From an uncultured Ignavibacteria bacterium (lineage in GTDB: Bacteria > Zixibacteria > MSB-5A5 > DSPP01): a stretch of DNA of 64,000 nucleotides. The notes below the pieces were generated by a model. That model was not told the origin of the DNA, made no database searches, and saw only the letters and a list, made by a program, of their open reading frames with translations. A program made the translations under genes and the position numbers. The stretch spans positions 13,492 through 77,491 of the forward strand of contig CAZSIT010000005.1 of assembly GCA_964607165.1 (NCBI GenBank). Direction: 5' to 3'. Of this stretch, positions 1 through 64,000 are shown piece after piece (positions within the stretch are counted from its first letter, which is position 1; the number at the start of each line of letters is the position of its first letter).

Positions 1-1468
1 CAACGTCGGCATTGGCACCACCAGCCCCGGTTCTCATCAGCTTCAGGTCGGCCCGGGCGGGGCGGGGTTTGGAACCGACCTGCTCAACGTCACCGCCACG
101 AGCGGCAACAACGGCATAAGCGTCCGCAGCGGACCCGCCACCCCCGCGGCTACAGATGTGGCGGCGGTGCGCCTTTTCCGGGGAAGTTTTGAGACCGGTT
201 TCATCTCCGCGGAAAACGGTTACCTGTTCAAGATGTTCAACCGGATTGCCAGTGACGGCATCACCATCGACACCTTTGGGCAGACCGGCATCGGCACGAC
301 CACCCCAAAGAACAAATTGGATGTCGAAGGGGGAGCGGTAATTGGCGGGACCTACTCCGGCACCAACACCGCTCCGGCCCACGGCCTTTTGGTGCAGGGC
401 AACGTCGGCATCGGGACTACCAGCCCCGAGGAAGCCTTGCACGTTCACGAAGGAAGCGCAGGCGCCGTTACCGCCAACGCCAGCTCGGTTGCCGTCTTTG
501 AGAAAGCGGGAGCCGCCTACCTTTCCATCCTTACCCCGGATGCCAACGAAAAGGGCATTCTTTTTGGACAACCGGCCAATGCCCAAGCGGGGGGAATTAT
601 CTACGACGCCGGTTCCATACAGGATGGATTTCAGTTCCGGACTTTAAATAACTCAACCAGAATGGTGATAACCGACACCGGCGATGTCGGCATCGGGACG
701 ACCACGCCCGACGCAGGGCTCGAGGTGCAGCGAAGTGGCGTAACCGTGGCGGCGTTTGACCGTCAGACGAACGACGGAACGGTGATTTCCATTCAGCAGG
801 CCGGCATCCAGGAAGGGACCATCAGCGTCTCCGGTGTCACCGTCAGCTACAATGCTTTTACCGGTTCGCACTACGGCTGGACGGAGGAACTACTGGAACG
901 GGGGGAATTGGTTACGCTCACCGGAAAAAACCGCTCCTCTCACGATAATCCCAAATCCGAGGTTATCTATGGCGTCAAGCGGTCAACCATTCCCAACGAC
1001 CCGGCCTGTTTGGGGTCGTATCTTGGCTTGCAGGAATCAGGCCAACCGGCCGGCCCGGAAAACCCCCACCTCGTAATGGCGGTTGGCAATGGCGATATGT
1101 GGGTGGTGGATGAAGGCAAGGATGTCGAGATTGGCGATTATCTAATCTCTTCGAGCACATCTGGGCATGCAATGAAAGACAACGAAGAGTTTCCCACCAG
1201 CTATATCATCGCCCGGGCGGCTGAACCAGTGCGCTGGAGCGAAGTTACGGAAACCGCGGTGGGCAAGAAGCACAGGAAAATCTCGGTTTTCTTCGAAAGC
1301 TTCGTTAAGGTAAACATGCAGCCGTTTACCAGCGAACTATCACAGCTAAAAGCCGAAAACGAAAGCTTGAAAGGAAAAATGGAAGAACTGCAATCTCTTG
1401 TGCAGAAACTTTTGGCCAAAGAAAAAGGAGGGTTGGGCGAAGGATACACGCTGAAGTCGGAGAGATAG
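1..1468 (+). CDS. Glycine-rich repeat protein (repeated GNVGIGTTSP..L.V units) with a tail-fibre-like C-terminal region and terminal coiled coil. The 5' end is truncated by the window edge.
   Basis: The frame-2 ORF is open from position 2 and stops at 1466-1468. It shows NVGIGTT(S/T)P repeats at regular spacing and a heptad-like C-terminus (SELSQLKAENESLKGKMEELQSLVQKLLAKEK). This resembles tail-fibre-domain (peptidase S74 chaperone-type) proteins of Bacteroidota-like genomes. Confidence 0.55.
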   Translation, partial: NVGIGTTSPGSHQLQVGPGGAGFGTDLLNVTATSGNNGISVRSGPATPAATDVAAVRLFRGSFETGFISAENGYLFKMFNRIASDGITIDTFGQTGIGTTTPKNKLDVEGGAVIGGTYSGTNTAPAHGLLVQGNVGIGTTSPEEALHVHEGSAGAVTANASSVAVFEKAGAAYLSILTPDANEKGILFGQPANAQAGGIIYDAGSIQDGFQFRTLNNSTRMVITDTGDVGIGTTTPDAGLEVQRSGVTVAAFDRQTNDGTVISIQQAGIQEGTISVSGVTVSYNAFTGSHYGWTEELLERGELVTLTGKNRSSHDNPKSEVIYGVKRSTIPNDPACLGSYLGLQESGQPAGPENPHLVMAVGNGDMWVVDEGKDVEIGDYLISSSTSGHAMKDNEEFPTSYIIARAAEPVRWSEVTETAVGKKHRKISVFFESFVKVNMQPFTSELSQLKAENESLKGKMEELQSLVQKLLAKEKGGLGEGYTLKSER

Positions 1469-1480
1469 CCGGCATCAAGG

Positions 1481-1508
1481 GTAGGGGCGTATTGCAATAC
1501 GCCCCTAC
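1481..1508. repeat. REP element: perfect 28-bp palindrome GTAGGGGCGTATTGCAATACGCCCCTAC.
   Basis: It is a self-complementary palindrome read directly. It shares the GTAGGGGC/GCCCCTAC termini with more than 12 other hairpins in the window. Confidence 0.8.
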
Positions 1509-1576
1509 AAAACAACCTCACCCTTAATCCCTCTCCATCCTTCGGCTACGCTCAGGACAAGCGGGGTGGAGAGGGA

Positions 1577-1755
1577 GGGCGATGGATTCGACTTCGCTCA
1601 CCACAAGTTCACGAATCGCCCCTACATTAAAATCTGGTAGGGGCAGACCTCCGTGTCTGGCTTTCTTAAAAAGTGGGCGAACACGTAGGTTCGCCCCTAC
1701 GGTTGCGTCAGGAATAATTCCTGACGCAAGGGGCACGTTGCAACGTGCCCCTACA
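1577..1755. repeat. Cluster of REP-like hairpins (1577-1625, 1637-1661, 1673-1700, 1730-1754) interleaved with one TCAGGAATAATTCCTGA palindrome at 1705-1727.
   Basis: Each unit is a GC-rich stem that ends in CCCCTAC or starts with GTAGGGG, for example GGGCGAACacgtagGTTCGCCCCTAC and GGGGCACGTTGCAACGTGCCCCTAC. Confidence 0.7.
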
Positions 1756-2032
1756 TGAAAAACAGGGATTAGGGATTAGAAGAAAAAAGAGCCGCTTTAA
1801 TATTGATTTTGCGCCTCCCTAAATTGTTTCACGTGAAACAATTCCCTTAAGGCAAAAAGCCGCTTCGCCTTTGCCAAACGCGAAACGGATTTTTCGTAGG
1901 GGCGAACAGCCGCTCGTCCCTGGTGGTAGCCTCGACTTCACTTGTCCTGAGCGAAGTCGAAGGAGTCGAGGGTTTTCCGACACTTCCCTCGACTACACTC
2001 GCGACAAGAAAGTGTCGGCTACCAGCCATAAT

Positions 2033-2057
2033 CCCCTCTCCATTAAATGGAGAGGGG
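2033..2057. repeat. REP subtype CCCCTCTCCATTAAATGGAGAGGGG.
   Basis: It is a palindrome. The same stem recurs at 1529-1575 (long loop), 31367-31390 and 34172-34198. Confidence 0.7.
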
Positions 2058-2111
2058 GTTCGGGGGTGAGGTAAACTTGCTCCCCCTCTCTTTTTTTCGT
2101 AGCTTAATCCA

Positions 2112-2780
2112 GTGCAAAAAATGGTGACCCTCGAGGATGTTAAAAAAAACGAGGAAGTTCAATCTTTTATTGAAATGGCCGACCGCGTTCTTGGGGTCAT
2201 CGGCTACACCGAGCACGGCTTGCGTCACACCGCCCTGGTGGCCAATATTGCCCACAACGTGATGAGCCGGCTCAAGCGCCCGGAGCGCCAGGCCCAGCTG
2301 GCCTCAATCGCCGCCTTGCTGCACGACGTCGGCAACGTGATATCGCGCGACTACCACGCCCAGACCGGAGCTTTGATCGCCCAGCGGGTTTTGTCGCAAA
2401 TGGGGATGCCGACCGAGGAGGTTCTGGAAATTATGGCGGCCATTGGCAATCACGAAGAACGCGGCGGGCAGCCGGTGAACGAAATCGGCGCGGCCTTGAT
2501 TTTGGCGGACAAATCGGACGTGCACCGCTCGCGGGTGCGCGTCACCGGTTCCATCACCCAGGACATTCACGACCGGGTCAATTATGCCGCCACTTCATCT
2601 TTTCTTCGAGTAGAAGAGGGAGACAGCACTATTTCTCTGGAAATCAGAATTGACACTTCCATTTCACAGGTAATGGAATATTTTGAGATTTTTCTTTCGC
2701 GGATGGCCTTTTGCCGGCGGGCGGCGGAATTTTTGAAAACCAAGTTTGAGCTGGAAATCAACGGGCAGCGGCTTTTATGA
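2112..2780 (+). CDS. HD-domain phosphohydrolase.
   Basis: It carries the H..HD metal-binding motif (HGLRHTALVANIAH ... LLHDVGN) and has the size typical of standalone HD hydrolases. Confidence 0.7.
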   Translation: MQKMVTLEDVKKNEEVQSFIEMADRVLGVIGYTEHGLRHTALVANIAHNVMSRLKRPERQAQLASIAALLHDVGNVISRDYHAQTGALIAQRVLSQMGMPTEEVLEIMAAIGNHEERGGQPVNEIGAALILADKSDVHRSRVRVTGSITQDIHDRVNYAATSSFLRVEEGDSTISLEIRIDTSISQVMEYFEIFLSRMAFCRRAAEFLKTKFELEINGQRLL

Positions 2781-3799
2781 GCGAATACAAAAAAGCGGGC
2801 GTGGACATCGCCTTAGCCGAGCAGGTCAAAAACAAAATCAAACTGCAAGTGGCTTCCACGCGCACGCCGGCGGTTTTGGCGGATGTAGGCGCTTTTGGAG
2901 GGATGTTCGCTTTTCCCAGAGATTATAAGGAACCGGTTTTGGTGGCGACCACCGATGGGGTCGGAACTAAACTGAAAGTGGCAATTACAGCAGGAAGATT
3001 AGATACGGTCGGCGAAGATTTGGTCAACCACTCGGTCAACGACCTTTTGGTTCAGGGAGCGGCGCCGCTTTTCTTTATGGATTATCAGGCCTGGGGAAAG
3101 TTGGATGCCGCCGCCGGAGAAAGTTTGATGGAAGGACTCGTCCGCGGCTGCAAACGGCACAACTGCCCGCTTTTGGGCGGCGAAACGGCGGAGATGCCGG
3201 GATTTTATGCTCCCGGCGAGTTCGACTTGGCCGGTTTTATGGTTGGGATTGTCGAGCGCAAAAAAATTCTGGACGGACGGGCAATTACGGCGGGGGATGT
3301 TTTGATTGGCTTGGCCTCGTCCGGCCTGCACACCAATGGATATTCGCTGGCGCGCAAAGTTTTGCTCGACTCCGGCACGTTCAAGCTGGACAGTTTTTTG
3401 CCGGATTACCGGGCGACTTTGGCGGATGAATTGTTGCGGGTACATCGTTCCTATTTTCACCTCTTGCATCCATTGATTTTGCAGGGAAAACTCTCCGGTT
3501 TGGCGCATATTACCGGCGGGGGAATTCCGGGAAACTTGATTCGCATTCTGCCCTCGGGCGCTACGGCGATTGTCGATACCGGTGCTTGGGAGGTGCCGCC
3601 GATTTTTCGGCTTATACAAAAAGCGGGTGAAGTCGGTAAACAGGAAATGTATCAGGTTTTCAATATGGGAATCGGAATGGTTTGCGTGGTGCCAAAAGAC
3701 AAGGTGGATGACTTCATGCGCGACTTGAAAGGCCGGGAAGAAAAATTCTGGACTATCGGCGAGATTTCGACCGGCAAGCACGAGGTTGTGTTGAAGTGA
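2777..3799 (+). CDS. purM: Phosphoribosylformylglycinamidine cyclo-ligase (AIR synthetase).
   Basis: It aligns over full length to PurM (VGAFGGMF, GGETAEMPG, HITGGG motifs). Its ATG overlaps the upstream stop as ATGA. Confidence 0.92.
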   Translation: MSEYKKAGVDIALAEQVKNKIKLQVASTRTPAVLADVGAFGGMFAFPRDYKEPVLVATTDGVGTKLKVAITAGRLDTVGEDLVNHSVNDLLVQGAAPLFFMDYQAWGKLDAAAGESLMEGLVRGCKRHNCPLLGGETAEMPGFYAPGEFDLAGFMVGIVERKKILDGRAITAGDVLIGLASSGLHTNGYSLARKVLLDSGTFKLDSFLPDYRATLADELLRVHRSYFHLLHPLILQGKLSGLAHITGGGIPGNLIRILPSGATAIVDTGAWEVPPIFRLIQKAGEVGKQEMYQVFNMGIGMVCVVPKDKVDDFMRDLKGREEKFWTIGEISTGKHEVVLK

Positions 3800-4140
3800 G
3801 CCAGGTCTTGGAGCCGGTTTTAAAGAAACTGGAAGAGTTGGGAAAAGTGATTGTGGCCTTGGGGCCGCCGGGGGCATCGGCCAATTTAGTGGGGGAAATT
3901 TCCTTTAAGGTGAGCCCCAACGAGATATTGTTAGAAGTAAAAGGGTGCGGCTGCCACGTGCATATTCAATCCAACGGCTTTCAAACTTTGCATTTCAAAG
4001 AGGAAGAGTCCGGACAGGGGGAAGAGCCGGTAGTGGAGTTTGCCGATGCCCAGGATCAGCCGGTTCTGCGCATCTGGTGCCCGTACGAACCGGAAAAATA
4101 TTTCGCCGTGCGGGACTTTCTGCAGCACGGCTCGGCCTAA
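3796..4140 (+). CDS. Hypothetical small protein with a CGCHVH motif.
   Basis: The ORF has a GTG start overlapping the purM stop as GTGA, lies on the same strand and fills the purM-gpmI gap. No family was recognised. Confidence 0.35.
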   Translation: MSQVLEPVLKKLEELGKVIVALGPPGASANLVGEISFKVSPNEILLEVKGCGCHVHIQSNGFQTLHFKEEESGQGEEPVVEFADAQDQPVLRIWCPYEPEKYFAVRDFLQHGSA

Positions 4141-4147
4141 TTAAAAA

Positions 4148-5668
4148 ATGCTTATCCTTATCATTTTGGACGGCTACGGCATTCGGGAGGCCGATTCTTA
4201 CAATGCGGTCACCCTGGCAAAAAAACCGAATTTAGATCGGCTGTTTTCGCAAAATCCATATACCCAACTGGGGGCTTCGGGCCGTTCGGTCGGTCTGCCG
4301 GAAGGGCAGATGGGTAACTCGGAAGTGGGGCATATGAACTTTGGCGCCGGCAGAATCGTCTATCAGGAAATCACCCGCATCGACAAGGCTATTGAAGAAG
4401 GGGAGTTTTTCGAAAATCCGGCATTGATCGAGGCCTTGGAAAAGACCAAGAAGGATAAAGTAAAGCTGCATATTTTAGGGTTGGTCTCGGACGGCGGAGT
4501 GCATTCCTCCGTAGAGCACCTTTTTGCTTTACTTCAAATGGCCAAGGAACGGAAAGTTCGCGATGTCTTTGTGCACGCTTTTTTGGACGGGCGCGATTGC
4601 CCGCCCATTTCCGGTGCAGGTTTTATTCAGCAGGTTCTCGATTTTTGTTTGCGCGAGAAAATAGGCGAGCTGGCCACGATTTGCGGACGCTACTTCGCAA
4701 TGGATAGAGATAAGCGCTGGGAAAGGACTTCCAAAGCCTACCGGCTCATCGTCGCCGGTGAAGGCGCCAAAACCAAAGACCCGGTTGGAGCGGTTAAAAA
4801 TTTCTACGACCAAAAGATTACGGATGAATTTATGGAGCCGATTTACGTCGAGAGCAGCCGGCCTAATTTGATTGCGGAAGGTGACTGTGTCATCTTCTTC
4901 AATTTTCGTACCGACCGGGGACGGCAGCTTTCCTTTCTTTTAACCGAGCCCTCAATGGATGTTGAAGGAATAAAAAAGAAGTCGCGGATCGATTTGTACA
5001 CAATGACTCATTATGACGACAAATTGCAAGCCAAAGTTGCTTTTCCGCAAATGGTTTTGAAAAATATTTTTGGTGAAGTGCTATCGCGCGCAGGAAAAAG
5101 ACAGTTGCGGATTGCCGAAACGGAAAAATATCCGCACGTCACCTTTTTTTTCAACGGACAAAACGAAACGCCCTTTTCGGGCGAAGACCGCATTTTAATC
5201 CCTTCCCCCAAAGTTCCCACTTACGATTTGCAGCCGGAGATGAGCGCCCCGGAAGTGACCGAAAAAGTGGTTGAAGCGGTTTTATCGCGCAAATATGACG
5301 TTATTATACTGAACTATGCCAATCCGGATATGGTGGGGCATACGGGAGTTTTGAAGGCGGCCATGGCGGCAGTGGAAACGGTAGATACCGGAGTGGGGAA
5401 AGTTATGGATGCAGTGCGAAAAGTCGGCGGCACCGCTTTAATAACCGCCGACCACGGGAACTGCGAAACGATGTGGGACTTTGCCACCAACGGCCCGCAT
5501 ACGGCGCACACCACCAACCCGGTGCCCTGTACGCTGATCGCTCCGGAAAAGAGGTATGCTTTGCGCTCCGGCGGAATTTTGGCTGACTTTGCCCCGACTT
5601 TTTTAGAGCTTTTGGGCATTCCTCAGCCCGCCGAAATGACCGGCCGCTCGCTTATTGCGAATGACTGA
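4148..5668 (+). CDS. gpmI: 2,3-bisphosphoglycerate-independent phosphoglycerate mutase.
   Basis: It shows full-length iPGM hallmarks (ILDGYG...NAV, GNSEVGH, DHGN). Confidence 0.92.
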   Translation: MLILIILDGYGIREADSYNAVTLAKKPNLDRLFSQNPYTQLGASGRSVGLPEGQMGNSEVGHMNFGAGRIVYQEITRIDKAIEEGEFFENPALIEALEKTKKDKVKLHILGLVSDGGVHSSVEHLFALLQMAKERKVRDVFVHAFLDGRDCPPISGAGFIQQVLDFCLREKIGELATICGRYFAMDRDKRWERTSKAYRLIVAGEGAKTKDPVGAVKNFYDQKITDEFMEPIYVESSRPNLIAEGDCVIFFNFRTDRGRQLSFLLTEPSMDVEGIKKKSRIDLYTMTHYDDKLQAKVAFPQMVLKNIFGEVLSRAGKRQLRIAETEKYPHVTFFFNGQNETPFSGEDRILIPSPKVPTYDLQPEMSAPEVTEKVVEAVLSRKYDVIILNYANPDMVGHTGVLKAAMAAVETVDTGVGKVMDAVRKVGGTALITADHGNCETMWDFATNGPHTAHTTNPVPCTLIAPEKRYALRSGGILADFAPTFLELLGIPQPAEMTGRSLIAND

Positions 5669-7211
5669 AGTTTTGGAAACCGGCAAACAGGTCGGCACTT
5701 ATTTAGAGACGAAACCAAGAATTTTTCTGCGCGATTATTTTTTGATCGTTTTTAGCGCACTGGCTTTAATTTTTGCCTATCCGCCTTTTCCAACCGGCTT
5801 TTTAGCTTATTTCGCTTTAGTTCCGTTGCTTTTTGCTTTGAAGAATAAAACTCCAAAACAACATCTTGGACTGGCTTATGTCTATGGTCTTATCTCCAAT
5901 GCCGGACTGCTTTTTTGGACCTGGAGGGTGACTTTGCCCGGCACGGTGGCGATGATTCTGATTTTGGCGCTCTACTGGGCTGTGCCGTTCTGGCTTTTTG
6001 GGCATATGAAAAAAGTTTGGGGAAATAAGGCCTATTTTATTCTACCTTTTCTCTTAGTCGGGCTGGAATACTTCCGCACCCTGGGAGAGTTGGCTTTTCC
6101 CTGGACTAATTTAAGCTACACCCAGAGCTACTACACCGCCTGGTTGCAGGTTTTGCCTTTTGCGGGAGATACTTTACTTTCCTTTTGGATTGTGATTCTC
6201 AATCTGCTGATTTTTTACGCGTTACAAGTTTCCGGCAAGAAGCGCTGGCTCGGTTTTGCGGCTGGTTTCCTCTTATGGTTAGTTCCGGGAGTTTACGGCG
6301 GTTGGGTCCTGGATAACGCAAAGAGCGAGCCGGCTTTGAAGGTTGCACTTTTGCAGGGAAATATCGACAGTTACAGCAAGTGGGATTCGGCTTTCACCCA
6401 GTCCAGCTTTGATACCTATAGCGAATTAGCCTTCAAAGCTTCCGTTTTTGGCGCTGACTTTTTAGTCTGGCCGGAAACGGCCGCCCCCTGTTATCTCTTG
6501 CGGGAGCCGAACTATTTATATCAGGTGATGGCCATTTCCAACGTAATTAAAAAAGAGATGTTAGTCGGGACTTTGGATTACCGCTCGGTGGGGCCGAATC
6601 AATACCTTTATTATAATGCCGCCTTTCATTTCGATACGTTGGGCCGCACTTCGTTTCCCTATTGTAAAATGCATTTGGTGCCGTTTGGAGAAACGATTCC
6701 GTTTTCGGGAAAATTGAAAGTTCTCCAAGATATTCACGTCGGCCAGGCCGATTTTACTCCGGGAGATTCGATTCTGCTTTTAAAATCTTCCTTCAGCCCG
6801 TATGGAGTTTTGATTTGCTTCGAAGCGGTCTTTCCCGATCTGGTTCGGCGTTTCGTTTTGAAAGGAGCCGGGTTTTTGGTCGGCATCACCAACGATGGCT
6901 GGTACGGCCGCACCTCCGGGCCCTATCAGCATGAGCGGATTGCCCTTTTTCGGGCGGTGGAAAATCGGATTGCCTTTGTGCGCGCCGCCAATTCCGGTGT
7001 TTCCGCCGGTTTTGACCCGTATGGACAGGTTTTGTCGCAGAGCGGGCTTTTTAAAAAGCAGATTATTCTTGCTTCCATCCCCTTAAAGGGCAAAACCACT
7101 TTTTATACCCGCTGGGGAGATTTTTTCCCGCAGATTTGTTCGGTAATTAGTTTGCTTTCTTTTCTTTCTTTAATGGAAACAAAGCGTAGAAAAAAAGCTG
7201 GAAGAGTTTAG
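5655..7211 (+). CDS. lnt: Apolipoprotein N-acyltransferase.
   Basis: It has N-terminal multi-TM helices plus a C-terminal CN-hydrolase domain (LLQGNI, WPETAAP, CFEAVF). Confidence 0.88.
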   Translation: MRMTEVLETGKQVGTYLETKPRIFLRDYFLIVFSALALIFAYPPFPTGFLAYFALVPLLFALKNKTPKQHLGLAYVYGLISNAGLLFWTWRVTLPGTVAMILILALYWAVPFWLFGHMKKVWGNKAYFILPFLLVGLEYFRTLGELAFPWTNLSYTQSYYTAWLQVLPFAGDTLLSFWIVILNLLIFYALQVSGKKRWLGFAAGFLLWLVPGVYGGWVLDNAKSEPALKVALLQGNIDSYSKWDSAFTQSSFDTYSELAFKASVFGADFLVWPETAAPCYLLREPNYLYQVMAISNVIKKEMLVGTLDYRSVGPNQYLYYNAAFHFDTLGRTSFPYCKMHLVPFGETIPFSGKLKVLQDIHVGQADFTPGDSILLLKSSFSPYGVLICFEAVFPDLVRRFVLKGAGFLVGITNDGWYGRTSGPYQHERIALFRAVENRIAFVRAANSGVSAGFDPYGQVLSQSGLFKKQIILASIPLKGKTTFYTRWGDFFPQICSVISLLSFLSLMETKRRKKAGRV

Positions 7212-7212
7212 A

Positions 7213-9462
7213 ATGAAGAAAAGCCTTCTTTTACTTGCAGTTTTATGTATGGTCGTTGCTTCTTCAGCCCGGGCTTTGGTAGTCGGGTCTTGGAAAAACT
7301 TTACAAACACTAATGACGTGCGCGGTTTTGCTTATACCCAAGGTTTTCTCTGGGTGGCTACCACGGGTGGGCTGGTCAAGTTTAATCCGGCCACCAATTC
7401 ACGCGAAGTTTTTACCAACGCCGAAGGCTTGGGGGGAAACTTTCTTTTATCCATCGCCGCCGATGCAAAAGGAAATCTGTGGATGGGGGCGGACAATGGA
7501 ACTTTGACCAAATACGAACCGGGTCAAAACCGTTTTACGATTTTTCCATTTATCGACCGGGATAATCGCGCTTTGAAACTTCAATCTATTCTACCCGACG
7601 GCGACCGGCTCTGGATTGGCACCGATGTCGGCGTGGCACTGTTTTTGACCGAGCGGAACGGGGGTGAGATTAAAGAGATTTACCGGCAGTTCGGCTCCAT
7701 CGATATCGAAACACCGGTCCGGGCCCTGACTTTTTTTCGCGATTCCATCTGGGTAGCCACGCCGCAAGGAGTGGCGGGGGCATCCAAAAACGACCCGAAT
7801 TTGCTCGATTTTTCCCACTGGAAAAGCTTCCGGAAGAGCCCCAGCATCGGTTTAACCAGTGAGGACTGTTATTCCCTTTTAGTATTTCAGGATACCCTTT
7901 TAGTTGGCACCTCCAGCGGCGTTTTTGCTTACCTTCCTGATTCGGTTCGCTTTCGGGCCTATCGTTCGCATTTGGCCTCCGGCCTTGTCGCCTCGATGGC
8001 TTTCGCGGGCGATACCTTGTTTTCCGCCTGGCAATATGGATTGGTGGGTACGATTCCTGGGAACTATTTCGACATGGCGGGCGACTCCGTCAACAACTCG
8101 CGTTTTTTCCCCTCGCTTTTTATTACACCTCAAAAAGAGCTCTTTGTTTCCTTGAACGGGCGCGGTTTTGCCAGGGACCGCGGAGAAAGAAGTTTTGAAA
8201 GGCCTTCGGGAAAAATTTTTCGTCCCCCTGGCCCGCCTGGAAATTACTTTGATGACCTGGCCGTCGATGCGGCCGGGCGGGTCTGGTGTTCCAACGATAT
8301 TTATGGCGCCTCGATGTTTGATGTTAATAGCTCGAAGTGGACGGTTTTTGACACTGTTCCAGAGCTGACGGGACAGGCTTGGGGGATAGATATTGACCAA
8401 GCTGACAACAAATGGTATTCCTTCTGGGGCGGGGGCGCTTCCGTAGCGTGGGGTTTTCAGCCGGATAGTCTTTTACGGTACGACACTTTGAATTCACCTC
8501 TGGTGGGTATTCCCGGTTTCAACTATTTCGTTTTAGTGACGGATGTAGCCGTAGATTATCAGGGGAACGTATGGTTTGCCAACAGTCTATCTTCCAACGG
8601 GCAGGCACTGGTGGTTCGCAAACCGGACGGTAGCTTTGAAGTTTTCGGCCCGGCGGACGGTTTTTTTTCCAATGATATTGTGGCTTTATATCCCGCTGGC
8701 GATCATATCTGGATTGCTTTTAAACCGACTGGGGGTCCGGGGGTGGCTGACTTTAACTTTAACGGCACGGTTTCGAACCACAGCGATGATGTTTTAATTT
8801 ACTACAATAAAGACAATAACTTTATTCTCTCCAATCGGGTGACCGCTATTACCGTTGACCGCCGGGGTACTTTGTGGGCCGGCACCGGCCTCGGTTTATC
8901 CCGCTTCAATGCCGATTTTCAGGTTTTTGAAACGATTAACTTGCCCCAGCCGCTTGGCCCGCAGGTGAATTCGATTGTCGTTGACCCGCGCAACAATAAA
9001 TGGATTGGCACAACGCGGGGATTGGCCGTGATTACCGAGGAAGAAGAAATGTTTGGCCCCTATTTGCCGGAAAATTCCGGTCTGGTCAGCCCTTTGATTA
9101 ACGATATGGTTTTCGACCCAAAGACCGGCTACCTGTGGATTGGCACAACCGGTGGACTCTCGCGTCTTTCCACCCAAGTTTTGGAGGAAGCTGCCCCGCT
9201 TTTAAAAGTGGAAGCGTTTCCCAATCCTTTGTTATTGCGCGATACGGGAGGGAGGGCTTATTTCCGGGGTCTTCCTTTGGATGCAACGGTGAACGTATAT
9301 AACATAGCCGGTGAAGAAGTGCGCAGCCTGAAAAACAGCGATTTTTGGGATGGCAGAAACTCCAAAGGAGAGTTGGTGGCTTCAGGAGTTTACCTTTTTT
9401 TGGTCGCCGACTCGAACGGAGAGCGTTTTACCGGAAAATTAGCCGTCATTCGCCAATTCTGA
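7213..9462 (+). CDS. Secreted beta-propeller repeat protein (two-component-regulator propeller type) with a C-terminal T9SS/FlgD-Ig-like sorting domain.
   Basis: It has a signal peptide, repeated WIGT/WVAT propeller blades, and a C-terminus (AFPNP...VNVYNIAGEEVRSL...WDGRN..GE.VASGVYLF.V...GKLAVIR) matching the FlgD-Ig/por-secretion CTD. Confidence 0.6.
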   Translation: MKKSLLLLAVLCMVVASSARALVVGSWKNFTNTNDVRGFAYTQGFLWVATTGGLVKFNPATNSREVFTNAEGLGGNFLLSIAADAKGNLWMGADNGTLTKYEPGQNRFTIFPFIDRDNRALKLQSILPDGDRLWIGTDVGVALFLTERNGGEIKEIYRQFGSIDIETPVRALTFFRDSIWVATPQGVAGASKNDPNLLDFSHWKSFRKSPSIGLTSEDCYSLLVFQDTLLVGTSSGVFAYLPDSVRFRAYRSHLASGLVASMAFAGDTLFSAWQYGLVGTIPGNYFDMAGDSVNNSRFFPSLFITPQKELFVSLNGRGFARDRGERSFERPSGKIFRPPGPPGNYFDDLAVDAAGRVWCSNDIYGASMFDVNSSKWTVFDTVPELTGQAWGIDIDQADNKWYSFWGGGASVAWGFQPDSLLRYDTLNSPLVGIPGFNYFVLVTDVAVDYQGNVWFANSLSSNGQALVVRKPDGSFEVFGPADGFFSNDIVALYPAGDHIWIAFKPTGGPGVADFNFNGTVSNHSDDVLIYYNKDNNFILSNRVTAITVDRRGTLWAGTGLGLSRFNADFQVFETINLPQPLGPQVNSIVVDPRNNKWIGTTRGLAVITEEEEMFGPYLPENSGLVSPLINDMVFDPKTGYLWIGTTGGLSRLSTQVLEEAAPLLKVEAFPNPLLLRDTGGRAYFRGLPLDATVNVYNIAGEEVRSLKNSDFWDGRNSKGELVASGVYLFLVADSNGERFTGKLAVIRQF

Positions 9463-9464
9463 CC

Positions 9465-10418
9465 TTGGTTGAGCTTCTTACTCCAGCGGAGCTGGATAAA
9501 AAAAAGTGGGAGGATTTGTTGAACGGCTCCGCCCATTCAACTTTTTTTCAGACGGCCGAGTGGTGTCAAATCTGGGGAAAAAGCTTTCCGTTTTTTACCA
9601 GCTATTTTCTGGTTGATATCCGTTCCGACGGCTCTTATCGGGCCGGCCTGCCCTATGTGCAAGCCAAAAAACTTCTGTCCGGTTATTATTCGATGCCAAT
9701 GGGGACGTATGGGGGTGTCGTCGGCTTTCCGGACGTGGCGGCGACAGGGCTTTACGAACGCTGGATGGAAATTACTTCCGGAATAAAACGGGAAAGACTG
9801 GCCGTTTTCTGTGAAGCCCGGCAATTGGAATTGGAAAAACTCGGTTTTTCGGTCAGCTCCGGTTTTTCCCATCGCTTGAGTTTACCCGAGAAGAGACGCC
9901 CGACGCTTTCCCGTTCAGCTGAAAAGCAAATTGGAGAAGCGCTGGAGGCCGGCTTTTCTTTCATAAAGGTGGAGAGAAAACAAGATTTGGCCGATTTTTA
10001 CACTCTGATTGGCAGAGGAAAGAAAAAAACGTTTTATACAAGAAAATTTTATGAAAAAGTTGCTGGTCTTTTGCTTCCCAGCGGCAAGGCCGCTTGGTTT
10101 TTGGCAAAAAAGGATGGAAAAGTGGCCGGTTATCTTTTATGCTTTCCCTTTCGGGATGAATTATTTTTATGGGATGCCGATTTCGATCCAAAATTTTCCA
10201 AATTTCGCCCCGGTTACTTCTTGATGGCAAAAGTAATCGACTGGGCAGTCAACAAAGGTTTTAGGAAAATCAACTTTGGCCAATCGCCGGTTGACGCTTT
10301 TGGAGTAACTCTCCTTAAAGAAAGAATGGGAGCGGAAAAAGTGCCGGTTTATCAATATACCTACTCCTCGAAGATGGTGAAAAAACTTCGTTCGGTCTAC
10401 GAAAAGTTTAAAAAATGA
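9465..10418 (+). CDS. FemAB/BioF2-like GNAT-fold acyltransferase.
   Basis: It is similar to Acetyltransf_6/FemAB family proteins found in polysaccharide loci. A TTG start is proposed just after the upstream stop; the ATG at 9345 would overlap the upstream gene by 118 nt. Confidence 0.5.
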   Translation: MVELLTPAELDKKKWEDLLNGSAHSTFFQTAEWCQIWGKSFPFFTSYFLVDIRSDGSYRAGLPYVQAKKLLSGYYSMPMGTYGGVVGFPDVAATGLYERWMEITSGIKRERLAVFCEARQLELEKLGFSVSSGFSHRLSLPEKRRPTLSRSAEKQIGEALEAGFSFIKVERKQDLADFYTLIGRGKKKTFYTRKFYEKVAGLLLPSGKAAWFLAKKDGKVAGYLLCFPFRDELFLWDADFDPKFSKFRPGYFLMAKVIDWAVNKGFRKINFGQSPVDAFGVTLLKERMGAEKVPVYQYTYSSKMVKKLRSVYEKFKK

Positions 10419-11482
10419 AACTTCTCTTTCTGGGCGACGCCTCAAGCATTCATTTTGCCCGTTGGGCGCATTATTTTGCCCAGCGCGGGCACGAGGTTTT
10501 TACCTCGTCGGCAGAGCCGCCAAAAGAAGAGCTTCCCAACTTCAAGCGTCTGGCCGGCCCCATCAAGTGGCAGCCGTTACGCTATTTAGCCTTGAAAGGT
10601 CAGGTTCGTCAGATGATTACGGAATTAAAGCCCGATTTAGTGAATGCGCACTTTGTTCCCAACTATGGTCTTTTGGGAGCGCTTTCCGGCTTTCATCCGC
10701 TGGTTATTTCCACCTGGGGTTCGGATGTTTTGATTTCTCCTCACAAAAGCTTCCTTCACAAAGCCCGGGCGGCTTATGCTCTTTCAAAAGCCGATTTGGT
10801 CACGACCGATGCCAAAATTTCCCTCGTCGCGGTGGTTCGTTTGGGAGTCAAAAGTGAAAAGGTATTAATGACACCTATGGGCGTTCCAGCGGCTTTTTTG
10901 GAGTCGGGAAGAAAGAAGACACTGGAGAAAAAGGAAATGGTGACCATCTTCTCCTGTCGCCGTCTGGAGAAATTATACAACGTAGAAACTTTGCTTTTGG
11001 CTTTGGCTCGATTGAAAACCGGAAGGCCCTGGCAGGCTTTTATTTTGGGTGAGGGCTCTCAAAAACGAAAGCTGGAGAAGCTGGCCCAGCGATTAAAATT
11101 GGGCTATAAGGTTTCTTTTATGGGGGCATTACCCGTTTCTTATTATCAGGAGCTGTTGCTGAAAAGCGATATCTATGTTTCCACCGCGCTTTCCGATTCC
11201 ACTTCGGTTTCTTTGCTGGAAGCAATGGCAGCCAAACTGGCCTGTATTGTCACCGAAATTCCGGGCAACAGCGAATGGATAAAAGTTATGGAAAACGGAT
11301 TAACCTTTGTCCGAAGGGGTGAGAAAATGCTGGCCTATCTAATTGAACAGTTGGTCGATGACAACGACTTGCGCATCAAGCTGGCGGAGAAGGCCTTTGA
11401 GGAAGTTGAGACAAAAGCGGTTTGGGAGGAGAATATGGCCGAAGTGGAAAAAGCTTTTCTAAAGCTGGTTGATAAAGGTTGA
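10415..11482 (+). CDS. Glycosyltransferase family 4 (GT-B).
   Basis: Its C-terminal GT1/GT4 motifs include E..A(M)A ... P.V.T and LLEAMAAKLACIV. Confidence 0.75.
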   Translation: MKLLFLGDASSIHFARWAHYFAQRGHEVFTSSAEPPKEELPNFKRLAGPIKWQPLRYLALKGQVRQMITELKPDLVNAHFVPNYGLLGALSGFHPLVISTWGSDVLISPHKSFLHKARAAYALSKADLVTTDAKISLVAVVRLGVKSEKVLMTPMGVPAAFLESGRKKTLEKKEMVTIFSCRRLEKLYNVETLLLALARLKTGRPWQAFILGEGSQKRKLEKLAQRLKLGYKVSFMGALPVSYYQELLLKSDIYVSTALSDSTSVSLLEAMAAKLACIVTEIPGNSEWIKVMENGLTFVRRGEKMLAYLIEQLVDDNDLRIKLAEKAFEEVETKAVWEENMAEVEKAFLKLVDKG

Positions 11483-12714
11483 AACCCCGCTCGGTTCTTC
11501 TCATCAGCTATTATTTTCCGCCGCTTGGAATGGCCGGCGTGCAGCGTCCTTTAAAACTGGCCAAATATCTTTTCCGTTTGGGCTGGAAAGTTTATGTCCT
11601 AACCGTTAAACCTGTTTCCTATTGGGAAACCGATGATACACTGTTAAAAGACTTTCCAAAAGAAATCCCAATTTTTCGCGCCGGTTCACTGGACCCGGCA
11701 CGGCTGAAATACCTTTTGGGCCAAAAAAAGCGGGTCGAATCAGGGGCTCGGTCTCACCCCCGTTTCTTGTGGGATTCCAAAATCGGCTTTGTCCCGTTTG
11801 CCTATCTTAAAGCCTCCCGGTTAATCGAAAAATTCGACATTCCGATGGTTTGGACGACTTCGCCGGCCCCTTCGATTCATCTGGTTGGCCAGCTTTTAAA
11901 AAAAAGAAAGGGAGTGCACTGGGTAGCTGACTTTCGCGACCCGTGGGAAGTAGAGGCGCCGGAAGCACGATCCTCGTTTGGGCAAAAAAGAGAAGCAAAA
12001 CTGAAAGGATGGTTGTCCTCTGCCGATGGAGCGACGGTGGTTAATGATAGTTTAAATAAATATTTTTACTCCTTGGCCAGTTCTACCAAAATTGAAACCG
12101 TTTTTAACGGTTTCGAGCCGAAGAATCAAACAAGGCAGTTGCCTGCAAACTCGAAAATTTTCACGCTGGCCTATTGCGGCACATTAAATCCTGTTACGAA
12201 TCCGTATCTTTTTTTGAAAGCGCTGGCGCGCTGGAAAGAGGAGACTAAAAATTCGTTTCGGCTGCTTTTGATTGGTAAAACATTAGGATTGCCTCTATCC
12301 GAATGGTTGACGGGGCTTGGCTTAGTTGATAATACCGAAATCGTAGGATATTTATACCACGAACAAGCGATTAAAAGGCTTTCGGAAGCCGACCTTTTTT
12401 TACTTTTTCTTACTCTGGAAGAAAAATACAAGCTTACTTTACCAGCCAAGATTTTTGAGTATATAGGCTTGGGCCGGCCGATTCTGTCCGTTTCCTCCCC
12501 TCACGGTGCCGTGGCTGATTTTTTGGCCTCCTTTTCGGTCGGCTGCCTGTGTGATACAGAAGAAGCGATAGTGAAAAGTTTGCAGCTCTACCACCAGCTC
12601 TGGGAAGCGCAGGGGTATTTGCGAATTCCGGAAACGGAGCGGGCCCGCTTCGGCTGGGATAAGGAAGCCCAAAAACTTTCAGCTTTCTTGGAAACGAAAC
12701 TAAAAAAAGTATGA
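11479..12714 (+). CDS. Glycosyltransferase, GT4-like.
   Basis: It has the N-terminal Rossmann segment typical of GT4 (LLISYYFPPLGMAGVQR) and translationally overlaps its neighbours. Confidence 0.65.
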   Translation: MKPRSVLLISYYFPPLGMAGVQRPLKLAKYLFRLGWKVYVLTVKPVSYWETDDTLLKDFPKEIPIFRAGSLDPARLKYLLGQKKRVESGARSHPRFLWDSKIGFVPFAYLKASRLIEKFDIPMVWTTSPAPSIHLVGQLLKKRKGVHWVADFRDPWEVEAPEARSSFGQKREAKLKGWLSSADGATVVNDSLNKYFYSLASSTKIETVFNGFEPKNQTRQLPANSKIFTLAYCGTLNPVTNPYLFLKALARWKEETKNSFRLLLIGKTLGLPLSEWLTGLGLVDNTEIVGYLYHEQAIKRLSEADLFLLFLTLEEKYKLTLPAKIFEYIGLGRPILSVSSPHGAVADFLASFSVGCLCDTEEAIVKSLQLYHQLWEAQGYLRIPETERARFGWDKEAQKLSAFLETKLKKV

Positions 12715-14159
12715 ATTTTTGGCAGCGCTTATCCATCGGGCAGAAAATTCTTTCACTCCTTCTCTTGCACTCCGGGTTGCTTTTAATTTTCGTTTTTTTT
12801 CGCTATATCGATGCCGACGAAGGACTTTACCTCTCCGCCGCCCGCGAAGTTTTCTGGGGGCATCGTCCCTATCTCGATTTTATGTACGTTCAAACCCCGT
12901 ACTATCCCTATTTTCTCGCACCGCTTTCCCATTTCGGCTGGAGCGGCCTGTTTTTTTGCCGCTTGATTTCGGCTTTAGCTCCTCTTTTCACCGGCGCGCT
13001 TATTTTTTCTTTGGCCCGCCGGCTTTGGAACGAAAAAACCGCCTTCGTTTTGTGGGGCTTCTGGATATTGAACGGCTTGGTGCTCGTATGGGGCTCGGTT
13101 GCCAAACCGGCCGGATGGGGAGATTTTCTTCTTTTTTTGGGTTTCTGGGCGCTTTTTTTTGGCGCAAATAAATTTGCTGCATTTTTTTCCGGGCTAAGTT
13201 CAGGAATGGCCGTCAATTTACGCGGCTTTTTACTTTTTCCTGCGGCTGTCTGGCCTTTTAGTCTGGTTGCGGATAAGACTCGCAAGGCAAAGGATATTCT
13301 TTTTTGGCTATGCGGTTTCTTGGTCGCCCTGACTTTTTGTTTCTATTTTCTTTTTCAATCGCGGGGGGCCTTCTTTTTCAATAACTATACTTATCATCGC
13401 CTTTGGGGGACGGAAGTCCTTTCCGAGCGGTTTACTTTTTTTCATCGGGTTGCCGCCCTGATGAAGTTCCTGTTTTTCCCCCAAAACCTGGTTCTGTACC
13501 TGCTTGCTGCCGTGGGCATTGTTTTGCGACCAACCGATTTTCGTAAATGGCATCTTATGTTAGTTGCCGGAACGGCTGCAATTATTTTGCATATAGCGTT
13601 TTTTGCTTCCATCCCCTCGATGGTTCAATACTATGTGGAAACGCTGCCTTATTTGGCTCTGTTGGCTGGGTTCGGGTTGGCAGGTCTCCGGGAGAAAACC
13701 TCGAGTAATTTTTGGAGGTTGGGGAAATGGGGATTGATTTCTGCTCATGTTATTTCTTTGGGATTGGTGGTTTATATCTTTCTTTTAGGCCAGCGCCCTC
13801 GCGACCAGCAATATCTTTTGTCCAACGTCCGTCCGGTTGTGACTTATTTGGTTCGGAATGGAACTCCATCCGACACCATTTTTTCCGAATGGCCCGGCTA
13901 TGCCGTTCTGGCCGGTATGCGGCTACCTCGAGGTACGGAAACGGTCGGGCTGGATGTCGCCCATCTTTTAAGTCAGAAAGAAAAAAAAGCTTATCACATC
14001 CTCGATTCTGCCAGAGTTGATTCGATTCTTGCGAACAAGGGAGTAAAATGGGTGGTAACCGGTGGGACGGTTACCGAGGTTTGGCCAAAGCCGCTTGGAG
14101 CCGGCTATAAGCCTGCTTTCAAATCCGGCCCAATTGCCGTTTATCGCCGCAATGAATAG
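12711..14159 (+). CDS. GT-C membrane glycosyltransferase of the ArnT/PMT (GT39/GT83) type.
   Basis: It is multi-TM with a first periplasmic loop carrying a DADEGLY...A motif similar to the ArnT/PMT DE motif. Confidence 0.65.
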   Translation: MNFWQRLSIGQKILSLLLLHSGLLLIFVFFRYIDADEGLYLSAAREVFWGHRPYLDFMYVQTPYYPYFLAPLSHFGWSGLFFCRLISALAPLFTGALIFSLARRLWNEKTAFVLWGFWILNGLVLVWGSVAKPAGWGDFLLFLGFWALFFGANKFAAFFSGLSSGMAVNLRGFLLFPAAVWPFSLVADKTRKAKDILFWLCGFLVALTFCFYFLFQSRGAFFFNNYTYHRLWGTEVLSERFTFFHRVAALMKFLFFPQNLVLYLLAAVGIVLRPTDFRKWHLMLVAGTAAIILHIAFFASIPSMVQYYVETLPYLALLAGFGLAGLREKTSSNFWRLGKWGLISAHVISLGLVVYIFLLGQRPRDQQYLLSNVRPVVTYLVRNGTPSDTIFSEWPGYAVLAGMRLPRGTETVGLDVAHLLSQKEKKAYHILDSARVDSILANKGVKWVVTGGTVTEVWPKPLGAGYKPAFKSGPIAVYRRNE

Positions 14160-15012
14160 CCCCAAAGTTTCGATAATCTGCGTAACCTTTAATTCAGCCG
14201 AATTTCTGTCTGAATTCTTTCAAAGTGTCGAAAAGCTGCCGAAGGGATGGGCGGAAGCTCTTTTCATAGATAATGCTTCAAAGGACAAGACCATTGAGCT
14301 GATTGGAAATTGGGGCAGAGCTGATCATTTAATAACCAACCTCCAAAACTTGGGCTGGTCGGCCGCCAATAATCAGGGGATTGCTGCTTCAAACGGGGAA
14401 ATGGTTCTTTTTGCAAACCCGGATATCCACTTTGAACCGGCAGCTCTGCAAGAATTAGTCCGGTTTCTGGATGAAAGACAGGAATTTGCAGCCGTAGCCC
14501 CACAGCTTATAAATCCGGACGGTTCGATTCAACCCTCCTGCCGTCAGTTACCCGCCATACTTGACCTTTTCTTTCAAATTGTAGGATTGGGAAGACTTTT
14601 CCCCAAAACAATTTTTAACCGCTGGAAAATGCCCGATTTCGACCATCAAAGCTTCAAGGAAGTGGAACAACCAATGACCTCGGCGCTTTTAATCCGGCGC
14701 GAAGCATTTGAGAAAGCAGGAAAACTGGACGAGCGCTTTTTCGTCTTCTTCGGTGACGTTGACTTGGCACACCGGTTAAAAAAGGCCGGATTTCGCCTTG
14801 CTTTCTGGCCGGAAGCAAAGGTTTTTCACCATCGTGGAGGCTCAACAGAGAAAATGCGAGCCGCTTTCTACTTTTCTTCCCACTTTGGTTTTTTTCGCTA
14901 TCTTTGGAAATGGTCGAATCTGCTGGAAAAAGCCGGACTACTATTACTATGGCCATTGGTTCTGGTCTCCGCATCCGGTAGAGCTTTCATTTACTTTTTT
15001 TCCCGGCGCTAA
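14152..15012 (+). CDS. Glycosyltransferase family 2.
   Basis: Its start is SIICVTFNS...IDNAS.D.T (GT2 DXD region). The ATG at 14152 overlaps the upstream stop (ATGAATAG). Confidence 0.75.
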   Translation: MNSPKVSIICVTFNSAEFLSEFFQSVEKLPKGWAEALFIDNASKDKTIELIGNWGRADHLITNLQNLGWSAANNQGIAASNGEMVLFANPDIHFEPAALQELVRFLDERQEFAAVAPQLINPDGSIQPSCRQLPAILDLFFQIVGLGRLFPKTIFNRWKMPDFDHQSFKEVEQPMTSALLIRREAFEKAGKLDERFFVFFGDVDLAHRLKKAGFRLAFWPEAKVFHHRGGSTEKMRAAFYFSSHFGFFRYLWKWSNLLEKAGLLLLWPLVLVSASGRAFIYFFSRR

Positions 15013-15130
15013 AGCTTTCTCGATTTCTCTTTAAAGTCTTTTTGTGAGCGTTGTGCCTACCGGCTTTAGCCGGGAAATGAGGCCGTTTATCTGCCCGTAA
15101 AAGTTTTTTTCAAAAAAATCCACTTTCTGC

Positions 15131-15160
15131 TTGACAAAAAGGGTGGTGAGCAAGTAATAT
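15131..15160 (+). promoter_or_regulatory. Sigma70-like promoter of the dcw cluster (Pmra): TTGACA-N18-TAATAT.
   Basis: The consensus hexamers lie 135 nt upstream of mraZ and are followed by GTGG(G) direct repeats at 15164-15197. Confidence 0.5.
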
Positions 15161-15295
15161 GGAGTGGTTTTTTTTGGGTGGAAGTGGGGAAAAGTGGTAA
15201 AGAGGATTTAGGCAGGCATCCAGGTTTTTTAAAGAACAAGGCCTTCCATTGCAAGGGAGGCCCCGGAATCGGAACGGAGGAGAGCTCTTTTTTTA

Positions 15296-15742
15296 ATGCC
15301 AAGCTATACCGGTAATTATCGCAGCGCCGTGGACGATAAGGGGCGTTTGGCCATCCCGGCCAAACTGCGCCGAAACGGCGGGGAGAAATTCTTTCTATCC
15401 ATCGGCTTCAACGGCTACCTGGCGCTTTATCCCGAATCGGAATGGGAGGAAATAGGCAAAAATTTGAGCACCCAGCCGTTCACGTTCGGCGCCTATCGGG
15501 ATTTCAACCGTTTTTTGTATGCCACCGCGCAGGAAGTTGTTCCCGACCCGCAGGGCCGTATTCTAATTCCGGAGGATTATTTAAAGGAGGCGGGTATTAC
15601 CGGCGAGGCGGTGGTTCTGGGCGCCGCGCGCTGGATGGAAATCTGGAGCCCGGCCCGATACAAAGCGTTCGTTGCCCGTTTCAAACCGAAATGGGAGAAA
15701 GCAGCCGAAAAGATTTTTTCAAAAAACTCTAAACCGGCGTAG
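15296..15742 (+). CDS. mraZ: Transcriptional regulator MraZ.
   Basis: It has duplicated MraZ domains (DDKGRLAIPAKLR ... PQGRILIPEDY). Confidence 0.85.
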   Translation: MPSYTGNYRSAVDDKGRLAIPAKLRRNGGEKFFLSIGFNGYLALYPESEWEEIGKNLSTQPFTFGAYRDFNRFLYATAQEVVPDPQGRILIPEDYLKEAGITGEAVVLGAARWMEIWSPARYKAFVARFKPKWEKAAEKIFSKNSKPA

Positions 15743-15745
15743 CGT

Positions 15746-16648
15746 GTGCACCGTCCGGTTCTGGTTCGGGAGGCAATGTCATTTTGGTACCATCGGCCGT
15801 ATGGAATCTATCTGGACGCAACCTTTGGCGGCGGAGGGCATACTAAAGCTTTGTTAGCGACTTCCGGTTTTGAAGGAAAGGTGATAGGAACCGACCGGGA
15901 TCCAGAAACGGCTAAAATGAATTTGGATTCCCCTCGATTTACTTACTATCAGGCTAATTTTAGCCAAATACCGGAGGTTTTATCCAAAGCCGGAGTTTCG
16001 CGCCTTTCGGGGATTCTGTTCGACTTTGGCCTCTCTTCGCTGCAACTCGATGATTCGTCCCGGGGGTTTTCATTTCAAGCGGAAGGGCCTTTGGATATGC
16101 GTTTTGATTTGTCGCAACCTTTTACAGCCGAGCAAGTTTTGAACGAATATCCCGAGGAAAAGTTGGCGGAAATTTTTCGTAATTTTGGAGAAGAGCCGAG
16201 AGCAAGAAGTCTGGCCCGGTTTATTGTGGCTGCTCGAAAAAAGGAAAGGGTTTCCACCACCGGTCAGCTTCGCCTGCTTCTGCTCAAATTCTGGAAACGT
16301 CCTCACCCGCGTCGCTTTTTAGCACGCATTTTTCAGGCGCTGCGAATGGAAGTAAATCAAGAATTGGCGAACATTCGTTTGGGCCTGGAGGGTTCGCTTC
16401 CATTTTTGGAAGCGGGGGGACGGCTGGTGGCCATTTCCTACCATTCGCTCGAGGACAAGCAGGTTAAGGATTTTTTTAAAAGAGAATCAAAAGATTGCAT
16501 CTGTCCGCCTGAATTTCCCGTTTGCCGCTGTGGCCATCGCTCAACGCTTAAGATTTTGACCGCCAAACCGGTGGCTCCCTCGGCCAAAGAAAGAATGGAA
16601 AATCCACGCTCGGCTTCCGCCAAACTGCGGGCGGCGGAGAAAATATGA
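15746..16648 (+). CDS. rsmH: 16S rRNA (cytosine1402-N4)-methyltransferase.
   Basis: It carries RsmH motifs (DATFGGGGH, DFGLSS, ISYHSLED). Confidence 0.9.
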   Translation: MHRPVLVREAMSFWYHRPYGIYLDATFGGGGHTKALLATSGFEGKVIGTDRDPETAKMNLDSPRFTYYQANFSQIPEVLSKAGVSRLSGILFDFGLSSLQLDDSSRGFSFQAEGPLDMRFDLSQPFTAEQVLNEYPEEKLAEIFRNFGEEPRARSLARFIVAARKKERVSTTGQLRLLLLKFWKRPHPRRFLARIFQALRMEVNQELANIRLGLEGSLPFLEAGGRLVAISYHSLEDKQVKDFFKRESKDCICPPEFPVCRCGHRSTLKILTAKPVAPSAKERMENPRSASAKLRAAEKI

Positions 16649-17070
16649 GAAGGTTTTTCGCTTTTTATTTCTTCCTCTTTAGAACCCGCCTGGCCAGGGT
16701 CTTCGGCTGGATTTTTCTCATAATTTTTCTGTGCGCAGCCTATATAGCCGAACGGGTTAAGGTTTATTCCTTTTTGGACGAAGTCGCCCGGCTCGAAAAC
16801 GAGAAAACCGGGCTGGAGGAAGCTAATGATTATCTAAATAAGGATCTGGCCCGAATGTCTTCCTTGGAAGAGCTGTTGCCGCGGGCGCAGAATATCGGGC
16901 TGGATTTTCCCGTTTCGCGGCAATTGGCGCGCCTGCCTTTGCATCCAATGCTGCCGGATAAATTGTGGGAAAGGGCTGCCCGGCAAAAAGGCCTTTGGGC
17001 GACGATAAGGCAAAAATTCCCTTTGAAAGAGGCCGCGGTTTCGGCGCAGGAGTTTAAGAATGGCCGGTAG
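16645..17070 (+). CDS. ftsL: Cell division protein FtsL (septum formation initiator family).
   Basis: It is a small single-TM protein with a periplasmic coiled coil, positioned between rsmH and ftsI. Confidence 0.7.
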   Translation: MRRFFAFYFFLFRTRLARVFGWIFLIIFLCAAYIAERVKVYSFLDEVARLENEKTGLEEANDYLNKDLARMSSLEELLPRAQNIGLDFPVSRQLARLPLHPMLPDKLWERAARQKGLWATIRQKFPLKEAAVSAQEFKNGR

Positions 17071-19003
17071 GTTTCTTTTTGGCATATCGCGCGTGCGGGT
17101 GAAATTTCTTTTAACCCTGTCGGTTTTGATTTGGCTTTCGATTTTGGCCCGGCTGGCTCAAATTCAGGTGCTCTCCGGCCCGCGCTACGCCAAAATGGCG
17201 GATGAACAGGAAAAAGGGCAAAAAGTTTTAATCGGAAACCGGGGAGTAATTTACGACCGCAACGGCGAAGTTTTGGCGCAAAACATTCCGGCCTATTCGT
17301 TTTTCAGTTACGCCGAAAGTCTGCCCTCGATACGGCAGCTAGTGGCCACCTTCTCCGGCCAGCTTTCCGAGAAAGAGGCGCGCGAGAAAAAGAATCGGAA
17401 AGGCTTTGTTTGGCTGGCACGTGGGCTGGAAAAAGTGGAGGCCTTGCGGGTCGGGCGCAAACTGACTTCAGGCGTTTATCCCGTGCAAGAAGAGCGCCGC
17501 AATTATCCTTTCGGTACCTTGGGGGTGGACTGGCTTGGATTCGTGGATACCGATAGAAAAGGGCTGGCCGGTTTGGAACTGTATTACGATTCCAAACTTC
17601 AGGGGACCTCCATTCGGCGTCCCTTGCTGCGCGATGCGCGAGGGAATTTGTATTCGGTCGAAAAGGGAGAAACAGCCCCTCGAGCGGGGCAGAGTCTGAT
17701 AACCACCATCGATGTCAATATGCAGGCGGTTTTGGAGAGCGAACTCTCTTTAGGGGTTGAAAAAAGCAAGGCGGAAGCGGGCGCGGGAGTTTTTTTGGAT
17801 CCCAAAACAGGGGAAATTTTGGCGATGGCCTATATCCCCGCCGACCGTTCGAACCCGCGGTTAACCCGCCAGAAAAATCGGCTGATTTCCGATATTTACG
17901 AACCGGGCTCCACATTTAAAGTGGTTACGGCGGCGGCGGCATTAGAAGAAAAAAAGTTTGGTCCCGCCAGCCTGATTTATGCTGAAAAAGGGGTTTTCAA
18001 AATCGGCAAACATAGCATTCACGACGTGCATAAGTACGATTGGCTCACGTTTGAAGATGCCATAGTCAAATCTTCCAACATTGCCCTGGCCAAAATTGGT
18101 CTGGCGATAGGAGGGTCCAGCTTCTACAAATTGGCCCATCGCTTCGGTTTTGGGGAAAAGAGCGGCATCGATTTGCCGGGGGAGGTGGGGGGCTGGCTGT
18201 CTTCCGAAAAAAGCTGGAAAGAGTTGCAGCTGGCCACCAATTCCTATGGATATGGGGTGGCGGTCACTCCCTTGCAGCTCGTCAGCGCCTATGCCACTGT
18301 GGCCAATGATGGTGTTCGGATGAAGCCCTATATAGTCAAAGAAATCCGCGATGAGAATGGAAAAACGGTGCTTAGCGCTCTGCCGCAGGAAGCCGAACGG
18401 GTCATCTCGAAAGAGACGGCGGAGACTCTACGGCGCTTCTTTTCTGGCGTGGTAGACTCGGGAACCGGCCGGGCCGCTCAACTGGAAGGAATTTCGGTAG
18501 CGGGAAAAACAGGCACGGCCAAGAAACCGGACCCTTTGACCCATCGCTATCTTCAGGGGCGCTATGTCGCTTCCTTCGTCGGTTTTTTCCCGGCCGATTC
18601 TCCGCGCGTGGTCGGCTTTATCTCTCTGGATGAGCCCAAAGGTCACTACTACGGCGGGGAAGTGGCAGCGCCGATTTTTAAAAAAGTAGCCGAAAAGATT
18701 TTGTCTTTGTTGTCGGTGCCGCTTGAAACCAGAGATGTTCCTGCACCTTCAACAACCTGGATACAGATGGCCTCGGCCGAAAGCAGTAAAGAATGGGCGC
18801 CGCGCAACTGTCCGGGCGGGCTGGTTCCCGATTTTTCCGGGTTTTCGGTGCGCCGGGCCTTGGATGAGGCTTGCGCCCGGCGGCTTTCCGTGCGGGTAAA
18901 AGGTAAAGGAGTGGTAAAGGAGCAGTCGTTGCCTCCCGGAAGCCCGGCCGATTCGACCGAAGTGCTGGTACTTTCCTGCGCCCCACCATTTAGGAATGAA
19001 TGA
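17060..19003 (+). CDS. ftsI: Peptidoglycan D,D-transpeptidase FtsI (PBP3).
   Basis: It has a PBP dimerisation domain, a transpeptidase domain (STFK, SSN, KTGT) and a C-terminal PASTA-like domain. Confidence 0.9.
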   Translation: MAGRFLFGISRVRVKFLLTLSVLIWLSILARLAQIQVLSGPRYAKMADEQEKGQKVLIGNRGVIYDRNGEVLAQNIPAYSFFSYAESLPSIRQLVATFSGQLSEKEAREKKNRKGFVWLARGLEKVEALRVGRKLTSGVYPVQEERRNYPFGTLGVDWLGFVDTDRKGLAGLELYYDSKLQGTSIRRPLLRDARGNLYSVEKGETAPRAGQSLITTIDVNMQAVLESELSLGVEKSKAEAGAGVFLDPKTGEILAMAYIPADRSNPRLTRQKNRLISDIYEPGSTFKVVTAAAALEEKKFGPASLIYAEKGVFKIGKHSIHDVHKYDWLTFEDAIVKSSNIALAKIGLAIGGSSFYKLAHRFGFGEKSGIDLPGEVGGWLSSEKSWKELQLATNSYGYGVAVTPLQLVSAYATVANDGVRMKPYIVKEIRDENGKTVLSALPQEAERVISKETAETLRRFFSGVVDSGTGRAAQLEGISVAGKTGTAKKPDPLTHRYLQGRYVASFVGFFPADSPRVVGFISLDEPKGHYYGGEVAAPIFKKVAEKILSLLSVPLETRDVPAPSTTWIQMASAESSKEWAPRNCPGGLVPDFSGFSVRRALDEACARRLSVRVKGKGVVKEQSLPPGSPADSTEVLVLSCAPPFRNE

Positions 19004-20507
19004 CCTGTTTTCCGCCCAAATGCCTATGCCGCTTAAAAAAGAGGAAATTTTGAAGCTTATGCCCCAAGCCAAACTGATAGGAAAACTGCCGGGTGAATTT
19101 TTGGCGGTTGAATGTGATTCGCGCAAAGTCGTTCCCAACTCCCTCTTTTTCGCCATACCCGGCTTTAAGCAGGATGGCCGTCGGTTTGTCCCGGATGCGG
19201 TCAAGCGCGGCGCAACCGCCGTAGTCTCGGTAGATTTCGGTTTGGAGAATGAGGTTGCCTGGATTGTGGTTCCGGATGTTCGCAATGCCTTGGCGCAAGT
19301 TTCCCATCTGGCTTATCGGTATCCGACCAATTCTTTGACTCTTTTTGCCGTCACCGGAACAAACGGCAAGACCACCGTGTCGTATTTAATGCGTTCGATT
19401 TTGGAAAAAGCGGGCCTAACGCCCGCGCTTTTGGGCACCATCGCCTACGAATTTGGCTCCGATTCGACTCCGGCTTGGAATACCACTCCGGAGTCTCTCG
19501 ATTTAGCCCGCTTCTTCTACAACGTGGTTGGGCGAGGGGGAAAATCTGCCTCGATGGAAGTTTCCTCGCATGCTTTGGCTTTAGGCCGCGTAGATGGGAT
19601 TATGTTTGACGTCGCAGTTTTTACCAATTTGACCCGTGACCACCTCGATTTCCACAAAACAATCGAAATTTACCGGGAGGAAAAACTCAAACTTTTCACC
19701 CGTCATCTCAAACCAAACGGCAAAGCAGTTTTGAACATGGATTCAAACGAGTTTGAATTTTTCCGCGCCTTAACCAAGGGAGAAATTTTCACTTATTCTG
19801 TGGAAAGTTCAAAAGCTGATCTGTTCTGCACCCGATACGGCTATGTGACCGACGGAACCGAAATCGAGCTAACTTTTCGCGGGCAGAAATTCAATGTCTC
19901 CTCGCCCTTGGTCGGCCCGTTTAACTTGCAAAACCTTTTAGCGGCGGCGGCGGCTGGCCTGGCTTATGGCTTTACTCCTCAAGTTGTAAAAGTTGGCTTG
20001 GAAAAGTCGCCGTCCGTTCCGGGAAGGGTGGAACGGATTAAAATGGGCCAGCCTTTCCCGGTAGTGGTCGATTACGCGCATACTCCGGATGGCATCGAGC
20101 AAATCTTAAAATTGGCGCGTTTTTTCAATCCCAAGCGGGTGCTTATCGCTTTCGGCTGCGGCGGAGACCGGGATAAAGGCAAGCGCCCCTTGATGGGGCA
20201 AGTGGCCGAAAAATATGCGGATTTTATTTTTCTCACCTCCGACAACCCCCGTACCGAGCCGCCGGAGCAAATCATCGAAGACACCCTGGCCGGCTTTTCC
20301 GACCGTTCCAAGGTTCGCGTCATTGTTGACCGCAAAGAGGCGTTGTTTGAAATGGTGAAGGCTGCTCGGGAAGGCGACTTTCTGGTCGCCTGCGGTAAGG
20401 GGCACGAAGTTTATCAGCAAATCGGCGATAAAAAAATTCCATTTGATGACCGGGAAGTTTTGAAAGAAGCGTTAAAGCAGAGGGGTTATGCTGGCAGCGG
20501 CGACTGA
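18996..20507 (+). CDS. murE: UDP-N-acetylmuramoyl-tripeptide--2,6-diaminopimelate ligase.
   Basis: It carries Mur ligase motifs (GTNGKTT, DNPR). Confidence 0.92.
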   Translation: MNDLFSAQMPMPLKKEEILKLMPQAKLIGKLPGEFLAVECDSRKVVPNSLFFAIPGFKQDGRRFVPDAVKRGATAVVSVDFGLENEVAWIVVPDVRNALAQVSHLAYRYPTNSLTLFAVTGTNGKTTVSYLMRSILEKAGLTPALLGTIAYEFGSDSTPAWNTTPESLDLARFFYNVVGRGGKSASMEVSSHALALGRVDGIMFDVAVFTNLTRDHLDFHKTIEIYREEKLKLFTRHLKPNGKAVLNMDSNEFEFFRALTKGEIFTYSVESSKADLFCTRYGYVTDGTEIELTFRGQKFNVSSPLVGPFNLQNLLAAAAAGLAYGFTPQVVKVGLEKSPSVPGRVERIKMGQPFPVVVDYAHTPDGIEQILKLARFFNPKRVLIAFGCGGDRDKGKRPLMGQVAEKYADFIFLTSDNPRTEPPEQIIEDTLAGFSDRSKVRVIVDRKEALFEMVKAAREGDFLVACGKGHEVYQQIGDKKIPFDDREVLKEALKQRGYAGSGD

Positions 20508-21948
20508 TTGGACCAAGATGGCTAAACAAAGCCCATCTTATCGCGTAAGCTTTGGCGAAGCGGGCGGGCTTTCTGCGGGCCAAATTACTTGGGCTACAAA
20601 GGGAGAGCTGGTAGGCGTAAGCCGGGATGAGAAATTTTCGGCTATCACGACTGATACCCGCGAGCTTGTTGCCGGTGACATCTTTTTCGCCCTTCCGGGC
20701 GAAAAGACCGACGGCCATAGATTTCTTCAAAAGGCGTTCGCGGCCGGTGCGGGCCTGGCCGTCGTATCAAAAAGTTGGCATACTCAAAATCGCTCGGTTG
20801 AAAAGCCGCTCTTGGTTGTTGCGGATACCTTGCAGGCATTGGGAGATTTGGCCGCCTGGTATCGCGGGCGCTTCACGTTAAAAGTGGCTGGCATAACCGG
20901 TTCCTCCGGTAAAACTACGGCCAAAGAAATGACTTTTCAGGCCTTGTCCACCAGTTTCATGGCCACAGGCTCTCTGGGAAACTTCAATAACTTGATAGGT
21001 CTGCCTTTGTCCGTTTTCACCTTGAAGAAAGAGCACCGGGCAGCCGTTTATGAGCTCGGAATCAGTAAAAAAGGGGAGATGGCTCGGCTCACCTTAATCT
21101 GCCGTCCGGACTACGGCGTAGTTTTAAATATCTCAGAAGCTCACCTTAAAGGTTTGGGAACCAAAGAAAAAGTGATGGAAGCCAAGCTGGAACTGGCCCT
21201 TGGCCTGCCTCCCGGCGGAACTCTTTTTCTGAACGCTGACGACCCGATGCTTTCCACCTATCTTGCCCTGAAAGAAATAAATGTCCGCTGGTTCGGTATC
21301 GAGAAGAAAGCCGACTTCCGGGCTACCGAATTGAGATTGAATGCTTTTGGCGGTTACGACTTCCTATATAATGGTAAACTTTCGGTAACGCTTTCCATCC
21401 TCGGCCGCCACCAAATTTACAACGCCTTGGTTGCTTTAGCTCTTTGTGAAGCACTGGGTGCCGATTTGGAAAAAGCAAGACAAACTCTATCAGGATTTCA
21501 TCCGGTTGCCTGGCGGATGGAATTGGAACGGGTTGCCGGCCTTACGATTTTAAACGACAGCTACAATGCCAACCCCGACTCTATGCGGGCCGCTTTAGCT
21601 ACCTTAGCCGAGCAAAAAGCGGCCCGCAGGGTGGCCTGCCTGGGAGATATGAAAGAGTTGGGGGAGAAGTCAAAATCTTTGCATGCGGAAGTAGGTAAGA
21701 CTGCCGCTTCTTTTGGCTTGGACTTGCTGATTGTGGTCGGTCTGGAGTCGAAAGCTCTGGCCGATGCGGCTCTTGCTTCGGGAATGGATTCCAAAAGAGT
21801 TTTTTGGTTTGTTTCTCAAAAAGAAGCGCTGGATTTCTTGCTTGGCTTTGTCCGTTCCGGCGATATGGTTTTGGTAAAAGCCTCGCGCGGCACCGGCCTG
21901 GATTTGCTGGTTCAGGGTTTAAAGGAAGGGTTCGGGGGGAGGAACTAA
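20488..21948 (+). CDS. murF: UDP-MurNAc-tripeptide--D-alanyl-D-alanine ligase.
   Basis: It has the Mur ligase fold (GSSGKTT) in MurF position. The ATG at 20488 has a GAGGGG Shine-Dalgarno 5 nt upstream. Confidence 0.9.
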   Translation: MLAAATDWTKMAKQSPSYRVSFGEAGGLSAGQITWATKGELVGVSRDEKFSAITTDTRELVAGDIFFALPGEKTDGHRFLQKAFAAGAGLAVVSKSWHTQNRSVEKPLLVVADTLQALGDLAAWYRGRFTLKVAGITGSSGKTTAKEMTFQALSTSFMATGSLGNFNNLIGLPLSVFTLKKEHRAAVYELGISKKGEMARLTLICRPDYGVVLNISEAHLKGLGTKEKVMEAKLELALGLPPGGTLFLNADDPMLSTYLALKEINVRWFGIEKKADFRATELRLNAFGGYDFLYNGKLSVTLSILGRHQIYNALVALALCEALGADLEKARQTLSGFHPVAWRMELERVAGLTILNDSYNANPDSMRAALATLAEQKAARRVACLGDMKELGEKSKSLHAEVGKTAASFGLDLLIVVGLESKALADAALASGMDSKRVFWFVSQKEALDFLLGFVRSGDMVLVKASRGTGLDLLVQGLKEGFGGRN

Positions 21949-23033
21949 TGCTCTATCACCTCCTCTATCCCCTGGCGGATTACATCTCCGGTTTCAATAT
22001 TTTTCGTTACATCACTTTCCGCACGGCCAACGCTACAGTTACGGCCCTCTTTATCGCCTGGATTTTAGGGCCCTATTTCATCCGCAAACTGGCCCAAATG
22101 CAGCTGAAGGAAAAAATTCGCGAGGAAGGGCCGGAAAGCCATCAATCCAAAGCTGGAACCCCCACGATGGGAGGGCTTATCATCCTGGCGGCGATTTTGA
22201 TTCCGACCCTGCTCTGGGCCAACCTGACCAATCGCTACATCCAGCTTATCGTTTTGGCTACCCTTTGGACCGGGGCCGTCGGTTTTATGGATGATTATCT
22301 GAAAGTCATCAAACATCAGAAAAAAGGGATGGTGGCGCGCAAAAAATTCTCCGCTCAAATTCTATTGGGCCTGCTTTTCGGCACCGCGCTCTATTTCTTT
22401 CCCCCTTCAGCCGGTTTCACTCCCGATACCGATATCCCGTTTTTTAAAAACTACTACATCCCCTTCGGCCCGTTTTATATCCCCTTTGTGATGCTGATAA
22501 TCACCGGCGCTTCCAACGCCGTCAATTTAGCCGACGGTTTGGACGGGCTGGCCATCGGATTATGCGGCATCTGTTTTATGGCTTTAGCCGGCCTGGCTTA
22601 CGTCACCGGCCGCGTCGATTTTTCCGGCTACCTAACCATCACCTATTTGGAAGGGGCGGGCGAGTTGACTGTTTTCTGCGGCGCGGTGATGGGCGCTGCT
22701 TTGGGTTTTCTCTGGTTCAATTCCTACCCGGCGCAGGTCTTTATGGGAGATACCGGCTCTTTGTCTTTAGGGGGCTCGCTGGGCGCCGTGGCGGTGCTTT
22801 TAAAAAAAGAGATGCTCCTGGTAATTCTGGGGGGGGTCTTCGTGGCCGAAGCGTTATCAGTCATTTTGCAGGTGGGCTCTTTTAAGTTGAGGGGCAAGCG
22901 GATTTTCAAAATGGCTCCCCTCCATCACCACTTCGAGCTTTCCGGCTGGCCGGAGTCGAAGGTGGTCGTCCGCTTCTGGATTTTAGGGGCGCTTTTTGCC
23001 TTGTTAACCTTAAGCACGTTGAAAATTAGATAA
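21948..23033 (+). CDS. mraY: Phospho-N-acetylmuramoyl-pentapeptide transferase.
   Basis: It has MraY motifs (NAVNLADGLDGLA, MGDTGSL). Its ATG overlaps the murF stop as TAATG. Confidence 0.92.
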   Translation: MLYHLLYPLADYISGFNIFRYITFRTANATVTALFIAWILGPYFIRKLAQMQLKEKIREEGPESHQSKAGTPTMGGLIILAAILIPTLLWANLTNRYIQLIVLATLWTGAVGFMDDYLKVIKHQKKGMVARKKFSAQILLGLLFGTALYFFPPSAGFTPDTDIPFFKNYYIPFGPFYIPFVMLIITGASNAVNLADGLDGLAIGLCGICFMALAGLAYVTGRVDFSGYLTITYLEGAGELTVFCGAVMGAALGFLWFNSYPAQVFMGDTGSLSLGGSLGAVAVLLKKEMLLVILGGVFVAEALSVILQVGSFKLRGKRIFKMAPLHHHFELSGWPESKVVVRFWILGALFALLTLSTLKIR

Positions 23034-24436
23034 TGCCCTATCATCCCGAACGTATAAAAGGAAAACAAATCACTATCTTGGGAATGGCCCGCTCCGGCAT
23101 CGCTTTGGCCAAGTTGGTTAAACAGTTCGGCGCAACCCCCTTTGTTTCCGACCAAAAAGAGGCGAACGCTTTGGCGGAGTCGCTTTCTGATCTGCAAAAA
23201 CTGGGGGTAGTTTACGAAACCGGCGGGCATACTTCTGCCTGTCTGGATGGCAAAGACTTTTTGGTGGTAAGCCCCGGCGTGCCCAAAGATGCTCCGATTT
23301 TAGAACAAGCCCAAAGTCGCGGGTTGCCGATTTTCGGCGAGATTGAAGTTGCCTACTGGCTTTGCAAATCGCCAATCATTGCTGTTACCGGCTCGAACGG
23401 AAAAACTACTACGACCGCTTGGTTGGGAAATATTTTTTCCTCTTCTGGAGTTTCCACCAAAGTTGCCGGCAACATCGGCCTGCCCTTTTCAGCCGTAGTT
23501 GCCGAAAAAACTTTTTATCAAATGATTGTTTTGGAAATCTCGTCGTTTCAATTGGAATATATCGAAGAGTTCGCCCCGGAAATTAGCCTGTTTTTAAACC
23601 TGTCGCCCGATCATCTCGACCGCTATGCGAGTTTTGAAGAATACCGGGCGGCCAAGTTGCGCATCTTTGAAAACTTTGTCCCCGGCAAAAAAACGGTTTT
23701 GAATTATGACGACGCTTTCCTGCGGAATTATGCCGGGAGTTTAAAAGGGGGAGAGATTTATTTTTTCTCGACGAAAGAAAAAGTTTCTCCGGGGGCTTAT
23801 CTCGAAGGAGAACAGCTTGTTTTTGTCGGACCGAAAGGGAAAGTAGCGTTGGTTAAACAAGACGAACTTCCCATCAAAGGCCCGCACAACTGCGCCAACG
23901 CATTGGCCGCCGCAGCTGCGGCTTTGGCTTGGGGCTTGCCGGCTGAGGGAGTGATTAAAGGATTGTTAAGTTTCACCGGCGTGCCCCATCGCTTGGAGCC
24001 GGTCGCTACTATCAACGGCGTCAATTTTATCAACGACTCCAAAGCCACCAACGTCGATTCGGTCTGGTATGCTTTGCAATCCGTTAAGCCGCCCATCATC
24101 CTTATTGCCGGTGGCAAGGACAAAGGGGCCGGCTATGCGCCTTTGCGGGAGTATTTCCCAGGCCGGGTCAAAGCAATGGTTCTGATTGGACAGGCCAAAA
24201 ATTTAATCCGTCAGACACTGGGAGATCTGGCGCCAGCTTATGAAGCGGCCATTTTACCCGAAGCGGTCGAGAAAGCTTTTGATTTAGCCAAAGCCGGCGA
24301 TACGGTTCTCTTTTCCCCGGCCTGTTCCTCCTTCGATATGTTTACCAATTTCGAAGAGAGGGGAGAGGTTTTTAAAAAAACGGTTATGGAAATAAAGCGC
24401 AGAGTGGAGAAAAAATGGAAAACCGCTGGGGCTTAG
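23033..24436 (+). CDS. murD: UDP-N-acetylmuramoylalanine--D-glutamate ligase.
   Basis: It has MurD-specific N-terminal and Mur ligase motifs (GSNGKTTT). Confidence 0.92.
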   Translation: MPYHPERIKGKQITILGMARSGIALAKLVKQFGATPFVSDQKEANALAESLSDLQKLGVVYETGGHTSACLDGKDFLVVSPGVPKDAPILEQAQSRGLPIFGEIEVAYWLCKSPIIAVTGSNGKTTTTAWLGNIFSSSGVSTKVAGNIGLPFSAVVAEKTFYQMIVLEISSFQLEYIEEFAPEISLFLNLSPDHLDRYASFEEYRAAKLRIFENFVPGKKTVLNYDDAFLRNYAGSLKGGEIYFFSTKEKVSPGAYLEGEQLVFVGPKGKVALVKQDELPIKGPHNCANALAAAAAALAWGLPAEGVIKGLLSFTGVPHRLEPVATINGVNFINDSKATNVDSVWYALQSVKPPIILIAGGKDKGAGYAPLREYFPGRVKAMVLIGQAKNLIRQTLGDLAPAYEAAILPEAVEKAFDLAKAGDTVLFSPACSSFDMFTNFEERGEVFKKTVMEIKRRVEKKWKTAGA

Positions 24437-25548
24437 ATTTTTTTCTTTTGACCGTGGTTCTGATTTTGATGAGCGTCGGCGTGGTGATGGTCTATTCCTC
24501 CTCCCATTTCATCGCCGAGAAAAGGTTCGACTCGCCTCACTTTTTCCTCCTGCGCCAGCTGGTCTGGAGTCTAATCGCTATGGGCGCCATCTTCGTTCTC
24601 TCACGCATTGACTATCATCTCTATCGCAAAATCGCCCTGCCGCTTTTGGCCATCGCTTTTGTCCTGTTGGTGGCGGTACTTTTTGCCCGGCCGATCAAGG
24701 GAGCGCATCGCTGGATTACCTTTAAAGCTTTCCAATTTCAGCCTTCTGAATTTTTCAAGTTTGCACTGGCTGTTTATCTCGCCCACTCCCTGGCCAAGCG
24801 CTCCGGCCGGGTCAGAGAATGGCGCTATCTTTTGATTCCCTATGCCCCCATTCTCTTTTTGGCTTTCTTTTTAATAATGAAAGAGCCGGACCTGGGCACG
24901 TTTATCACCATCGCCTGCATGACTTTTCTGGGTCTGTTTGTAGTCGGCGCCCGGATTAAACAGATGGCCATGGTAACTATTCCTGTGGTTCTGGCGGGAT
25001 TAATTCTGGTTTTCGGTTTCGGCTACAAAAAGACCCGGGTACTGGATTACGCCCGCTCTTTTGCCGACCCGGCGGAGGGGAGCTATCAGGTCAAACAGGC
25101 AGTTTTAGCTTTGGGTTCCGGCGGAGTGTTTGGACAGGGCTTAGGAGAAGGGCATCAAAAAATGTTTTATCTGCCGGAACCGCACACCGATTTTATTTTT
25201 GCTTCCATCGGCGAAGAGGGCGGCTTTGTCGGTCTGGCCATCCTGCTCTTTTTCTTCCTGGTTTTAATCTGGCGGGGCTGGATGATTGCCGTCCGCGCTC
25301 CGGACCTGTTCGGTTTCCTTTTGGCTTTTATTCTGACGGCTTCAATTTTTGTTTCGGTAGTTCTGAATGTGGCCGTCGTTACCGGCTTGGTTCCAACCAC
25401 CGGGATTCCGCTGCCCTTTTTGAGCTACGGCGGCAGCTCTCTTTTAGTGGTGGCTCTTTCCATTGGAGTTTTGCAAAATATCGCTGCTCAATCCAAGCTG
25501 TATGAAGCCGCCCGCGCTGCCAGGGAAAGGAGAAGCCGCTTTGCGTAA
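24415..25548 (+). CDS. ftsW: Peptidoglycan glycosyltransferase FtsW (SEDS family).
   Basis: It has 10-TM SEDS topology and conserved SEDS motifs. Confidence 0.9.
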   Translation: MENRWGLDFFLLTVVLILMSVGVVMVYSSSHFIAEKRFDSPHFFLLRQLVWSLIAMGAIFVLSRIDYHLYRKIALPLLAIAFVLLVAVLFARPIKGAHRWITFKAFQFQPSEFFKFALAVYLAHSLAKRSGRVREWRYLLIPYAPILFLAFFLIMKEPDLGTFITIACMTFLGLFVVGARIKQMAMVTIPVVLAGLILVFGFGYKKTRVLDYARSFADPAEGSYQVKQAVLALGSGGVFGQGLGEGHQKMFYLPEPHTDFIFASIGEEGGFVGLAILLFFFLVLIWRGWMIAVRAPDLFGFLLAFILTASIFVSVVLNVAVVTGLVPTTGIPLPFLSYGGSSLLVVALSIGVLQNIAAQSKLYEAARAARERRSRFA

Positions 25549-26686
25549 GGTTTTGTTTGCCGGCGGCGGCACCGGCGGGCATATCTATCCTGCCTTAGCT
25601 ATGGCACAGGAACTGGCTGCCCGTTTCCCCGGTTTCCAGCCGGTTTTTGTCGGCCGGGCCGGCGGGCCGGAAGAAAAAATTGTCCCCGCGGCCGGCTTTG
25701 AACTGTTCACCTTAAAGGTGGCCGGAATTGCCCGCTTCTGGTCGCTCAGAAATTTGCTTGTTCCGCTCAAACTTTTGGGTGCGTTGTTGGCCGCCCGCAA
25801 ACTGCTCAATAAGCTCTGCCCTTCGGTGGTAGTCGGCACCGGCGGCTATGTCTCCTTCCCGGTTTTGTTCTGGGCGCAGTGGAAAAAAGTCCCGAATATT
25901 TTACAGGAGCAGAATTCCGTTCCCGGGTTGGTAACCCGTTTGTTGGCCCCGCGCGCCAATCTGGTCTTTCTCGGTTTTGCCGAATCGGCCCGCTTTTTCT
26001 CCAAACTGGAAAACCTGCTCTACGCCGGCAATCCGGTGCGGCCCAATCTAAACAAGAAAAGGGAAGAGGGAGCAGCAGTGTTTGGTTTATCGCCGGATAA
26101 AAAAACCGTTTTCATATTTGGCGGCAGCCAAGGAGCACGCAAGCTGAACGAAGCGGTCAGGAGTTGGGTTTCGACTGGAAATACTTCCAGCTTTCAGATT
26201 CTTTGGCAAACCGGCTTGCGCTGGTTTCAAGAACACGAAACTCAATTGAATCAAAGTCCCAATTGTGTGGTTGTCCGCCCCTACATCGATGATATGGCCG
26301 CCGCCTATGCCTGCGCCGATTTGGTCGTCTGCCGCGCGGGGGCTTTGTCGATTGCCGAATTGAGCGCTTTGGGAAAGCCCTCAATTTTAATTCCCTACGA
26401 ATTAGCCGCTGCCGACCACCAAACCAAAAATGCCGAAGCTTTGGTGCGTGTTGGCGGAGCCTTTTTGCTCAAGGAAAAAGAGTTGGGTTCCGGAATTTTG
26501 GCCGAAAAGATTACAGAGTTGTTGAATGACCCAAACGGACTTAAGAAAATGTCTCAAAAATCAAAGCAATTCGGCCGGCCGGAAGCGGCCCGCCAGATGG
26601 CCGTGGAAATAGTGAAGTTGGCTTCAAAAGTTAAAATGGAGGAGGCTTCCGCGGCATGTCTAAACCCTAAGGAGGTGCAATGTTAA
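25541..26686 (+). CDS. murG: UDP-GlcNAc:lipid I GlcNAc transferase.
   Basis: Its N-terminus is GGGTGGHIYPALA. The TTG at 25541 is a plausible start overlapping the ftsW 3' end; the ORF's first ATG is far upstream inside ftsW. Confidence 0.9.
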   Translation: MRKVLFAGGGTGGHIYPALAMAQELAARFPGFQPVFVGRAGGPEEKIVPAAGFELFTLKVAGIARFWSLRNLLVPLKLLGALLAARKLLNKLCPSVVVGTGGYVSFPVLFWAQWKKVPNILQEQNSVPGLVTRLLAPRANLVFLGFAESARFFSKLENLLYAGNPVRPNLNKKREEGAAVFGLSPDKKTVFIFGGSQGARKLNEAVRSWVSTGNTSSFQILWQTGLRWFQEHETQLNQSPNCVVVRPYIDDMAAAYACADLVVCRAGALSIAELSALGKPSILIPYELAAADHQTKNAEALVRVGGAFLLKEKELGSGILAEKITELLNDPNGLKKMSQKSKQFGRPEAARQMAVEIVKLASKVKMEEASAACLNPKEVQC

Positions 26687-28098
26687 CTATGGTCAAAGAA
26701 AAAAGAGCCGCTCTTCCGGTTTTACGCAAAATAAAGAAGCTGCATTTTGTCGGCATCGGCGGCACCGGTATGTGCGGAATGGCCGAAGTTTTGTTCAATC
26801 TCGGTTATAAAATCAGCGGCTCCGATTTGGCTCCCTCGGAAGCGACCGAGCGTTTGGCCGGCTTGGGCATTCCGGTCACTTTTGGCCATAAGCCGGAAAA
26901 TGTAACGGGCGCCGACGTGGTGGTCGTTTCCTCCGCCGTTCGCGAAGAAAATCCGGAAGTGGCCGCCGCCCGCAAAAATAAAATTCCGGTTATCCGCCGG
27001 GCGGAAATGTTAGGCGAGTTGATGCGTATGAAATTCGGCATCGCCGTCTCGGGCACGCACGGGAAGACTACCACGACCTCAATGATTGGCCAGATTCTGT
27101 CCTCTGCCGGTTTGGACCCGACCATCGTGGTCGGCGGCCGGGTGGTCAACCTGGGCACAAACGCCCGTTTGGGGGAAGGGGAGTTTATGGTTTGCGAAGC
27201 GGACGAATACGACCGCTCCTTTTTAATGCTTTCGCCCCATATCGCCGTGGCGACCACATTGGAGGCGGACCATCTCGATTACTACAAAAATTTGGGCGAG
27301 ATTAAAGAGGCTTTCATTCAGTTCTTGAACAGCGTTCCGTTCTACGGTTCGATTGTGCTATGCGCCGATGAGCCGAATCTGTGCGCCATCGAGCCCGCTT
27401 TGACCCGACCGGTCATTCGCTACGGTGTTTCCTGTCCAATCGGCGAATGCGACTATTGTGCGGGTGGCGTCACGATGGAGGGTTTAACCACCCATTTTTT
27501 GCTCGAATCGAAATTTGGAGATAGCGAAAAGCTCTTTTTGCGCGTTCCCGGCCTGCACAACGTCAAAAACGCCTTGGCCGCCGCCATCGTCGGCCGGGAG
27601 CTGGGTCTTTCCTGGGAGAAAATTGCTTTAGGTCTTTCCGAATTTCGCGGCGTGCGCCGCCGCTTCGAGCTCAAAGGGGAAGGGCGCGGGGTGATTGTGG
27701 TGGACGATTACGCCCACCACCCCACCGAGATAGAAGCCACCTTGCGAGCCGCCCGCGCCGCTTTCCCCGGCCGGAATATCATCGCGGTATTCCAGCCCCA
27801 TCTCTTTTCGCGCACGCGTGATTTTGCCCTCGAATTTGCCGTGGCTTTGAAGGCGGCCGACCGCGTCGTTCTGACCGAAATCTACCCGTCCCGCGAGGAA
27901 CCGATTCCGGGTGTCAGCTCGGCTCTGATTGTTCAGGGTTTCGAAAAAGGCGGCTTTAAAAACTTCGATTTTGTGGCCCGCTGGGAGGAGGTGCCGGAGG
28001 TCTTGCTTCCCAAGCTTCAGAAAGGGGACGTCGTCATTACTTTGGGCGCCGGCTCCATTTACCGTGCCGCCGATAAGCTGGTGGAGCTTCTAAAGTGA
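26680..28098 (+). CDS. murC: UDP-N-acetylmuramate--L-alanine ligase.
   Basis: It carries MurC motifs (HFVGIGGTGM, GTHGKTTTT). Confidence 0.92.
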   Translation: MLTMVKEKRAALPVLRKIKKLHFVGIGGTGMCGMAEVLFNLGYKISGSDLAPSEATERLAGLGIPVTFGHKPENVTGADVVVVSSAVREENPEVAAARKNKIPVIRRAEMLGELMRMKFGIAVSGTHGKTTTTSMIGQILSSAGLDPTIVVGGRVVNLGTNARLGEGEFMVCEADEYDRSFLMLSPHIAVATTLEADHLDYYKNLGEIKEAFIQFLNSVPFYGSIVLCADEPNLCAIEPALTRPVIRYGVSCPIGECDYCAGGVTMEGLTTHFLLESKFGDSEKLFLRVPGLHNVKNALAAAIVGRELGLSWEKIALGLSEFRGVRRRFELKGEGRGVIVVDDYAHHPTEIEATLRAARAAFPGRNIIAVFQPHLFSRTRDFALEFAVALKAADRVVLTEIYPSREEPIPGVSSALIVQGFEKGGFKNFDFVARWEEVPEVLLPKLQKGDVVITLGAGSIYRAADKLVELLK

Positions 28099-28820
28099 GG
28101 CGAATTTTGCGCGACGCCGGTTTGGCCGGGCTTTTAGGAGTTTTTGCGCTACCCGGGTATTTCTACTTTGGTCCGCATCCGCCCATTGTCCGCCAAATTG
28201 AAGTGGAAGGAGCGGAGAAAATTCCGCCCGCCGAGATTGCCTGCAAACTGGAAAACTTGAAAGGCCGGCACTTTTCACACTTTTCCACTATAAAGGCCGC
28301 CCGCGCGGTTTTGAAAGACCGGCGCATCGAAAAAGTGGCGGTACGTTTTACTTTCCCAAATAAACTGATTGTCTGGGTCAAGGAGAAGAAATTCGATTTC
28401 ACTTTAGCTGCCGATAAACTCTACGGCCTTTCCGAAAAGCTGGAGATTTTTCCTTTGACTCCGGAAGATAAGATTGCCGGAAAATTAGTTGTCTCCGGCT
28501 GTGGATGGTTTAACGGCTGGTATTACGTTCCGGCAAAATCAGCGGCAATGGGGCGCTTTGCCAATTTTTTGCAGAACGTTCGCACGGAGTATCCGGAGTT
28601 TTTAGATAAGCTTTCACAGCTGGATTTTGAAGACCGCAACAACGTCAAAGTTTACTTTTTGGACACCGGCGCCGAAGTAAACTTGGGCGCTCCGCCCTAC
28701 GAGCCAAAACTTGTTTTATTAAAACAGCTTTTGGCAACCGGGGTTCCCGCCGGCAATCTGGATTTGCGCCAAAAAAATTCGGTGTACGCCTTCACCGGTT
28801 CTTCGGAAGGGGGAAAATGA
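28095..28820 (+). CDS. ftsQ: Cell division protein FtsQ.
   Basis: It is a single-TM protein with POTRA-like and FtsQ-type beta domains, positioned between murC and ftsA. Confidence 0.75.
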   Translation: MRRILRDAGLAGLLGVFALPGYFYFGPHPPIVRQIEVEGAEKIPPAEIACKLENLKGRHFSHFSTIKAARAVLKDRRIEKVAVRFTFPNKLIVWVKEKKFDFTLAADKLYGLSEKLEIFPLTPEDKIAGKLVVSGCGWFNGWYYVPAKSAAMGRFANFLQNVRTEYPEFLDKLSQLDFEDRNNVKVYFLDTGAEVNLGAPPYEPKLVLLKQLLATGVPAGNLDLRQKNSVYAFTGSSEGGK

Positions 28821-30037
28821 ATCGGACGGCTGTTTCCGCGCTCGATATCGGTTCCACCAAAGTCACAGCGGTGGTGGTGGAAACCAACGGCGACCGCCAG
28901 CCGAAGCTGGTCGGTTTGGGCACAGCCCCCACGCGCGGCGTCAAGCGCGGGGTGGTGGTGGACCTCTTCGGCGCGGTCGATTCCATCCGCCAGGCCGTCC
29001 GGGATGCCGAGCTGGTTTTCGGCCTTCCGATAGAACGGATTGTGGTCGGCATTAGTGGAGAGCATCTGAAAAGCCTGCACAGCCGGGGTGGAGTTTCGGT
29101 TGCGCACTCTACTTTGGGAATCTCCGAGCAGGATTTAGCCCGAGCCGTCGCGCAAGCCCGTGCGGTCATTCTGCCCCAGGACCGGGAAATTTTTCATACC
29201 ATTCCGTTTGAATTTTCGCTGGACGGCCAGGGTGGTATCAAAGACCCGCGCGGAATGTCCGGCTCCCGTTTGGAAGCGGATGTTCATCTGGTCACCGGTT
29301 CGACCACGGCCGCTCAAAATCTTTTCCGTTGCGTGGAAAAAGCGGAAGTCGAGCCCTGCGATTTGGTTTTGTCCGTTCTGGGCGCTTCGGAAGCGGTCTT
29401 TTCGCAAGCCGAAAGGGAACGCGGCTCAATCCTTTTGGACATTGGCGGAGCATCCACGCATATGGCGGTTTTTCTTGAAGGGGAGCTTTTGCACACTTTC
29501 GTCATTCCGCTCGGCGGCGGCAACGTTACCAACGATATAGCCATCGGCCTGCGTCTGGAGCCGCCGGAGGCCGAGGAGTTGAAAAAAAGCTTTGGCGTGG
29601 CCTGCTCGCACATGGTCGATCCGGAAGAGGCCTTGGTTTTGCCCCCTTCCGCTGGAAGAGGAGAACGAAAAGTTTCGCAGTCTCTCTTGGCGGCCATCAT
29701 CGAGCCGCGGATGGAAGAAATCTACGGCCTGGCCTTGCGCGAAGTCCGCTCGCTGGGCTTGACCGAATTTCTCACCGGCGGCGTCGTTTTAACCGGCGGG
29801 GCTTCCCTTTTGGCCGGGGCGGCGCCTTTGGCGGAAGAAGTTTTCGATTTGCCGGCGCGAATCGGCATTCCCAAAGGTTTCGGCGGCACCATCGAGCAAG
29901 CTGTCAACCCCCAATACGCCACCGCCATCGGCTTAGCGCTTTTCGGTTGCAACAACCGGCTGGGCCAAAAGAAACCGCGCGGAGGCGTTTTTGGCCTATG
30001 GGAAAAAACCGTTGACTGGATGCGCGAATATTTGTAA
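28817..30037 (+). CDS. ftsA: Cell division protein FtsA.
   Basis: It has the actin-like ATPase fold (LDIGSTKV, DIGGG.T). Confidence 0.92.
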   Translation: MNRTAVSALDIGSTKVTAVVVETNGDRQPKLVGLGTAPTRGVKRGVVVDLFGAVDSIRQAVRDAELVFGLPIERIVVGISGEHLKSLHSRGGVSVAHSTLGISEQDLARAVAQARAVILPQDREIFHTIPFEFSLDGQGGIKDPRGMSGSRLEADVHLVTGSTTAAQNLFRCVEKAEVEPCDLVLSVLGASEAVFSQAERERGSILLDIGGASTHMAVFLEGELLHTFVIPLGGGNVTNDIAIGLRLEPPEAEELKKSFGVACSHMVDPEEALVLPPSAGRGERKVSQSLLAAIIEPRMEEIYGLALREVRSLGLTEFLTGGVVLTGGASLLAGAAPLAEEVFDLPARIGIPKGFGGTIEQAVNPQYATAIGLALFGCNNRLGQKKPRGGVFGLWEKTVDWMREYL

Positions 30038-30068
30038 TAACTAAACCCACAAACCGATAGGAGCAGGT

Positions 30069-31277
30069 ATGAAAGAAAAGATGTCCACCGCACCAGAAAT
30101 GTTTGTTGACCTCGACTTAGACGCGCTTTCCGGAGCCAAAATCAAGGTGGTTGGGGTCGGCGGGGCGGGCGGCAATGCCGTCAATCGGATGATTGAAGGC
30201 GGCTTGCGAGGGGTCGATTTCATCACCATCAACACCGATGCCCAGGTTCTGGAGTCCTCCCTGGCGCCGCACAAAATTCAAATCGGTTCTCAAATCACCC
30301 GCGGCCTGGGGGCGGGCGCCCGCCCCGAGGTGGGGCGTCAAGCCATCGAGGAAAACCGCGACCTGGTCTCCGAATTTTTAGTTGGCGCCGATATGGTCTT
30401 TGTTACCGCCGGTATGGGAGGCGGCACCGGCACCGGCGCCGCTCCCATCGTGGCGGAAATCGCCAAGGACTCCGGCGCTCTCGCTGTGGCCATCGTAACC
30501 AAGCCGTTCGAGTTCGAAGGCAAGAAACGGATGAGCCGGGCTTTGGCCGGATTGGACGAGCTGAAATCGCGCGTCGATACTCTAATTATAATTCCCAACC
30601 AGCGCCTGCTTTCGCTGGTGGGTGCTGATACGCCACTCACCGCCGCTTTCTTTAAGGCCGACGACGTCTTAATGCAAGCGACCCGCGGCATCTCCGAGCT
30701 TATCACCGTTCCGGGCTTAATCAACTGCGATTTTGCCGACGTGCGCACGGTGATGGCGGAATCGGGGGACGCCATTATGGGCACGGGAGTGGGCCAGGGC
30801 CCGAACAAGGGAGAGGAAGCGGCGCGCGCGGCGATTTCCAGCCCGCTTTTGGAAAACGTTTCCATCTTGGGCGCCAAAGGGGTTCTGGTCAACGTCACCG
30901 GCGGAAACGACGTTACCCTATCGGAAGTGAACCAAGCGACTTCGGTTGTTTACGAAGCGGTCGGCGCGGATGCCAACATTATCTTCGGCGCGGTCATCGA
31001 CCCCACACTGAAAGATGAGATGCGCGTCACCGTCATCGCCACCGGATTTATTTCCTGCAACGGCGCCACGATGGAAGTCGAATCGCGCGTCTCCGATTTG
31101 TTTTCGCAGGCGCGGCATCGTCTCGGCCTGGACAAAGTCGGCGTGACCACCCGCCGCGAAGCCGAAGAGCCGGTGGCGGTCGCCAAAAGGGATGCGATGG
31201 ACCCGAACAATTTGGAATTGCCGGCGTTTATGCGCAAGCAAATGAACGGAGGAGTGCGCAAAGACGCGTTCCGTTAA
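30069..31277 (+). CDS. ftsZ: Cell division GTPase FtsZ.
   Basis: It has the tubulin signature GGGTGTG and the T7 loop. Confidence 0.95.
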   Translation: MKEKMSTAPEMFVDLDLDALSGAKIKVVGVGGAGGNAVNRMIEGGLRGVDFITINTDAQVLESSLAPHKIQIGSQITRGLGAGARPEVGRQAIEENRDLVSEFLVGADMVFVTAGMGGGTGTGAAPIVAEIAKDSGALAVAIVTKPFEFEGKKRMSRALAGLDELKSRVDTLIIIPNQRLLSLVGADTPLTAAFFKADDVLMQATRGISELITVPGLINCDFADVRTVMAESGDAIMGTGVGQGPNKGEEAARAAISSPLLENVSILGAKGVLVNVTGGNDVTLSEVNQATSVVYEAVGADANIIFGAVIDPTLKDEMRVTVIATGFISCNGATMEVESRVSDLFSQARHRLGLDKVGVTTRREAEEPVAVAKRDAMDPNNLELPAFMRKQMNGGVRKDAFR

Positions 31278-31308
31278 TCCAATTCCTGTTCTTTTTGTGG
31301 GTTACGCA

Positions 31309-31361
31309 GGGGCGAATCTTCAGATTCGCCCAAAAGGGTGAACCTAAAGGTTCACCCCTAC
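31309..31361. repeat. REP pair in alternating orientation, as in E. coli BIMEs: GGGGCGAATCTTCAGATTCGCCC then GGGTGAACCTAAAGGTTCACCCCTAC.
   Basis: Two hairpins lie in head-to-head orientation. A near-identical pair is at 37153-37204. Confidence 0.7.
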
Positions 31362-31366
31362 ATTTT

Positions 31367-31470
31367 CCCCTCTTCATTTATGGAGAGGGGTTTGGTGGCG
31401 CACATTGGTTTTTGTAATGTGCGACGGGCACCGAATGCAAAGACCATTCGGTGCCACCGAATAGGGGGTG
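31367..31470. repeat. REP subtype CCCCTCTTCATTTATGGAGAGGGG followed by a compound hairpin (GGCACCGAAT...ATTCGGTGCC).
   Basis: Inverted repeats were read directly in the ftsZ-rpmB intergenic region. Confidence 0.6.
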
Positions 31471-31475
31471 TGCGA

Positions 31476-31700
31476 TTAAGATTCGATGGCGGGTTTGGCT
31501 TTGGGCCGATGCGTAACTTTTAGAACCTTGCCGGCTTTCAGGCAGGAAGAACAGACCTTGATGCGGGTATGCTTGCCGTTAATATTAGCCCGCACCGGAT
31601 GCAGATTGGGGAAAAAGCGCCGGGGGCTCACGTTGTGGGCGTGGCTGACGTTTCTGCCCGTCATAGGTCCTTTTCCGCAAATGTCACATATTTTGGCCAT
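31476..31700 (-). CDS. rpmB: 50S ribosomal protein L28.
   Basis: [33 protein letters not shown] matches bL28. The start was taken at the internal Met of the longer ORF. Confidence 0.85.
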
Positions 31701-31754
31701 AATTCCCTTTCTTAAGGCGTTGCAATTTAATGATTTTTTCGAGAAAGGCAAGGG

Positions 31755-32366
31755 CTAATCTTCCCGGTGTAATTTCTCTCTCCCAAAATTATTCCAAAAA
31801 TCTTGTTCAATTTTATCCACCTGCCCTCTTGGATTTTCTTGGTCAAATTCCCATCTCAACGGATTATTAAAAATGTATTCCCGAATTTTGTTGAACGCTT
31901 CTTCGTTTCGAATAATGTGTTCGTAATAATTCCGCTGCCACACCGGCAACCCGGGTGTTTTCCGTAATTCGTTTATCCGCTTTGCAGAATTCATTTTGAA
32001 CCATCCGATGATTTTTGGCAATAACATCAATCGCCGCGCCTTCCGTGTTGCTTGTATCGGTTTTTGTAAGGGCAATTCATGAATTGCCCCTACCGTTTCA
32101 TTGATAATGATGATCCCATGCACATGATTCGGCATGACCACGCATTCATCCAATTCTACATTCCGATAACGCCCGGCAATTTGAAACCAAAATTGTTGCG
32201 CAATTTTCCCCTGGGGCGTTAATCTCATTTCTCCATCTACAACATCCCCAAACAGATTTTCTCTATCCTTGGCCAGAATGGTCACATAATACGCACCCTC
32301 CCGCGCATAATCATAATCCTTCAGCCGTATCGACCGCCGATGATGTATATCCGGATTGTACTTCAT
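31755..32366 (-). CDS. rayT: REP-associated tyrosine transposase (RAYT, IS200/IS605-like Y1 HUH family).
   Basis: It carries the HUH motif HVHGIII and a Tyr motif WQRNYYEHIIRNEE...NNPLRW typical of RAYT/TnpA-REP. It lies among REP elements. Confidence 0.8.
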   Translation of the reverse strand: MKYNPDIHHRRSIRLKDYDYAREGAYYVTILAKDRENLFGDVVDGEMRLTPQGKIAQQFWFQIAGRYRNVELDECVVMPNHVHGIIIINETVGAIHELPLQKPIQATRKARRLMLLPKIIGWFKMNSAKRINELRKTPGLPVWQRNYYEHIIRNEEAFNKIREYIFNNPLRWEFDQENPRGQVDKIEQDFWNNFGREKLHRED

Positions 32367-32528
32367 ATCCTGTCCGGATAGTATGAAAAAAGTTCAGGTT
32401 TTTGAAGGGGCGTTGTCGAGCCGCCAATAATGTATTACCCCTACAATTTAGCAGGCTAAAAAAACGCCTTACCTGCGCCACAAGGCTGACTTGTTGACGC
32501 GGTGAGTTGCTCGCTTACGAGATAAAAA

Positions 32529-32553
32529 AGAGGCGGCTCGAAAGGGCCGCCTC
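32529..32553 (-). terminator. Rho-independent terminator (GAGGCGGC-loop-GCCGCCTC, followed by a T-run on the minus strand) downstream of the 32600-33001 gene.
   Basis: A perfect 8-bp GC stem is followed by TTTTTTAT on the minus strand. Confidence 0.5.
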
Positions 32554-32599
32554 TTTTGTTGCTCGGAAAAAAATGTGTTTCTCACATTGAATTTAACCA

Positions 32600-33001
32600 T
32601 TAGAAGCAAGGAGGCCGCTTGCGAGGGGAAAAAATCAACGTATCAACTTGATTTGATTGATTGGTCAACCATATTTGACCCACATCAATCGTCATATCGG
32701 TCTGAACCTTGATCCTTTTGATTATCAGCTTGTTGTGACCGGTTGCAGTTACTTCAATATCGTAAATACCGGGAGGCACTTTCAGTATCCTGAAGTAGCC
32801 ACTTTTATCTGTAATGGCAGTTTGGGCAGTTTTTTCACTGTTCTTTACAAGTGTCGCTACAGTTCTCACTATGGGTTCTTTCATTTTCTTGTCTAAAACC
32901 TTGCCGGAGATTTTACCGTTAGCTGCGGAAAGGGAGATTGGGAATAAAAGGATTAGCCCAAGTAATATTATTAATACGATGAAAATCCTCGCGTTTCTCA
33001 T
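32600..33001 (-). CDS. Small secreted protein with a carboxypeptidase-regulatory-like (CarbopepD_reg) beta-sandwich domain.
   Basis: It has a signal peptide plus G.V.D...PI..A.V motifs. The coding sequence is AT-rich. Confidence 0.45.
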   Translation of the reverse strand: MRNARIFIVLIILLGLILLFPISLSAANGKISGKVLDKKMKEPIVRTVATLVKNSEKTAQTAITDKSGYFRILKVPPGIYDIEVTATGHNKLIIKRIKVQTDMTIDVGQIWLTNQSNQVDTLIFSPRKRPPCF

Positions 33002-33042
33002 AACTGCCTTCCAATACTAATATACGGCAGAATTCAAGAACT

Positions 33043-33070
33043 GTAGGGGTTTGATTAATCAAACCCCTAC
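33043..33070. repeat. REP element: perfect palindrome GTAGGGGTTTGATTAATCAAACCCCTAC.
   Basis: It is a perfect 28-bp palindrome. The stop codon of the AraC-Ogt gene (33059-33061) sits inside it. Confidence 0.8.
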
Positions 33071-33937
33071 AACCTCTTTCCTTCCCGCTTCCCACACCAG
33101 CATCGCCTTCTTTCTTGGCGTGCCCCAGCGGTAGTTGCCGAAGGCGCCGATTTTCTGGATGACCCGGTGGCAGGGGATTAAATAGGCGACGTAGTTATTG
33201 GCCACCGCAGTTCCCACAGCGCGGGAAGCGGCCGGCCGGCCGATGCGCTCGGCAATCTTTTCGTATGAGGCCACACAGCCGGGCGGGATTTTCAAAAGCG
33301 CCTCCCAGACCTTTATCTGGAAATTGGTGCCCTTCAAAAAAAGCTTCATAGGCGTGCCGTTTTGGTTTGTGCCGCCGAAGATTCTTTCCACGTACGGCTT
33401 GGTCGCTTTCCCATTTTCGGCAATCTGGGCGTTGGGCCAATTGGCAGCCAGATATTGCAGGGCCTTTTTGGGATTTTCGTTTTCGATAAAGGAAAGCCCG
33501 CAGATGCCGCGCTCGGTCACAGCTAAAAGGCATTCGCCAAAAGGGGTGGGGTGAATGCCGTAGGAGATTTTCAAACCGGCCCCTTTTTGCTTGTATTCCC
33601 CCGGCGTCATCGCCTCCACGTTCACAAACAAATCGTGCAAACGGCCTGGGCCGGAGAGGCCGGATTCGTAGGCAACATCCAGAACGCTCTCTGATTCCTG
33701 GAGCAGTTTTTTGGCGTAATCAAGGGTCAGAAATTCCAGAAACTTTTTGGGGCTGACGCCGGCCCAACGGGAAAAGAGGCGCTGGAAGTGGAATTCGCTC
33801 AAATGGACACTATTGGCGATTTCCTTTAAGCCGGGCTGGTTGCGGAAGTGTTCTTCCAAATAGCGTATCGCCTGTTCCATCCGAGTGTAGTCGTGGGAGA
33901 GTTTTGCGAAATCGACGGTTTCGACCTGCGTGTTCAT
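33059..33937 (-). CDS. AraC-family HTH / methylated-DNA-[protein]-cysteine S-methyltransferase (Ogt) fusion. It is Ada-like but lacks the N-terminal Zn methylphosphotriester domain.
   Basis: It has an AraC HTH (HLSEFHFQRLF...) and Ogt active-site PCHRV. The start was taken at MNTQ, which has an upstream GGAAGGAAGGAAT RBS. Confidence 0.8.
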   Translation of the reverse strand: MNTQVETVDFAKLSHDYTRMEQAIRYLEEHFRNQPGLKEIANSVHLSEFHFQRLFSRWAGVSPKKFLEFLTLDYAKKLLQESESVLDVAYESGLSGPGRLHDLFVNVEAMTPGEYKQKGAGLKISYGIHPTPFGECLLAVTERGICGLSFIENENPKKALQYLAANWPNAQIAENGKATKPYVERIFGGTNQNGTPMKLFLKGTNFQIKVWEALLKIPPGCVASYEKIAERIGRPAASRAVGTAVANNYVAYLIPCHRVIQKIGAFGNYRWGTPRKKAMLVWEAGRKEVVGV

Positions 33938-34128
33938 ATTCCTTCCTTCCGGTAATATAGGGGTTATTTTTGCGGTTGCGTAATTCATACATACGACAAA
34001 CAAAGGTATATGCGGGGGATAACAACCCGATTCTTGCTCACCTGCTAACCTAAGCCCTTTGCCCCCCCTGGCCGAGTCCCGAGCTCGTCTCGGGCAGGCC
34101 TTCCCGAAACGGGAAGGGGAAAGAGAAA

Positions 34129-34224
34129 GGCGAATGCCATTCGCCCCTACGAAAAACCGCCTCACCCCCGACCCCCTCTCCATTCAATGGAGAGGGGGAA
34201 AGGCACGGCGCGCTGTGCCCCTAC
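34129..34224. repeat. REP cluster of three hairpins: GGCGAATGCCATTCGCCCCTAC, CCCCCTCTCCATTCAATGGAGAGGGGG and GGCACGGCGCGCTGTGCCCCTAC.
   Basis: These are inverted repeats with the family's CCCCTAC ends, lying in a divergent intergenic region. Confidence 0.7.
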
Positions 34225-34283
34225 AATAAAAACAGATGTTTATAGAGATTTGATAACGTATAATATTATGGGTGGAGTAAATA

Positions 34284-34928
34284 ATGAAATCTGACAGCTT
34301 GATTCTGCCGATTTTCCCGCTAAAAACGGTGCTTTTTCCGGGAGTGCCGATGCCTTTGCATATTTTTGAGGAGCGCTACCGGCGAATGATTAATGAATGC
34401 CTGGCGGAAAACAAAAGCTTTGGGGTGGTGCTAATCAAAAAGGGGCAGGAGACCGGTCCTCCGGCGGTGCCATTTGAAATCGGCACGGAAGCGAAAATTT
34501 CCCGCGCGGAGCGGTTGGATGACGGGCAGCTGAACATTCTGGCCATCGGGCTGCGGCGGTTTAGAATCCAGAAACTTTTGGAACCGGCGCCCTACCTTTC
34601 GGCAGAAGTGACCTTCCTGCAAGATGAAGATGGAAACCGGGAGCAGGCGCTTTTGACCGACCAGATTTTGCGGCTGGTTTTGCTCGATTTCATTCAGCTC
34701 ACCTCGATTTTCACGCTGGTGCCGGTTTATCCTTTCGATTTACCCTCCGACCCGGCGCGCTTTTCGTATTTAGCGGCGCATCTTTTAAACCTCCCGGCCA
34801 AAACCAAGCAGAAGCTTTTGGAAGCATCGACAGTGGAGGAACGGTTGAAGACAGCGCGCGACCTTTTGGTGGCGGAGCGGATGCGCTTCGTCAAAGAGCA
34901 GGTGGAAAAAGCCTTTTCCGAAAATTAA
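34284..34928 (+). CDS. Standalone LON N-terminal (substrate-binding) domain protein.
   Basis: Its N-terminus is typical of the Lon N domain (LPIFPLKTVLFPGVPMPLHIFEERY). Confidence 0.6.
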   Translation: MKSDSLILPIFPLKTVLFPGVPMPLHIFEERYRRMINECLAENKSFGVVLIKKGQETGPPAVPFEIGTEAKISRAERLDDGQLNILAIGLRRFRIQKLLEPAPYLSAEVTFLQDEDGNREQALLTDQILRLVLLDFIQLTSIFTLVPVYPFDLPSDPARFSYLAAHLLNLPAKTKQKLLEASTVEERLKTARDLLVAERMRFVKEQVEKAFSEN

Positions 34929-34962
34929 AAAACCCCGCCCGGTTGCCCGAGCGGAGTTTGGA
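34929..34962 (-). terminator. Putative terminator for the minus-strand lipoprotein gene (CTCCGCTCGGG-caac-CCGGGCGGGG plus T5).
   Basis: An imperfect GC hairpin is followed by TTTTT on the minus strand, between convergent genes. Confidence 0.4.
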
Positions 34963-34975
34963 AAAACGTTTCGAA

Positions 34976-35785
34976 TTAATTCCCGGTAGTTGAGACTTCT
35001 TTTTTGGTCTCAAAATTCGGCGGCGTCAACTGTTTCTCCGGCACCGTTACCGTCAACGGGCTTTGCAAGTTGAAGGTCAAGGTCAAGCCGGCTGGATAGA
35101 TTATGTTTTCACGTCCGGTGGCAGCAGCCGCTCCCGTTCCCGCCGCCGCTCCGGCAACGGCGCCGATTAAGGCGCCTTTCTTTTTACCCAAAAGTCCACC
35201 GACGATCGCGCCGGCTGCGGCTCCGCCGCCAATCATCCCGACTTCCCGGCCGGTGTGCGATTTACCCTTTTTGTAAACGGTGTCCACTTCCACCGCGTAG
35301 GTTTTGCCCTTCGGCGTGGTAATCTCGGTCACCACGAAAGCAATCTCGGGGGAAGTTTTCAACGTGCCGCCTTTAACCAGCTTGGTGATTACGCCTGTGC
35401 AAGTGGAGCCCGAGGGAATGAGAATTTTGCCTTCCATTTCCACCGGTTCATCCAGCGTGCCGGTGAAAGCATCGCCTTCCTGGTTTTTGTTGGTTTGCAA
35501 GGTATCGTTCAAGGTGACTTTAAGCGGCGTGCCGGATGGAATGGTAACCTTTACGTATTTTGGTTTGGGCGGAGTTTTCTTTTCCACCGTTTTTACCGGT
35601 TCGGTTTTGGTTTCCATCGGCGGGGTTTCGGTCGTGGTTGTGGGCTGTTCGGTTGTTGCTGGGGTGGTCTGGCCGAAGGACTCGTCCGTCGGCTGGGTTT
35701 GGTCGGCAGTTTCCTCTTTTTTGCTGCAGCCGACAGCCATAAAAGCGGCGAGCAAAAACAGGGTTAAAATTCTTTTTGCGCTCAT
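34976..35785 (-). CDS. Lipoprotein with a low-complexity T/P/E-rich linker and a C-terminal glycine-zipper (SlyB/Pcp-like) segment.
   Basis: It has a lipobox (AVGC) after the signal peptide and a long G/A zipper near the C-terminus. Confidence 0.55.
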   Translation of the reverse strand: MSAKRILTLFLLAAFMAVGCSKKEETADQTQPTDESFGQTTPATTEQPTTTTETPPMETKTEPVKTVEKKTPPKPKYVKVTIPSGTPLKVTLNDTLQTNKNQEGDAFTGTLDEPVEMEGKILIPSGSTCTGVITKLVKGGTLKTSPEIAFVVTEITTPKGKTYAVEVDTVYKKGKSHTGREVGMIGGGAAAGAIVGGLLGKKKGALIGAVAGAAAGTGAAAATGRENIIYPAGLTLTFNLQSPLTVTVPEKQLTPPNFETKKEVSTTGN

Positions 35786-35999
35786 TTTTCCTCCTTCTAT
35801 TCTCTTTTACAAACTACAAACCCGCTTGGGCGGACATCTTTTGAACTTTTAAAATACCTACGGAACCCGCCGGGCGCAAGGAAAATGCGCCGTATTGTAT
35901 TATCGGCAGGAAGGCGGGAAGGTAGAGGGAGTTTGTAAAAGGATACGACAAGGTTTTTCGCTTCCTCAAGGTGACAAAAGCGCTTTTACGTAAAACCAG

Positions 36000-36027
36000 T
36001 TGACGGGTTTTGGGCGATTTCTATATT
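36000..36027 (+). promoter_or_regulatory. Candidate promoter TTGACG-N16-TATATT upstream of the tRNA-Lys pair.
   Basis: The hexamers match the sigma70 consensus, but the spacing to the tRNA (about 125 nt) is long. Confidence 0.3.
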
Positions 36028-36156
36028 CGGCTTGGCTTATCCCTGGCCCGCCGTAGGCAGGCTCGGGTAGGCGCTCCAGCCATTTTGAAGACGAAGTATT
36101 CCTTCGCCTTCAGCTGAAGCCGTCAAATTGAATGCGGATTCAGCGTTAGAACGACT

Positions 36157-36228
36157 GGGGGTGTAGCTCAGTGGTAGAGCATCTGCCTTTTAAGCAGGAG
36201 GTCGATGGTTCGATCCCATCCACCCTCA
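36157..36228 (+). tRNA. tRNA-Lys (anticodon UUU).
   Basis: It folds as a cloverleaf with the anticodon loop CTTTTAA, TTCGATC in the T-loop, and a 7-bp acceptor stem with discriminator A. Confidence 0.85.
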
Positions 36229-36235
36229 GATAAAT

Positions 36236-36273
36236 ACAGAGATTAGAGACCGGAGATTAGAGATTAGTAAAAA
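36236..36273 (+). repeat. GAGATTA heptad-repeat trailer element (ACAGAGATTAGAGACCGGAGATTAGAGATTAGTAAAAA).
   Basis: It is a tandem 7-nt periodic repeat immediately 3' of tRNA-Lys(UUU). Near-identical copies are at 38775-38813 and a partial copy at 36365-36390. Confidence 0.7.
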
Positions 36274-36284
36274 CAAAAAATCTT

Positions 36285-36357
<73 letters not shown>

Positions 36358-36394
36358 TAGAAGACAGAGATTAGATTCGAGATTAGAAAACTCC

Positions 36395-37156
36395 TTGAAA
36401 TCCGCTCTTGAATTAGCCAAAAAAGCTTCTTTGAAGGCCGGGGAAGCGGCCTTACGCTATTTTCACGGTGGCGCTAATGTTTCCATCAAATCCGACGGAA
36501 CGCCGGTGACCCAAGCGGATAAAGAGGCGGAAGAAATAATCATCCATGTTCTCAAAAAAGAAATGCCGGACTGTGGGTTTTTAGGAGAAGAATTCGGCGA
36601 GCAAGGCCCAAAGGATAAGCGTTGGATTATAGACCCGATTGACGGGACCAAAAATTTTATACGAGGAATACCGGTCTGGGCGGTGATGATTGGATTGGAG
36701 GAAGGGGGAGAAATTACCGCTGGGGTTGTCTATAATCCTGCAACGAAACAGCTCTGGACGGCGGCAAAAGACTTGGGGGCGTATTACAACGGCGAACGAA
36801 TTTCGATTTCCGCCATCGATTCGCTCGCAAATGCCCAACTGTTGCACAGCGGGTTGAATACGATGCGGAAAAGCAAGTACTGGGATGGGTTCTTACGGCT
36901 GGTAGAATCAACCAAACGCCAACGCGGGCCGGGAGATTTTCTGGGATATACGATGGTGGCGCAGGGACAAGGGGAGATTTATTTGGAGAATGAATTGAAG
37001 CCGTGGGATATTGCCGCAAATCAAATTATCGTAAAAGAAGCCGGCGGAGAGTTTACGGATTTTGAGGGGGGTTCAAGCATTTATTCCGGGTCGGCCTTGG
37101 CGACGAATGGAAAGTTGCATCGGCTGGTTTTGGAGATTCTTCAAGGCCAGACGTAG
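36395..37156 (+). CDS. Inositol monophosphatase family protein (SuhB/HisN-like).
   Basis: It has IMPase motifs (WIIDPIDGT, ...GD...). A TTG start is proposed downstream of the heptad repeat, since the longer ORF from 36350 would be translated through repeat DNA. Confidence 0.75.
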   Translation: MKSALELAKKASLKAGEAALRYFHGGANVSIKSDGTPVTQADKEAEEIIIHVLKKEMPDCGFLGEEFGEQGPKDKRWIIDPIDGTKNFIRGIPVWAVMIGLEEGGEITAGVVYNPATKQLWTAAKDLGAYYNGERISISAIDSLANAQLLHSGLNTMRKSKYWDGFLRLVESTKRQRGPGDFLGYTMVAQGQGEIYLENELKPWDIAANQIIVKEAGGEFTDFEGGSSIYSGSALATNGKLHRLVLEILQGQT

Positions 37157-37204
37157 GGGCGAATCGCCAGATTCGCCCGGGTGAGCCTGAAGGTTCACCC
37201 CTAC
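37153..37204. repeat. REP pair in alternating orientation, as in E. coli BIMEs: GTAGGGGCGAATCGCCAGATTCGCCC then GGGTGAGCCTGAAGGTTCACCCCTAC.
   Basis: This is the second copy of the two-hairpin unit seen at 31309-31361. Confidence 0.7.
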
Positions 37205-37279
37205 ATTTGAAACATTTTGATATTTCCTTATATTTCACCGTTGGGCGGGTATGTCCCCGTTCATCAGAGGAGGTTATTT

Positions 37280-37774
37280 ATGTTTATGGGCAGAGTAGTA
37301 CGTACGGCTGGGTTAGTCGCCGGAATTTTTGCGTTCGCTGTTTTTGCTTTTGCGGGCGAAGAAGAAGAAAAACAGCTTACCAAACAAGATGTGCCTGTGG
37401 CCGTGCTTGCGGCTTTCGAAAAAGCTTATCCAAAAGCGGTGGTTAAGGGCTATTCAAAGGAAGAAAAAGATGGAAAAACCCTTTACGAAGTCGAAAGCTT
37501 GGAAGGCAAAACTCATCTCGACGTTTCATACCTCGAGGACGGCAGCCTGTTTGTGACGGAGGAAGTCGTGGCCGTGAAAAGTCTGCCGGAGGCGGTGAGA
37601 CAGACAGTCAAAAAAGAGCATCCGAAAGGAAAGATTAAACTGGCGGAGAAAATTACAGAGGGAACGATCGTTGAATATGAAGTAGTTGTCGCCCTTGGGA
37701 AAAAGAAGTTCGAAATAAAGCTGGATGCAAGCGGCAAAGTTTTAGAGAGCGAAGAGGCGAAAGAAGCCGAATAG
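37280..37774 (+). CDS. Secreted PepSY-like domain protein (two repeats).
   Basis: It has a signal peptide and duplicated GK.LYEVE...G.E...D..G motifs. The start was taken at the ATG with an upstream GGAGG. Confidence 0.55.
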   Translation: MFMGRVVRTAGLVAGIFAFAVFAFAGEEEEKQLTKQDVPVAVLAAFEKAYPKAVVKGYSKEEKDGKTLYEVESLEGKTHLDVSYLEDGSLFVTEEVVAVKSLPEAVRQTVKKEHPKGKIKLAEKITEGTIVEYEVVVALGKKKFEIKLDASGKVLESEEAKEAE

Positions 37775-37785
37775 GGTTGTAAGAA

Positions 37786-37810
37786 GGGCGAACACGAGGT
37801 TCGCCCCTAC
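37786..37810. repeat. REP: GGGCGAACACGAGGTTCGCCCCTAC.
   Basis: It is almost identical to the REP at 1673-1700. Confidence 0.7.
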
Positions 37811-37977
37811 GAAACATTTTGGCGTTGCTTGCGGTTGAAAATAGGGCTGGAACTGTGGCCCTCTTTTGCCGTATATTATACGGTCGGGCGGGCATGACCC
37901 CGCCTCTGTACCAGTTTCTCCCCGGCTTCCCCGCCTGTCCGAGCTCCGATGCAATCGGAGCCAGGAGGGCAATCTCT

Positions 37978-38336
37978 GGGGGCGATCGGTTTCGACGAGG
38001 ACAAGGAGAAAAAGCTGGCCTGTCGAGCACCCCGTAAGCTCGTTAATCTCGCGGGATACCATTAAGTGCGAACGATTACGTTGCACTGGCTGCCTAATAA
38101 AATAGCGTAGCCCGTTTGACCTGCGCATGCCCTTTGGCGTAGGATCAGGCGTCGACCAAAAGGGCTGGGTGGCCGGGTGTTCGGGACCGGCGGCCGAGGA
38201 GAACTCTCGAGCTGGTCCGGGCTTGAGCCCGCCTGCGGCATAAGTCCGGATGAATAAAAAAGAAAAAAGGCTACACAGGTAGATGGCTTTTTTGAATTTC
38301 CTTCGGACGCGGGTTCGATTCCCGCCGCCTCCACCA
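37978..38336 (+). ncRNA. ssrA: Transfer-messenger RNA (tmRNA, SsrA), standard one-piece. Its tag ORF encodes ANDYVALAA followed by two stop codons.
   Basis: The 5' end is GGGGGCG and the 3' end CGCCUCCACCA, forming an acceptor stem with a G3·U wobble, the Ala identity element. It has a tRNA-like T-arm GCGGGTTCGATTCCCGC. The tag reading frame GCG AAC GAT TAC GTT GCA CTG GCT GCC TAA TAA sits at 38068-38100. Confidence 0.85.
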
Positions 38337-38348
38337 ATTTCAACCACA

Positions 38349-38427
38349 TTTGAATTTCCTTCGGACGCGGGTTCGCCTGCCCGAGCCGGGGACCTCTGGC
38401 CACGGCCAGGGATTCCCCCCGCCTCCA
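38349..38427 (+). repeat. Direct repeat A: copy of the ssrA 3' end (T-arm plus acceptor). It carries a 39-nt insertion in the T-loop and lacks the CCA end.
   Basis: Positions 38349-38375 are identical to tmRNA 38290-38316. Then comes CCTGCCCGAGCCGGGGACCTCTGGCCACGGCCAGGGATT, then CCCCCGCCTCCA. Confidence 0.75.
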
Positions 38428-38431
38428 TTTT

Positions 38432-38701
38432 TTGAATATATTCCGGCCAATGCCATATTATTTTTATGTGTTGCAATCTTCAAAGGATGGTTCCCTTTAC
38501 AAAGGAAGTGCTGAAAATATTGAGATACGTTTAGCCCAGCACAATTCCGGAAAAACGAAAAGTTTGAAGCATCGAATTCCCTTCAAAATGGTTTACTTCG
38601 AAGAATTTTCGACCCGTGAGGAGGCTTTGGCACGGGAGAAGTGGTCGAAAAGTTTGCAGGGAGGCAAAGTTCTTCGCGAACTGTTAAGGGGAAAAATCTA
38701 A
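38432..38701 (+). CDS. GIY-YIG nuclease family protein (UPF0213/YhbQ-like).
   Basis: It has the GIY-YIG core YVLQSSKDGSLYKGSAENIEIRLAQHNSG plus a conserved Glu region (EEFSTREEALAREKW). The ORF exactly fills the space between direct repeats A and B, and it is AT-rich. Confidence 0.8.
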   Translation: MNIFRPMPYYFYVLQSSKDGSLYKGSAENIEIRLAQHNSGKTKSLKHRIPFKMVYFEEFSTREEALAREKWSKSLQGGKVLRELLRGKI

Positions 38702-38703
38702 TC

Positions 38704-38767
38704 GGATGCGGGTTCGCCTGCCCGAGCCGGGGCCTCGTGCCACGGCCAGGGATTCCCACCGCCTCCA
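38704..38767 (+). repeat. Direct repeat B: second ssrA-3'-end-like copy with the same 39-nt T-loop insertion.
   Basis: It is about 90% identical to repeat A. It starts 3 nt after the GIY-YIG stop and is followed at once by the GAGATTA heptad element (38775-38813). Confidence 0.75.
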
Positions 38768-38774
38768 TTTTAAT

Positions 38775-38813
38775 ACAGAGATTGGAGACTGGAGATTAGA
38801 GATTAGTAAAAAA
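38775..38813 (+). repeat. GAGATTA heptad-repeat trailer element (third copy).
   Basis: ACAGAGATTGGAGACTGGAGATTAGAGATTAGTAAAAAA is about 90% identical to 36236-36273. Confidence 0.7.
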
Positions 38814-38920
38814 CCGAATCGTCACTTTTTATTTGGTAGTGGCAACCTTTAGGTTTCCATATCTTGATTTTATGCTGACACATATGAAAAAACGAAAAGA
38901 GAGATGAGGCGGGTGATGGT

Positions 38921-40117
38921 ATGTCCTTGACAGATATTTGGTTGAAGTCTCGAAATCAGCTTGAAGAAAAACACATCCAACAAATAATTTCCTTTTCGGG
39001 GGACGGACAACTTAAGGATGGAAGCAAAGCGTCGGACGAATTCCGAAGTTTTCTTTCAAATGTACCCTCGATTTTTCTTCGCCGATATGCAGATCAATGT
39101 CTGCAAAATTCGTTTAACAATTCAGGACTTGTACTTCAAGATATTATTAATCAAGTTGGACGACGCTTAGGTTTCAAAGTTACGGATGGCAGGTATCGTG
39201 GCACTGTCGGCCAAATTGGATATGATGGTATATGGGACTTTCCTTTAGAGCATTCGGTAATTGTGGAGGTTAAAACAACCGATGCATACCGAATTGATCT
39301 GGACACCATTGCTCAATACCGGCGGACTTTAATTGATAATGGAACGATTTCAAAAGAGAATTCATCAATTCTAATCATTGTTGGTCGTGGCGACACTGGG
39401 GACTTAGAAGCTCAGATTAGAGGGTCACGTCATGCGTGGGACGTTAGACTAATCAGCATTGACGCGCTCATGAGATTGTTGGCATTAAAAGAAGCCGTTG
39501 AAGACCCGAAAATTATTAACAGAATCCATGCAATATTGATTCCGAGAGAGTTTACTAAACTTGACGAGATAATTGAGGTTGTGTTTTCCACTGCTGAAGA
39601 TGTGAAACAAGAGGAAGTAGAAAAAGTAGACGTTCAGGATAAACTCACTACGAAAACGGATACTCCGGTCTCATTCCACGAAGCGTGCATTGACCGTATA
39701 CAAAAACATTTGAAATGCTCTCTTGTCAAGCGTTCTCGCGCTTCATTTTCATCGGCGGACGGCTCACTTGCTTTGATCTGTGCTATTTCAAAAACCTACG
39801 ATAAAGATACTCGAATGGTGTTTTGGTTTGCTTTTCACCCTCACCAAAGGGAATTCTTAGAGCATGCAAAACAAGGCTTCGTTGCGTTCGGGTGCGGATC
39901 AGTGGAAACCTTGTTATTAATACCGGCGCCAGAGTTTTTGCCATGGTTAGATGGAATGAACATAACTGAACTTGAAAACAAAAAATATTATTGGCATGTC
40001 CATATTTTCTATGAAAATGGAAAGTTCAGTCTTTATAGAAAGAAGGGGGCAAAGCAATTTGATTTAACGAAATTTTTGATTCCCGGCGAATCAAGTGCAA
40101 AACGACCCAATAAATAA
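38921..40117 (+). CDS. Hypothetical 398-aa protein. It has an Mrr-cat-like PD-(D/E)xK nuclease motif in the N-terminal half and an uncharacterised C-terminal domain.
   Basis: GQIGYDGIWDF...VIVEVKTT fits the D...(D/E)xK pattern of Mrr-type restriction endonuclease cores. The C-terminal 200 aa (..FWFAFHPHQREF...YYWHVHIFYENG..) match nothing I recognise. The gene is strongly AT-rich relative to its flanks and has an upstream GAGG RBS. Confidence 0.5.
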   Translation: MSLTDIWLKSRNQLEEKHIQQIISFSGDGQLKDGSKASDEFRSFLSNVPSIFLRRYADQCLQNSFNNSGLVLQDIINQVGRRLGFKVTDGRYRGTVGQIGYDGIWDFPLEHSVIVEVKTTDAYRIDLDTIAQYRRTLIDNGTISKENSSILIIVGRGDTGDLEAQIRGSRHAWDVRLISIDALMRLLALKEAVEDPKIINRIHAILIPREFTKLDEIIEVVFSTAEDVKQEEVEKVDVQDKLTTKTDTPVSFHEACIDRIQKHLKCSLVKRSRASFSSADGSLALICAISKTYDKDTRMVFWFAFHPHQREFLEHAKQGFVAFGCGSVETLLLIPAPEFLPWLDGMNITELENKKYYWHVHIFYENGKFSLYRKKGAKQFDLTKFLIPGESSAKRPNK

Positions 40118-40257
40118 AACTTTCTCTATAAACAACGCGAAGAATTGGCAGCTTTAGAGCAAGCAAAAATGTGAACCGCCCCGATGACAGTCACAGTAGA
40201 AGAGGGAGCCCAAAATGTTCACTACCCTGATAACCATCACTTATAAGGAGGTAAAAT

Positions 40258-41076
40258 ATGACTGAATTGACACCCGAAATGGAATCCCTCAAAACCAAGC
40301 TAAAAGCCACCTGGATGGCGGGAGATTTTGGGCAGATTGCCAAATCGATAGAGGATGGGGCGGCGGAGTTCATCACCCGCCTGCAAATTCCTAAAGGTGC
40401 CAAAGTGCTGGACGTGGCCTGCGGCACCGGAAATTTGGCCGTCCCGGCGGCGCGGGCAGGCGCGGTTGTAACCGGTCTCGATTTCGCAACCAACCTCGTC
40501 GAGCAAGCGCGCGTGCGGGCTAAAGCGGAAGGGTTGAACATCGAGTACCACGAAGGGGATGCGGAAGCGATGCCTTATACGGATGGCTCCTTCGACGTGG
40601 TGGTTACGATGTTTGGCGCGATGTTCTGCCCGCGGCCCGAGCGGGCGGCGGCGGAACTCATTCGCGTTTGCAAGCCGGGCGGGCAGATTGCAATGGCCAA
40701 CTGGACGCCTGCGGGATTCGCGGGCCAGATGTTCAAACTTTCCGGAATGTACGCCCCGCCCCCTCCCGGAATGCACCCGCCGGTTTTGTGGGGGGATGAA
40801 GAGACCGTGAAAGAACGCTTGCGCGAAGGAATCGGGGATTTGAAGTTCACCAAGCGAATGATGATTATCAAATATTCTTTCGGCCCGGCAGAAGTCGTCG
40901 AGCATTTCATCCGCTACTTTGGCCCAACCAAAAAGGCCTACGAATCGCTGGATGCGAGGGGGCAACAAGCGTATCGGGAAGATATGGTGAAGCTCTGGTC
41001 GCAACACAACCGCGCCACCGGCGGCAGCACGCGCGTGGAAGGAGAATATCTCGAAGCAATCGCAGTGCGGGGTTGA
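40258..41076 (+). CDS. Class I SAM-dependent methyltransferase.
   Basis: It has SAM-binding motif I (VLDVACGTGNLA) and a strong AAGGAGGT RBS. Confidence 0.8.
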   Translation: MTELTPEMESLKTKLKATWMAGDFGQIAKSIEDGAAEFITRLQIPKGAKVLDVACGTGNLAVPAARAGAVVTGLDFATNLVEQARVRAKAEGLNIEYHEGDAEAMPYTDGSFDVVVTMFGAMFCPRPERAAAELIRVCKPGGQIAMANWTPAGFAGQMFKLSGMYAPPPPGMHPPVLWGDEETVKERLREGIGDLKFTKRMMIIKYSFGPAEVVEHFIRYFGPTKKAYESLDARGQQAYREDMVKLWSQHNRATGGSTRVEGEYLEAIAVRG

Positions 41077-41132
41077 TGGCGGGTCTACGGCATCATCAAA
41101 AACCCGCATTTCAAGCTGGAGAAATGAAATAA

Positions 41133-41588
41133 TTGGCAAAGATTACTTTAAAGGAGGTAACGAAGGAAAATTGGCTGGAAGCGATTAAGCTCGCTGTTCA
41201 CCCGGAACAAGAACGTTTTGTTCCTTCGGTGGCAATTTCTCTGGCAAAGGCTTACATCAAACCGGAAGGCGAGACGGTAACGCCGTATGCCATTTACGCC
41301 GAAGGAAAGATGGTGGGTTTTTTCACCTATACTTACACCCCTGAAAGCGCCGACAACTACTGGATTGGAGGGTTTTTAATCGACAGGGCCCTTCAAGGTC
41401 AGGGATATGGCAAAACAGCGATGAGAGATATTATGGAGCAAATACCAAAACTCTTTCCGAAATGCCGGAAGGTCGGCCTGACCGTGCATCCCGATAATCA
41501 TCCGGCCCAAAAACTTTACAAAGGTTTCGGCTTTAAGGACACCGGTCGGATTTACGAAGGGGAAATTGTCTATCGTTTGGAGTTATGA
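41133..41588 (+). CDS. GNAT family N-acetyltransferase.
   Basis: It has GNAT motif A (RALQGQGYGKTAM). Confidence 0.8.
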   Translation: MAKITLKEVTKENWLEAIKLAVHPEQERFVPSVAISLAKAYIKPEGETVTPYAIYAEGKMVGFFTYTYTPESADNYWIGGFLIDRALQGQGYGKTAMRDIMEQIPKLFPKCRKVGLTVHPDNHPAQKLYKGFGFKDTGRIYEGEIVYRLEL

Positions 41589-42574
41589 TAAAATACGTTC
41601 ATTCTGCGCAGGGAATTGAAGTCAAGCAGCTGCAAGGTTTCTTTGAAGGCTGGCCCAACCCGCCTTCAACCGAAACTTTTTTAAGAATTCTCGCCGAAAG
41701 CGATGAAGTTGTTTTGGCTGTGGATGAAGAATCCGAAAAGGCCGTTGGATTTATCACGGCCATAACCGATGGGGTTTTGTCTGCCTACGTCCCTTTTCTT
41801 GAGGTTTTGCCCACTTTTCAAAAGAAAGGAGTCGGCAGTGAATTGGTGCGTCGAATGCTGGCTCGGCTGAAAGATTTTTATATGATAGATTTGACTTGCG
41901 ACCCGGACAAGCAACCCTTTTACGCATCGCTTGGGATGAAACCGGCCACGGGAATGATGATACGCAATTACGAACGGCAGTCGGGGGCATTGTTTTCCAA
42001 TTCTGCTGAACAGAAATTCAAAAAATTGGAAACGCAAAGATTAATTATAAGGCGCTTTCAAAATTCTGACCTTGCCGCCATTTTTGCTTACCGAAACGAC
42101 CCGGAGGTGGCCCGCTATCAAAGATTCGGTTCGGTTAGCGAAGCGCAGCTGTCCGTTTTAATCCAAGGGCAGCAGTCGATAGAGCCGGGCACGCCGGGGC
42201 AATGGTTTCAATTTGCCATCGCGTTGAAGGAAACCGGAGAGCTTATCGGCGATTGCGCTTTGCGAATGGATAAAGAAGATACCGGGCGGGCGGAAGTCGG
42301 TTTTACCCTTTCCCGTCCGTATCAGGGCAAGGGGTTTGCAACCGAGGCGGTTACTTGCGTTCTGGATTATGCTTTTGCCGAACTCGGGCTCGAGCGCATT
42401 TTCGCCCTTACGGACTGCGAAAACCAGCCCTCCATTGCTTTATTGGAACGGCTGGATATGTTGCGGGAAGGCCATCTGCTCAAGAATTTCTTATGGAAAG
42501 GGGAAAGGCGGGATGAGTATCGGTATGCTATCTTGAAAGATGAATGGCTGCAGAAAAGAAAAGGGAAGAATTAG
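41585..42574 (+). CDS. Tandem GNAT acetyltransferase: an N-terminal GNAT domain plus a C-terminal RimJ/RimL-like GNAT domain.
   Basis: It has two motif-A regions (QKKGVGSELV and QGKGFATEAV). The second half begins LETQRLIIRRF, typical of Acetyltransf_3. Confidence 0.75.
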   Translation: MIKYVHSAQGIEVKQLQGFFEGWPNPPSTETFLRILAESDEVVLAVDEESEKAVGFITAITDGVLSAYVPFLEVLPTFQKKGVGSELVRRMLARLKDFYMIDLTCDPDKQPFYASLGMKPATGMMIRNYERQSGALFSNSAEQKFKKLETQRLIIRRFQNSDLAAIFAYRNDPEVARYQRFGSVSEAQLSVLIQGQQSIEPGTPGQWFQFAIALKETGELIGDCALRMDKEDTGRAEVGFTLSRPYQGKGFATEAVTCVLDYAFAELGLERIFALTDCENQPSIALLERLDMLREGHLLKNFLWKGERRDEYRYAILKDEWLQKRKGKN

Positions 42575-42650
42575 ATGGGGTTGAAAATCTGACAAGTCGA
42601 TGCCTTCACGGACAAGCCGTTCGCCGGAAATCAACTGACAGGATGTTAAC
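42575..42650 (+). pseudogene. 5' fragment of a PhzF-family gene with an in-frame stop (MGLKI*QVDAFTDKPFAGNQ..).
   Basis: It parallels the start of the intact PhzF gene at 43597 (MRLKIYQVDAFTDRPFAGNP..), with TGA in place of the Tyr codon, and is then truncated. Confidence 0.6.
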
Positions 42651-42734
42651 CGGTCAGGGCTGCATTTTTGGGTTTTCCGGCGGTTCGTGTAGTAAGCGGA
42701 ACGAAGCCCTGCAAGTGGCCAGCATAATAAAACG

Positions 42735-43529
42735 ATGGCGGATGTAGCCACAAACCTTACTCAAGTTCTCACCCTGTACGATAAAGAACGCCAGGAGGCA
42801 GCGCCTGCTGGCATCAGGCGGGAAGCAACCCCGAATATTGTCCTGCTTATCGATCTTGCCGGCAGGGAAAGCACGGTCATTTACACTCGTCTTACCAGCG
42901 AGAACGTTGAAAGCACAATCCGCGGGGAAATAGAGTATTTCGAAAATATGGGGCAGGATTTTGAATGGAAAGTCTTTGCGCACGATACGCCGGCTGACCT
43001 GAAGGCCCGCCTGATAGCCCAGGGTTTTGAGGCCGAAGAGCCGGAAGCTATTTTGGTGCTCGATTTGCAGGAAATGCCAGAGACCCTGTTGCCGCCGGTT
43101 TCCCGGGACGTGCGGCGCATTGCCGACCCGGGCAAAATTAACGATGTTCTCACCGTGCTGGAAGAGGTATGGAAGGAAGACCGCAGCTGGCTGACCCGGC
43201 GATTGGCCGCAGAATTGCGCACTATTCCGGAGTATCTCAGCGTCTACGTGGCCTACGCGGATGGAGCGCCGGTCAGCACGGCTTGGATATATTTTCCCAG
43301 GCGGGGCCCGTTCGCCAGCCTGTTTGGAGGTTCAACTCTTCCCGCCTACCGCAAGCGCGGCCTTTATACGGCCTTGCTGGCCGTGCGTGCCCAAGAAGCG
43401 CATCGTCGGGGGGTGCGTTTTCTGACGGTGGATGCACAAGCGATGAGCCGTCCAATTCTGGAGAAATTCGATTTTCAACTGTTGACTTGGGCCTGTGCCT
43501 GCACGTGGCGCGTTAACCGTCCGCGTTGA
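42735..43529 (+). CDS. GNAT family acetyltransferase with an N-terminal accessory domain.
   Basis: It has C-terminal GNAT motif A (YRKRGLYTALLA). Confidence 0.65.
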   Translation: MADVATNLTQVLTLYDKERQEAAPAGIRREATPNIVLLIDLAGRESTVIYTRLTSENVESTIRGEIEYFENMGQDFEWKVFAHDTPADLKARLIAQGFEAEEPEAILVLDLQEMPETLLPPVSRDVRRIADPGKINDVLTVLEEVWKEDRSWLTRRLAAELRTIPEYLSVYVAYADGAPVSTAWIYFPRRGPFASLFGGSTLPAYRKRGLYTALLAVRAQEAHRRGVRFLTVDAQAMSRPILEKFDFQLLTWACACTWRVNRPR

Positions 43530-43596
43530 AAATGTCAAACATTACCATAAAGGTGCTGACCAAAGAAATTCGCCTGGAAGCGCTTATTCTTTTGGA

Positions 43597-44391
43597 ATGA
43601 GACTGAAAATTTATCAAGTGGACGCCTTCACCGACCGGCCGTTCGCCGGAAATCCGGCGGGGGTCTGCATTCTTCCTCAAGCAGGAGATGAAAAGTGGAT
43701 GCGGGATGTGGCGCGGGAGATGAACGTAGCAGAGACCGCTTTTTTAGTCAAACAAAGCGACGGCTACAACCTGCGCTGGTTTACGCCTGCCGTCGAGGTT
43801 GACCTGTGCGGCCACGCCACGCTCGCCTCGGCACATATTTTGTGGGAAACGGGGCAGCTGCCTTCTAATCAACAGGCGAAATTTCATACCAAAAGCGGGC
43901 TTTTGACGGCGGCGCAGAAAGGAAAACATATCGAAATGGATTTTCCGGCGACTCCCGCAGAACCAATAAATCCTCCGGACGGCTTGTTAGGGGCTCTGGG
44001 GGTAGCCCCGGCGTATGTCGGGAAAAATCGGTTTGACTATTTAGTAGAGGTTGATTCCGAAAAAACCGTTCGCGATTTGAAACCAGATTTTCGGTTGATT
44101 AAAGAGCTGGGTGGACGGGGAGTAATCGTCACCAGCCGTTCCGCTTCTGCGCAATATGATTTTGTCTCCCGTTTCTTTGCTCCCGCGGCGGGGATTGACG
44201 AAGACCCGGTGACCGGCTCGGCGCATTGCACGCTGGGGCCATATTGGTCTAAAAAACTGGAGAAAAACGAGATGATTGCTTACCAAGCATCATTTCGTGG
44301 AGGAGTGGTGCAGGTTCGGGTTAGCGGCGACCGGGTGTTTCTGGGTGGGCAAGCGGTGACGGTTTTGCAGGCGGAACTTATTGGAGTTTGA
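43597..44391 (+). CDS. PhzF-family (DAP-epimerase fold) isomerase.
   Basis: It has the PhzF N-terminus KIYQVDAFTDRPFAGNPAGVC and a C-terminal GSAHC motif. Confidence 0.85.
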   Translation: MRLKIYQVDAFTDRPFAGNPAGVCILPQAGDEKWMRDVAREMNVAETAFLVKQSDGYNLRWFTPAVEVDLCGHATLASAHILWETGQLPSNQQAKFHTKSGLLTAAQKGKHIEMDFPATPAEPINPPDGLLGALGVAPAYVGKNRFDYLVEVDSEKTVRDLKPDFRLIKELGGRGVIVTSRSASAQYDFVSRFFAPAAGIDEDPVTGSAHCTLGPYWSKKLEKNEMIAYQASFRGGVVQVRVSGDRVFLGGQAVTVLQAELIGV

Positions 44392-44738
44392 TAGTGGATA
44401 GCTTAGAAAAAAATTATCGAGTTGCTTTTGAAGAAGCGCTGGCGAAACTGCCGACTGCAGAGGGAAAACGGTTTGCCAACGTCTTTATGCGCGGGGATTT
44501 GGCGGTGGAAATTTATGCTCCGCGCGGAAGCGACCCGCAAAAACCGCACAGCCGGGACGAAATTTACCTCGTAGCGCGGGGCAAGGGGTTTTACCTTTGT
44601 GGAGAAACGCGCCAGCCGTTCGCTCCCGGCGATTTTCTATTCGCTCCGGCCGGAATCGTTCACCGGTTTGAAGATTTTAGCGATGATTTTGCCGTGTGGG
44701 TCATCTTTTTTGGGCCGGAAGGAGGGATGTCGGCTTGA
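44388..44738 (+). CDS. Cupin domain protein.
   Basis: It is small and has a G(X)5HXH...E-like cupin signature region (FAPAGIVHRFEDF). Confidence 0.7.
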   Translation: MIVDSLEKNYRVAFEEALAKLPTAEGKRFANVFMRGDLAVEIYAPRGSDPQKPHSRDEIYLVARGKGFYLCGETRQPFAPGDFLFAPAGIVHRFEDFSDDFAVWVIFFGPEGGMSA

Positions 44739-44829
44739 CGGTTAAAACGGTTGACTGTAACGCCTGTTTTTTTACGGTTAAAATAAAAAAGAAAAATATA
44801 GCACCGGTCTCGGTGAAAGGAGGAGGGAT

Positions 44830-45045
44830 ATGAATACGTTCAAGTGGCTGGTTGCCCTAATCTTGCTGGCTCTCGGCGCCATTGCCATTTTTCAAAATAT
44901 GGAAACGGTATCAATCAAGTTTCTGATTTATACGGTTTCCATCTCGCGGGCGCTATTGATTTTGGGTTCTATTTTGGTGGGAGTGATTTTGGGGATGTTA
45001 TATGCCAACACGCTATTAAAACGGCGGGAGCAGAAAAAGAAGTAA
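44830..45045 (+). CDS. LapA/DUF1049-like small inner-membrane protein.
   Basis: It has two TM helices, a basic C-terminal tail and a strong AAAGGAGGAGGG RBS. Confidence 0.5.
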   Translation: MNTFKWLVALILLALGAIAIFQNMETVSIKFLIYTVSISRALLILGSILVGVILGMLYANTLLKRREQKKK

Positions 45046-45174
45046 TTTATGACTTCGACAACTTAAAAAAAAACGGTTGCCTTTGGAAACCGCTTTGGTT
45101 TTCTTGTGTATCATAAATGGTAGGCCGGCAGAGTGCCGTCCTTTTGAAAAACTTTAACTTTTTTAGGAGGTTTT

Positions 45175-45546
45175 ATGGATGCTCCCGTAGTTCATTTTGA
45201 AATCCCGGCCAAAAATCCGGAAACGCTCTCCGGTTTTTATACCGGCATTTTCGGCTGGAAAATCGAAAAGGTTCCTGGTATGGATTATTGGATGGTTAAT
45301 ACCAAATCCACGCAGGAAGCGCCCGGCATCAACGGCGGATTGATGAAGAAAATGTCCGACCAGCACGTTCCCACCAACTACGTCAACGTCACCTCCGTGG
45401 ACGACTGGAGCAAAAAGGTGAAGGAGGCAGGCGGGATGGTGGTAATGCCCAAAAAGGCGGTGCCTTCAATGGGGCATTTTGCTGTCTGTTTAGACCCGGA
45501 AGGGAACTGCTTTGGGCTCTGGCAAGATGACCCAAGCGCCAAGTAA
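45175..45546 (+). CDS. VOC (glyoxalase/bleomycin-resistance/dioxygenase) family protein.
   Basis: VHFEIPAKNPETLSGFYTGIFGW is the VOC N-terminal beta-alpha-beta-beta-beta module. Confidence 0.75.
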   Translation: MDAPVVHFEIPAKNPETLSGFYTGIFGWKIEKVPGMDYWMVNTKSTQEAPGINGGLMKKMSDQHVPTNYVNVTSVDDWSKKVKEAGGMVVMPKKAVPSMGHFAVCLDPEGNCFGLWQDDPSAK

Positions 45547-45560
45547 TTTTTCCACCCTTC

Positions 45561-45593
45561 AAGCCCCTTCCTTGTGGAAGGGGCTTTTTTTTT
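45561..45593 (+). terminator. Rho-independent terminator (AAGCCCCTTCC-ttgt-GGAAGGGGCTT plus T9).
   Basis: A perfect 11-bp stem is followed by a long T tract 15 nt after the VOC stop. Confidence 0.7.
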
Positions 45594-45604
45594 GTTGACT
45601 TTGA

Positions 45605-46402
45605 TTGGTCAAAAGCTACTTTTTTGCCGTGCGGAAACGATTCCTGCTTTCGGTTTGTGCCGGTTTACTTTTTTCATCAACTTCCCAGGCCCGGTTTGTG
45701 CCGAAATGGTTTGGGCGGATTTCGGGCGGCTATTCGTATTGGAAGCTGGATGACTTAAATCAACGGATTGAAAACCGGGGGCCATTTTTCAATAAAGTTG
45801 GTGAATCAAACTATTTTTTTGAACGGTTGCCTTCCAGTCATCCTTCCTTTAACCTAGGAGTGCAGTACGATCTATTTACTAAAATCTCGTTTCTTGCCAC
45901 CTTTGAATATCGCCAGGCGACCCGGGAAAATGGAGCGACCAACGACAGTTTCCGGGTAGAGGGAATAACCCGCCCACGGCAAATCAATTTTGGATTGGAT
46001 GGGTTTTGGCGGTTGGGTCCAAAAGGCGAGCTTATGATTGGAGGCGGTAGCGGCGTATCTTTCGCCCGCTTTCGGGATGATATTCGAATTTTTGACCGGC
46101 GCACCGAACCCGACTCGCTTACCGAGTTTTTTCTGGAAAAGTACAGTGCCGTTGCAATCTTTGGCGAGCTCCGAGCTATTTACTTTTTATCCTTTGCGCT
46201 GTTTTCCGACCAGCGTTTTTTTCTGGAAGCTTTAGGACGGCTCAATCCGATAGAGCCCTTTGTCGGAACTACAAATAAAGATGGCAACGTTTTTTACGAT
46301 GTCGAGGCCACTTTTTTTCCGCCGGGGGTTTCCACGTCCAAGCCGGTGAAATTGGACTTTTCCGGTTTTTATCTGGGGTTTGGGGCGGACTTTCGGCTGT
46401 AG
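45605..46402 (+). CDS. Putative outer-membrane beta-barrel protein.
   Basis: It has a TTG start, a signal peptide, alternating amphipathic beta-strand pattern and a C-terminal ...FGADFRL. Confidence 0.45.
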   Translation: MVKSYFFAVRKRFLLSVCAGLLFSSTSQARFVPKWFGRISGGYSYWKLDDLNQRIENRGPFFNKVGESNYFFERLPSSHPSFNLGVQYDLFTKISFLATFEYRQATRENGATNDSFRVEGITRPRQINFGLDGFWRLGPKGELMIGGGSGVSFARFRDDIRIFDRRTEPDSLTEFFLEKYSAVAIFGELRAIYFLSFALFSDQRFFLEALGRLNPIEPFVGTTNKDGNVFYDVEATFFPPGVSTSKPVKLDFSGFYLGFGADFRL

Positions 46403-46411
46403 GGTTCCCAA

Positions 46412-47938
46412 ATGTCGCCGACCGCACGCATCCGCATTTGGGCTTCTGTACATCCGCTCGGGTTTCTTTTAGCTATCGGCCTTATTCTCCGGCTGCTTGC
46501 CGCCGTTTTCGCGCGCGGATATATGGGCACCGATGACCACTTTCAGGTTATCGAGATTGCCGCCGATTGGGAGCGCGGCCATCCGGTTTTTCTGTCGGGG
46601 GACTCCCAGTTTTACCGCTCGCTTCTTTATCCCGGTCTGAATTGGGTTTTGATGGCTTTTTTACACAAGCTCGGAGTTTACCACCCCGATACGGTGATGC
46701 TGATCAATCGGCTCTTGCATGCTCTGCTTTCCCTGTGGACGATAGCACTGACCTATAAGTTCGGACTGCTTCTGGCCGACCGACGGACGGCATTCACAGC
46801 CGCACTTTTGGTCGCCGCCTATGCGGTAATGCCATATGTGGCCGTGCGCAATTTGATTGAATCGTTTTGTATGCCTTTTCTATTATGGGGACTGTATGAA
46901 ACGGCCAAAGTAGAAATGAAGAAATCCGAAAAACCCGAGCGCTCGTGGGCTTGGGCCGGGTTGGCTTTCGGCCTGGCCTTTATCATTCGCTGGCAGGTGG
47001 CGGCCGCGATTTTGGGCGTCGGTCTATATTGGCTTCATCGAAAGCAGTGGCGTGGCTTGGCCTTAGCAACTGTCTTTGGATTGCTTCCGGTCCTGGCGGA
47101 AGCCGTCTGGGACTGGTGGGCACACGGAGTTTTCTTTGGTTCGTTCTGGGCATATATCAAGCACAATCTGGCCCATTCCCGCGATTACGTGGTCGGCCCC
47201 TGGTATCGCTATTTGCTTTTGCTTCTGGGAATTCTCATTCCACCCTTTTCCTTTCTGTTTTTAGCCGCCATCGTGCGCTGGGTCAAACGCTTTGGAGTTT
47301 TGATTTGGGCTGCGCTTGCTTTTTTGATTATCCATTCCGTCGTCCCCGGCAAGCAGGAACGCTTTATTTTGCCCGTCTTTCCGCTTCTGGCCTTGATGGG
47401 AACGGCCGGGCTGCAGTTCTGGGAAGAAAAGAAGCCGTTGCTCGGGCCGTGGATTCGGGGCGGTTGGATTTGGTTCTGGAGCGTGAATACCGTTTTGCTT
47501 TTCGTTGCCATTTTCAACTACGGCCAGAAGGCGCGGGTTGCATCTTTCGTTTACCTTTACGAACGGGGGGATGCCCGAGGGGTAGTGGTCGATTTCACCG
47601 AGCGGGGGACGCTTTTGCCGCTGTATTACTTGGACGGCGCCGATCCCTCGCGGCCAAGACCGGAGATATATCGGGCGTACAGCCCGGCCGATTTCGACAG
47701 TTTGCGCTTGCGGCATTTGGGTATAATGGTCCCGCCGGTTGTGCCTCTGAACTATGTCATTATCTTTTCGCAGGGGAAGTTGGAGGAGCATTTAAAAGTG
47801 ATTAACGACCATCTGGCGCGGGCGGAAGTGCTCGCCCATATCCCTCCCTGCCTCGCCGACCGGATTTTGCTCTGGCTCAACCCGAAATACAATCACTCCA
47901 AAGAGGCCTGGGTTTGCCGGTTGGAAATTGCGAAGTGA
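46412..47938 (+). CDS. GT-C fold membrane glycosyltransferase resembling the GT22 family (Alg9/PIG-B-type mannosyltransferases).
   Basis: It is multi-TM with a first-loop motif GTDDHFQVIEIA, comparable to the conserved (D/E)EHFQS motif of GT22 enzymes. Confidence 0.55.
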   Translation: MSPTARIRIWASVHPLGFLLAIGLILRLLAAVFARGYMGTDDHFQVIEIAADWERGHPVFLSGDSQFYRSLLYPGLNWVLMAFLHKLGVYHPDTVMLINRLLHALLSLWTIALTYKFGLLLADRRTAFTAALLVAAYAVMPYVAVRNLIESFCMPFLLWGLYETAKVEMKKSEKPERSWAWAGLAFGLAFIIRWQVAAAILGVGLYWLHRKQWRGLALATVFGLLPVLAEAVWDWWAHGVFFGSFWAYIKHNLAHSRDYVVGPWYRYLLLLLGILIPPFSFLFLAAIVRWVKRFGVLIWAALAFLIIHSVVPGKQERFILPVFPLLALMGTAGLQFWEEKKPLLGPWIRGGWIWFWSVNTVLLFVAIFNYGQKARVASFVYLYERGDARGVVVDFTERGTLLPLYYLDGADPSRPRPEIYRAYSPADFDSLRLRHLGIMVPPVVPLNYVIIFSQGKLEEHLKVINDHLARAEVLAHIPPCLADRILLWLNPKYNHSKEAWVCRLEIAK

Positions 47939-47968
47939 AATAAATGGACACTTTGGCCGACTTTCCGC

Positions 47969-47996
47969 TTGACTTGAGTACAGGAGGCGGTATATT
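47969..47996 (+). promoter_or_regulatory. Sigma70-like promoter TTGACT-N16/17-TATATT for the leader-dapF-trp operon.
   Basis: It has consensus hexamers and is followed by a GGAGG RBS and a leader ORF. Confidence 0.5.
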
Positions 47997-48016
47997 AAAT
48001 AGTAGGAGGTCGAAAA

Positions 48017-48091
48017 ATGAAGGAATTAATCCGCTCGCAGACTCGTTTGAATTGGGGTTGGTATTGGCTGTTCTGCTTGCGGGTGGGTTAG
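48017..48091 (+). CDS. Trp-rich leader peptide MKELIRSQTRLNWGWYWLFCLRVG (24 aa).
   Basis: GGAGG lies 7 nt upstream of the ATG. Three Trp codons fall within five codons (48053-48067). The ORF stops 21 nt before an intrinsic terminator. Confidence 0.55.
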   Translation: MKELIRSQTRLNWGWYWLFCLRVG

Positions 48092-48111
48092 GACTTTTTT
48101 CCTTTAAACTT

Positions 48112-48136
48112 AGCCCGCCCTCGGCGGGCTTTTTTG
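48112..48136 (+). terminator. Attenuator terminator (GCCCGCC-ctc-GGCGGGC plus T6) between the leader peptide and dapF.
   Basis: A GC hairpin and U-run lie 37 nt upstream of the dapF ATG. An alternative pairing of CGGGTGGG (the leader 3' end) with CCCGCCC is possible. Confidence 0.6.
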
Positions 48137-48172
48137 TTGGCTGAAAATGCTGGAAAGTCGGAAATTGAGCGA

Positions 48173-48994
48173 ATGAATCTGAAATTTCATAAAATGGAAG
48201 CGGCTGGAAACGACTTTATTTTGATAGAGCGGAAGAAACTGCCGGAGAACATGCTTGCCGCTCTGGCCAAAAAGTTGTGCCACCGGCATACGGGAGTAGG
48301 TGGGGATGGCCTGATTGTACTCGAAAAAGGGCGGGTGGCGGAGTGGCGGATGAGGATTTTTAACGCCGACGGCTCGGATGGGCAGACTTCGGGAAACGGA
48401 GCACGCTGCCTGGCGCACCTCCTTTACCAATCTATGCGCCAGCGGGGTAATCGCGTGGTATTTGAGACTAGCCGGGGAGCTTTGGAAGTGGTGTGCTTGC
48501 GGGAGAATTATTATCGAGTCAATATGGGGCAGCCGGTTTGGGAAGCAGAGAGGATTCCTTTGAATTCGACGGAGAATGCTTTCATAAATCGCCCGATTGA
48601 GTCGGGCGGACAAACTTTTTTGGGGACGGCCGTTTCGGTGGGAAACCCCCATCTGGTATTATTCGTCGATTCGATTCCCTCCGATTGGCGGGAGCTGGGA
48701 AAAAAGTTGGAACGGCACCCGCTTTTCCCCCAGGGAGTAAACGTGGAGTTTGCCCGGGTTCGAAATAAAAAATCGGTAATTTTGGTGGTCTGGGAGCGGG
48801 GGGTGGGAGAGACTTTGGCTTGTGGGAGCGGTTCGGTCGCCGTCCTTGCGGCGGGGGTTCTAACCGGACGTTTGGCGCGAAGGGCAAAGATTAAAATGCC
48901 GGGCGGAGTTTTGGACGTGGAGTGGAAAATAAACGGCTCTCTCTATCTCTCCGGGCCGGTGCGGCAGGTTTTTTCGGGGGAGATGGAGCTGTGA
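48173..48994 (+). CDS. dapF: Diaminopimelate epimerase.
   Basis: Its N-terminus is MNLKFHKMEAAGNDFIL and it has catalytic Cys motifs (GNGARC, ACGSGS). The start was taken at the ATG after the attenuator. Confidence 0.88.
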   Translation: MNLKFHKMEAAGNDFILIERKKLPENMLAALAKKLCHRHTGVGGDGLIVLEKGRVAEWRMRIFNADGSDGQTSGNGARCLAHLLYQSMRQRGNRVVFETSRGALEVVCLRENYYRVNMGQPVWEAERIPLNSTENAFINRPIESGGQTFLGTAVSVGNPHLVLFVDSIPSDWRELGKKLERHPLFPQGVNVEFARVRNKKSVILVVWERGVGETLACGSGSVAVLAAGVLTGRLARRAKIKMPGGVLDVEWKINGSLYLSGPVRQVFSGEMEL

Positions 48995-50469
48995 CTTCGT
49001 TTGAAGAATTTGAGGCCTTAGCCCGGCAGGGAAACGTGGTTCCGGTTTGGGAGGAAGTGCCGGCTGACCTTTTGACGCCGGTTTCGGCTTTTCTGCGAAT
49101 TTCGAAAGGGACAAAATATGCTTTTCTTTTGGAATCGGTGGAAGGCGGAGAGAAATTAGCGCGCTATTCTTTTTTGGGAGCCAATCCGAAATTAGTTTTT
49201 CAAAGCAGGGGGAATCGGGTGACGGTTTTGGCCGGCACCACAAGGAAAAGTCGTATAGTGAAAAATCCTCTGGATGAAATGAAAAGCTTTTTTTCGGTTT
49301 ACAAAGCTCCGCAGGTGGCCGGTCTGCCCCGCTTTTGGGGCGGGGGGGTGGGGTATTTTGGCTATGATTTGGTGCGGCATATTGAGAAGCTTCCCGTCCG
49401 GAAAAAAGAGGAGCTTGGTTTTCCGGATTTATGTTTGGGTTTGTACGACAGCGTATTAATTTTTGACCATTTGAAACATAAAATCATAATCGTGCGCTCC
49501 GTTTCGCTGAAAGAGCCGGCGGTCACGGCCAAAAAATTGTATTTGGCCGCCGTTCGCGACGTCTTGGCCATCAAACAAAAATTGGAAAAGCCGTTTGCCC
49601 TGCCAAAAAAGCGAGGCTCAAAATTCCAACCGGATGTTCCGGTTTCCAACATTTCCAGAGAAAAATTTATTTCGGCGGTGAAGATTGCCAAAGATTACAT
49701 CACCGCCGGCGATATTTTTCAGGTGGTGCTCTCCCAGCGCTTTTCGGTTCCACTGCGAGCGGAAAGTTTTTCGGTTTACCGGGCGCTGCGGTCGGTCAAT
49801 CCGTCCCCGTATCTCTATTTTTTGAAAATGGATAAGTTTTCGGCGGCCGGTTCTTCGCCGGAGATGCTGGTGCGGGTGGAGGAGGGTTTTGCCGAAACGC
49901 GGCCGATAGCCGGTACCCGTCCAAGGGGAAAAAACGAAGAGGAAGACCGGCGGCTGGCCAAAGAGCTTTTGGGGGATGAAAAGGAAACGGCGGAGCACGT
50001 GATGTTAGTCGATTTGGGGCGCAACGACATCGGACGGATTGCCGAAGCGGGGAGCGTTTGCCTGACCGACCGGATGAAAGTCGAGAAATATTCACACGTG
50101 ATGCACATCGTTTCCGGGGTGCGGGGGAAGGTGCGCCCGGATGTCGGCTGTTTTGACGCGCTGGCCGCCTGCTTTCCGGCCGGGACGGTTACCGGCGCTC
50201 CCAAGGTGCGGGCGATGGAAATAATCGAAGAGTTGGAGAGTTCCCGGCGGGGGATTTACGCCGGAGCGGTGGGATATTTCGATTTTTCCGGAAATCTGGA
50301 CAGCTGCATTGCGATTCGAACCGTGGTATGCAGCAGGGAAAAAGCTTACGTTCAGGCGGGAGCGGGTATCGTTTACGACTCCGTGCCGGAGCGGGAGTAT
50401 GACGAAACGGTTTCCAAAGCGGCGGGGATGCTTGCGGCGATAAATCGGGCGAATCGCGGAGAAATATGA
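48991..50469 (+). CDS. trpE: Anthranilate synthase component I.
   Basis: It has TrpE motifs (LLESVEGG, full chorismate-binding domain). The GTG start overlaps the dapF stop (GTGA). Confidence 0.92.
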   Translation: MTSFEEFEALARQGNVVPVWEEVPADLLTPVSAFLRISKGTKYAFLLESVEGGEKLARYSFLGANPKLVFQSRGNRVTVLAGTTRKSRIVKNPLDEMKSFFSVYKAPQVAGLPRFWGGGVGYFGYDLVRHIEKLPVRKKEELGFPDLCLGLYDSVLIFDHLKHKIIIVRSVSLKEPAVTAKKLYLAAVRDVLAIKQKLEKPFALPKKRGSKFQPDVPVSNISREKFISAVKIAKDYITAGDIFQVVLSQRFSVPLRAESFSVYRALRSVNPSPYLYFLKMDKFSAAGSSPEMLVRVEEGFAETRPIAGTRPRGKNEEEDRRLAKELLGDEKETAEHVMLVDLGRNDIGRIAEAGSVCLTDRMKVEKYSHVMHIVSGVRGKVRPDVGCFDALAACFPAGTVTGAPKVRAMEIIEELESSRRGIYAGAVGYFDFSGNLDSCIAIRTVVCSREKAYVQAGAGIVYDSVPEREYDETVSKAAGMLAAINRANRGEI

Positions 50470-51044
50470 TTTTTCTTTTGGATAATTATGATTCGTTTAC
50501 TTACAATCTGTATCAATATATGCTGGAGCTGGGAGAAGAAGTGAAAGTGGCGCGCAACAATGAGGTCACGACGGCGGCGGTTGAGAATCTTTCTCCTGCA
50601 GCAATAGTGATTTCTCCCGGGCCTAGGCGGCCGGAGGAGGCGGGAATTTCCCTAGAATTAGTGCGGATGCTGGGGGAAAGAATTCCGATTCTGGGAGTTT
50701 GTCTGGGACACCAGGCCATCGGCTTCGCTTTTGGAGCGGAAATAGTCGGAGCCAAGCGGATTATGCACGGGAAAGTTTCCGCAATTGGGCACGATGGCAA
50801 AACAATTTTTGAAAATTTGGAAAATCCCTTTTTTGCCACCCGCTATCATTCGTTGACAGTAGAACCTTCATCTGTTCCCCCTGATTTGGAAGTTTCGGCC
50901 ACGGCGGATGATGGCACGATAATGGGGTTGAGGCACCGGCGTTTTAAAATTGAGGGGGTGCAGTTCCATCCGGAGTCTTTTTTGACTTCCTGCGGGAAAA
51001 AGTTGCTGGCTAATTTTCTAAAAGTGGCGAAGGCTAATGCTTAG
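50466..51044 (+). CDS. trpG: Anthranilate synthase component II (glutamine amidotransferase).
   Basis: It has the class I GATase triad context (GVCLGHQ, HPES). Confidence 0.9.
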   Translation: MIFLLDNYDSFTYNLYQYMLELGEEVKVARNNEVTTAAVENLSPAAIVISPGPRRPEEAGISLELVRMLGERIPILGVCLGHQAIGFAFGAEIVGAKRIMHGKVSAIGHDGKTIFENLENPFFATRYHSLTVEPSSVPPDLEVSATADDGTIMGLRHRRFKIEGVQFHPESFLTSCGKKLLANFLKVAKANA

Positions 51045-52050
51045 AGCGTATTTGCAAAAAGTGGTTGCGGGCGAAATTTTAACATTGGCCGAGGCGCAGA
51101 AGGTAATGGAGCTGATTATGTCAGGCGTTGCGCCGCCGGTTCAAATCGGTGCCTTGGCGACCGCTTTGCGCTTGCGGGGAGAGACGGTGGAGGAGTTGGT
51201 GGGGTTCGCTTCGGTAATGCGGGAGCGAGCTGTGAAAATAAAGGATTCTGACCCAAAGGCGGTGGATACTTGCGGGACGGGAGGAGATGGAGCCGGCACC
51301 TTCAACATCTCCACGGCGGCGGCTTTGATCGCAGCGGGCGCCGGAGCAACGGTCGTCAAGCATGGCGGGCGGGGAGTTTCCTCCGCTTGCGGTTCGGCGG
51401 ATGTTCTGGCAGAGTTGGGTGTAAACATCGAAGCTGTGCCGGAAGTAGTGGAGCGGAATGTCAATGAAATTGGCATCGGCTTTTGCTTTGCCCCGGTTTT
51501 TCATCCGGCGATGGCCGCGGCAGCGCCAATACGCAAAGAATTAGGCATCCGCACTTTCTTCAACTTCTTGGGACCGCTGTCCAATCCGGCAGGAGTAAAA
51601 CGTCAGGTTTTGGGAGTTTTCCATTCGGATTGGACGGTGAAGTTGGCCAGCGTGCTGAAACAGATGGGAAGTGAGCATTCGCTGGTTTTTTCCAATGAAG
51701 GCGGTCTGGATGAACTTTCTTTTGCTCACCCTTCGAGAGTCTCGGAATTGGCAAATGAAAAAATTGAAAATTATCGATTAGAAACGAACGGGTGGGGGTA
51801 TCCTGCGACTAATTCGGCCGAGCTTTCCGGCTCTACCGCTACAGAAAACGCGAAAATAATTTGGAGTATACTTAAAGGAGAAAAGGGCCCCCGGCGGGAT
51901 GTGGCGGTTTTAAATGCGGCGGCGGCTATTTATGTCGCCGGTAAAACCGGCTCGATTCGGGAGGGTTTGCCTGTGGCGGAAGAGGCGATTGATTCGGGAC
52001 GGGCCTTTGAGAAACTGGAGCAGCTGATAAAAGAGAGTAATCGGCGATGA
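51037..52050 (+). CDS. trpD: Anthranilate phosphoribosyltransferase.
   Basis: It carries the GTGGDG and KHGGR motifs. Confidence 0.92.
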   Translation: MLRAYLQKVVAGEILTLAEAQKVMELIMSGVAPPVQIGALATALRLRGETVEELVGFASVMRERAVKIKDSDPKAVDTCGTGGDGAGTFNISTAAALIAAGAGATVVKHGGRGVSSACGSADVLAELGVNIEAVPEVVERNVNEIGIGFCFAPVFHPAMAAAAPIRKELGIRTFFNFLGPLSNPAGVKRQVLGVFHSDWTVKLASVLKQMGSEHSLVFSNEGGLDELSFAHPSRVSELANEKIENYRLETNGWGYPATNSAELSGSTATENAKIIWSILKGEKGPRRDVAVLNAAAAIYVAGKTGSIREGLPVAEEAIDSGRAFEKLEQLIKESNRR

Positions 52051-52838
52051 ACGTGCTGCAGGCGATTTTTGCTCGTACGAGGAAGGAATTAAAAAAGCAA
52101 AAACGGGCGGTTCCGATTGATTCGATGATGCGCAGTATGGCGCTTTCGCGGCCGCGCTTTCTGGAAGCCTTGAAAAAGCCCGGGCCTTCCATCATCGCGG
52201 AGTTCAAACGGGCTTCCCCTTCGGAGGGTGCAATTTGTTCCACGGGGAAAGCGGAAGAAATCGCCACCGCTTATACTTCCGCCGGCGCCACGGCTTTGTC
52301 CGTGCTGACGGAGAAAAATTATTTTTCCGGCTCTTCCGGGGATTTGATAGCGGCCAGAAAAAACTCCAGTTTACCTATTTTGCGGAAAGATTTCATTTTG
52401 GATGGGTATCAAATCGTCGAGACCAAAAGCTGGGGGGCGGATGCGATTTTGATTATCGCGGCTTTGCTCAACGACAAAAAACTCTACGGTTTTTTGCAGG
52501 CCAGCCGGCGCTGGGAACTGGATGCGGTAGTCGAGGTGCACAGCAAAAGCGAGGTAGAGCGGGCCTTGGCTTTTGGGGCGGATATCATTGGAGTCAACAA
52601 CCGCGATTTGAAAACGATGAAGGTTGATGTACGCGTCTCTTTTGAGCTGGCGGAGAAAATGGATGGGCGGACTGTTTTTATAAGCGAGTCGGGCATCGAT
52701 TCGCCGGAAACGGTTGCCAAGCTCTATAAGTTAGGATACAAAGGATTCCTGATAGGCACGCATTTTATGAAACAGCCGGAGCCGGGCAAAGCTTTGTCCC
52801 GATTTATTGCCGACTTAAAGAAATTGACCCATGCTTAA
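52047..52838 (+). CDS. trpC: Indole-3-glycerol phosphate synthase.
   Basis: It has the IAEFKRASPS motif and a TIM barrel. Confidence 0.9.
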   Translation: MNVLQAIFARTRKELKKQKRAVPIDSMMRSMALSRPRFLEALKKPGPSIIAEFKRASPSEGAICSTGKAEEIATAYTSAGATALSVLTEKNYFSGSSGDLIAARKNSSLPILRKDFILDGYQIVETKSWGADAILIIAALLNDKKLYGFLQASRRWELDAVVEVHSKSEVERALAFGADIIGVNNRDLKTMKVDVRVSFELAEKMDGRTVFISESGIDSPETVAKLYKLGYKGFLIGTHFMKQPEPGKALSRFIADLKKLTHA

Positions 52839-53451
52839 AGTAAAAATTTGCGGCATAACCAATCTCAAAGACGCTCTGCTGGCGGAAAAGTTGGGCGCCG
52901 ACATGCTGGGGTTTATTTTTTATCTTAATAGCTCGCGTTACGTAGTGCCGTCGCGGGTGGGCAAAATAATTCCCCTGCTTTCGCCGTTTACCCGCACGGC
53001 GGGTGTATTCGTTAACGAATCTGTTTCAAAAGTTCTGCGGATTGCTCGAAATCTGAAATTGGATTTTGTACAGCTGGCGGGAGAGGAAAGCCCCGGTTAC
53101 ATCAAAAAAATACAGAGCGTCTTTCCGGTGATAAAGGCTTTTCGAGTCGGTTCCGATTTCAGGCTTTCCACCGTCCGGCGCTCACCGGCTCGGCTGCGGC
53201 TGGTTGATTCCAACGTGGACGGTTTTTACGGTGGCAGCGGAAGAACTTTTGATTGGAAAAACATTTCTTCTCTCAAAGGGGATTCCCGGCTGATGCTGGC
53301 GGGCGGCCTCGGCACTGAAAATATCCGAGAAGCATACGAAACGCTTCAACCGGCGGCGGTCGACTTGACCAGTTCAATGGAGGCCCGCCCCGGGAAAAAA
53401 GACCCGGCCAAGCTGAAAAATTTTTTTGAGGTGGTAAATGAGCTACGTTAG
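52831..53451 (+). CDS. trpF: Phosphoribosylanthranilate isomerase.
   Basis: KICGIT...GADMLGFIF is typical of TrpF. Confidence 0.85.
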
Positions 53452-54640
53452 GGCCGTTAAAAATTACCGCTGGCCGGATAGAAGCGGACATTTTGGCCCG
53501 TACGGCGGGCGTTTTGTGCCCGAGACTTTGATGGCGCCGCTTTTTCTTCTGGAAAAAGAATACCTGAAAGCCAAAAAAGATCCGAAGTTTCGAACGGAGC
53601 TAAAAACGGTTTTGGCTGATTATGCGGGAAGGCCTTCACCTTTATTTTTTGCTGAGCGGACTTCGAAAAAGTTGGGGTTTGATTTATATCTGAAGCGCGA
53701 AGATTTGAATCATACCGGCGCGCATAAAATCAACAATACCCTGGGACAAGTTTTGCTGGCTTTGCGAATGGGAAAGCGGCGCATCATTGCCGAAACGGGA
53801 GCCGGGCAGCACGGGCTGGCGACGGCCACGGTGTGCGCCAAGTATGGGTTGGAGTGCGTGGTTTATATGGGAGAGGAGGATGTGCGCCGGCAGGCGCCCA
53901 ACGTCTATAAGATGAAACTTTTAGGGGCGAAAGTTATTTCGGTTTCTTCAGGAGCCAAAACTTTGAAGGATGCCACCAACGAGGCGTTGCGGGATTGGGT
54001 TACCAACGTTCGAACAACATTCTATATCATCGGCTCGGTGGTGGGACCGCATCCCTACCCGATGATGGTGCGGGATTTTCAGTCGGTCATCGGCAGAGAG
54101 ACAAAAATTCAATTTGCCAAAATGAAAGGAGGGTTGCCGGATTATCTGATTGCCTGCGTGGGGGGCGGCTCTAACGCCATCGGGCTTTTTTGTCCATTTT
54201 TGAAAACCAAAGTGAAGATGATTGGGGTGGAGGCGGCCGGTTTGGGTCTTTCGACCCATCACCATTCCGCCACTTTGACCAAAGGGAGGCCGGGAGTTTT
54301 GCACGGGAGCAAAAGTTATCTTTTGCAGAACGCCGACGGCCAGGTGCAGCTGCCGCACTCCATTTCCGCCGGTCTGGATTATCCGGGAGTGGGGCCGGAA
54401 CATTCGTTTCTCAAGGATGCGGGGCGAGTGGAGTATCAAATCGCCAGCGACCGGGAAGCGCTGGAAGGGTTTCGTTTTCTTTCGCAAACGGAGGGGATTA
54501 TTCCGGCTCTTGAGCCGGCACACGCTTTAGGGTATCTACTGAAAGGAAATAAGCGTTTTAGCGGCCGTTCGGTTATTTGCTGTCTTTCGGGGCGCGGCGA
54601 CAAGGATATGGGAATTGTTCGGGAGCGATTGAAAATATGA
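53438..54640 (+). CDS. trpB: Tryptophan synthase beta chain.
   Basis: It has the PLP lysine motif HTGAHKINN and GGGSNAIG. Confidence 0.95.
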
Positions 54641-55428
54641 ACCGGATCGGGAAGTTCTGGAAAAAGGGAAAAAAAGCTTTGGTGCCTTTCGTTACGGCCG
54701 GGTTTCCCCATAAAAATTTCACGCCGGAGTTGATTCTGGCGCTGGCTGACGCAGGAGCCGATATGGTGGAAATTGGCATTCCTTTTTCCGACCCGGTGGC
54801 GGATGGGCCGACCATTCAGGCTTCTTCGCAAGTCGCTTTGCAAAACGGTTTACGGTTGAAAGATATTTTTCGCCAGGTAGAGAAAATTCGCGCCAAGTCG
54901 GATATTCCTTTGCTTTTGATGGGATATTACAATCCGATTCTGGCCTGCGGATTGGAAAAGTTTGCACAGGCGGCATCCAATGCCGGCGTGGACGGTTTGA
55001 TAGTTCCCGATTTGCCGCCGGAGGAGGGGAATGGTTTGGGAACCGCCTGTCGCAAAGCCGGTTTATCGCTGGTTTACCTGATTGCCCCAACCACGCCGCC
55101 GGAGCGGATTTCAAAAATCGGAAAGGCTTCGAACGGTTTTTGCTACTGCGTTTCGACCACGGGCGTTACCGGGGAACGAAAAAAATTGAGCGCGGGCTTG
55201 AAAGATTTTTTACTTTGCGTGCGGATGCGAACCAAAAAGCCCTTTGTAGTCGGGTTTGGGATTTCGACGCCAGAGCAGGCGGCTACCCTTGCCCCCCTGG
55301 CCGACGGCGTCGTGGTGGGCAGCGCGTTGGTGCAAATATTTTTGGAGGACGAAAATCGGCGGTCGGCTTTGCGCAAAGCTTGCAGGCTGGTTAAGAAAAT
55401 GGCGGAAGGGTTGAATGGAATTGGATGA
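54637..55428 (+). CDS. trpA: Tryptophan synthase alpha chain.
   Basis: It carries TAGFP, YYNPIL and GVDG motifs. The ATG overlaps the trpB stop (ATGA). Confidence 0.9.
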
Positions 55429-55696
55429 ACTGCGCAAACAAATCGATGATTTGGATCGCCGCCTGGTTCTTCTTTTGAACCAGCGGGCGCGTTTAGTAGA
55501 GGAAGTCGGGAAGGTTAAGAAGCGGTCAGGTATGGAAGTTTACGCTCCGGAGCGGGAGAAGGAGATTTTGAAGCTGGTAATCGATACCAATGGCGGGCCT
55601 TTTTCCAGCTCCGCCATCGTGCGGCTGTTCGAGCGTATTTTAGATGAGTCGCGCAGTTTGGAGCGCCACGTTGCCGAGGATGCGAAGGGGAAATAG
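55415..55696 (+). CDS. Chorismate mutase (AroQ class).
   Basis: [33 protein letters not shown] is the AroQ helical bundle signature. Confidence 0.75.
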   Translation: MELDELRKQIDDLDRRLVLLLNQRARLVEEVGKVKKRSGMEVYAPEREKEILKLVIDTNGGPFSSSAIVRLFERILDESRSLERHVAEDAKGK

Positions 55697-56710
55697 ATGG
55701 TTATCGTAATGCAGCCGGGGGCTAAAGAAGAAGAGATTCAAAAAGTAATCGAGCGGCTGGTGGAAAAAGGGTTTGATGTGCACCGCTCCACCGGCGCCGA
55801 GCGAACCGTTCTGGGAGCCATCGGCAACAAAAATGGCATCGACATCCGTGATTTTGAAATTTTAGACGGGGTGCACGAAGTTCTGCGCATCAGCGAACCG
55901 TACAAGTTAGCGGGCCGAACGTTTCAGCGCGAAGATACGCGCATCATGGTTGGCGGAGTAACCATCGGCGGGCCGGAGGTGGTGGTGATGGCCGGGCCCT
56001 GCTCGGTGGAAAGCCGCCAGCAGATTAAAACCATCGCCAAGCTGGTCAAAGAGGCAGGCGCGAAGGTTCTGCGGGGTGGGGCTTTCAAGCCGCGCACCTC
56101 GCCTTACTCTTTTCAGGGTCTGGGTGAAGAAGGTTTGAAATACCTGCGCGAAGCGGCGGATGCCAATGGGCTTTTGACCGTGTCGGAAATTATGGACTGG
56201 ATGGATATCCCCCTCGCCATCCGCTACATCGATATCATCCAGATCGGCGCGCGCAACATGCAGAATTTTACGCTCTTGAAAGAACTGGGAAATTTGAACA
56301 AGCCGATTTTGCTCAAGCGGGGGATGGCAGCGACCATCGAGGAACTTTTGATGGCGGCGGAATACATAATGTCCGGCGGCAACCGGCAGGTGATTTTGTG
56401 CGAACGGGGAATCCGCACCTTTGAAAATTCGACCCGCAACACCTTGGACATTTCCGCCATTCCGGTGGTGAAAAAGAAATCGCATTTGCCGATTATCGCC
56501 GACCCTTCGCACGGCACCGGTTTGCGCGACCACGTCGCGCCGATGGCCCGGGCGGCGGTTGTCGCCGGCGCGGACGGGCTTTTAATCGAGGTCCATCAGG
56601 AGCCAGACCAGGCGCTTTCGGACGGGGCCCAGTCGCTTTTCCCTGAGCAGTTTGCGGAGTTGATGAAAGAATTGAAAATTATGGCGCAGGCGATAGGCCG
56701 AACAATTTAA
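55697..56710 (+). CDS. 3-deoxy-7-phosphoheptulonate (DAHP) synthase, type I-beta, with an N-terminal ferredoxin-like regulatory domain.
   Basis: It has the KDO8PS/DAHPS I-beta core ([24 protein letters not shown]). Confidence 0.9.
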
Positions 56711-58407
56711 TGCAAGCGTTCAAAATTGAAATCGCCCGCAAGTTGGCAGAAAAAATTGGAGCGGAATGGGAGGCGGTGGTCAAAGATATCGAAGTGCCGC
56801 CGCAATCGGAGTTTGGAGATTTTGCCTTTCCCTGCCACGGGCTGGCCAAGATTTTGAAAAAAAACCCGGTTCAAATCGCCGCCGAACTGGCGGCAACGCT
56901 CGCGGTCGGCAACGGAATAAGGCGGATTGAGGCAAAGGCGGGATATGTCAATTTTTGGATTGAGCGAACGAAAGCGACCGGAGAAGTTCTGCGGCAGGTT
57001 TTTTCGCAAAAGGAAAACTACGGTTCGAGCGCAGTTGGGAACGGCAAAACGATTGTCATAGATTTCTCCTCCCCCAATATCGCCAAACATTTTGGCGTGG
57101 GGCACTTACGCTCGACTGCCATCGGGCATTCGCTGACGCGGATTTACAAGAAACTTGGTTATCAAGTGGCGGGCATCAATCACCTCGGAGACTGGGGGAC
57201 TCAATTCGGCCAGTTGATTGCCGCTTTCAAGAAATGGGGGAGTGAAAACGAACTGCAACGAAACCCTATCGGCCATCTTTACGAGCTATATGTTCGCTTC
57301 CATCGTGAGGCGAAGGAAAACTCGGCTTTAGAAGAGGACGGGAGGCTCTGGTTCAAAAAATTAGAGGAAGGGAACGCAGAAGCCGCAGCGCTCTGGCAGC
57401 ATTTCAAGGACTTGAGCCTGGCGGAGTTTGAGCGGGTTTATTCCGCTCTGGGAATTCGCTTCGATTACTTCACCGGAGAAAGCTTTTACAACGACAAAAT
57501 GGAGCGGGTGATAAAGCTTCTGGCCGACAAAAACCTTTCCTCGATTTCGGAGGAGGCCTTGATTGTCGATTTGTCGGCTTATGATATGCCGCCTTTGCTT
57601 TTGAAAAAGAAAGATGAAGCCACCCTGTATTCCACGCGCGATCTGGCGGCGGCTTGGTATCGCTGGGAGACTTTCGGCTTTGAGCGTTCGCTTTACGTGG
57701 TGGGCGTGGCCCAGAGCCTGCATTTCAAGCAGCTGTTCAAAACTCTCGAGTTGGCTGGTTTTGATTGGCATTCCCGGATGGTGCACGTCGATTTCGGCTG
57801 GGTCAGGTTCGGCGATGAAATTATGGCGACGCGTGAAGGGAACGTAATCTTTTTGAAAGAAGTTCTGGACAAAGGGGTCGAACTGGCCAAGAAGACCATT
57901 TTGGAGAAAAATCCGGAATTGAAGGACGTTGAAAAGACTTCCCAAATGATTGCGGTGGGGGCGATTATGTTTGCCGATTTGTCGACCCGAAGGCATAAGG
58001 ACATCAACTTTATCTGGGAAGAAGTTTTGAACTTTGAAGGAGATACCGGGCCGTACCTGCAGTATACCCACGCCCGGCTTTCCTCCCTTTTGCGCAAATA
58101 CGGCCGACCGGTTTCGGGTAATGTCGATTTTAGCTGGCTCTCTAATGATTTGGCTTGGCCGGTGGTGCGGGAGCTGGACCGTTTTCCACAGACGGTGGCG
58201 GCGGCGGCAGAATATTACGAGCCCTCTTTTGTCGCCAGCTATCTTTTGGATTTGACCAAAGCCTTCAACGCTTTTTATCAGAAGGAGCGAATCTTGACCG
58301 ATGATGAAAAAGCTACGGCAGCGAAAGTTCTTTTGGTCGATGGTGTACGCACGATTTTGAAAGAGGGGCTTTATTTGCTCGGCATCGAAGCGCCGGAGGA
58401 GATGTGA
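56710..58407 (+). CDS. argS: Arginine--tRNA ligase.
   Basis: It has the class I HIGH-like motif (PNIAKHFGVGHLRST) and a DALR anticodon-binding domain. Confidence 0.92.
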   Translation: MQAFKIEIARKLAEKIGAEWEAVVKDIEVPPQSEFGDFAFPCHGLAKILKKNPVQIAAELAATLAVGNGIRRIEAKAGYVNFWIERTKATGEVLRQVFSQKENYGSSAVGNGKTIVIDFSSPNIAKHFGVGHLRSTAIGHSLTRIYKKLGYQVAGINHLGDWGTQFGQLIAAFKKWGSENELQRNPIGHLYELYVRFHREAKENSALEEDGRLWFKKLEEGNAEAAALWQHFKDLSLAEFERVYSALGIRFDYFTGESFYNDKMERVIKLLADKNLSSISEEALIVDLSAYDMPPLLLKKKDEATLYSTRDLAAAWYRWETFGFERSLYVVGVAQSLHFKQLFKTLELAGFDWHSRMVHVDFGWVRFGDEIMATREGNVIFLKEVLDKGVELAKKTILEKNPELKDVEKTSQMIAVGAIMFADLSTRRHKDINFIWEEVLNFEGDTGPYLQYTHARLSSLLRKYGRPVSGNVDFSWLSNDLAWPVVRELDRFPQTVAAAAEYYEPSFVASYLLDLTKAFNAFYQKERILTDDEKATAAKVLLVDGVRTILKEGLYLLGIEAPEEM

Positions 58408-59240
58408 AACCGTTCAAACGCGTCGCCATAATCGGCACCGGCCTCATCGGCGGGTCTATCGGCCTGGCTCTGCGGAAAAGCAAATTGGAGCGGATCGGCT
58501 TTGACCGTCCGGCAGTTTTGAGAGAGGCGTTAAAGCGCAAAGCGATTGACCAAAAGGCCAAAACGCTGGCGGTAGCGGTGCGCTCGGCGGATTTAATTCT
58601 GCTGGCTCTCCCGGTTGGAGATATTCTGGCGGTGCTGCCTCATCTGGTCCGAACGGCTCCGGCGAACGCCGTCATCACGGATGCGGGAAGCACCAAAAGA
58701 GAAATTTGTGGGCTGGCCCATCAACTGGGACTGAAAAACTTCGTCGGCGGGCATCCGCTGGCCGGAAAGGAAGAAAGCGGGGTTGAAAATGCCGATGGAA
58801 AGTTGTTTGCAGACCGAAACTGGTTTCTCTGCCCCAATAAAAACTCAAAATCTTTGAGCCGGATGAAAAGTTTCGTCCACCTGTTAGGCGCAAAGCCGGT
58901 GGTTGTCGAGCCGGGTGAGCATGACCGGATTCTGGCAGCGACCTCCCACCTTCCACAGCTGATTTCAACTATTCTTGCGGCTTCGGTCGCGGAGCTTCTG
59001 GGAAAAGAGACAAACAAAATAAAAACTTTTGCCGGTTCAGGATTGAAAGACACCACCCGATTGGCCGGTTCTCCCTATTCGGTTTGGAAGGACGTTTTTG
59101 CTACCAACCGAAGTGAATTGGAGAATGCCCTCCAGAATTTCAAAATGCGGCTAAACAGCCTGTCGAACCGGTTTACTTCTACGGAACCACTGGAGCAGGA
59201 ATTTGCAATCGGGAATCGATTCAGTAAGGGCTTAGAATAA
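58404..59240 (+). CDS. tyrA: Prephenate dehydrogenase.
   Basis: It has an N-terminal Rossmann segment (VAIIGTGLIGGS) and the TyrA catalytic region. Confidence 0.85.
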   Translation: MKPFKRVAIIGTGLIGGSIGLALRKSKLERIGFDRPAVLREALKRKAIDQKAKTLAVAVRSADLILLALPVGDILAVLPHLVRTAPANAVITDAGSTKREICGLAHQLGLKNFVGGHPLAGKEESGVENADGKLFADRNWFLCPNKNSKSLSRMKSFVHLLGAKPVVVEPGEHDRILAATSHLPQLISTILAASVAELLGKETNKIKTFAGSGLKDTTRLAGSPYSVWKDVFATNRSELENALQNFKMRLNSLSNRFTSTEPLEQEFAIGNRFSKGLE

Positions 59241-59241
59241 A

Positions 59242-60267
59242 ATGCTGGTGGTAATGGAACGCGGCGCCACGCCGCAACAAATCGAAACGGTCTGTCGGGA
59301 AATTTCAAAGATGGGTTTAACCCCGCACGCCTTGCCCGGCGCCCAGCGGACGGTGGTCGGCATCACCGGAAATCTGGGAATGGTCAATTCTTCCCGGCTG
59401 GAGACTTTGTCCGGTGTTATCGAAATCATTCACGTTACCCAGCCGTTCAAGCTGGTCAGCCGGGAGTTCAAAAAAGAGGATACGGTTGTCCTAATCAAAG
59501 GGGATGGAAACACGGTCGAAATTGGAGGGCCGAAAGTTTGCGTGATGGCCGGGCCGTGCGCGGTGGAGAGCCGGGAGCAGGCTTTGACCATTGCAGAAAA
59601 AGTCAAAAAAGCGGGGGCGACAATTTTCCGCGGCGGGGCTTTCAAACCGCGCACGTCGCCGTACAGTTTTCAAGGGCTTGGGGAGGAAGGGCTGAAAATT
59701 TTGGCGGAGGTGCGGGAGCGGACCGGGCTTTTTATCGTTACCGAAGCGGTGGATACGGAGAGTTTAGGTTTGGTCGAAGCTTACACCGACATCATCCAGA
59801 TTGGGGCGCGCAATATGCAGAACTTTTCGCTTTTAAAGCGGGCGGGCAAATCGCAAAAGCCGGTTTTGCTCAAACGCGGAATGTCGGCCACCTTGGAAGA
59901 GCTTTTGATGGCGGCGGAATATATCGTGGCCGAGGGAAATCCGAACGTCATTCTCTGCGAGCGGGGCGTGCGCACCTTTGCCGACCATACGCGCAACACG
60001 CTGGATTTGTCTGCCATTCCGTATGTCGAACGCACCAGCCATCTGCCCATCCTTGCCGACCCTTCGCACGGGACGGGGCGGCGGGAAAAAGTTTTGCCGA
60101 TGTCGCGCGCCGCTATTGCCGCCGGGGCGGACGGGCTTATAATCGAAGTGCACCACAAGCCGGAGGAGGCGCTTTCGGACGGGCCGGAGTCGATTTATCC
60201 GGAACAGTTTGAGGTTTTGATGAAAGAAATTGCGGGTATTGCGCGGGTGATTGGGCGTTCGGTATGA
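59242..60267 (+). CDS. DAHP synthase type I-beta, second paralog.
   Basis: It is about 60-65% identical to the 55697 paralog over the catalytic core. Confidence 0.9.
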   Translation: MLVVMERGATPQQIETVCREISKMGLTPHALPGAQRTVVGITGNLGMVNSSRLETLSGVIEIIHVTQPFKLVSREFKKEDTVVLIKGDGNTVEIGGPKVCVMAGPCAVESREQALTIAEKVKKAGATIFRGGAFKPRTSPYSFQGLGEEGLKILAEVRERTGLFIVTEAVDTESLGLVEAYTDIIQIGARNMQNFSLLKRAGKSQKPVLLKRGMSATLEELLMAAEYIVAEGNPNVILCERGVRTFADHTRNTLDLSAIPYVERTSHLPILADPSHGTGRREKVLPMSRAAIAAGADGLIIEVHHKPEEALSDGPESIYPEQFEVLMKEIAGIARVIGRSV

Positions 60268-60307
60268 GAAAGATAGTCTTGACTGGAAAACGAAAATTGA
60301 GTTGTTG

Positions 60308-60357
60308 GTTGCGTCAGGAGTTACTCCTGACACCTGTGCTTGGAGTAACTCCCGACA
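60308..60357 (+). repeat. Two adjacent palindromes, GTCAGGAGTTACTCCTGAC and GGAGTAACTCC. They share a motif family with 1705-1727.
   Basis: They are self-complementary sequences read directly and lie upstream of aroA. Confidence 0.6.
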
Positions 60358-60382
60358 CAACTTTTGTCATGAGGCGCTCGCT

Positions 60383-61756
60383 ATGAAAAAAGTGGTGCTG
60401 ACCAAAAAAGGGGAGGTGAGCTCGGAGTTCAAGGTTATCCGGCCAGCCGGCGCGCTCAAAGGAGAAGTCAGCGTTCCCGGCGACAAATCGATTTCGCATC
60501 GAGCGGCGATTTTGGCTTCGGTAGCCTCCGGGAGTTCGGAATTTTCCAATTTTTCTCCGAGCTTAGATTGTCTTTCCACTTTGACCTGCCTGGAAGCTCT
60601 TGGAGTGCAGATTCAGAAAGAAGGAAATCGAATTTCCGTTTTAGGAAAGGGTTTCGGCAGCTTTCAACCGCCTTCCGAGCCGTTTTTTTGCGGCAACTCC
60701 GGCACCACGATGAGGCTTTTATGCGGTCTTTTAGCCGGTTCAAACTTTGAAGTGGCTTTGGATGGGGATGCTTCTTTACGTTTGCGGCCAATGGATAGAG
60801 TTCTGGCGCCGCTTTCGCAAATGGGGCTGAAAATTGTCAAGAACGGCCCGCCTCCATTCGCCATTTTTGGGGGGAAACTTTCCGGCATTGAATATGTAAT
60901 GCCCGTGGCTTCGGCGCAGGTGAAATCGGCTCTGCTCTTGGCGGGGTTACAAGCGGAGGGAAAAACTACCGTAGTTGAAAAGATTCCCACGCGCGACCAT
61001 ACCGAGCGGATGCTTTCGGCGATGAAGGCACCCATTGAGCTTGTGCTTCCAAATTATGACCTTTCCACCCTTGAAGGAAGATTAGCCAAAGAAGAGGGGA
61101 TGGAAAAAAGAATTTCGGTGACGAAGGCCGGCTCGCTTACTCCTCTTAATTTTGAAATTCCGGGGGACATTTCCAGCGCCGCATTTTTGATTGCGGCGGC
61201 AGTTCTGGTTCCGAAGTCAAAAATTACCGTGCGGCAGGTGGGATTGAATCCGACCCGAACGGCTTTTTTGAACGTGCTGAAGCGGATGGGCGCGGAGACG
61301 AGCTGGAAAATCGAGGAAGAAAGATGCGGGGAACCGGTCGGTTCGGTTATTGTGAAGTCAAGCAAATTGAAGGGAGTTAAAATTGCCGGAGGGGTGATTC
61401 CCAATTTGATTGACGAGCTGCCCCTTTTGGCCTGTCTGGCGGCCTGTGCCGAAGGGACGACAGTAATTCGGGATGCGAATGAGCTGCGCAGGAAAGAATC
61501 GGATCGAATTAGTGCGGTTTCCGCCAACCTGCGCAAAATGGGAGTGAAAGTGGGCGAACTGGAGGATGGCTGGGCGATTGAAGGGGGAGCGGAGCTTGCC
61601 GGCGCGGAGATTGAAACTTTTGGTGACCATCGGATTGCTATGGCCTTTTCGGTTCTGGGCTTGGTTGCCGAGGGGGAAACTTTAATCCGCCAGCCGGACT
61701 GCGTGGAGGTTTCTTTTCCCGGCTTTTTTGAAACGCTTGAAAGGTTAACTGAATGA
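60383..61756 (+). CDS. aroA: 3-phosphoshikimate 1-carboxyvinyltransferase (EPSP synthase).
   Basis: It carries the LPGDKSISHR and NSGTTMR motifs. The start was taken at MKKVVL. Confidence 0.9.
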   Translation: MKKVVLTKKGEVSSEFKVIRPAGALKGEVSVPGDKSISHRAAILASVASGSSEFSNFSPSLDCLSTLTCLEALGVQIQKEGNRISVLGKGFGSFQPPSEPFFCGNSGTTMRLLCGLLAGSNFEVALDGDASLRLRPMDRVLAPLSQMGLKIVKNGPPPFAIFGGKLSGIEYVMPVASAQVKSALLLAGLQAEGKTTVVEKIPTRDHTERMLSAMKAPIELVLPNYDLSTLEGRLAKEEGMEKRISVTKAGSLTPLNFEIPGDISSAAFLIAAAVLVPKSKITVRQVGLNPTRTAFLNVLKRMGAETSWKIEEERCGEPVGSVIVKSSKLKGVKIAGGVIPNLIDELPLLACLAACAEGTTVIRDANELRRKESDRISAVSANLRKMGVKVGELEDGWAIEGGAELAGAEIETFGDHRIAMAFSVLGLVAEGETLIRQPDCVEVSFPGFFETLERLTE

Positions 61757-62613
61757 AAAATAAATTGCGGCCGGGGCTGACTGGTATCGTCGGTTATCCT
61801 TTGGACCATTCCCTGTCTCCCTTTATTCACAATTTCAGTTTTGCCGTTTTAAAGCTGCCGTATGTTTTCGTTAAAATCGAAGTTCCTGCGGCTAAATTGA
61901 AGCGCACCGCGCAGGCGTTAACCGATTTGGGTTTCGTAGGTGCCAACGTGACGATGCCGCACAAGGAAAGCGTAATCGGTTTGATTGATTCGCTTTCGCC
62001 GGAGGCGCAAGCCGTAGGCGCCGTTAACACGCTGGTTCTGAACAATGGGAAAATAAAAGGATACAATACCGATTCCGAAGGTTTTGCTCGTTCGCTTGAA
62101 AAATTTGCCGGCCGGAAGAAGTTCGAGTCGGCGGCGATTTTTGGAGCGGGGGGAGCGGCCGCGGCCGTGGCGTATGCCTTGTTTTGCCGTTTTGGCACGC
62201 GCCGCTTTCAATTCATCTGCCGCAACTGGCGCAAGGCGGAAAAAAGTTTGGCTAAAAAAAACATTTTTTCCGGCAAGGTCTGGGTCGATTTTGTGGATTG
62301 GGCAAACCCGGAGGCGGCGGTGGCTTCCTCCGATATCGTCATCAACGCCACTCCGGTGGGAATGGATGGGAAAAGAAGTTTTCCGATTTCGCCCGCAGCT
62401 TTTAACCAGAATCAAGTGGCTTATGATTTGATTTATTCTGCAACCATGACTCCGTTTTTACGCGTTGCCAAGAAAGGCGGAGCGAAAACGCTGGGGGGGC
62501 TGGAGATGCTTTTGGAGCAGGCGGCCTTGTCTTTTAAACTCTGGACCGGTCGGGAAATGCCTTTGGCCAAAGTCCGAAAGGAGCTGAATCGTTCCGGCTT
62601 TGGGCAGAGGTGA
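61753..62613 (+). CDS. aroE: Shikimate dehydrogenase.
   Basis: It has a GVIGYPL.HSLSP-type N-terminus and GAGGAA NADP-binding motif. Confidence 0.85.
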   Translation: MKNKLRPGLTGIVGYPLDHSLSPFIHNFSFAVLKLPYVFVKIEVPAAKLKRTAQALTDLGFVGANVTMPHKESVIGLIDSLSPEAQAVGAVNTLVLNNGKIKGYNTDSEGFARSLEKFAGRKKFESAAIFGAGGAAAAVAYALFCRFGTRRFQFICRNWRKAEKSLAKKNIFSGKVWVDFVDWANPEAAVASSDIVINATPVGMDGKRSFPISPAAFNQNQVAYDLIYSATMTPFLRVAKKGGAKTLGGLEMLLEQAALSFKLWTGREMPLAKVRKELNRSGFGQR

Positions 62614-62666
62614 AAAGTTGTTTTCCTTGAGCGTTTATTTTTTGGGATTTCTGCCGGCGGGATTTT

Positions 62667-63218
62667 ATGCAACAGCTTGAAAGTAACAATATTTTTCTGT
62701 GCGGTTTTATGGGCGCCGGCAAATCGGCGGTGTGCAAAAAGCTGGCTATGAAACTGGGCTGGGCCTATGTGGACATCGACCGGGAAGTCGAGCGGCTGGA
62801 AAACAAAAAAATCTTCGACGTTTTCGCCTTGCGCGGGGAAGAGTATTTCCGGGCGCGGGAAGAGGAGATGATTGACTGGGTGACGCGCTCCGAACGGCGG
62901 GTGATTTCTTTGGGAGGTGGGGCCTTGCTTTCAGAAAAAAACCGGCAAAAGATTTCGGAAAGCGGAATTTTGGTATGGCTTTCTGCTTCTCCCGCAGTGC
63001 TTTTGGAACGGCTGGGGCGCAGCTACCAGCGCCCACTTCTAAAGCCGGAATGGTTGGATGAGAGCGGAAATCCTTCCGCAATATTTTTGGCGTTTTTGGC
63101 CGAGCGGGAGAAGGAATACAAAAAGGCCTGGCTTTCGATTTCGACCGGCGGGAAAACGGCCGAGCAGGCGGCGGAAGAGCTTTTTGCCAAGCTCAAACAG
63201 GTGCACTATGTCGCCTAA
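62667..63218 (+). CDS. aroK: Shikimate kinase.
   Basis: It has the P-loop GFMGAGKS. Confidence 0.85.
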   Translation: MQQLESNNIFLCGFMGAGKSAVCKKLAMKLGWAYVDIDREVERLENKKIFDVFALRGEEYFRAREEEMIDWVTRSERRVISLGGGALLSEKNRQKISESGILVWLSASPAVLLERLGRSYQRPLLKPEWLDESGNPSAIFLAFLAEREKEYKKAWLSISTGGKTAEQAAEELFAKLKQVHYVA

Positions 63219-64000
63219 ACTTTTCATCCGCACCGAGCGAGTTTCCTATCCCATTTACGTAGAAAAGGGAATACTGAACAAGCTTTTCTCTTTGATTGCT
63301 TCCATTGGAATCTTCGAAGCCGTAGTGGTGATTAGCGACCGGAACGTGGCCGGGCTGTATCTCGATTCGGTCGAAAAAGCGCTGCCCAGGCCGGCTTTTT
63401 TCATCGTCATCCAAGAAGGGGAAGCCTCCAAATCGCTGGGGGAATATGAGCGGTTGATGGGAGAGCTTTTGCAGAAGAAGCTGGGACGGGATTTTCTTTT
63501 GATAGCTCTGGGGGGCGGGGTGGTCGGCGATTTGGCCGGTTACGTGGCGGCGACCTACAAGCGCGGGATTCCGTATCTTCAAATTCCTACCACGCTCTTG
63601 GCGCAAATTGATTCTTCGGTAGGCGGCAAGGTAGGCATCAATCATCCTCTGGGGAAGAATCTTATTGGCGCACTGTACCACCCCAAAGCGGTGGTGGCAG
63701 ACCCGGAGTTTTTGGAGACTTTGCCTCGGCGCGAAATCGTTTCCGGCCTGGCGGAAGCGGCCAAATATGCCTTTTTGAAAAAAGGCGGTTTTCTTTCCGA
63801 TTTGAAAAACCGCCTGCCGCAGTTTTTGGATGGAAATTTAGACGGCATCGAGGACATAATTGTTCACGGGTTGTCCATCAAGGCGGAACTGGTCGAGCAG
63901 GATGAAGAAGACCGGGGAGTGCGGCAATATCTCAACCTCGGCCACACCTTCGGGCACGCTCTCGAACAGGCGACCGGCTACGGTTTTTTGCGCCACGGCG
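63207..64000 (+). CDS. aroB: 3-dehydroquinate synthase (3' end truncated by the window edge).
   Basis: It has the GGGVVGDLAGYVAATY, DSSVGGKVGIN and HTFGHALE motifs. The start overlaps the aroK 3' end. Confidence 0.88.

Follow-up and report, generated by a model that had tools for sequence, protein, structure and literature searches.

A probable ribosome-mediated tryptophan attenuator ahead of a dapF-like gene and the trp genes of an uncultured bacterial lineage

Introduction

How might an uncultured bacterium control a run of tryptophan genes that opens with a homologue of diaminopimelate epimerase? In the DNA analysed here, a stretch of 64,000 nucleotides that we call the window, a promoter, a short Trp-rich reading frame and a GC-rich hairpin lie just upstream of a dapF-like gene, which is followed by trpE and the other trp genes. 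An original prediction, made from the letters of the window, had read this arrangement as a leader peptide with an attenuator of the classical trpL type. We consider here which mechanism the leader would support, how well relatives preserve it, which genes lie behind it and what kind of protein the first of them encodes. Judging from the sequence, the element is very probably a classical ribosome-mediated leader-peptide Trp attenuator that senses charged tRNA-Trp. An uncultured lineage of soil and sediment would then provide a well-supported, sequence-unrelated case of attenuation by the classical leader-peptide route, and one that no curated RNA family covers.

Results

Anatomy of the leader

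The leader and the first gene comprise the following features:

47969-47996, plus strand: sigma-70-type promoter, TTGACT (47969-47974), a 16-nt spacer and TATATT (47991-47996)
48004-48009, plus strand: ribosome-binding site (RBS) AGGAGG, 7 nt 5' of the leader ATG
48017-48091, plus strand: leader ORF, ATG at 48017, 24 codons for MKELIRSQTRLNWGWYWLFCLRVG and a stop
48026-48041, plus strand: segment 1, forming the 5' side of hairpin 1:2 (anti-antiterminator or pause hairpin) in the minimum free energy (MFE) fold
48053-48067, plus strand: regulatory codons UGG GGU UGG UAU UGG, with Trp13, Trp15 and Trp17 and with Tyr16 in between
48076-48092, plus strand: segment 2, pairing with segment 1 (48076-48091) or segment 3 (48081-48092) and containing the UAG
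48109-48120, plus strand: segment 3, 3' strand of the 12-bp antiterminator, overlapping the terminator 5' arm
48112-48139, plus strand: intrinsic terminator, hairpin AGCCCGCC-CTC-GGCGGGCT (48112-48130), then TTTTTGTTGG
48173-48994, plus strand: DapF-family gene, 273 aa, with Ser73 (TCG, 48389-48391) in place of a catalytic Cys

Direct reading and scans found the promoter and the RBS where the original prediction had placed them. The promoter agrees with the consensus at 10 of 12 positions and is jointly the top promoter-like site in a scan of 45,000-59,000. The predicted 24-codon ORF with three Trp codons (48053-48055, 48059-48061 and 48065-48067) was likewise recovered by direct reading and by an ORF scan. 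The window contains, over its two strands, 251 ORFs that begin with ATG and are 15-40 codons long, and this one alone has three Trp in five consecutive codons; Trp accounts for 1.4% of residues in long ORFs. Its UAG stop (48089-48091) is separated by 21 nt from GCCCGCC (48113-48119), and the GC hairpin with U6 expected at that distance was read in the sequence, in agreement with a terminator scan: the stem has 8 bp, seven of them G-C, and with its T6 occupies 48112-48135. The start of the dapF-like gene needed correction, its ATG being at 48173 and not at 48175 as first given.

Conservation of the leader in related genomes

Ten related loci were retrieved via the downstream DapF-like protein (68-88% identical), independently of the leader sequence, and three further leaders came from a DNA-pattern scan of metagenomes, giving 13 leaders in alignment A1. 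The scan returned 44 matches; five were true leaders, three of these new, and the others were discarded as chance matches inside unrelated genes. Public MAGs of the lineage carry conflicting labels (Zixibacteria, Verrucomicrobiae), and its contigs occur in soil and groundwater samples, for instance JGI 3300018079 and ENA ERZ27267903.

Conservation of the small ORF and its clustered Trp codons, named by the prediction as a check, was found at all ten protein-retrieved loci and at the three DNA-pattern loci. Every one of the 13 leaders has an in-frame ORF of 22-26 codons; the indels inside it are all of 6 nt, a multiple of three, and the positions of start and stop are kept. TTGACTTG and TATA.T are invariant in the 13 sequences, with a variable spacer, as are the ATG and the RBS core AGGT. 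At least two Trp codons in a W-x-W core, then Tyr, occur in each relative; the first Trp is variable (W, R or G), the third is lost in one relative, and two Trp codons are universal. The stop codon lies 24 nt past the last Trp codon (30 nt in one relative), and the terminator is present in all 13 leaders. Outside the Trp cluster and the C-terminus encoded by segment 2, the peptide is unconserved. No reading frame of the leader region shows a protein-like excess of synonymous changes among the relatives, which is what a cis-acting leader peptide should show. The leader stays with the dapF-like and trp genes where the upstream GT22 gene is absent (L085, L141). Two outgroup trpE loci (L142 and L143, 55-56% identity) carry neither the leader nor dapF, so the outgroups provide no older version of the element.

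The same substitutions bear on a 66-aa ORF (47944-48144) that runs across the leader in another frame. If it encoded a small protein, the hairpin would be a mere terminator or structured spacer and the Trp-rich ORF incidental. This frame is free of stops in 13 of 13 relatives, and in public assemblies a gene of 59-81 aa is called in it at L081, L082, L088, L137, L140 and L141. However, it has a synonymous fraction of 0.15 and its variable columns are spread 16/17/14 over the three codon positions, with no coding signature; for comparison, the synonymous fraction of the adjacent dapF-like gene is 0.34 when read in frame and 0.07-0.10 in the other frames, with 144/102/249 columns. Moreover, the ORF would cross its own promoter-like hexamers and the terminator hairpin, begins and ends at different places among relatives, and is uncalled at L083, L085, L087, L089, L090 and L136. 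A protein in this frame is extremely unlikely, and we rejected it on its substitution pattern; the 59-81 aa protein that gene callers place across the leader is a wrong annotation.

A further possibility is that the hairpin acts as an insulator or as a terminator that is partial and constitutive, with no sensing of Trp, and that the ORF boosts downstream translation or encodes a peptide acting in trans. Precedents exist for both roles: leader ORFs have been proposed to enhance downstream translation (PMC4833913), and a report on Sinorhizobium meliloti describes trans functions for the leader peptide peTrpL (PMC7298713). Three observations speak against this explanation: 81 nt and the terminator lie between the leader stop codon and the ATG of the dapF-like gene, the peptide varies beyond the Trp cluster and the segment-2 C-terminus, and relatives preserve exactly how the Trp codons, the stop and segment 2 are placed relative to one another. 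We regard it as very unlikely.

Alternative RNA helices

The leader RNA can form three helices. The 1:2 helix has 16 pairs; among relatives 90% of its cells are paired and four pairs have changed on both sides. Its covariation score exceeds those of all 500 shuffles and of all slid registers, and RNAalifold independently predicts the same helix. The terminator (3:4) is paired in 100% of cells and has an energy of -15.3 kcal/mol in the window and of -15.3 to -16.3 kcal/mol over the leaders. The antiterminator (2:3) joins 48081-48092 with 48109-48120 in the window, with 12 bp and -19.7 kcal/mol; across the leaders it has 12-14 bp and -17.3 to -25.4 kcal/mol, so that its stability equals or exceeds that of the terminator. 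A competing antiterminator that could be drawn thermodynamically was another check named by the prediction, and these energies supply it. The antiterminator drawn earlier does exist, but it is longer than was thought, at 12 bp, and takes in the stop codon; the core of segment 2 is CGGGTGGG at 48080-48087.

Among relatives, 85-90% of antiterminator cells are paired, compared with at most 67% or at most 60% in slid registers (two runs). Two pairing analyses found no compensatory changes in this helix among the relatives, so what speaks for it is conservation and energy only. The third positions of the Leu-Arg-Ala/Val codons in segment 2 are invariant in alignment A1, and such invariance at synonymous positions suggests a constraint at the RNA level.

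In folds without a ribosome, all 13 leaders formed the terminator at the minimum, and 12 of them combined it with 1:2; when a ribosome was set on the stop codon, the terminator was again kept in 13 of 13. Naive masking of the ribosome, with pairs allowed across it, still predicted 1:2 and hence gave no discrimination. It was abandoned in favour of folding solely the RNA downstream of the ribosome. The persistence of 1:2 under naive masking means that relief of termination would depend on steric exclusion by the ribosome. When the ribosome was stalled at Trp13 or Trp15 of the window, the downstream RNA had the antiterminator as its minimum despite the presence of the full terminator sequence. 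In about half of the relatives, the minimum of the full-length downstream RNA was the terminator even with a stalled ribosome, so that kinetic trapping must be assumed. As the Trp codons are placed in the 34-nt loop that separates segments 1 and 2, and not within segment 1, blocking of 1:2 by the ribosome is an inference.

Proposed mechanism

The leader possesses the components that define the attenuator class, namely an in-frame ORF, a cluster of Trp codons, a terminator, an antiterminator exclusive with it, and segment 1. The complete trp pathway downstream counts further in favour of a Trp attenuator. From what was observed, namely the conserved sequence elements, the energies of the three alternative helices and the covariation of 1:2, we build a model in which stalling, steric exclusion of 1:2 by a ribosome in the 34-nt loop and kinetic competition would do the work.

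Transcription would start about 7 nt past the -10 box, near 48003, giving a leader of about 130 nt. By default, segment 1 (48026-48041) would pair with segment 2 (48076-48091) and leave segment 3 free, and the terminator 3:4 (48112-48130) with its U-run would stop the polymerase ahead of the structural genes. If Trp is plentiful, the ribosome would reach the UAG inside segment 2 and cover that segment with its footprint; 1:2 would re-form once the ribosome is released, and the terminator would form either way. When Trp-tRNA is scarce, the ribosome would stall with a Trp codon (48053-48067) in its A site and its leading edge just 5' of segment 2, cutting segment 2 off from segment 1 and keeping it single-stranded; a second ribosome, queued behind the first, may occupy segment 1. 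The free segment 2 would then pair with newly made segment 3 in the 12-bp antiterminator (48081-48092 with 48109-48120); the terminator would be blocked, and the polymerase would read into the dapF-like gene, trpEGDCFBA and the downstream aromatic genes. The classical trpL logic of the original prediction, with segment 2 masked by a ribosome at the stop and left free by one at the Trp codons, is thus supported.

Relation to known attenuators

Neither the window nor 11 related loci gave a match at gathering score to any Rfam family. In a 2.5-kb search, RF00513 (Trp_leader) matched with 24.6 bits and E = 0.046, below its gathering score of 41, and the alignment was driven by UGGxxUGG and the terminator. 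We did not accept this sub-threshold match as evidence of membership, nor a sub-threshold, terminator-driven match to suhB/mmgR. Among the other amino-acid leader families, none appeared in the window at a permissive E-value, the weak match to Trp_leader being the only one.

The trpL leader of E. coli has a promoter-proximal short ORF of 14 codons, with adjacent Trp codons in segment 1, and forms 1:2 and 3:4 when it is untranslated (super-attenuation). The present leader resembles it in its promoter-proximal short ORF, its clustered Trp codons and its helices 1:2, 2:3 and 3:4, in the GC-rich terminator and U-run placed right before the first structural gene, in a stop codon at which a terminating ribosome would mask segment 2, and in a predicted untranslated state of 1:2 plus 3:4. 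It differs in that sequence homology is undetectable (24.6 bits, with the gathering score at 41). Here the ORF has 24 codons, and two to three Trp are arranged as W-x-W-x-W; these codons fall in the loop of the 1:2 hairpin, and the antiterminator helix includes the stop codon. The first gene is of the DapF family and not trpE, and the operon would extend to genes of the Tyr branch and of the common aromatic pathway.

Outside the enterobacteria, a ribosome-dependent Trp attenuator with Trp codons in an upstream ORF 5' of trpE is described for S. meliloti trpL (rnTrpL/peTrpL) in two reports (PMC6614838, PMC7298713). Only trpE(G) is under the control of the S. meliloti element, whose peptide and released RNA both act in trans as well. 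The his, leu, thr, ilv and pheA leaders belong to the same mechanism class but use other regulatory codons and are non-homologous to the present leader; several are multivalent, a parallel to the possible reading of both Trp and Tyr that is discussed below.

Control of termination by a factor acting in trans (a TRAP-like protein, a T-box with its tRNA or a riboswitch ligand), and not by a translating ribosome, is known to operate on trp operons of other lineages, such as that of B. subtilis, which is regulated by TRAP (PMC3064811). TRAP-mediated trp attenuation in B. subtilis and T-box Trp leaders also choose between antiterminator and terminator upstream of trp genes, and a terminator with alternative structures is compatible with any attenuation mechanism. 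Their sensors, however, are a protein and an uncharged tRNA, and the RNA features that define them are absent here, by Rfam and by reading of the sequence. T-box and riboswitch families gave no match in the window at E <=10 and none at gathering score in 11 relatives. TRAP needs about 11 spaced repeats, whereas the leader, of only about 130 nt, has three (U/G)AG triplets, adjacent to one another and confined to 48000-48008. It thus offers neither a match to the T-box model nor the 9-11 or so spaced (G/U)AG repeats of a TRAP leader. Furthermore, trans-factor models leave the conserved RBS, ATG, frame, Trp codons and stop position unexplained. We find such control scarcely credible.

Genes behind the leader

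The ribosome-mediated Trp attenuator would stand ahead of the dapF-like gene and these genes:

48991-50469, plus strand: trpE, GTG start overlapping the TGA stop of the dapF-like gene (GTGA, 48991-48994)
50466-51044, plus strand: trpG, NCBIfam equivalog
51037-52050, plus strand: trpD, NCBIfam equivalog
52047-52838, plus strand: trpC, NCBIfam equivalog
52831-53451, plus strand: trpF, NCBIfam equivalog
53438-54640, plus strand: trpB, NCBIfam equivalog
54637-55428, plus strand: trpA, NCBIfam equivalog, ATG at 54637 in an ATGA overlap with the trpB stop
55415-55696, plus strand: chorismate mutase
55697-56710, plus strand: DAHP synthase
56710-58407, plus strand: argS
58404-59240, plus strand: prephenate dehydrogenase (tyrA)
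59242-60267, plus strand: second DAHP synthase
60251-61756, plus strand: aroA
61753-62613, plus strand: aroE

The predicted coupling of dapF, as first structural gene, to trpE through a GTGA overlap was read at 48991-48994; in the gene calls of relatives the overlap is of 4 or 7 nt. From trpG to trpA, each gene overlaps its neighbours. The dapF-trpEGDCFBA operon was correct as to these genes but too short, as the string runs far beyond trpA, to aroE: the plus-strand genes at 55415-62613 continue without intergenic gaps. Judged from overlaps and abutments only, this long string is probably co-transcribed, and a single Trp attenuator would then head a very long aromatic supraoperon.

Such an operon, with tyrA, chorismate mutase, two DAHP synthases and common-pathway aro genes, would suit a multivalent leader in which the interleaved Tyr codons (W-G-W-Y-W-Y) add a response to tyrosine starvation to that to tryptophan starvation. 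This would extend the Trp attenuator and not replace it. The Tyr after the W-x-W core is kept in 13 of 13 leaders, once via a synonymous TAT-to-TAC change, a second Tyr comes next in nine of the 13, and from the coordinates a stall at Tyr16 would likewise leave segment 2 free. Known multivalent leaders, however, contain several codons of each kind, and this one has one or two Tyr codons only. The Tyr codon could also be retained for reasons of RNA sequence, and the argument assumes that the distal genes depend on the leader promoter. A response to both amino acids is therefore conceivable, but on balance we think it improbable.

The DapF-like first gene

The one odd feature of the Trp attenuator is its first controlled gene, a DapF look-alike without one catalytic cysteine. 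Its product scores 263.1 bits against TIGR00652, above the equivalog cutoff of 114.65, is matched by PF01678 in two stretches (Pfam), and matches both the TIGR00652 model and solved DapF structures (H. influenzae 1GQZ/2GKE; C73S mutant, 2Q9H) over its full length. The PDB alignment puts Ser at Cys73 of the H. influenzae enzyme and retains Cys217, so that of the catalytic pair Cys73 and Cys217 (H. influenzae numbering) the product has only the second. Asn11, Asn64, Gly74, Asn75, Asn157, His159, Asn190, Glu208 and Arg209 are kept in the alignment to DapF structures, and Gly218 and Ser/Thr219 are also present in alignments to solved DapF structures and homologues. In the H. influenzae enzyme, we take the DAP-binding residues to be Asn11, Asn64, Gly74, Asn75, Asn157, Asn190, Glu208, Arg209, Gly218 and Ser/Thr219. 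In place of the N-terminal HGLGND motif the product has EAAGND. For the DapF of C. glutamicum, the two cysteines are described as catalytic and as forming a redox-switch disulfide (PMC5296763), whereas one of the two is replaced by Ser here; a further departure from known DapF is the location of the gene among trp genes, downstream of a Trp attenuator.

Ser73 is shared by all 26 members of the clade and is encoded variously by TCG, TCT or TCC. Among the other 94 homologues listed, 92 have Cys, one has Ser (P0048) and one falls outside the motif pattern. Ser-substituted DapF variants make up about 7% of the nearest cluster representatives. A role of the present product as DAP epimerase is unproven, and, given the clade-wide Ser for Cys73, so is the predicted co-regulation of diaminopimelate epimerase activity by tryptophan. 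The MurE encoded in the window is of the meso-DAP type (NF001126, 522 bits, DNPR motif), which indicates that the cell needs meso-DAP.

The Ser73 protein may not be the housekeeping DapF at all. It could, although we think this rather doubtful, be a neofunctionalised paralogue recruited into tryptophan or aromatic metabolism, for instance as an amino-acid racemase, as an enzyme that works with one base or in one direction, or as a partner without catalytic activity. Such recruitment would account for a dapF-like gene fixed throughout the lineage as the first gene behind a Trp (perhaps Trp and Tyr) attenuator and coupled to trpE. A DapF homologue with a clade-wide Cys73-to-Ser change in a trp operon offers a testable case for the role of Ser-substituted DapF homologues. 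Literature searches on dapF in trp operons, C73S and tryptophan regulation in Zixibacteria found nothing relevant. A scan of a genome collection with the DapF-like protein by a peptide-word method, which missed the real clade later found via a protein database, returned only relatives of at most 46% identity. None of these has trp genes adjoining dapF; one has a DAHP synthase 2.7 kb downstream of it.

A Trp-codon leader peptide and a terminator precede the trp genes

The original prediction placed a tryptophan-responsive leader-peptide attenuator at the head of a dapF-trpEGDCFBA operon. The promoter, ribosome binding site (RBS), 24-codon ORF with three Trp codons and hairpin with T run on which it was built were all found in place:

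47969-74, +: -35 box (TTGACT) of a sigma-70-type promoter, 16-nt spacer to the -10 box
47991-96, +: -10 box (TATATT) of the same promoter
48004-09, +: RBS (AGGAGG)
48017 (ATG) to 48091 (end), +: leader ORF, 24 codons, MKELIRSQTRLNWGWYWLFCLRVG
48053-55, 48059-61 and 48065-67, +: Trp codons of the leader ORF
48112-48130, +: terminator hairpin AGCCCGCC-CTC-GGCGGGCT followed by a T6 run

The promoter agrees with sigma-70 at 10 of 12 positions and is a joint best match in the 14 kb scanned. The whole window has 251 ORFs that start with ATG and span 15-40 codons, and among them the leader ORF alone has three Trp within five codons; in long ORFs, Trp makes up 1.4% of residues. The terminator begins 21 nt past the leader stop codon. 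The first structural gene, of the DapF family, overlaps trpE through the predicted GTGA (48991-48994); its start had been misplaced, the ATG lying at 48173.

The leader is conserved in an isolated clade

The source species had no representative in the genome collection as searched, where the closest DapF was 46% identical and had no trp linkage. In the protein database, 26 DapF-like proteins group as a tight clade (68-100% identity; next, 47%), which formed a single cluster in a library of 50%-identity representatives (476 bits; next match, 243), and the same isolated clade was seen with TrpE. MAG labels within the clade disagree, naming candidate division Zixibacteria, Verrucomicrobiae and Limisphaerales (related loci L085, GCA_973680415.1, and L087, GCA_035574275.1; protein P0017). 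The window encodes a PorZ-like T9SS protein (gene 7213-9462) and Lnt, which together suggest that the host is a diderm of the FCB group; the PorZ-like gene in particular favours that affiliation.

We compared ten DapF-derived loci, namely the window and contigs of nine further clade members. The leader region, the DapF-family gene, trpE, trpG, trpD and trpC follow in this order at all ten, with an overlap of 4 or 7 nt between the DapF-family gene and trpE. At L085 and at another related locus, L141, the upstream GT22 gene is missing and the leader is retained, which indicates that the leader goes with the trp genes. Scanning metagenomes with a DNA pattern gave 44 matches, mostly spurious, and added three leaders; the alignment comprised thirteen distinct leaders. 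Neither a leader nor dapF was present at two outgroup trpE loci (55-56% identity). One of these, L142, has a his-trp string without a leader (hisB, hisH, hisA, hisF, hisIE, then trpE, G, D, C, F), in which trpE overlaps the end of the his operon.

Conservation of the small ORF and its Trp codons in related genomes had been proposed as a check, and the ORF with at least two of its Trp codons was kept in all thirteen leaders. The -35 (TTGACTTG) and -10 (TATA.T) boxes, the RBS core and the ATG do not vary; the promoter spacer does. The ORF has 22, 24 or 26 codons, every indel being of 6 nt, and the last Trp codon lies 24 nt from the stop (30 nt in one leader). Each leader carries two or three Trp codons, arranged around a W-x-W core and its following Tyr; W, R or G occurs at the first Trp position, and the N-terminal sequence of the peptide is variable. 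Tyr codons between the Trp codons (W-G-W-Y-W-Y; 48062-48064 in the window, codons 16 and 18 in relatives) are also conserved. The gene string also includes tyrA, chorismate mutase and DAHP synthase genes, and for this reason Tyr might be a second amino acid sensed by the leader.

No coding substitution signature was found in any frame of the leader (synonymous fraction 0.15-0.18; 17/14/16 variable columns by codon position). As a neighbour control, the DapF-family gene gave a synonymous fraction of 0.34 in frame versus 0.07-0.10 out of frame, and 144/102/249 columns. The leader pattern fits a cis-acting element in which only the start, frame, Trp codons and stop matter. An alternative-frame ORF of 66 aa (47944-48144, +) spans promoter, leader and terminator and is open in 13/13 relatives, and several public assemblies call a gene of 59-81 aa in this frame; given a substitution pattern without coding signal, this gene is probably a mis-annotation.

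Mutually exclusive RNA structures support attenuation

In the ribosome-free minimum-energy fold of the window, segment 1 (48026-41) pairs with segment 2 (48076-91) and the terminator forms. The 1:2 helix and terminator were obtained together in 12 of 13 leaders, the terminator in all of them, and RNAalifold predicted both independently. The covariation sought among orthologous leaders was found in helix 1:2: 90% of its alignment cells are paired (36-56% in slid registers), four pairs have changed on both sides, and its score exceeded all 500 shuffles. The terminator shows almost no variation and is paired in every relative. A competing antiterminator does exist, as predicted, and is stable, with a larger helix than had been drawn: 12 bp between GGGUGGGUUAGG (48081-92) and CUUAGCCCGCCC (48109-20), at -19.7 kcal/mol. 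Across relatives its energy is -17.3 to -25.4 kcal/mol (terminator hairpin, -15.3 to -16.3), and 85-90% of it is paired, versus 60-67% or less in slid registers. The two antiterminator strands hardly vary, which explains the absence of compensatory changes across relatives. In segment 2, the Leu-Arg-Ala/Val codons keep the same synonymous third positions in relatives, a pattern pointing to constraint at the RNA level.

Two further features were noted. A U6 run (GGACUUUUUUCC, 48093-48099) lies 3 nt past the 1:2 hairpin in the window and at the related locus L082, and is not kept in other relatives; it could cause pausing or weak early termination. RNAalifold also paired alignment columns 48-55 with 172-179 (window ~48016-48023 with 48134-48141) in 13/13 leaders, joining the A-rich start-codon region (A-AUG-AAAA) to the terminator U-run, which may be mere A/U complementarity.

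With UAG in the A site, a ribosome would occupy ~48074-48101, the whole of segment 2, and the terminator was the fold in all thirteen leaders when a ribosome was placed there. If a ribosome instead stalled with Trp13, Trp15 or Trp17 at that site, its leading edge would lie at ~48065-48077 and 48081-92 would stay free; the last Trp codon precedes TTGCGGG by 9 nt (15 in one leader). When only the RNA downstream of the stalled ribosome was folded, the antiterminator formed in 13/13 leaders at the stage where the terminator still lacks its 3' arm. In the window, with the ribosome at Trp13 or Trp15, it had the lowest energy even once the terminator sequence was complete. For roughly half of the relatives the final thermodynamic minimum was the terminator, so that kinetic trapping must be assumed. 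The same applies to E. coli trp.

The functional design is the classical one of E. coli trpL. There, however, the Trp codons lie inside segment 1, whereas here they sit in the loop of 34 nt that separates segment 1 from segment 2. Consequently, the stalled ribosome would have to exclude 1:2 by its bulk, and in a model permitting pairs across the ribosome 1:2 was still drawn. A second, queued ribosome may also occupy segment 1, as Trp15 is codon 15. On this comparative and thermodynamic evidence, the predicted Trp attenuator is very probable. T-box and TRAP features were absent from the leader. The Rfam Trp_leader model scored 24.6 bits (threshold 41), which by this criterion places the leader outside that family, and searches of the window and of 11 relatives brought no Rfam family to its threshold. 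Comparative genomics has predicted attenuators of the leader-peptide type in several phyla other than Proteobacteria; the element is thus ordinary in kind, its lineage and sequence being new.

The probable attenuator heads a long aromatic gene string

Downstream genes were identified with NCBIfam and Pfam. The predicted set is present, the DapF-family gene being followed by trpE, G, D, C, F, B and A, and the string extends further than proposed. From 55415, overlapping or abutting genes encode chorismate mutase, DAHP synthase, ArgS, prephenate dehydrogenase, a second DAHP synthase, AroA and AroE; aroK and aroB follow across a 53-nt gap, to 63218 and beyond. From gene spacing, we infer that the attenuator stands at the start of an aromatic supraoperon with 15 genes or more. 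The embedded argS encodes an essential arginyl-tRNA synthetase, which makes internal promoters likely.

Upstream synteny is also conserved (PhzF, LapA-domain, cupin, glyoxalase, 258-aa protein, GT22, leader). The PhzF-family isomerase gene (43495-44391), ~4 kb upstream, has the same position at the related loci L082, L085, L087 and L137; PhzF and DapF belong to one fold superfamily. Two tRNA genes, a tmRNA (183.8 bits) and a dcw cell-wall and division cluster lie in the regions 17060-31277 and 36157-38336; the MurE of this cluster has a DNPR motif and is of the meso-DAP type.

The DapF-family protein carries Ser at the catalytic Cys73 position

That a DapF-family gene is the fixed first, translationally coupled gene of the trp operon throughout the clade is firm; the identity of the enzyme as diaminopimelate epimerase is less so. 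The product scores 263 bits against TIGR00652 (cutoff 115). Yet alignment to solved DapF structures places Ser (TCG, 48389-48391) at codon 73, the catalytic Cys73 of H. influenzae, and the engineered C73S mutant 2Q9H is among its top PDB matches. All 26 clade members have this Ser, encoded by TCG, TCT or TCC, and such synonymous variation indicates that it is maintained by selection. The remaining 94 homologues listed have Cys (92) or Ser (one), or do not match the motif pattern (one). Cys217 is retained, as are the DAP-binding residues, whereas EAAGND stands in place of the N-terminal HGLGND motif. In C. glutamicum DapF, both cysteines are described as catalytic and as partners in a regulatory disulfide (PMC5296763).

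The cell needs meso-DAP, as its MurE is of the meso-DAP type. Trp may indeed co-regulate diaminopimelate epimerase, as predicted; equally, the protein may be a paralogue with another role. The probable Trp attenuator thus carries a Ser73 DapF as passenger, and literature searches for trp operons that contain dapF, and for the lineage itself, found nothing. Outside the clade, Ser73 occurs in 10 of the 148 nearest 50%-cluster representatives (P0254, P0273, P0303, P0310, P0316, P0318, P0334, P0363, P0373 and P0387), which belong to other lineages; six have Ser at both catalytic positions.
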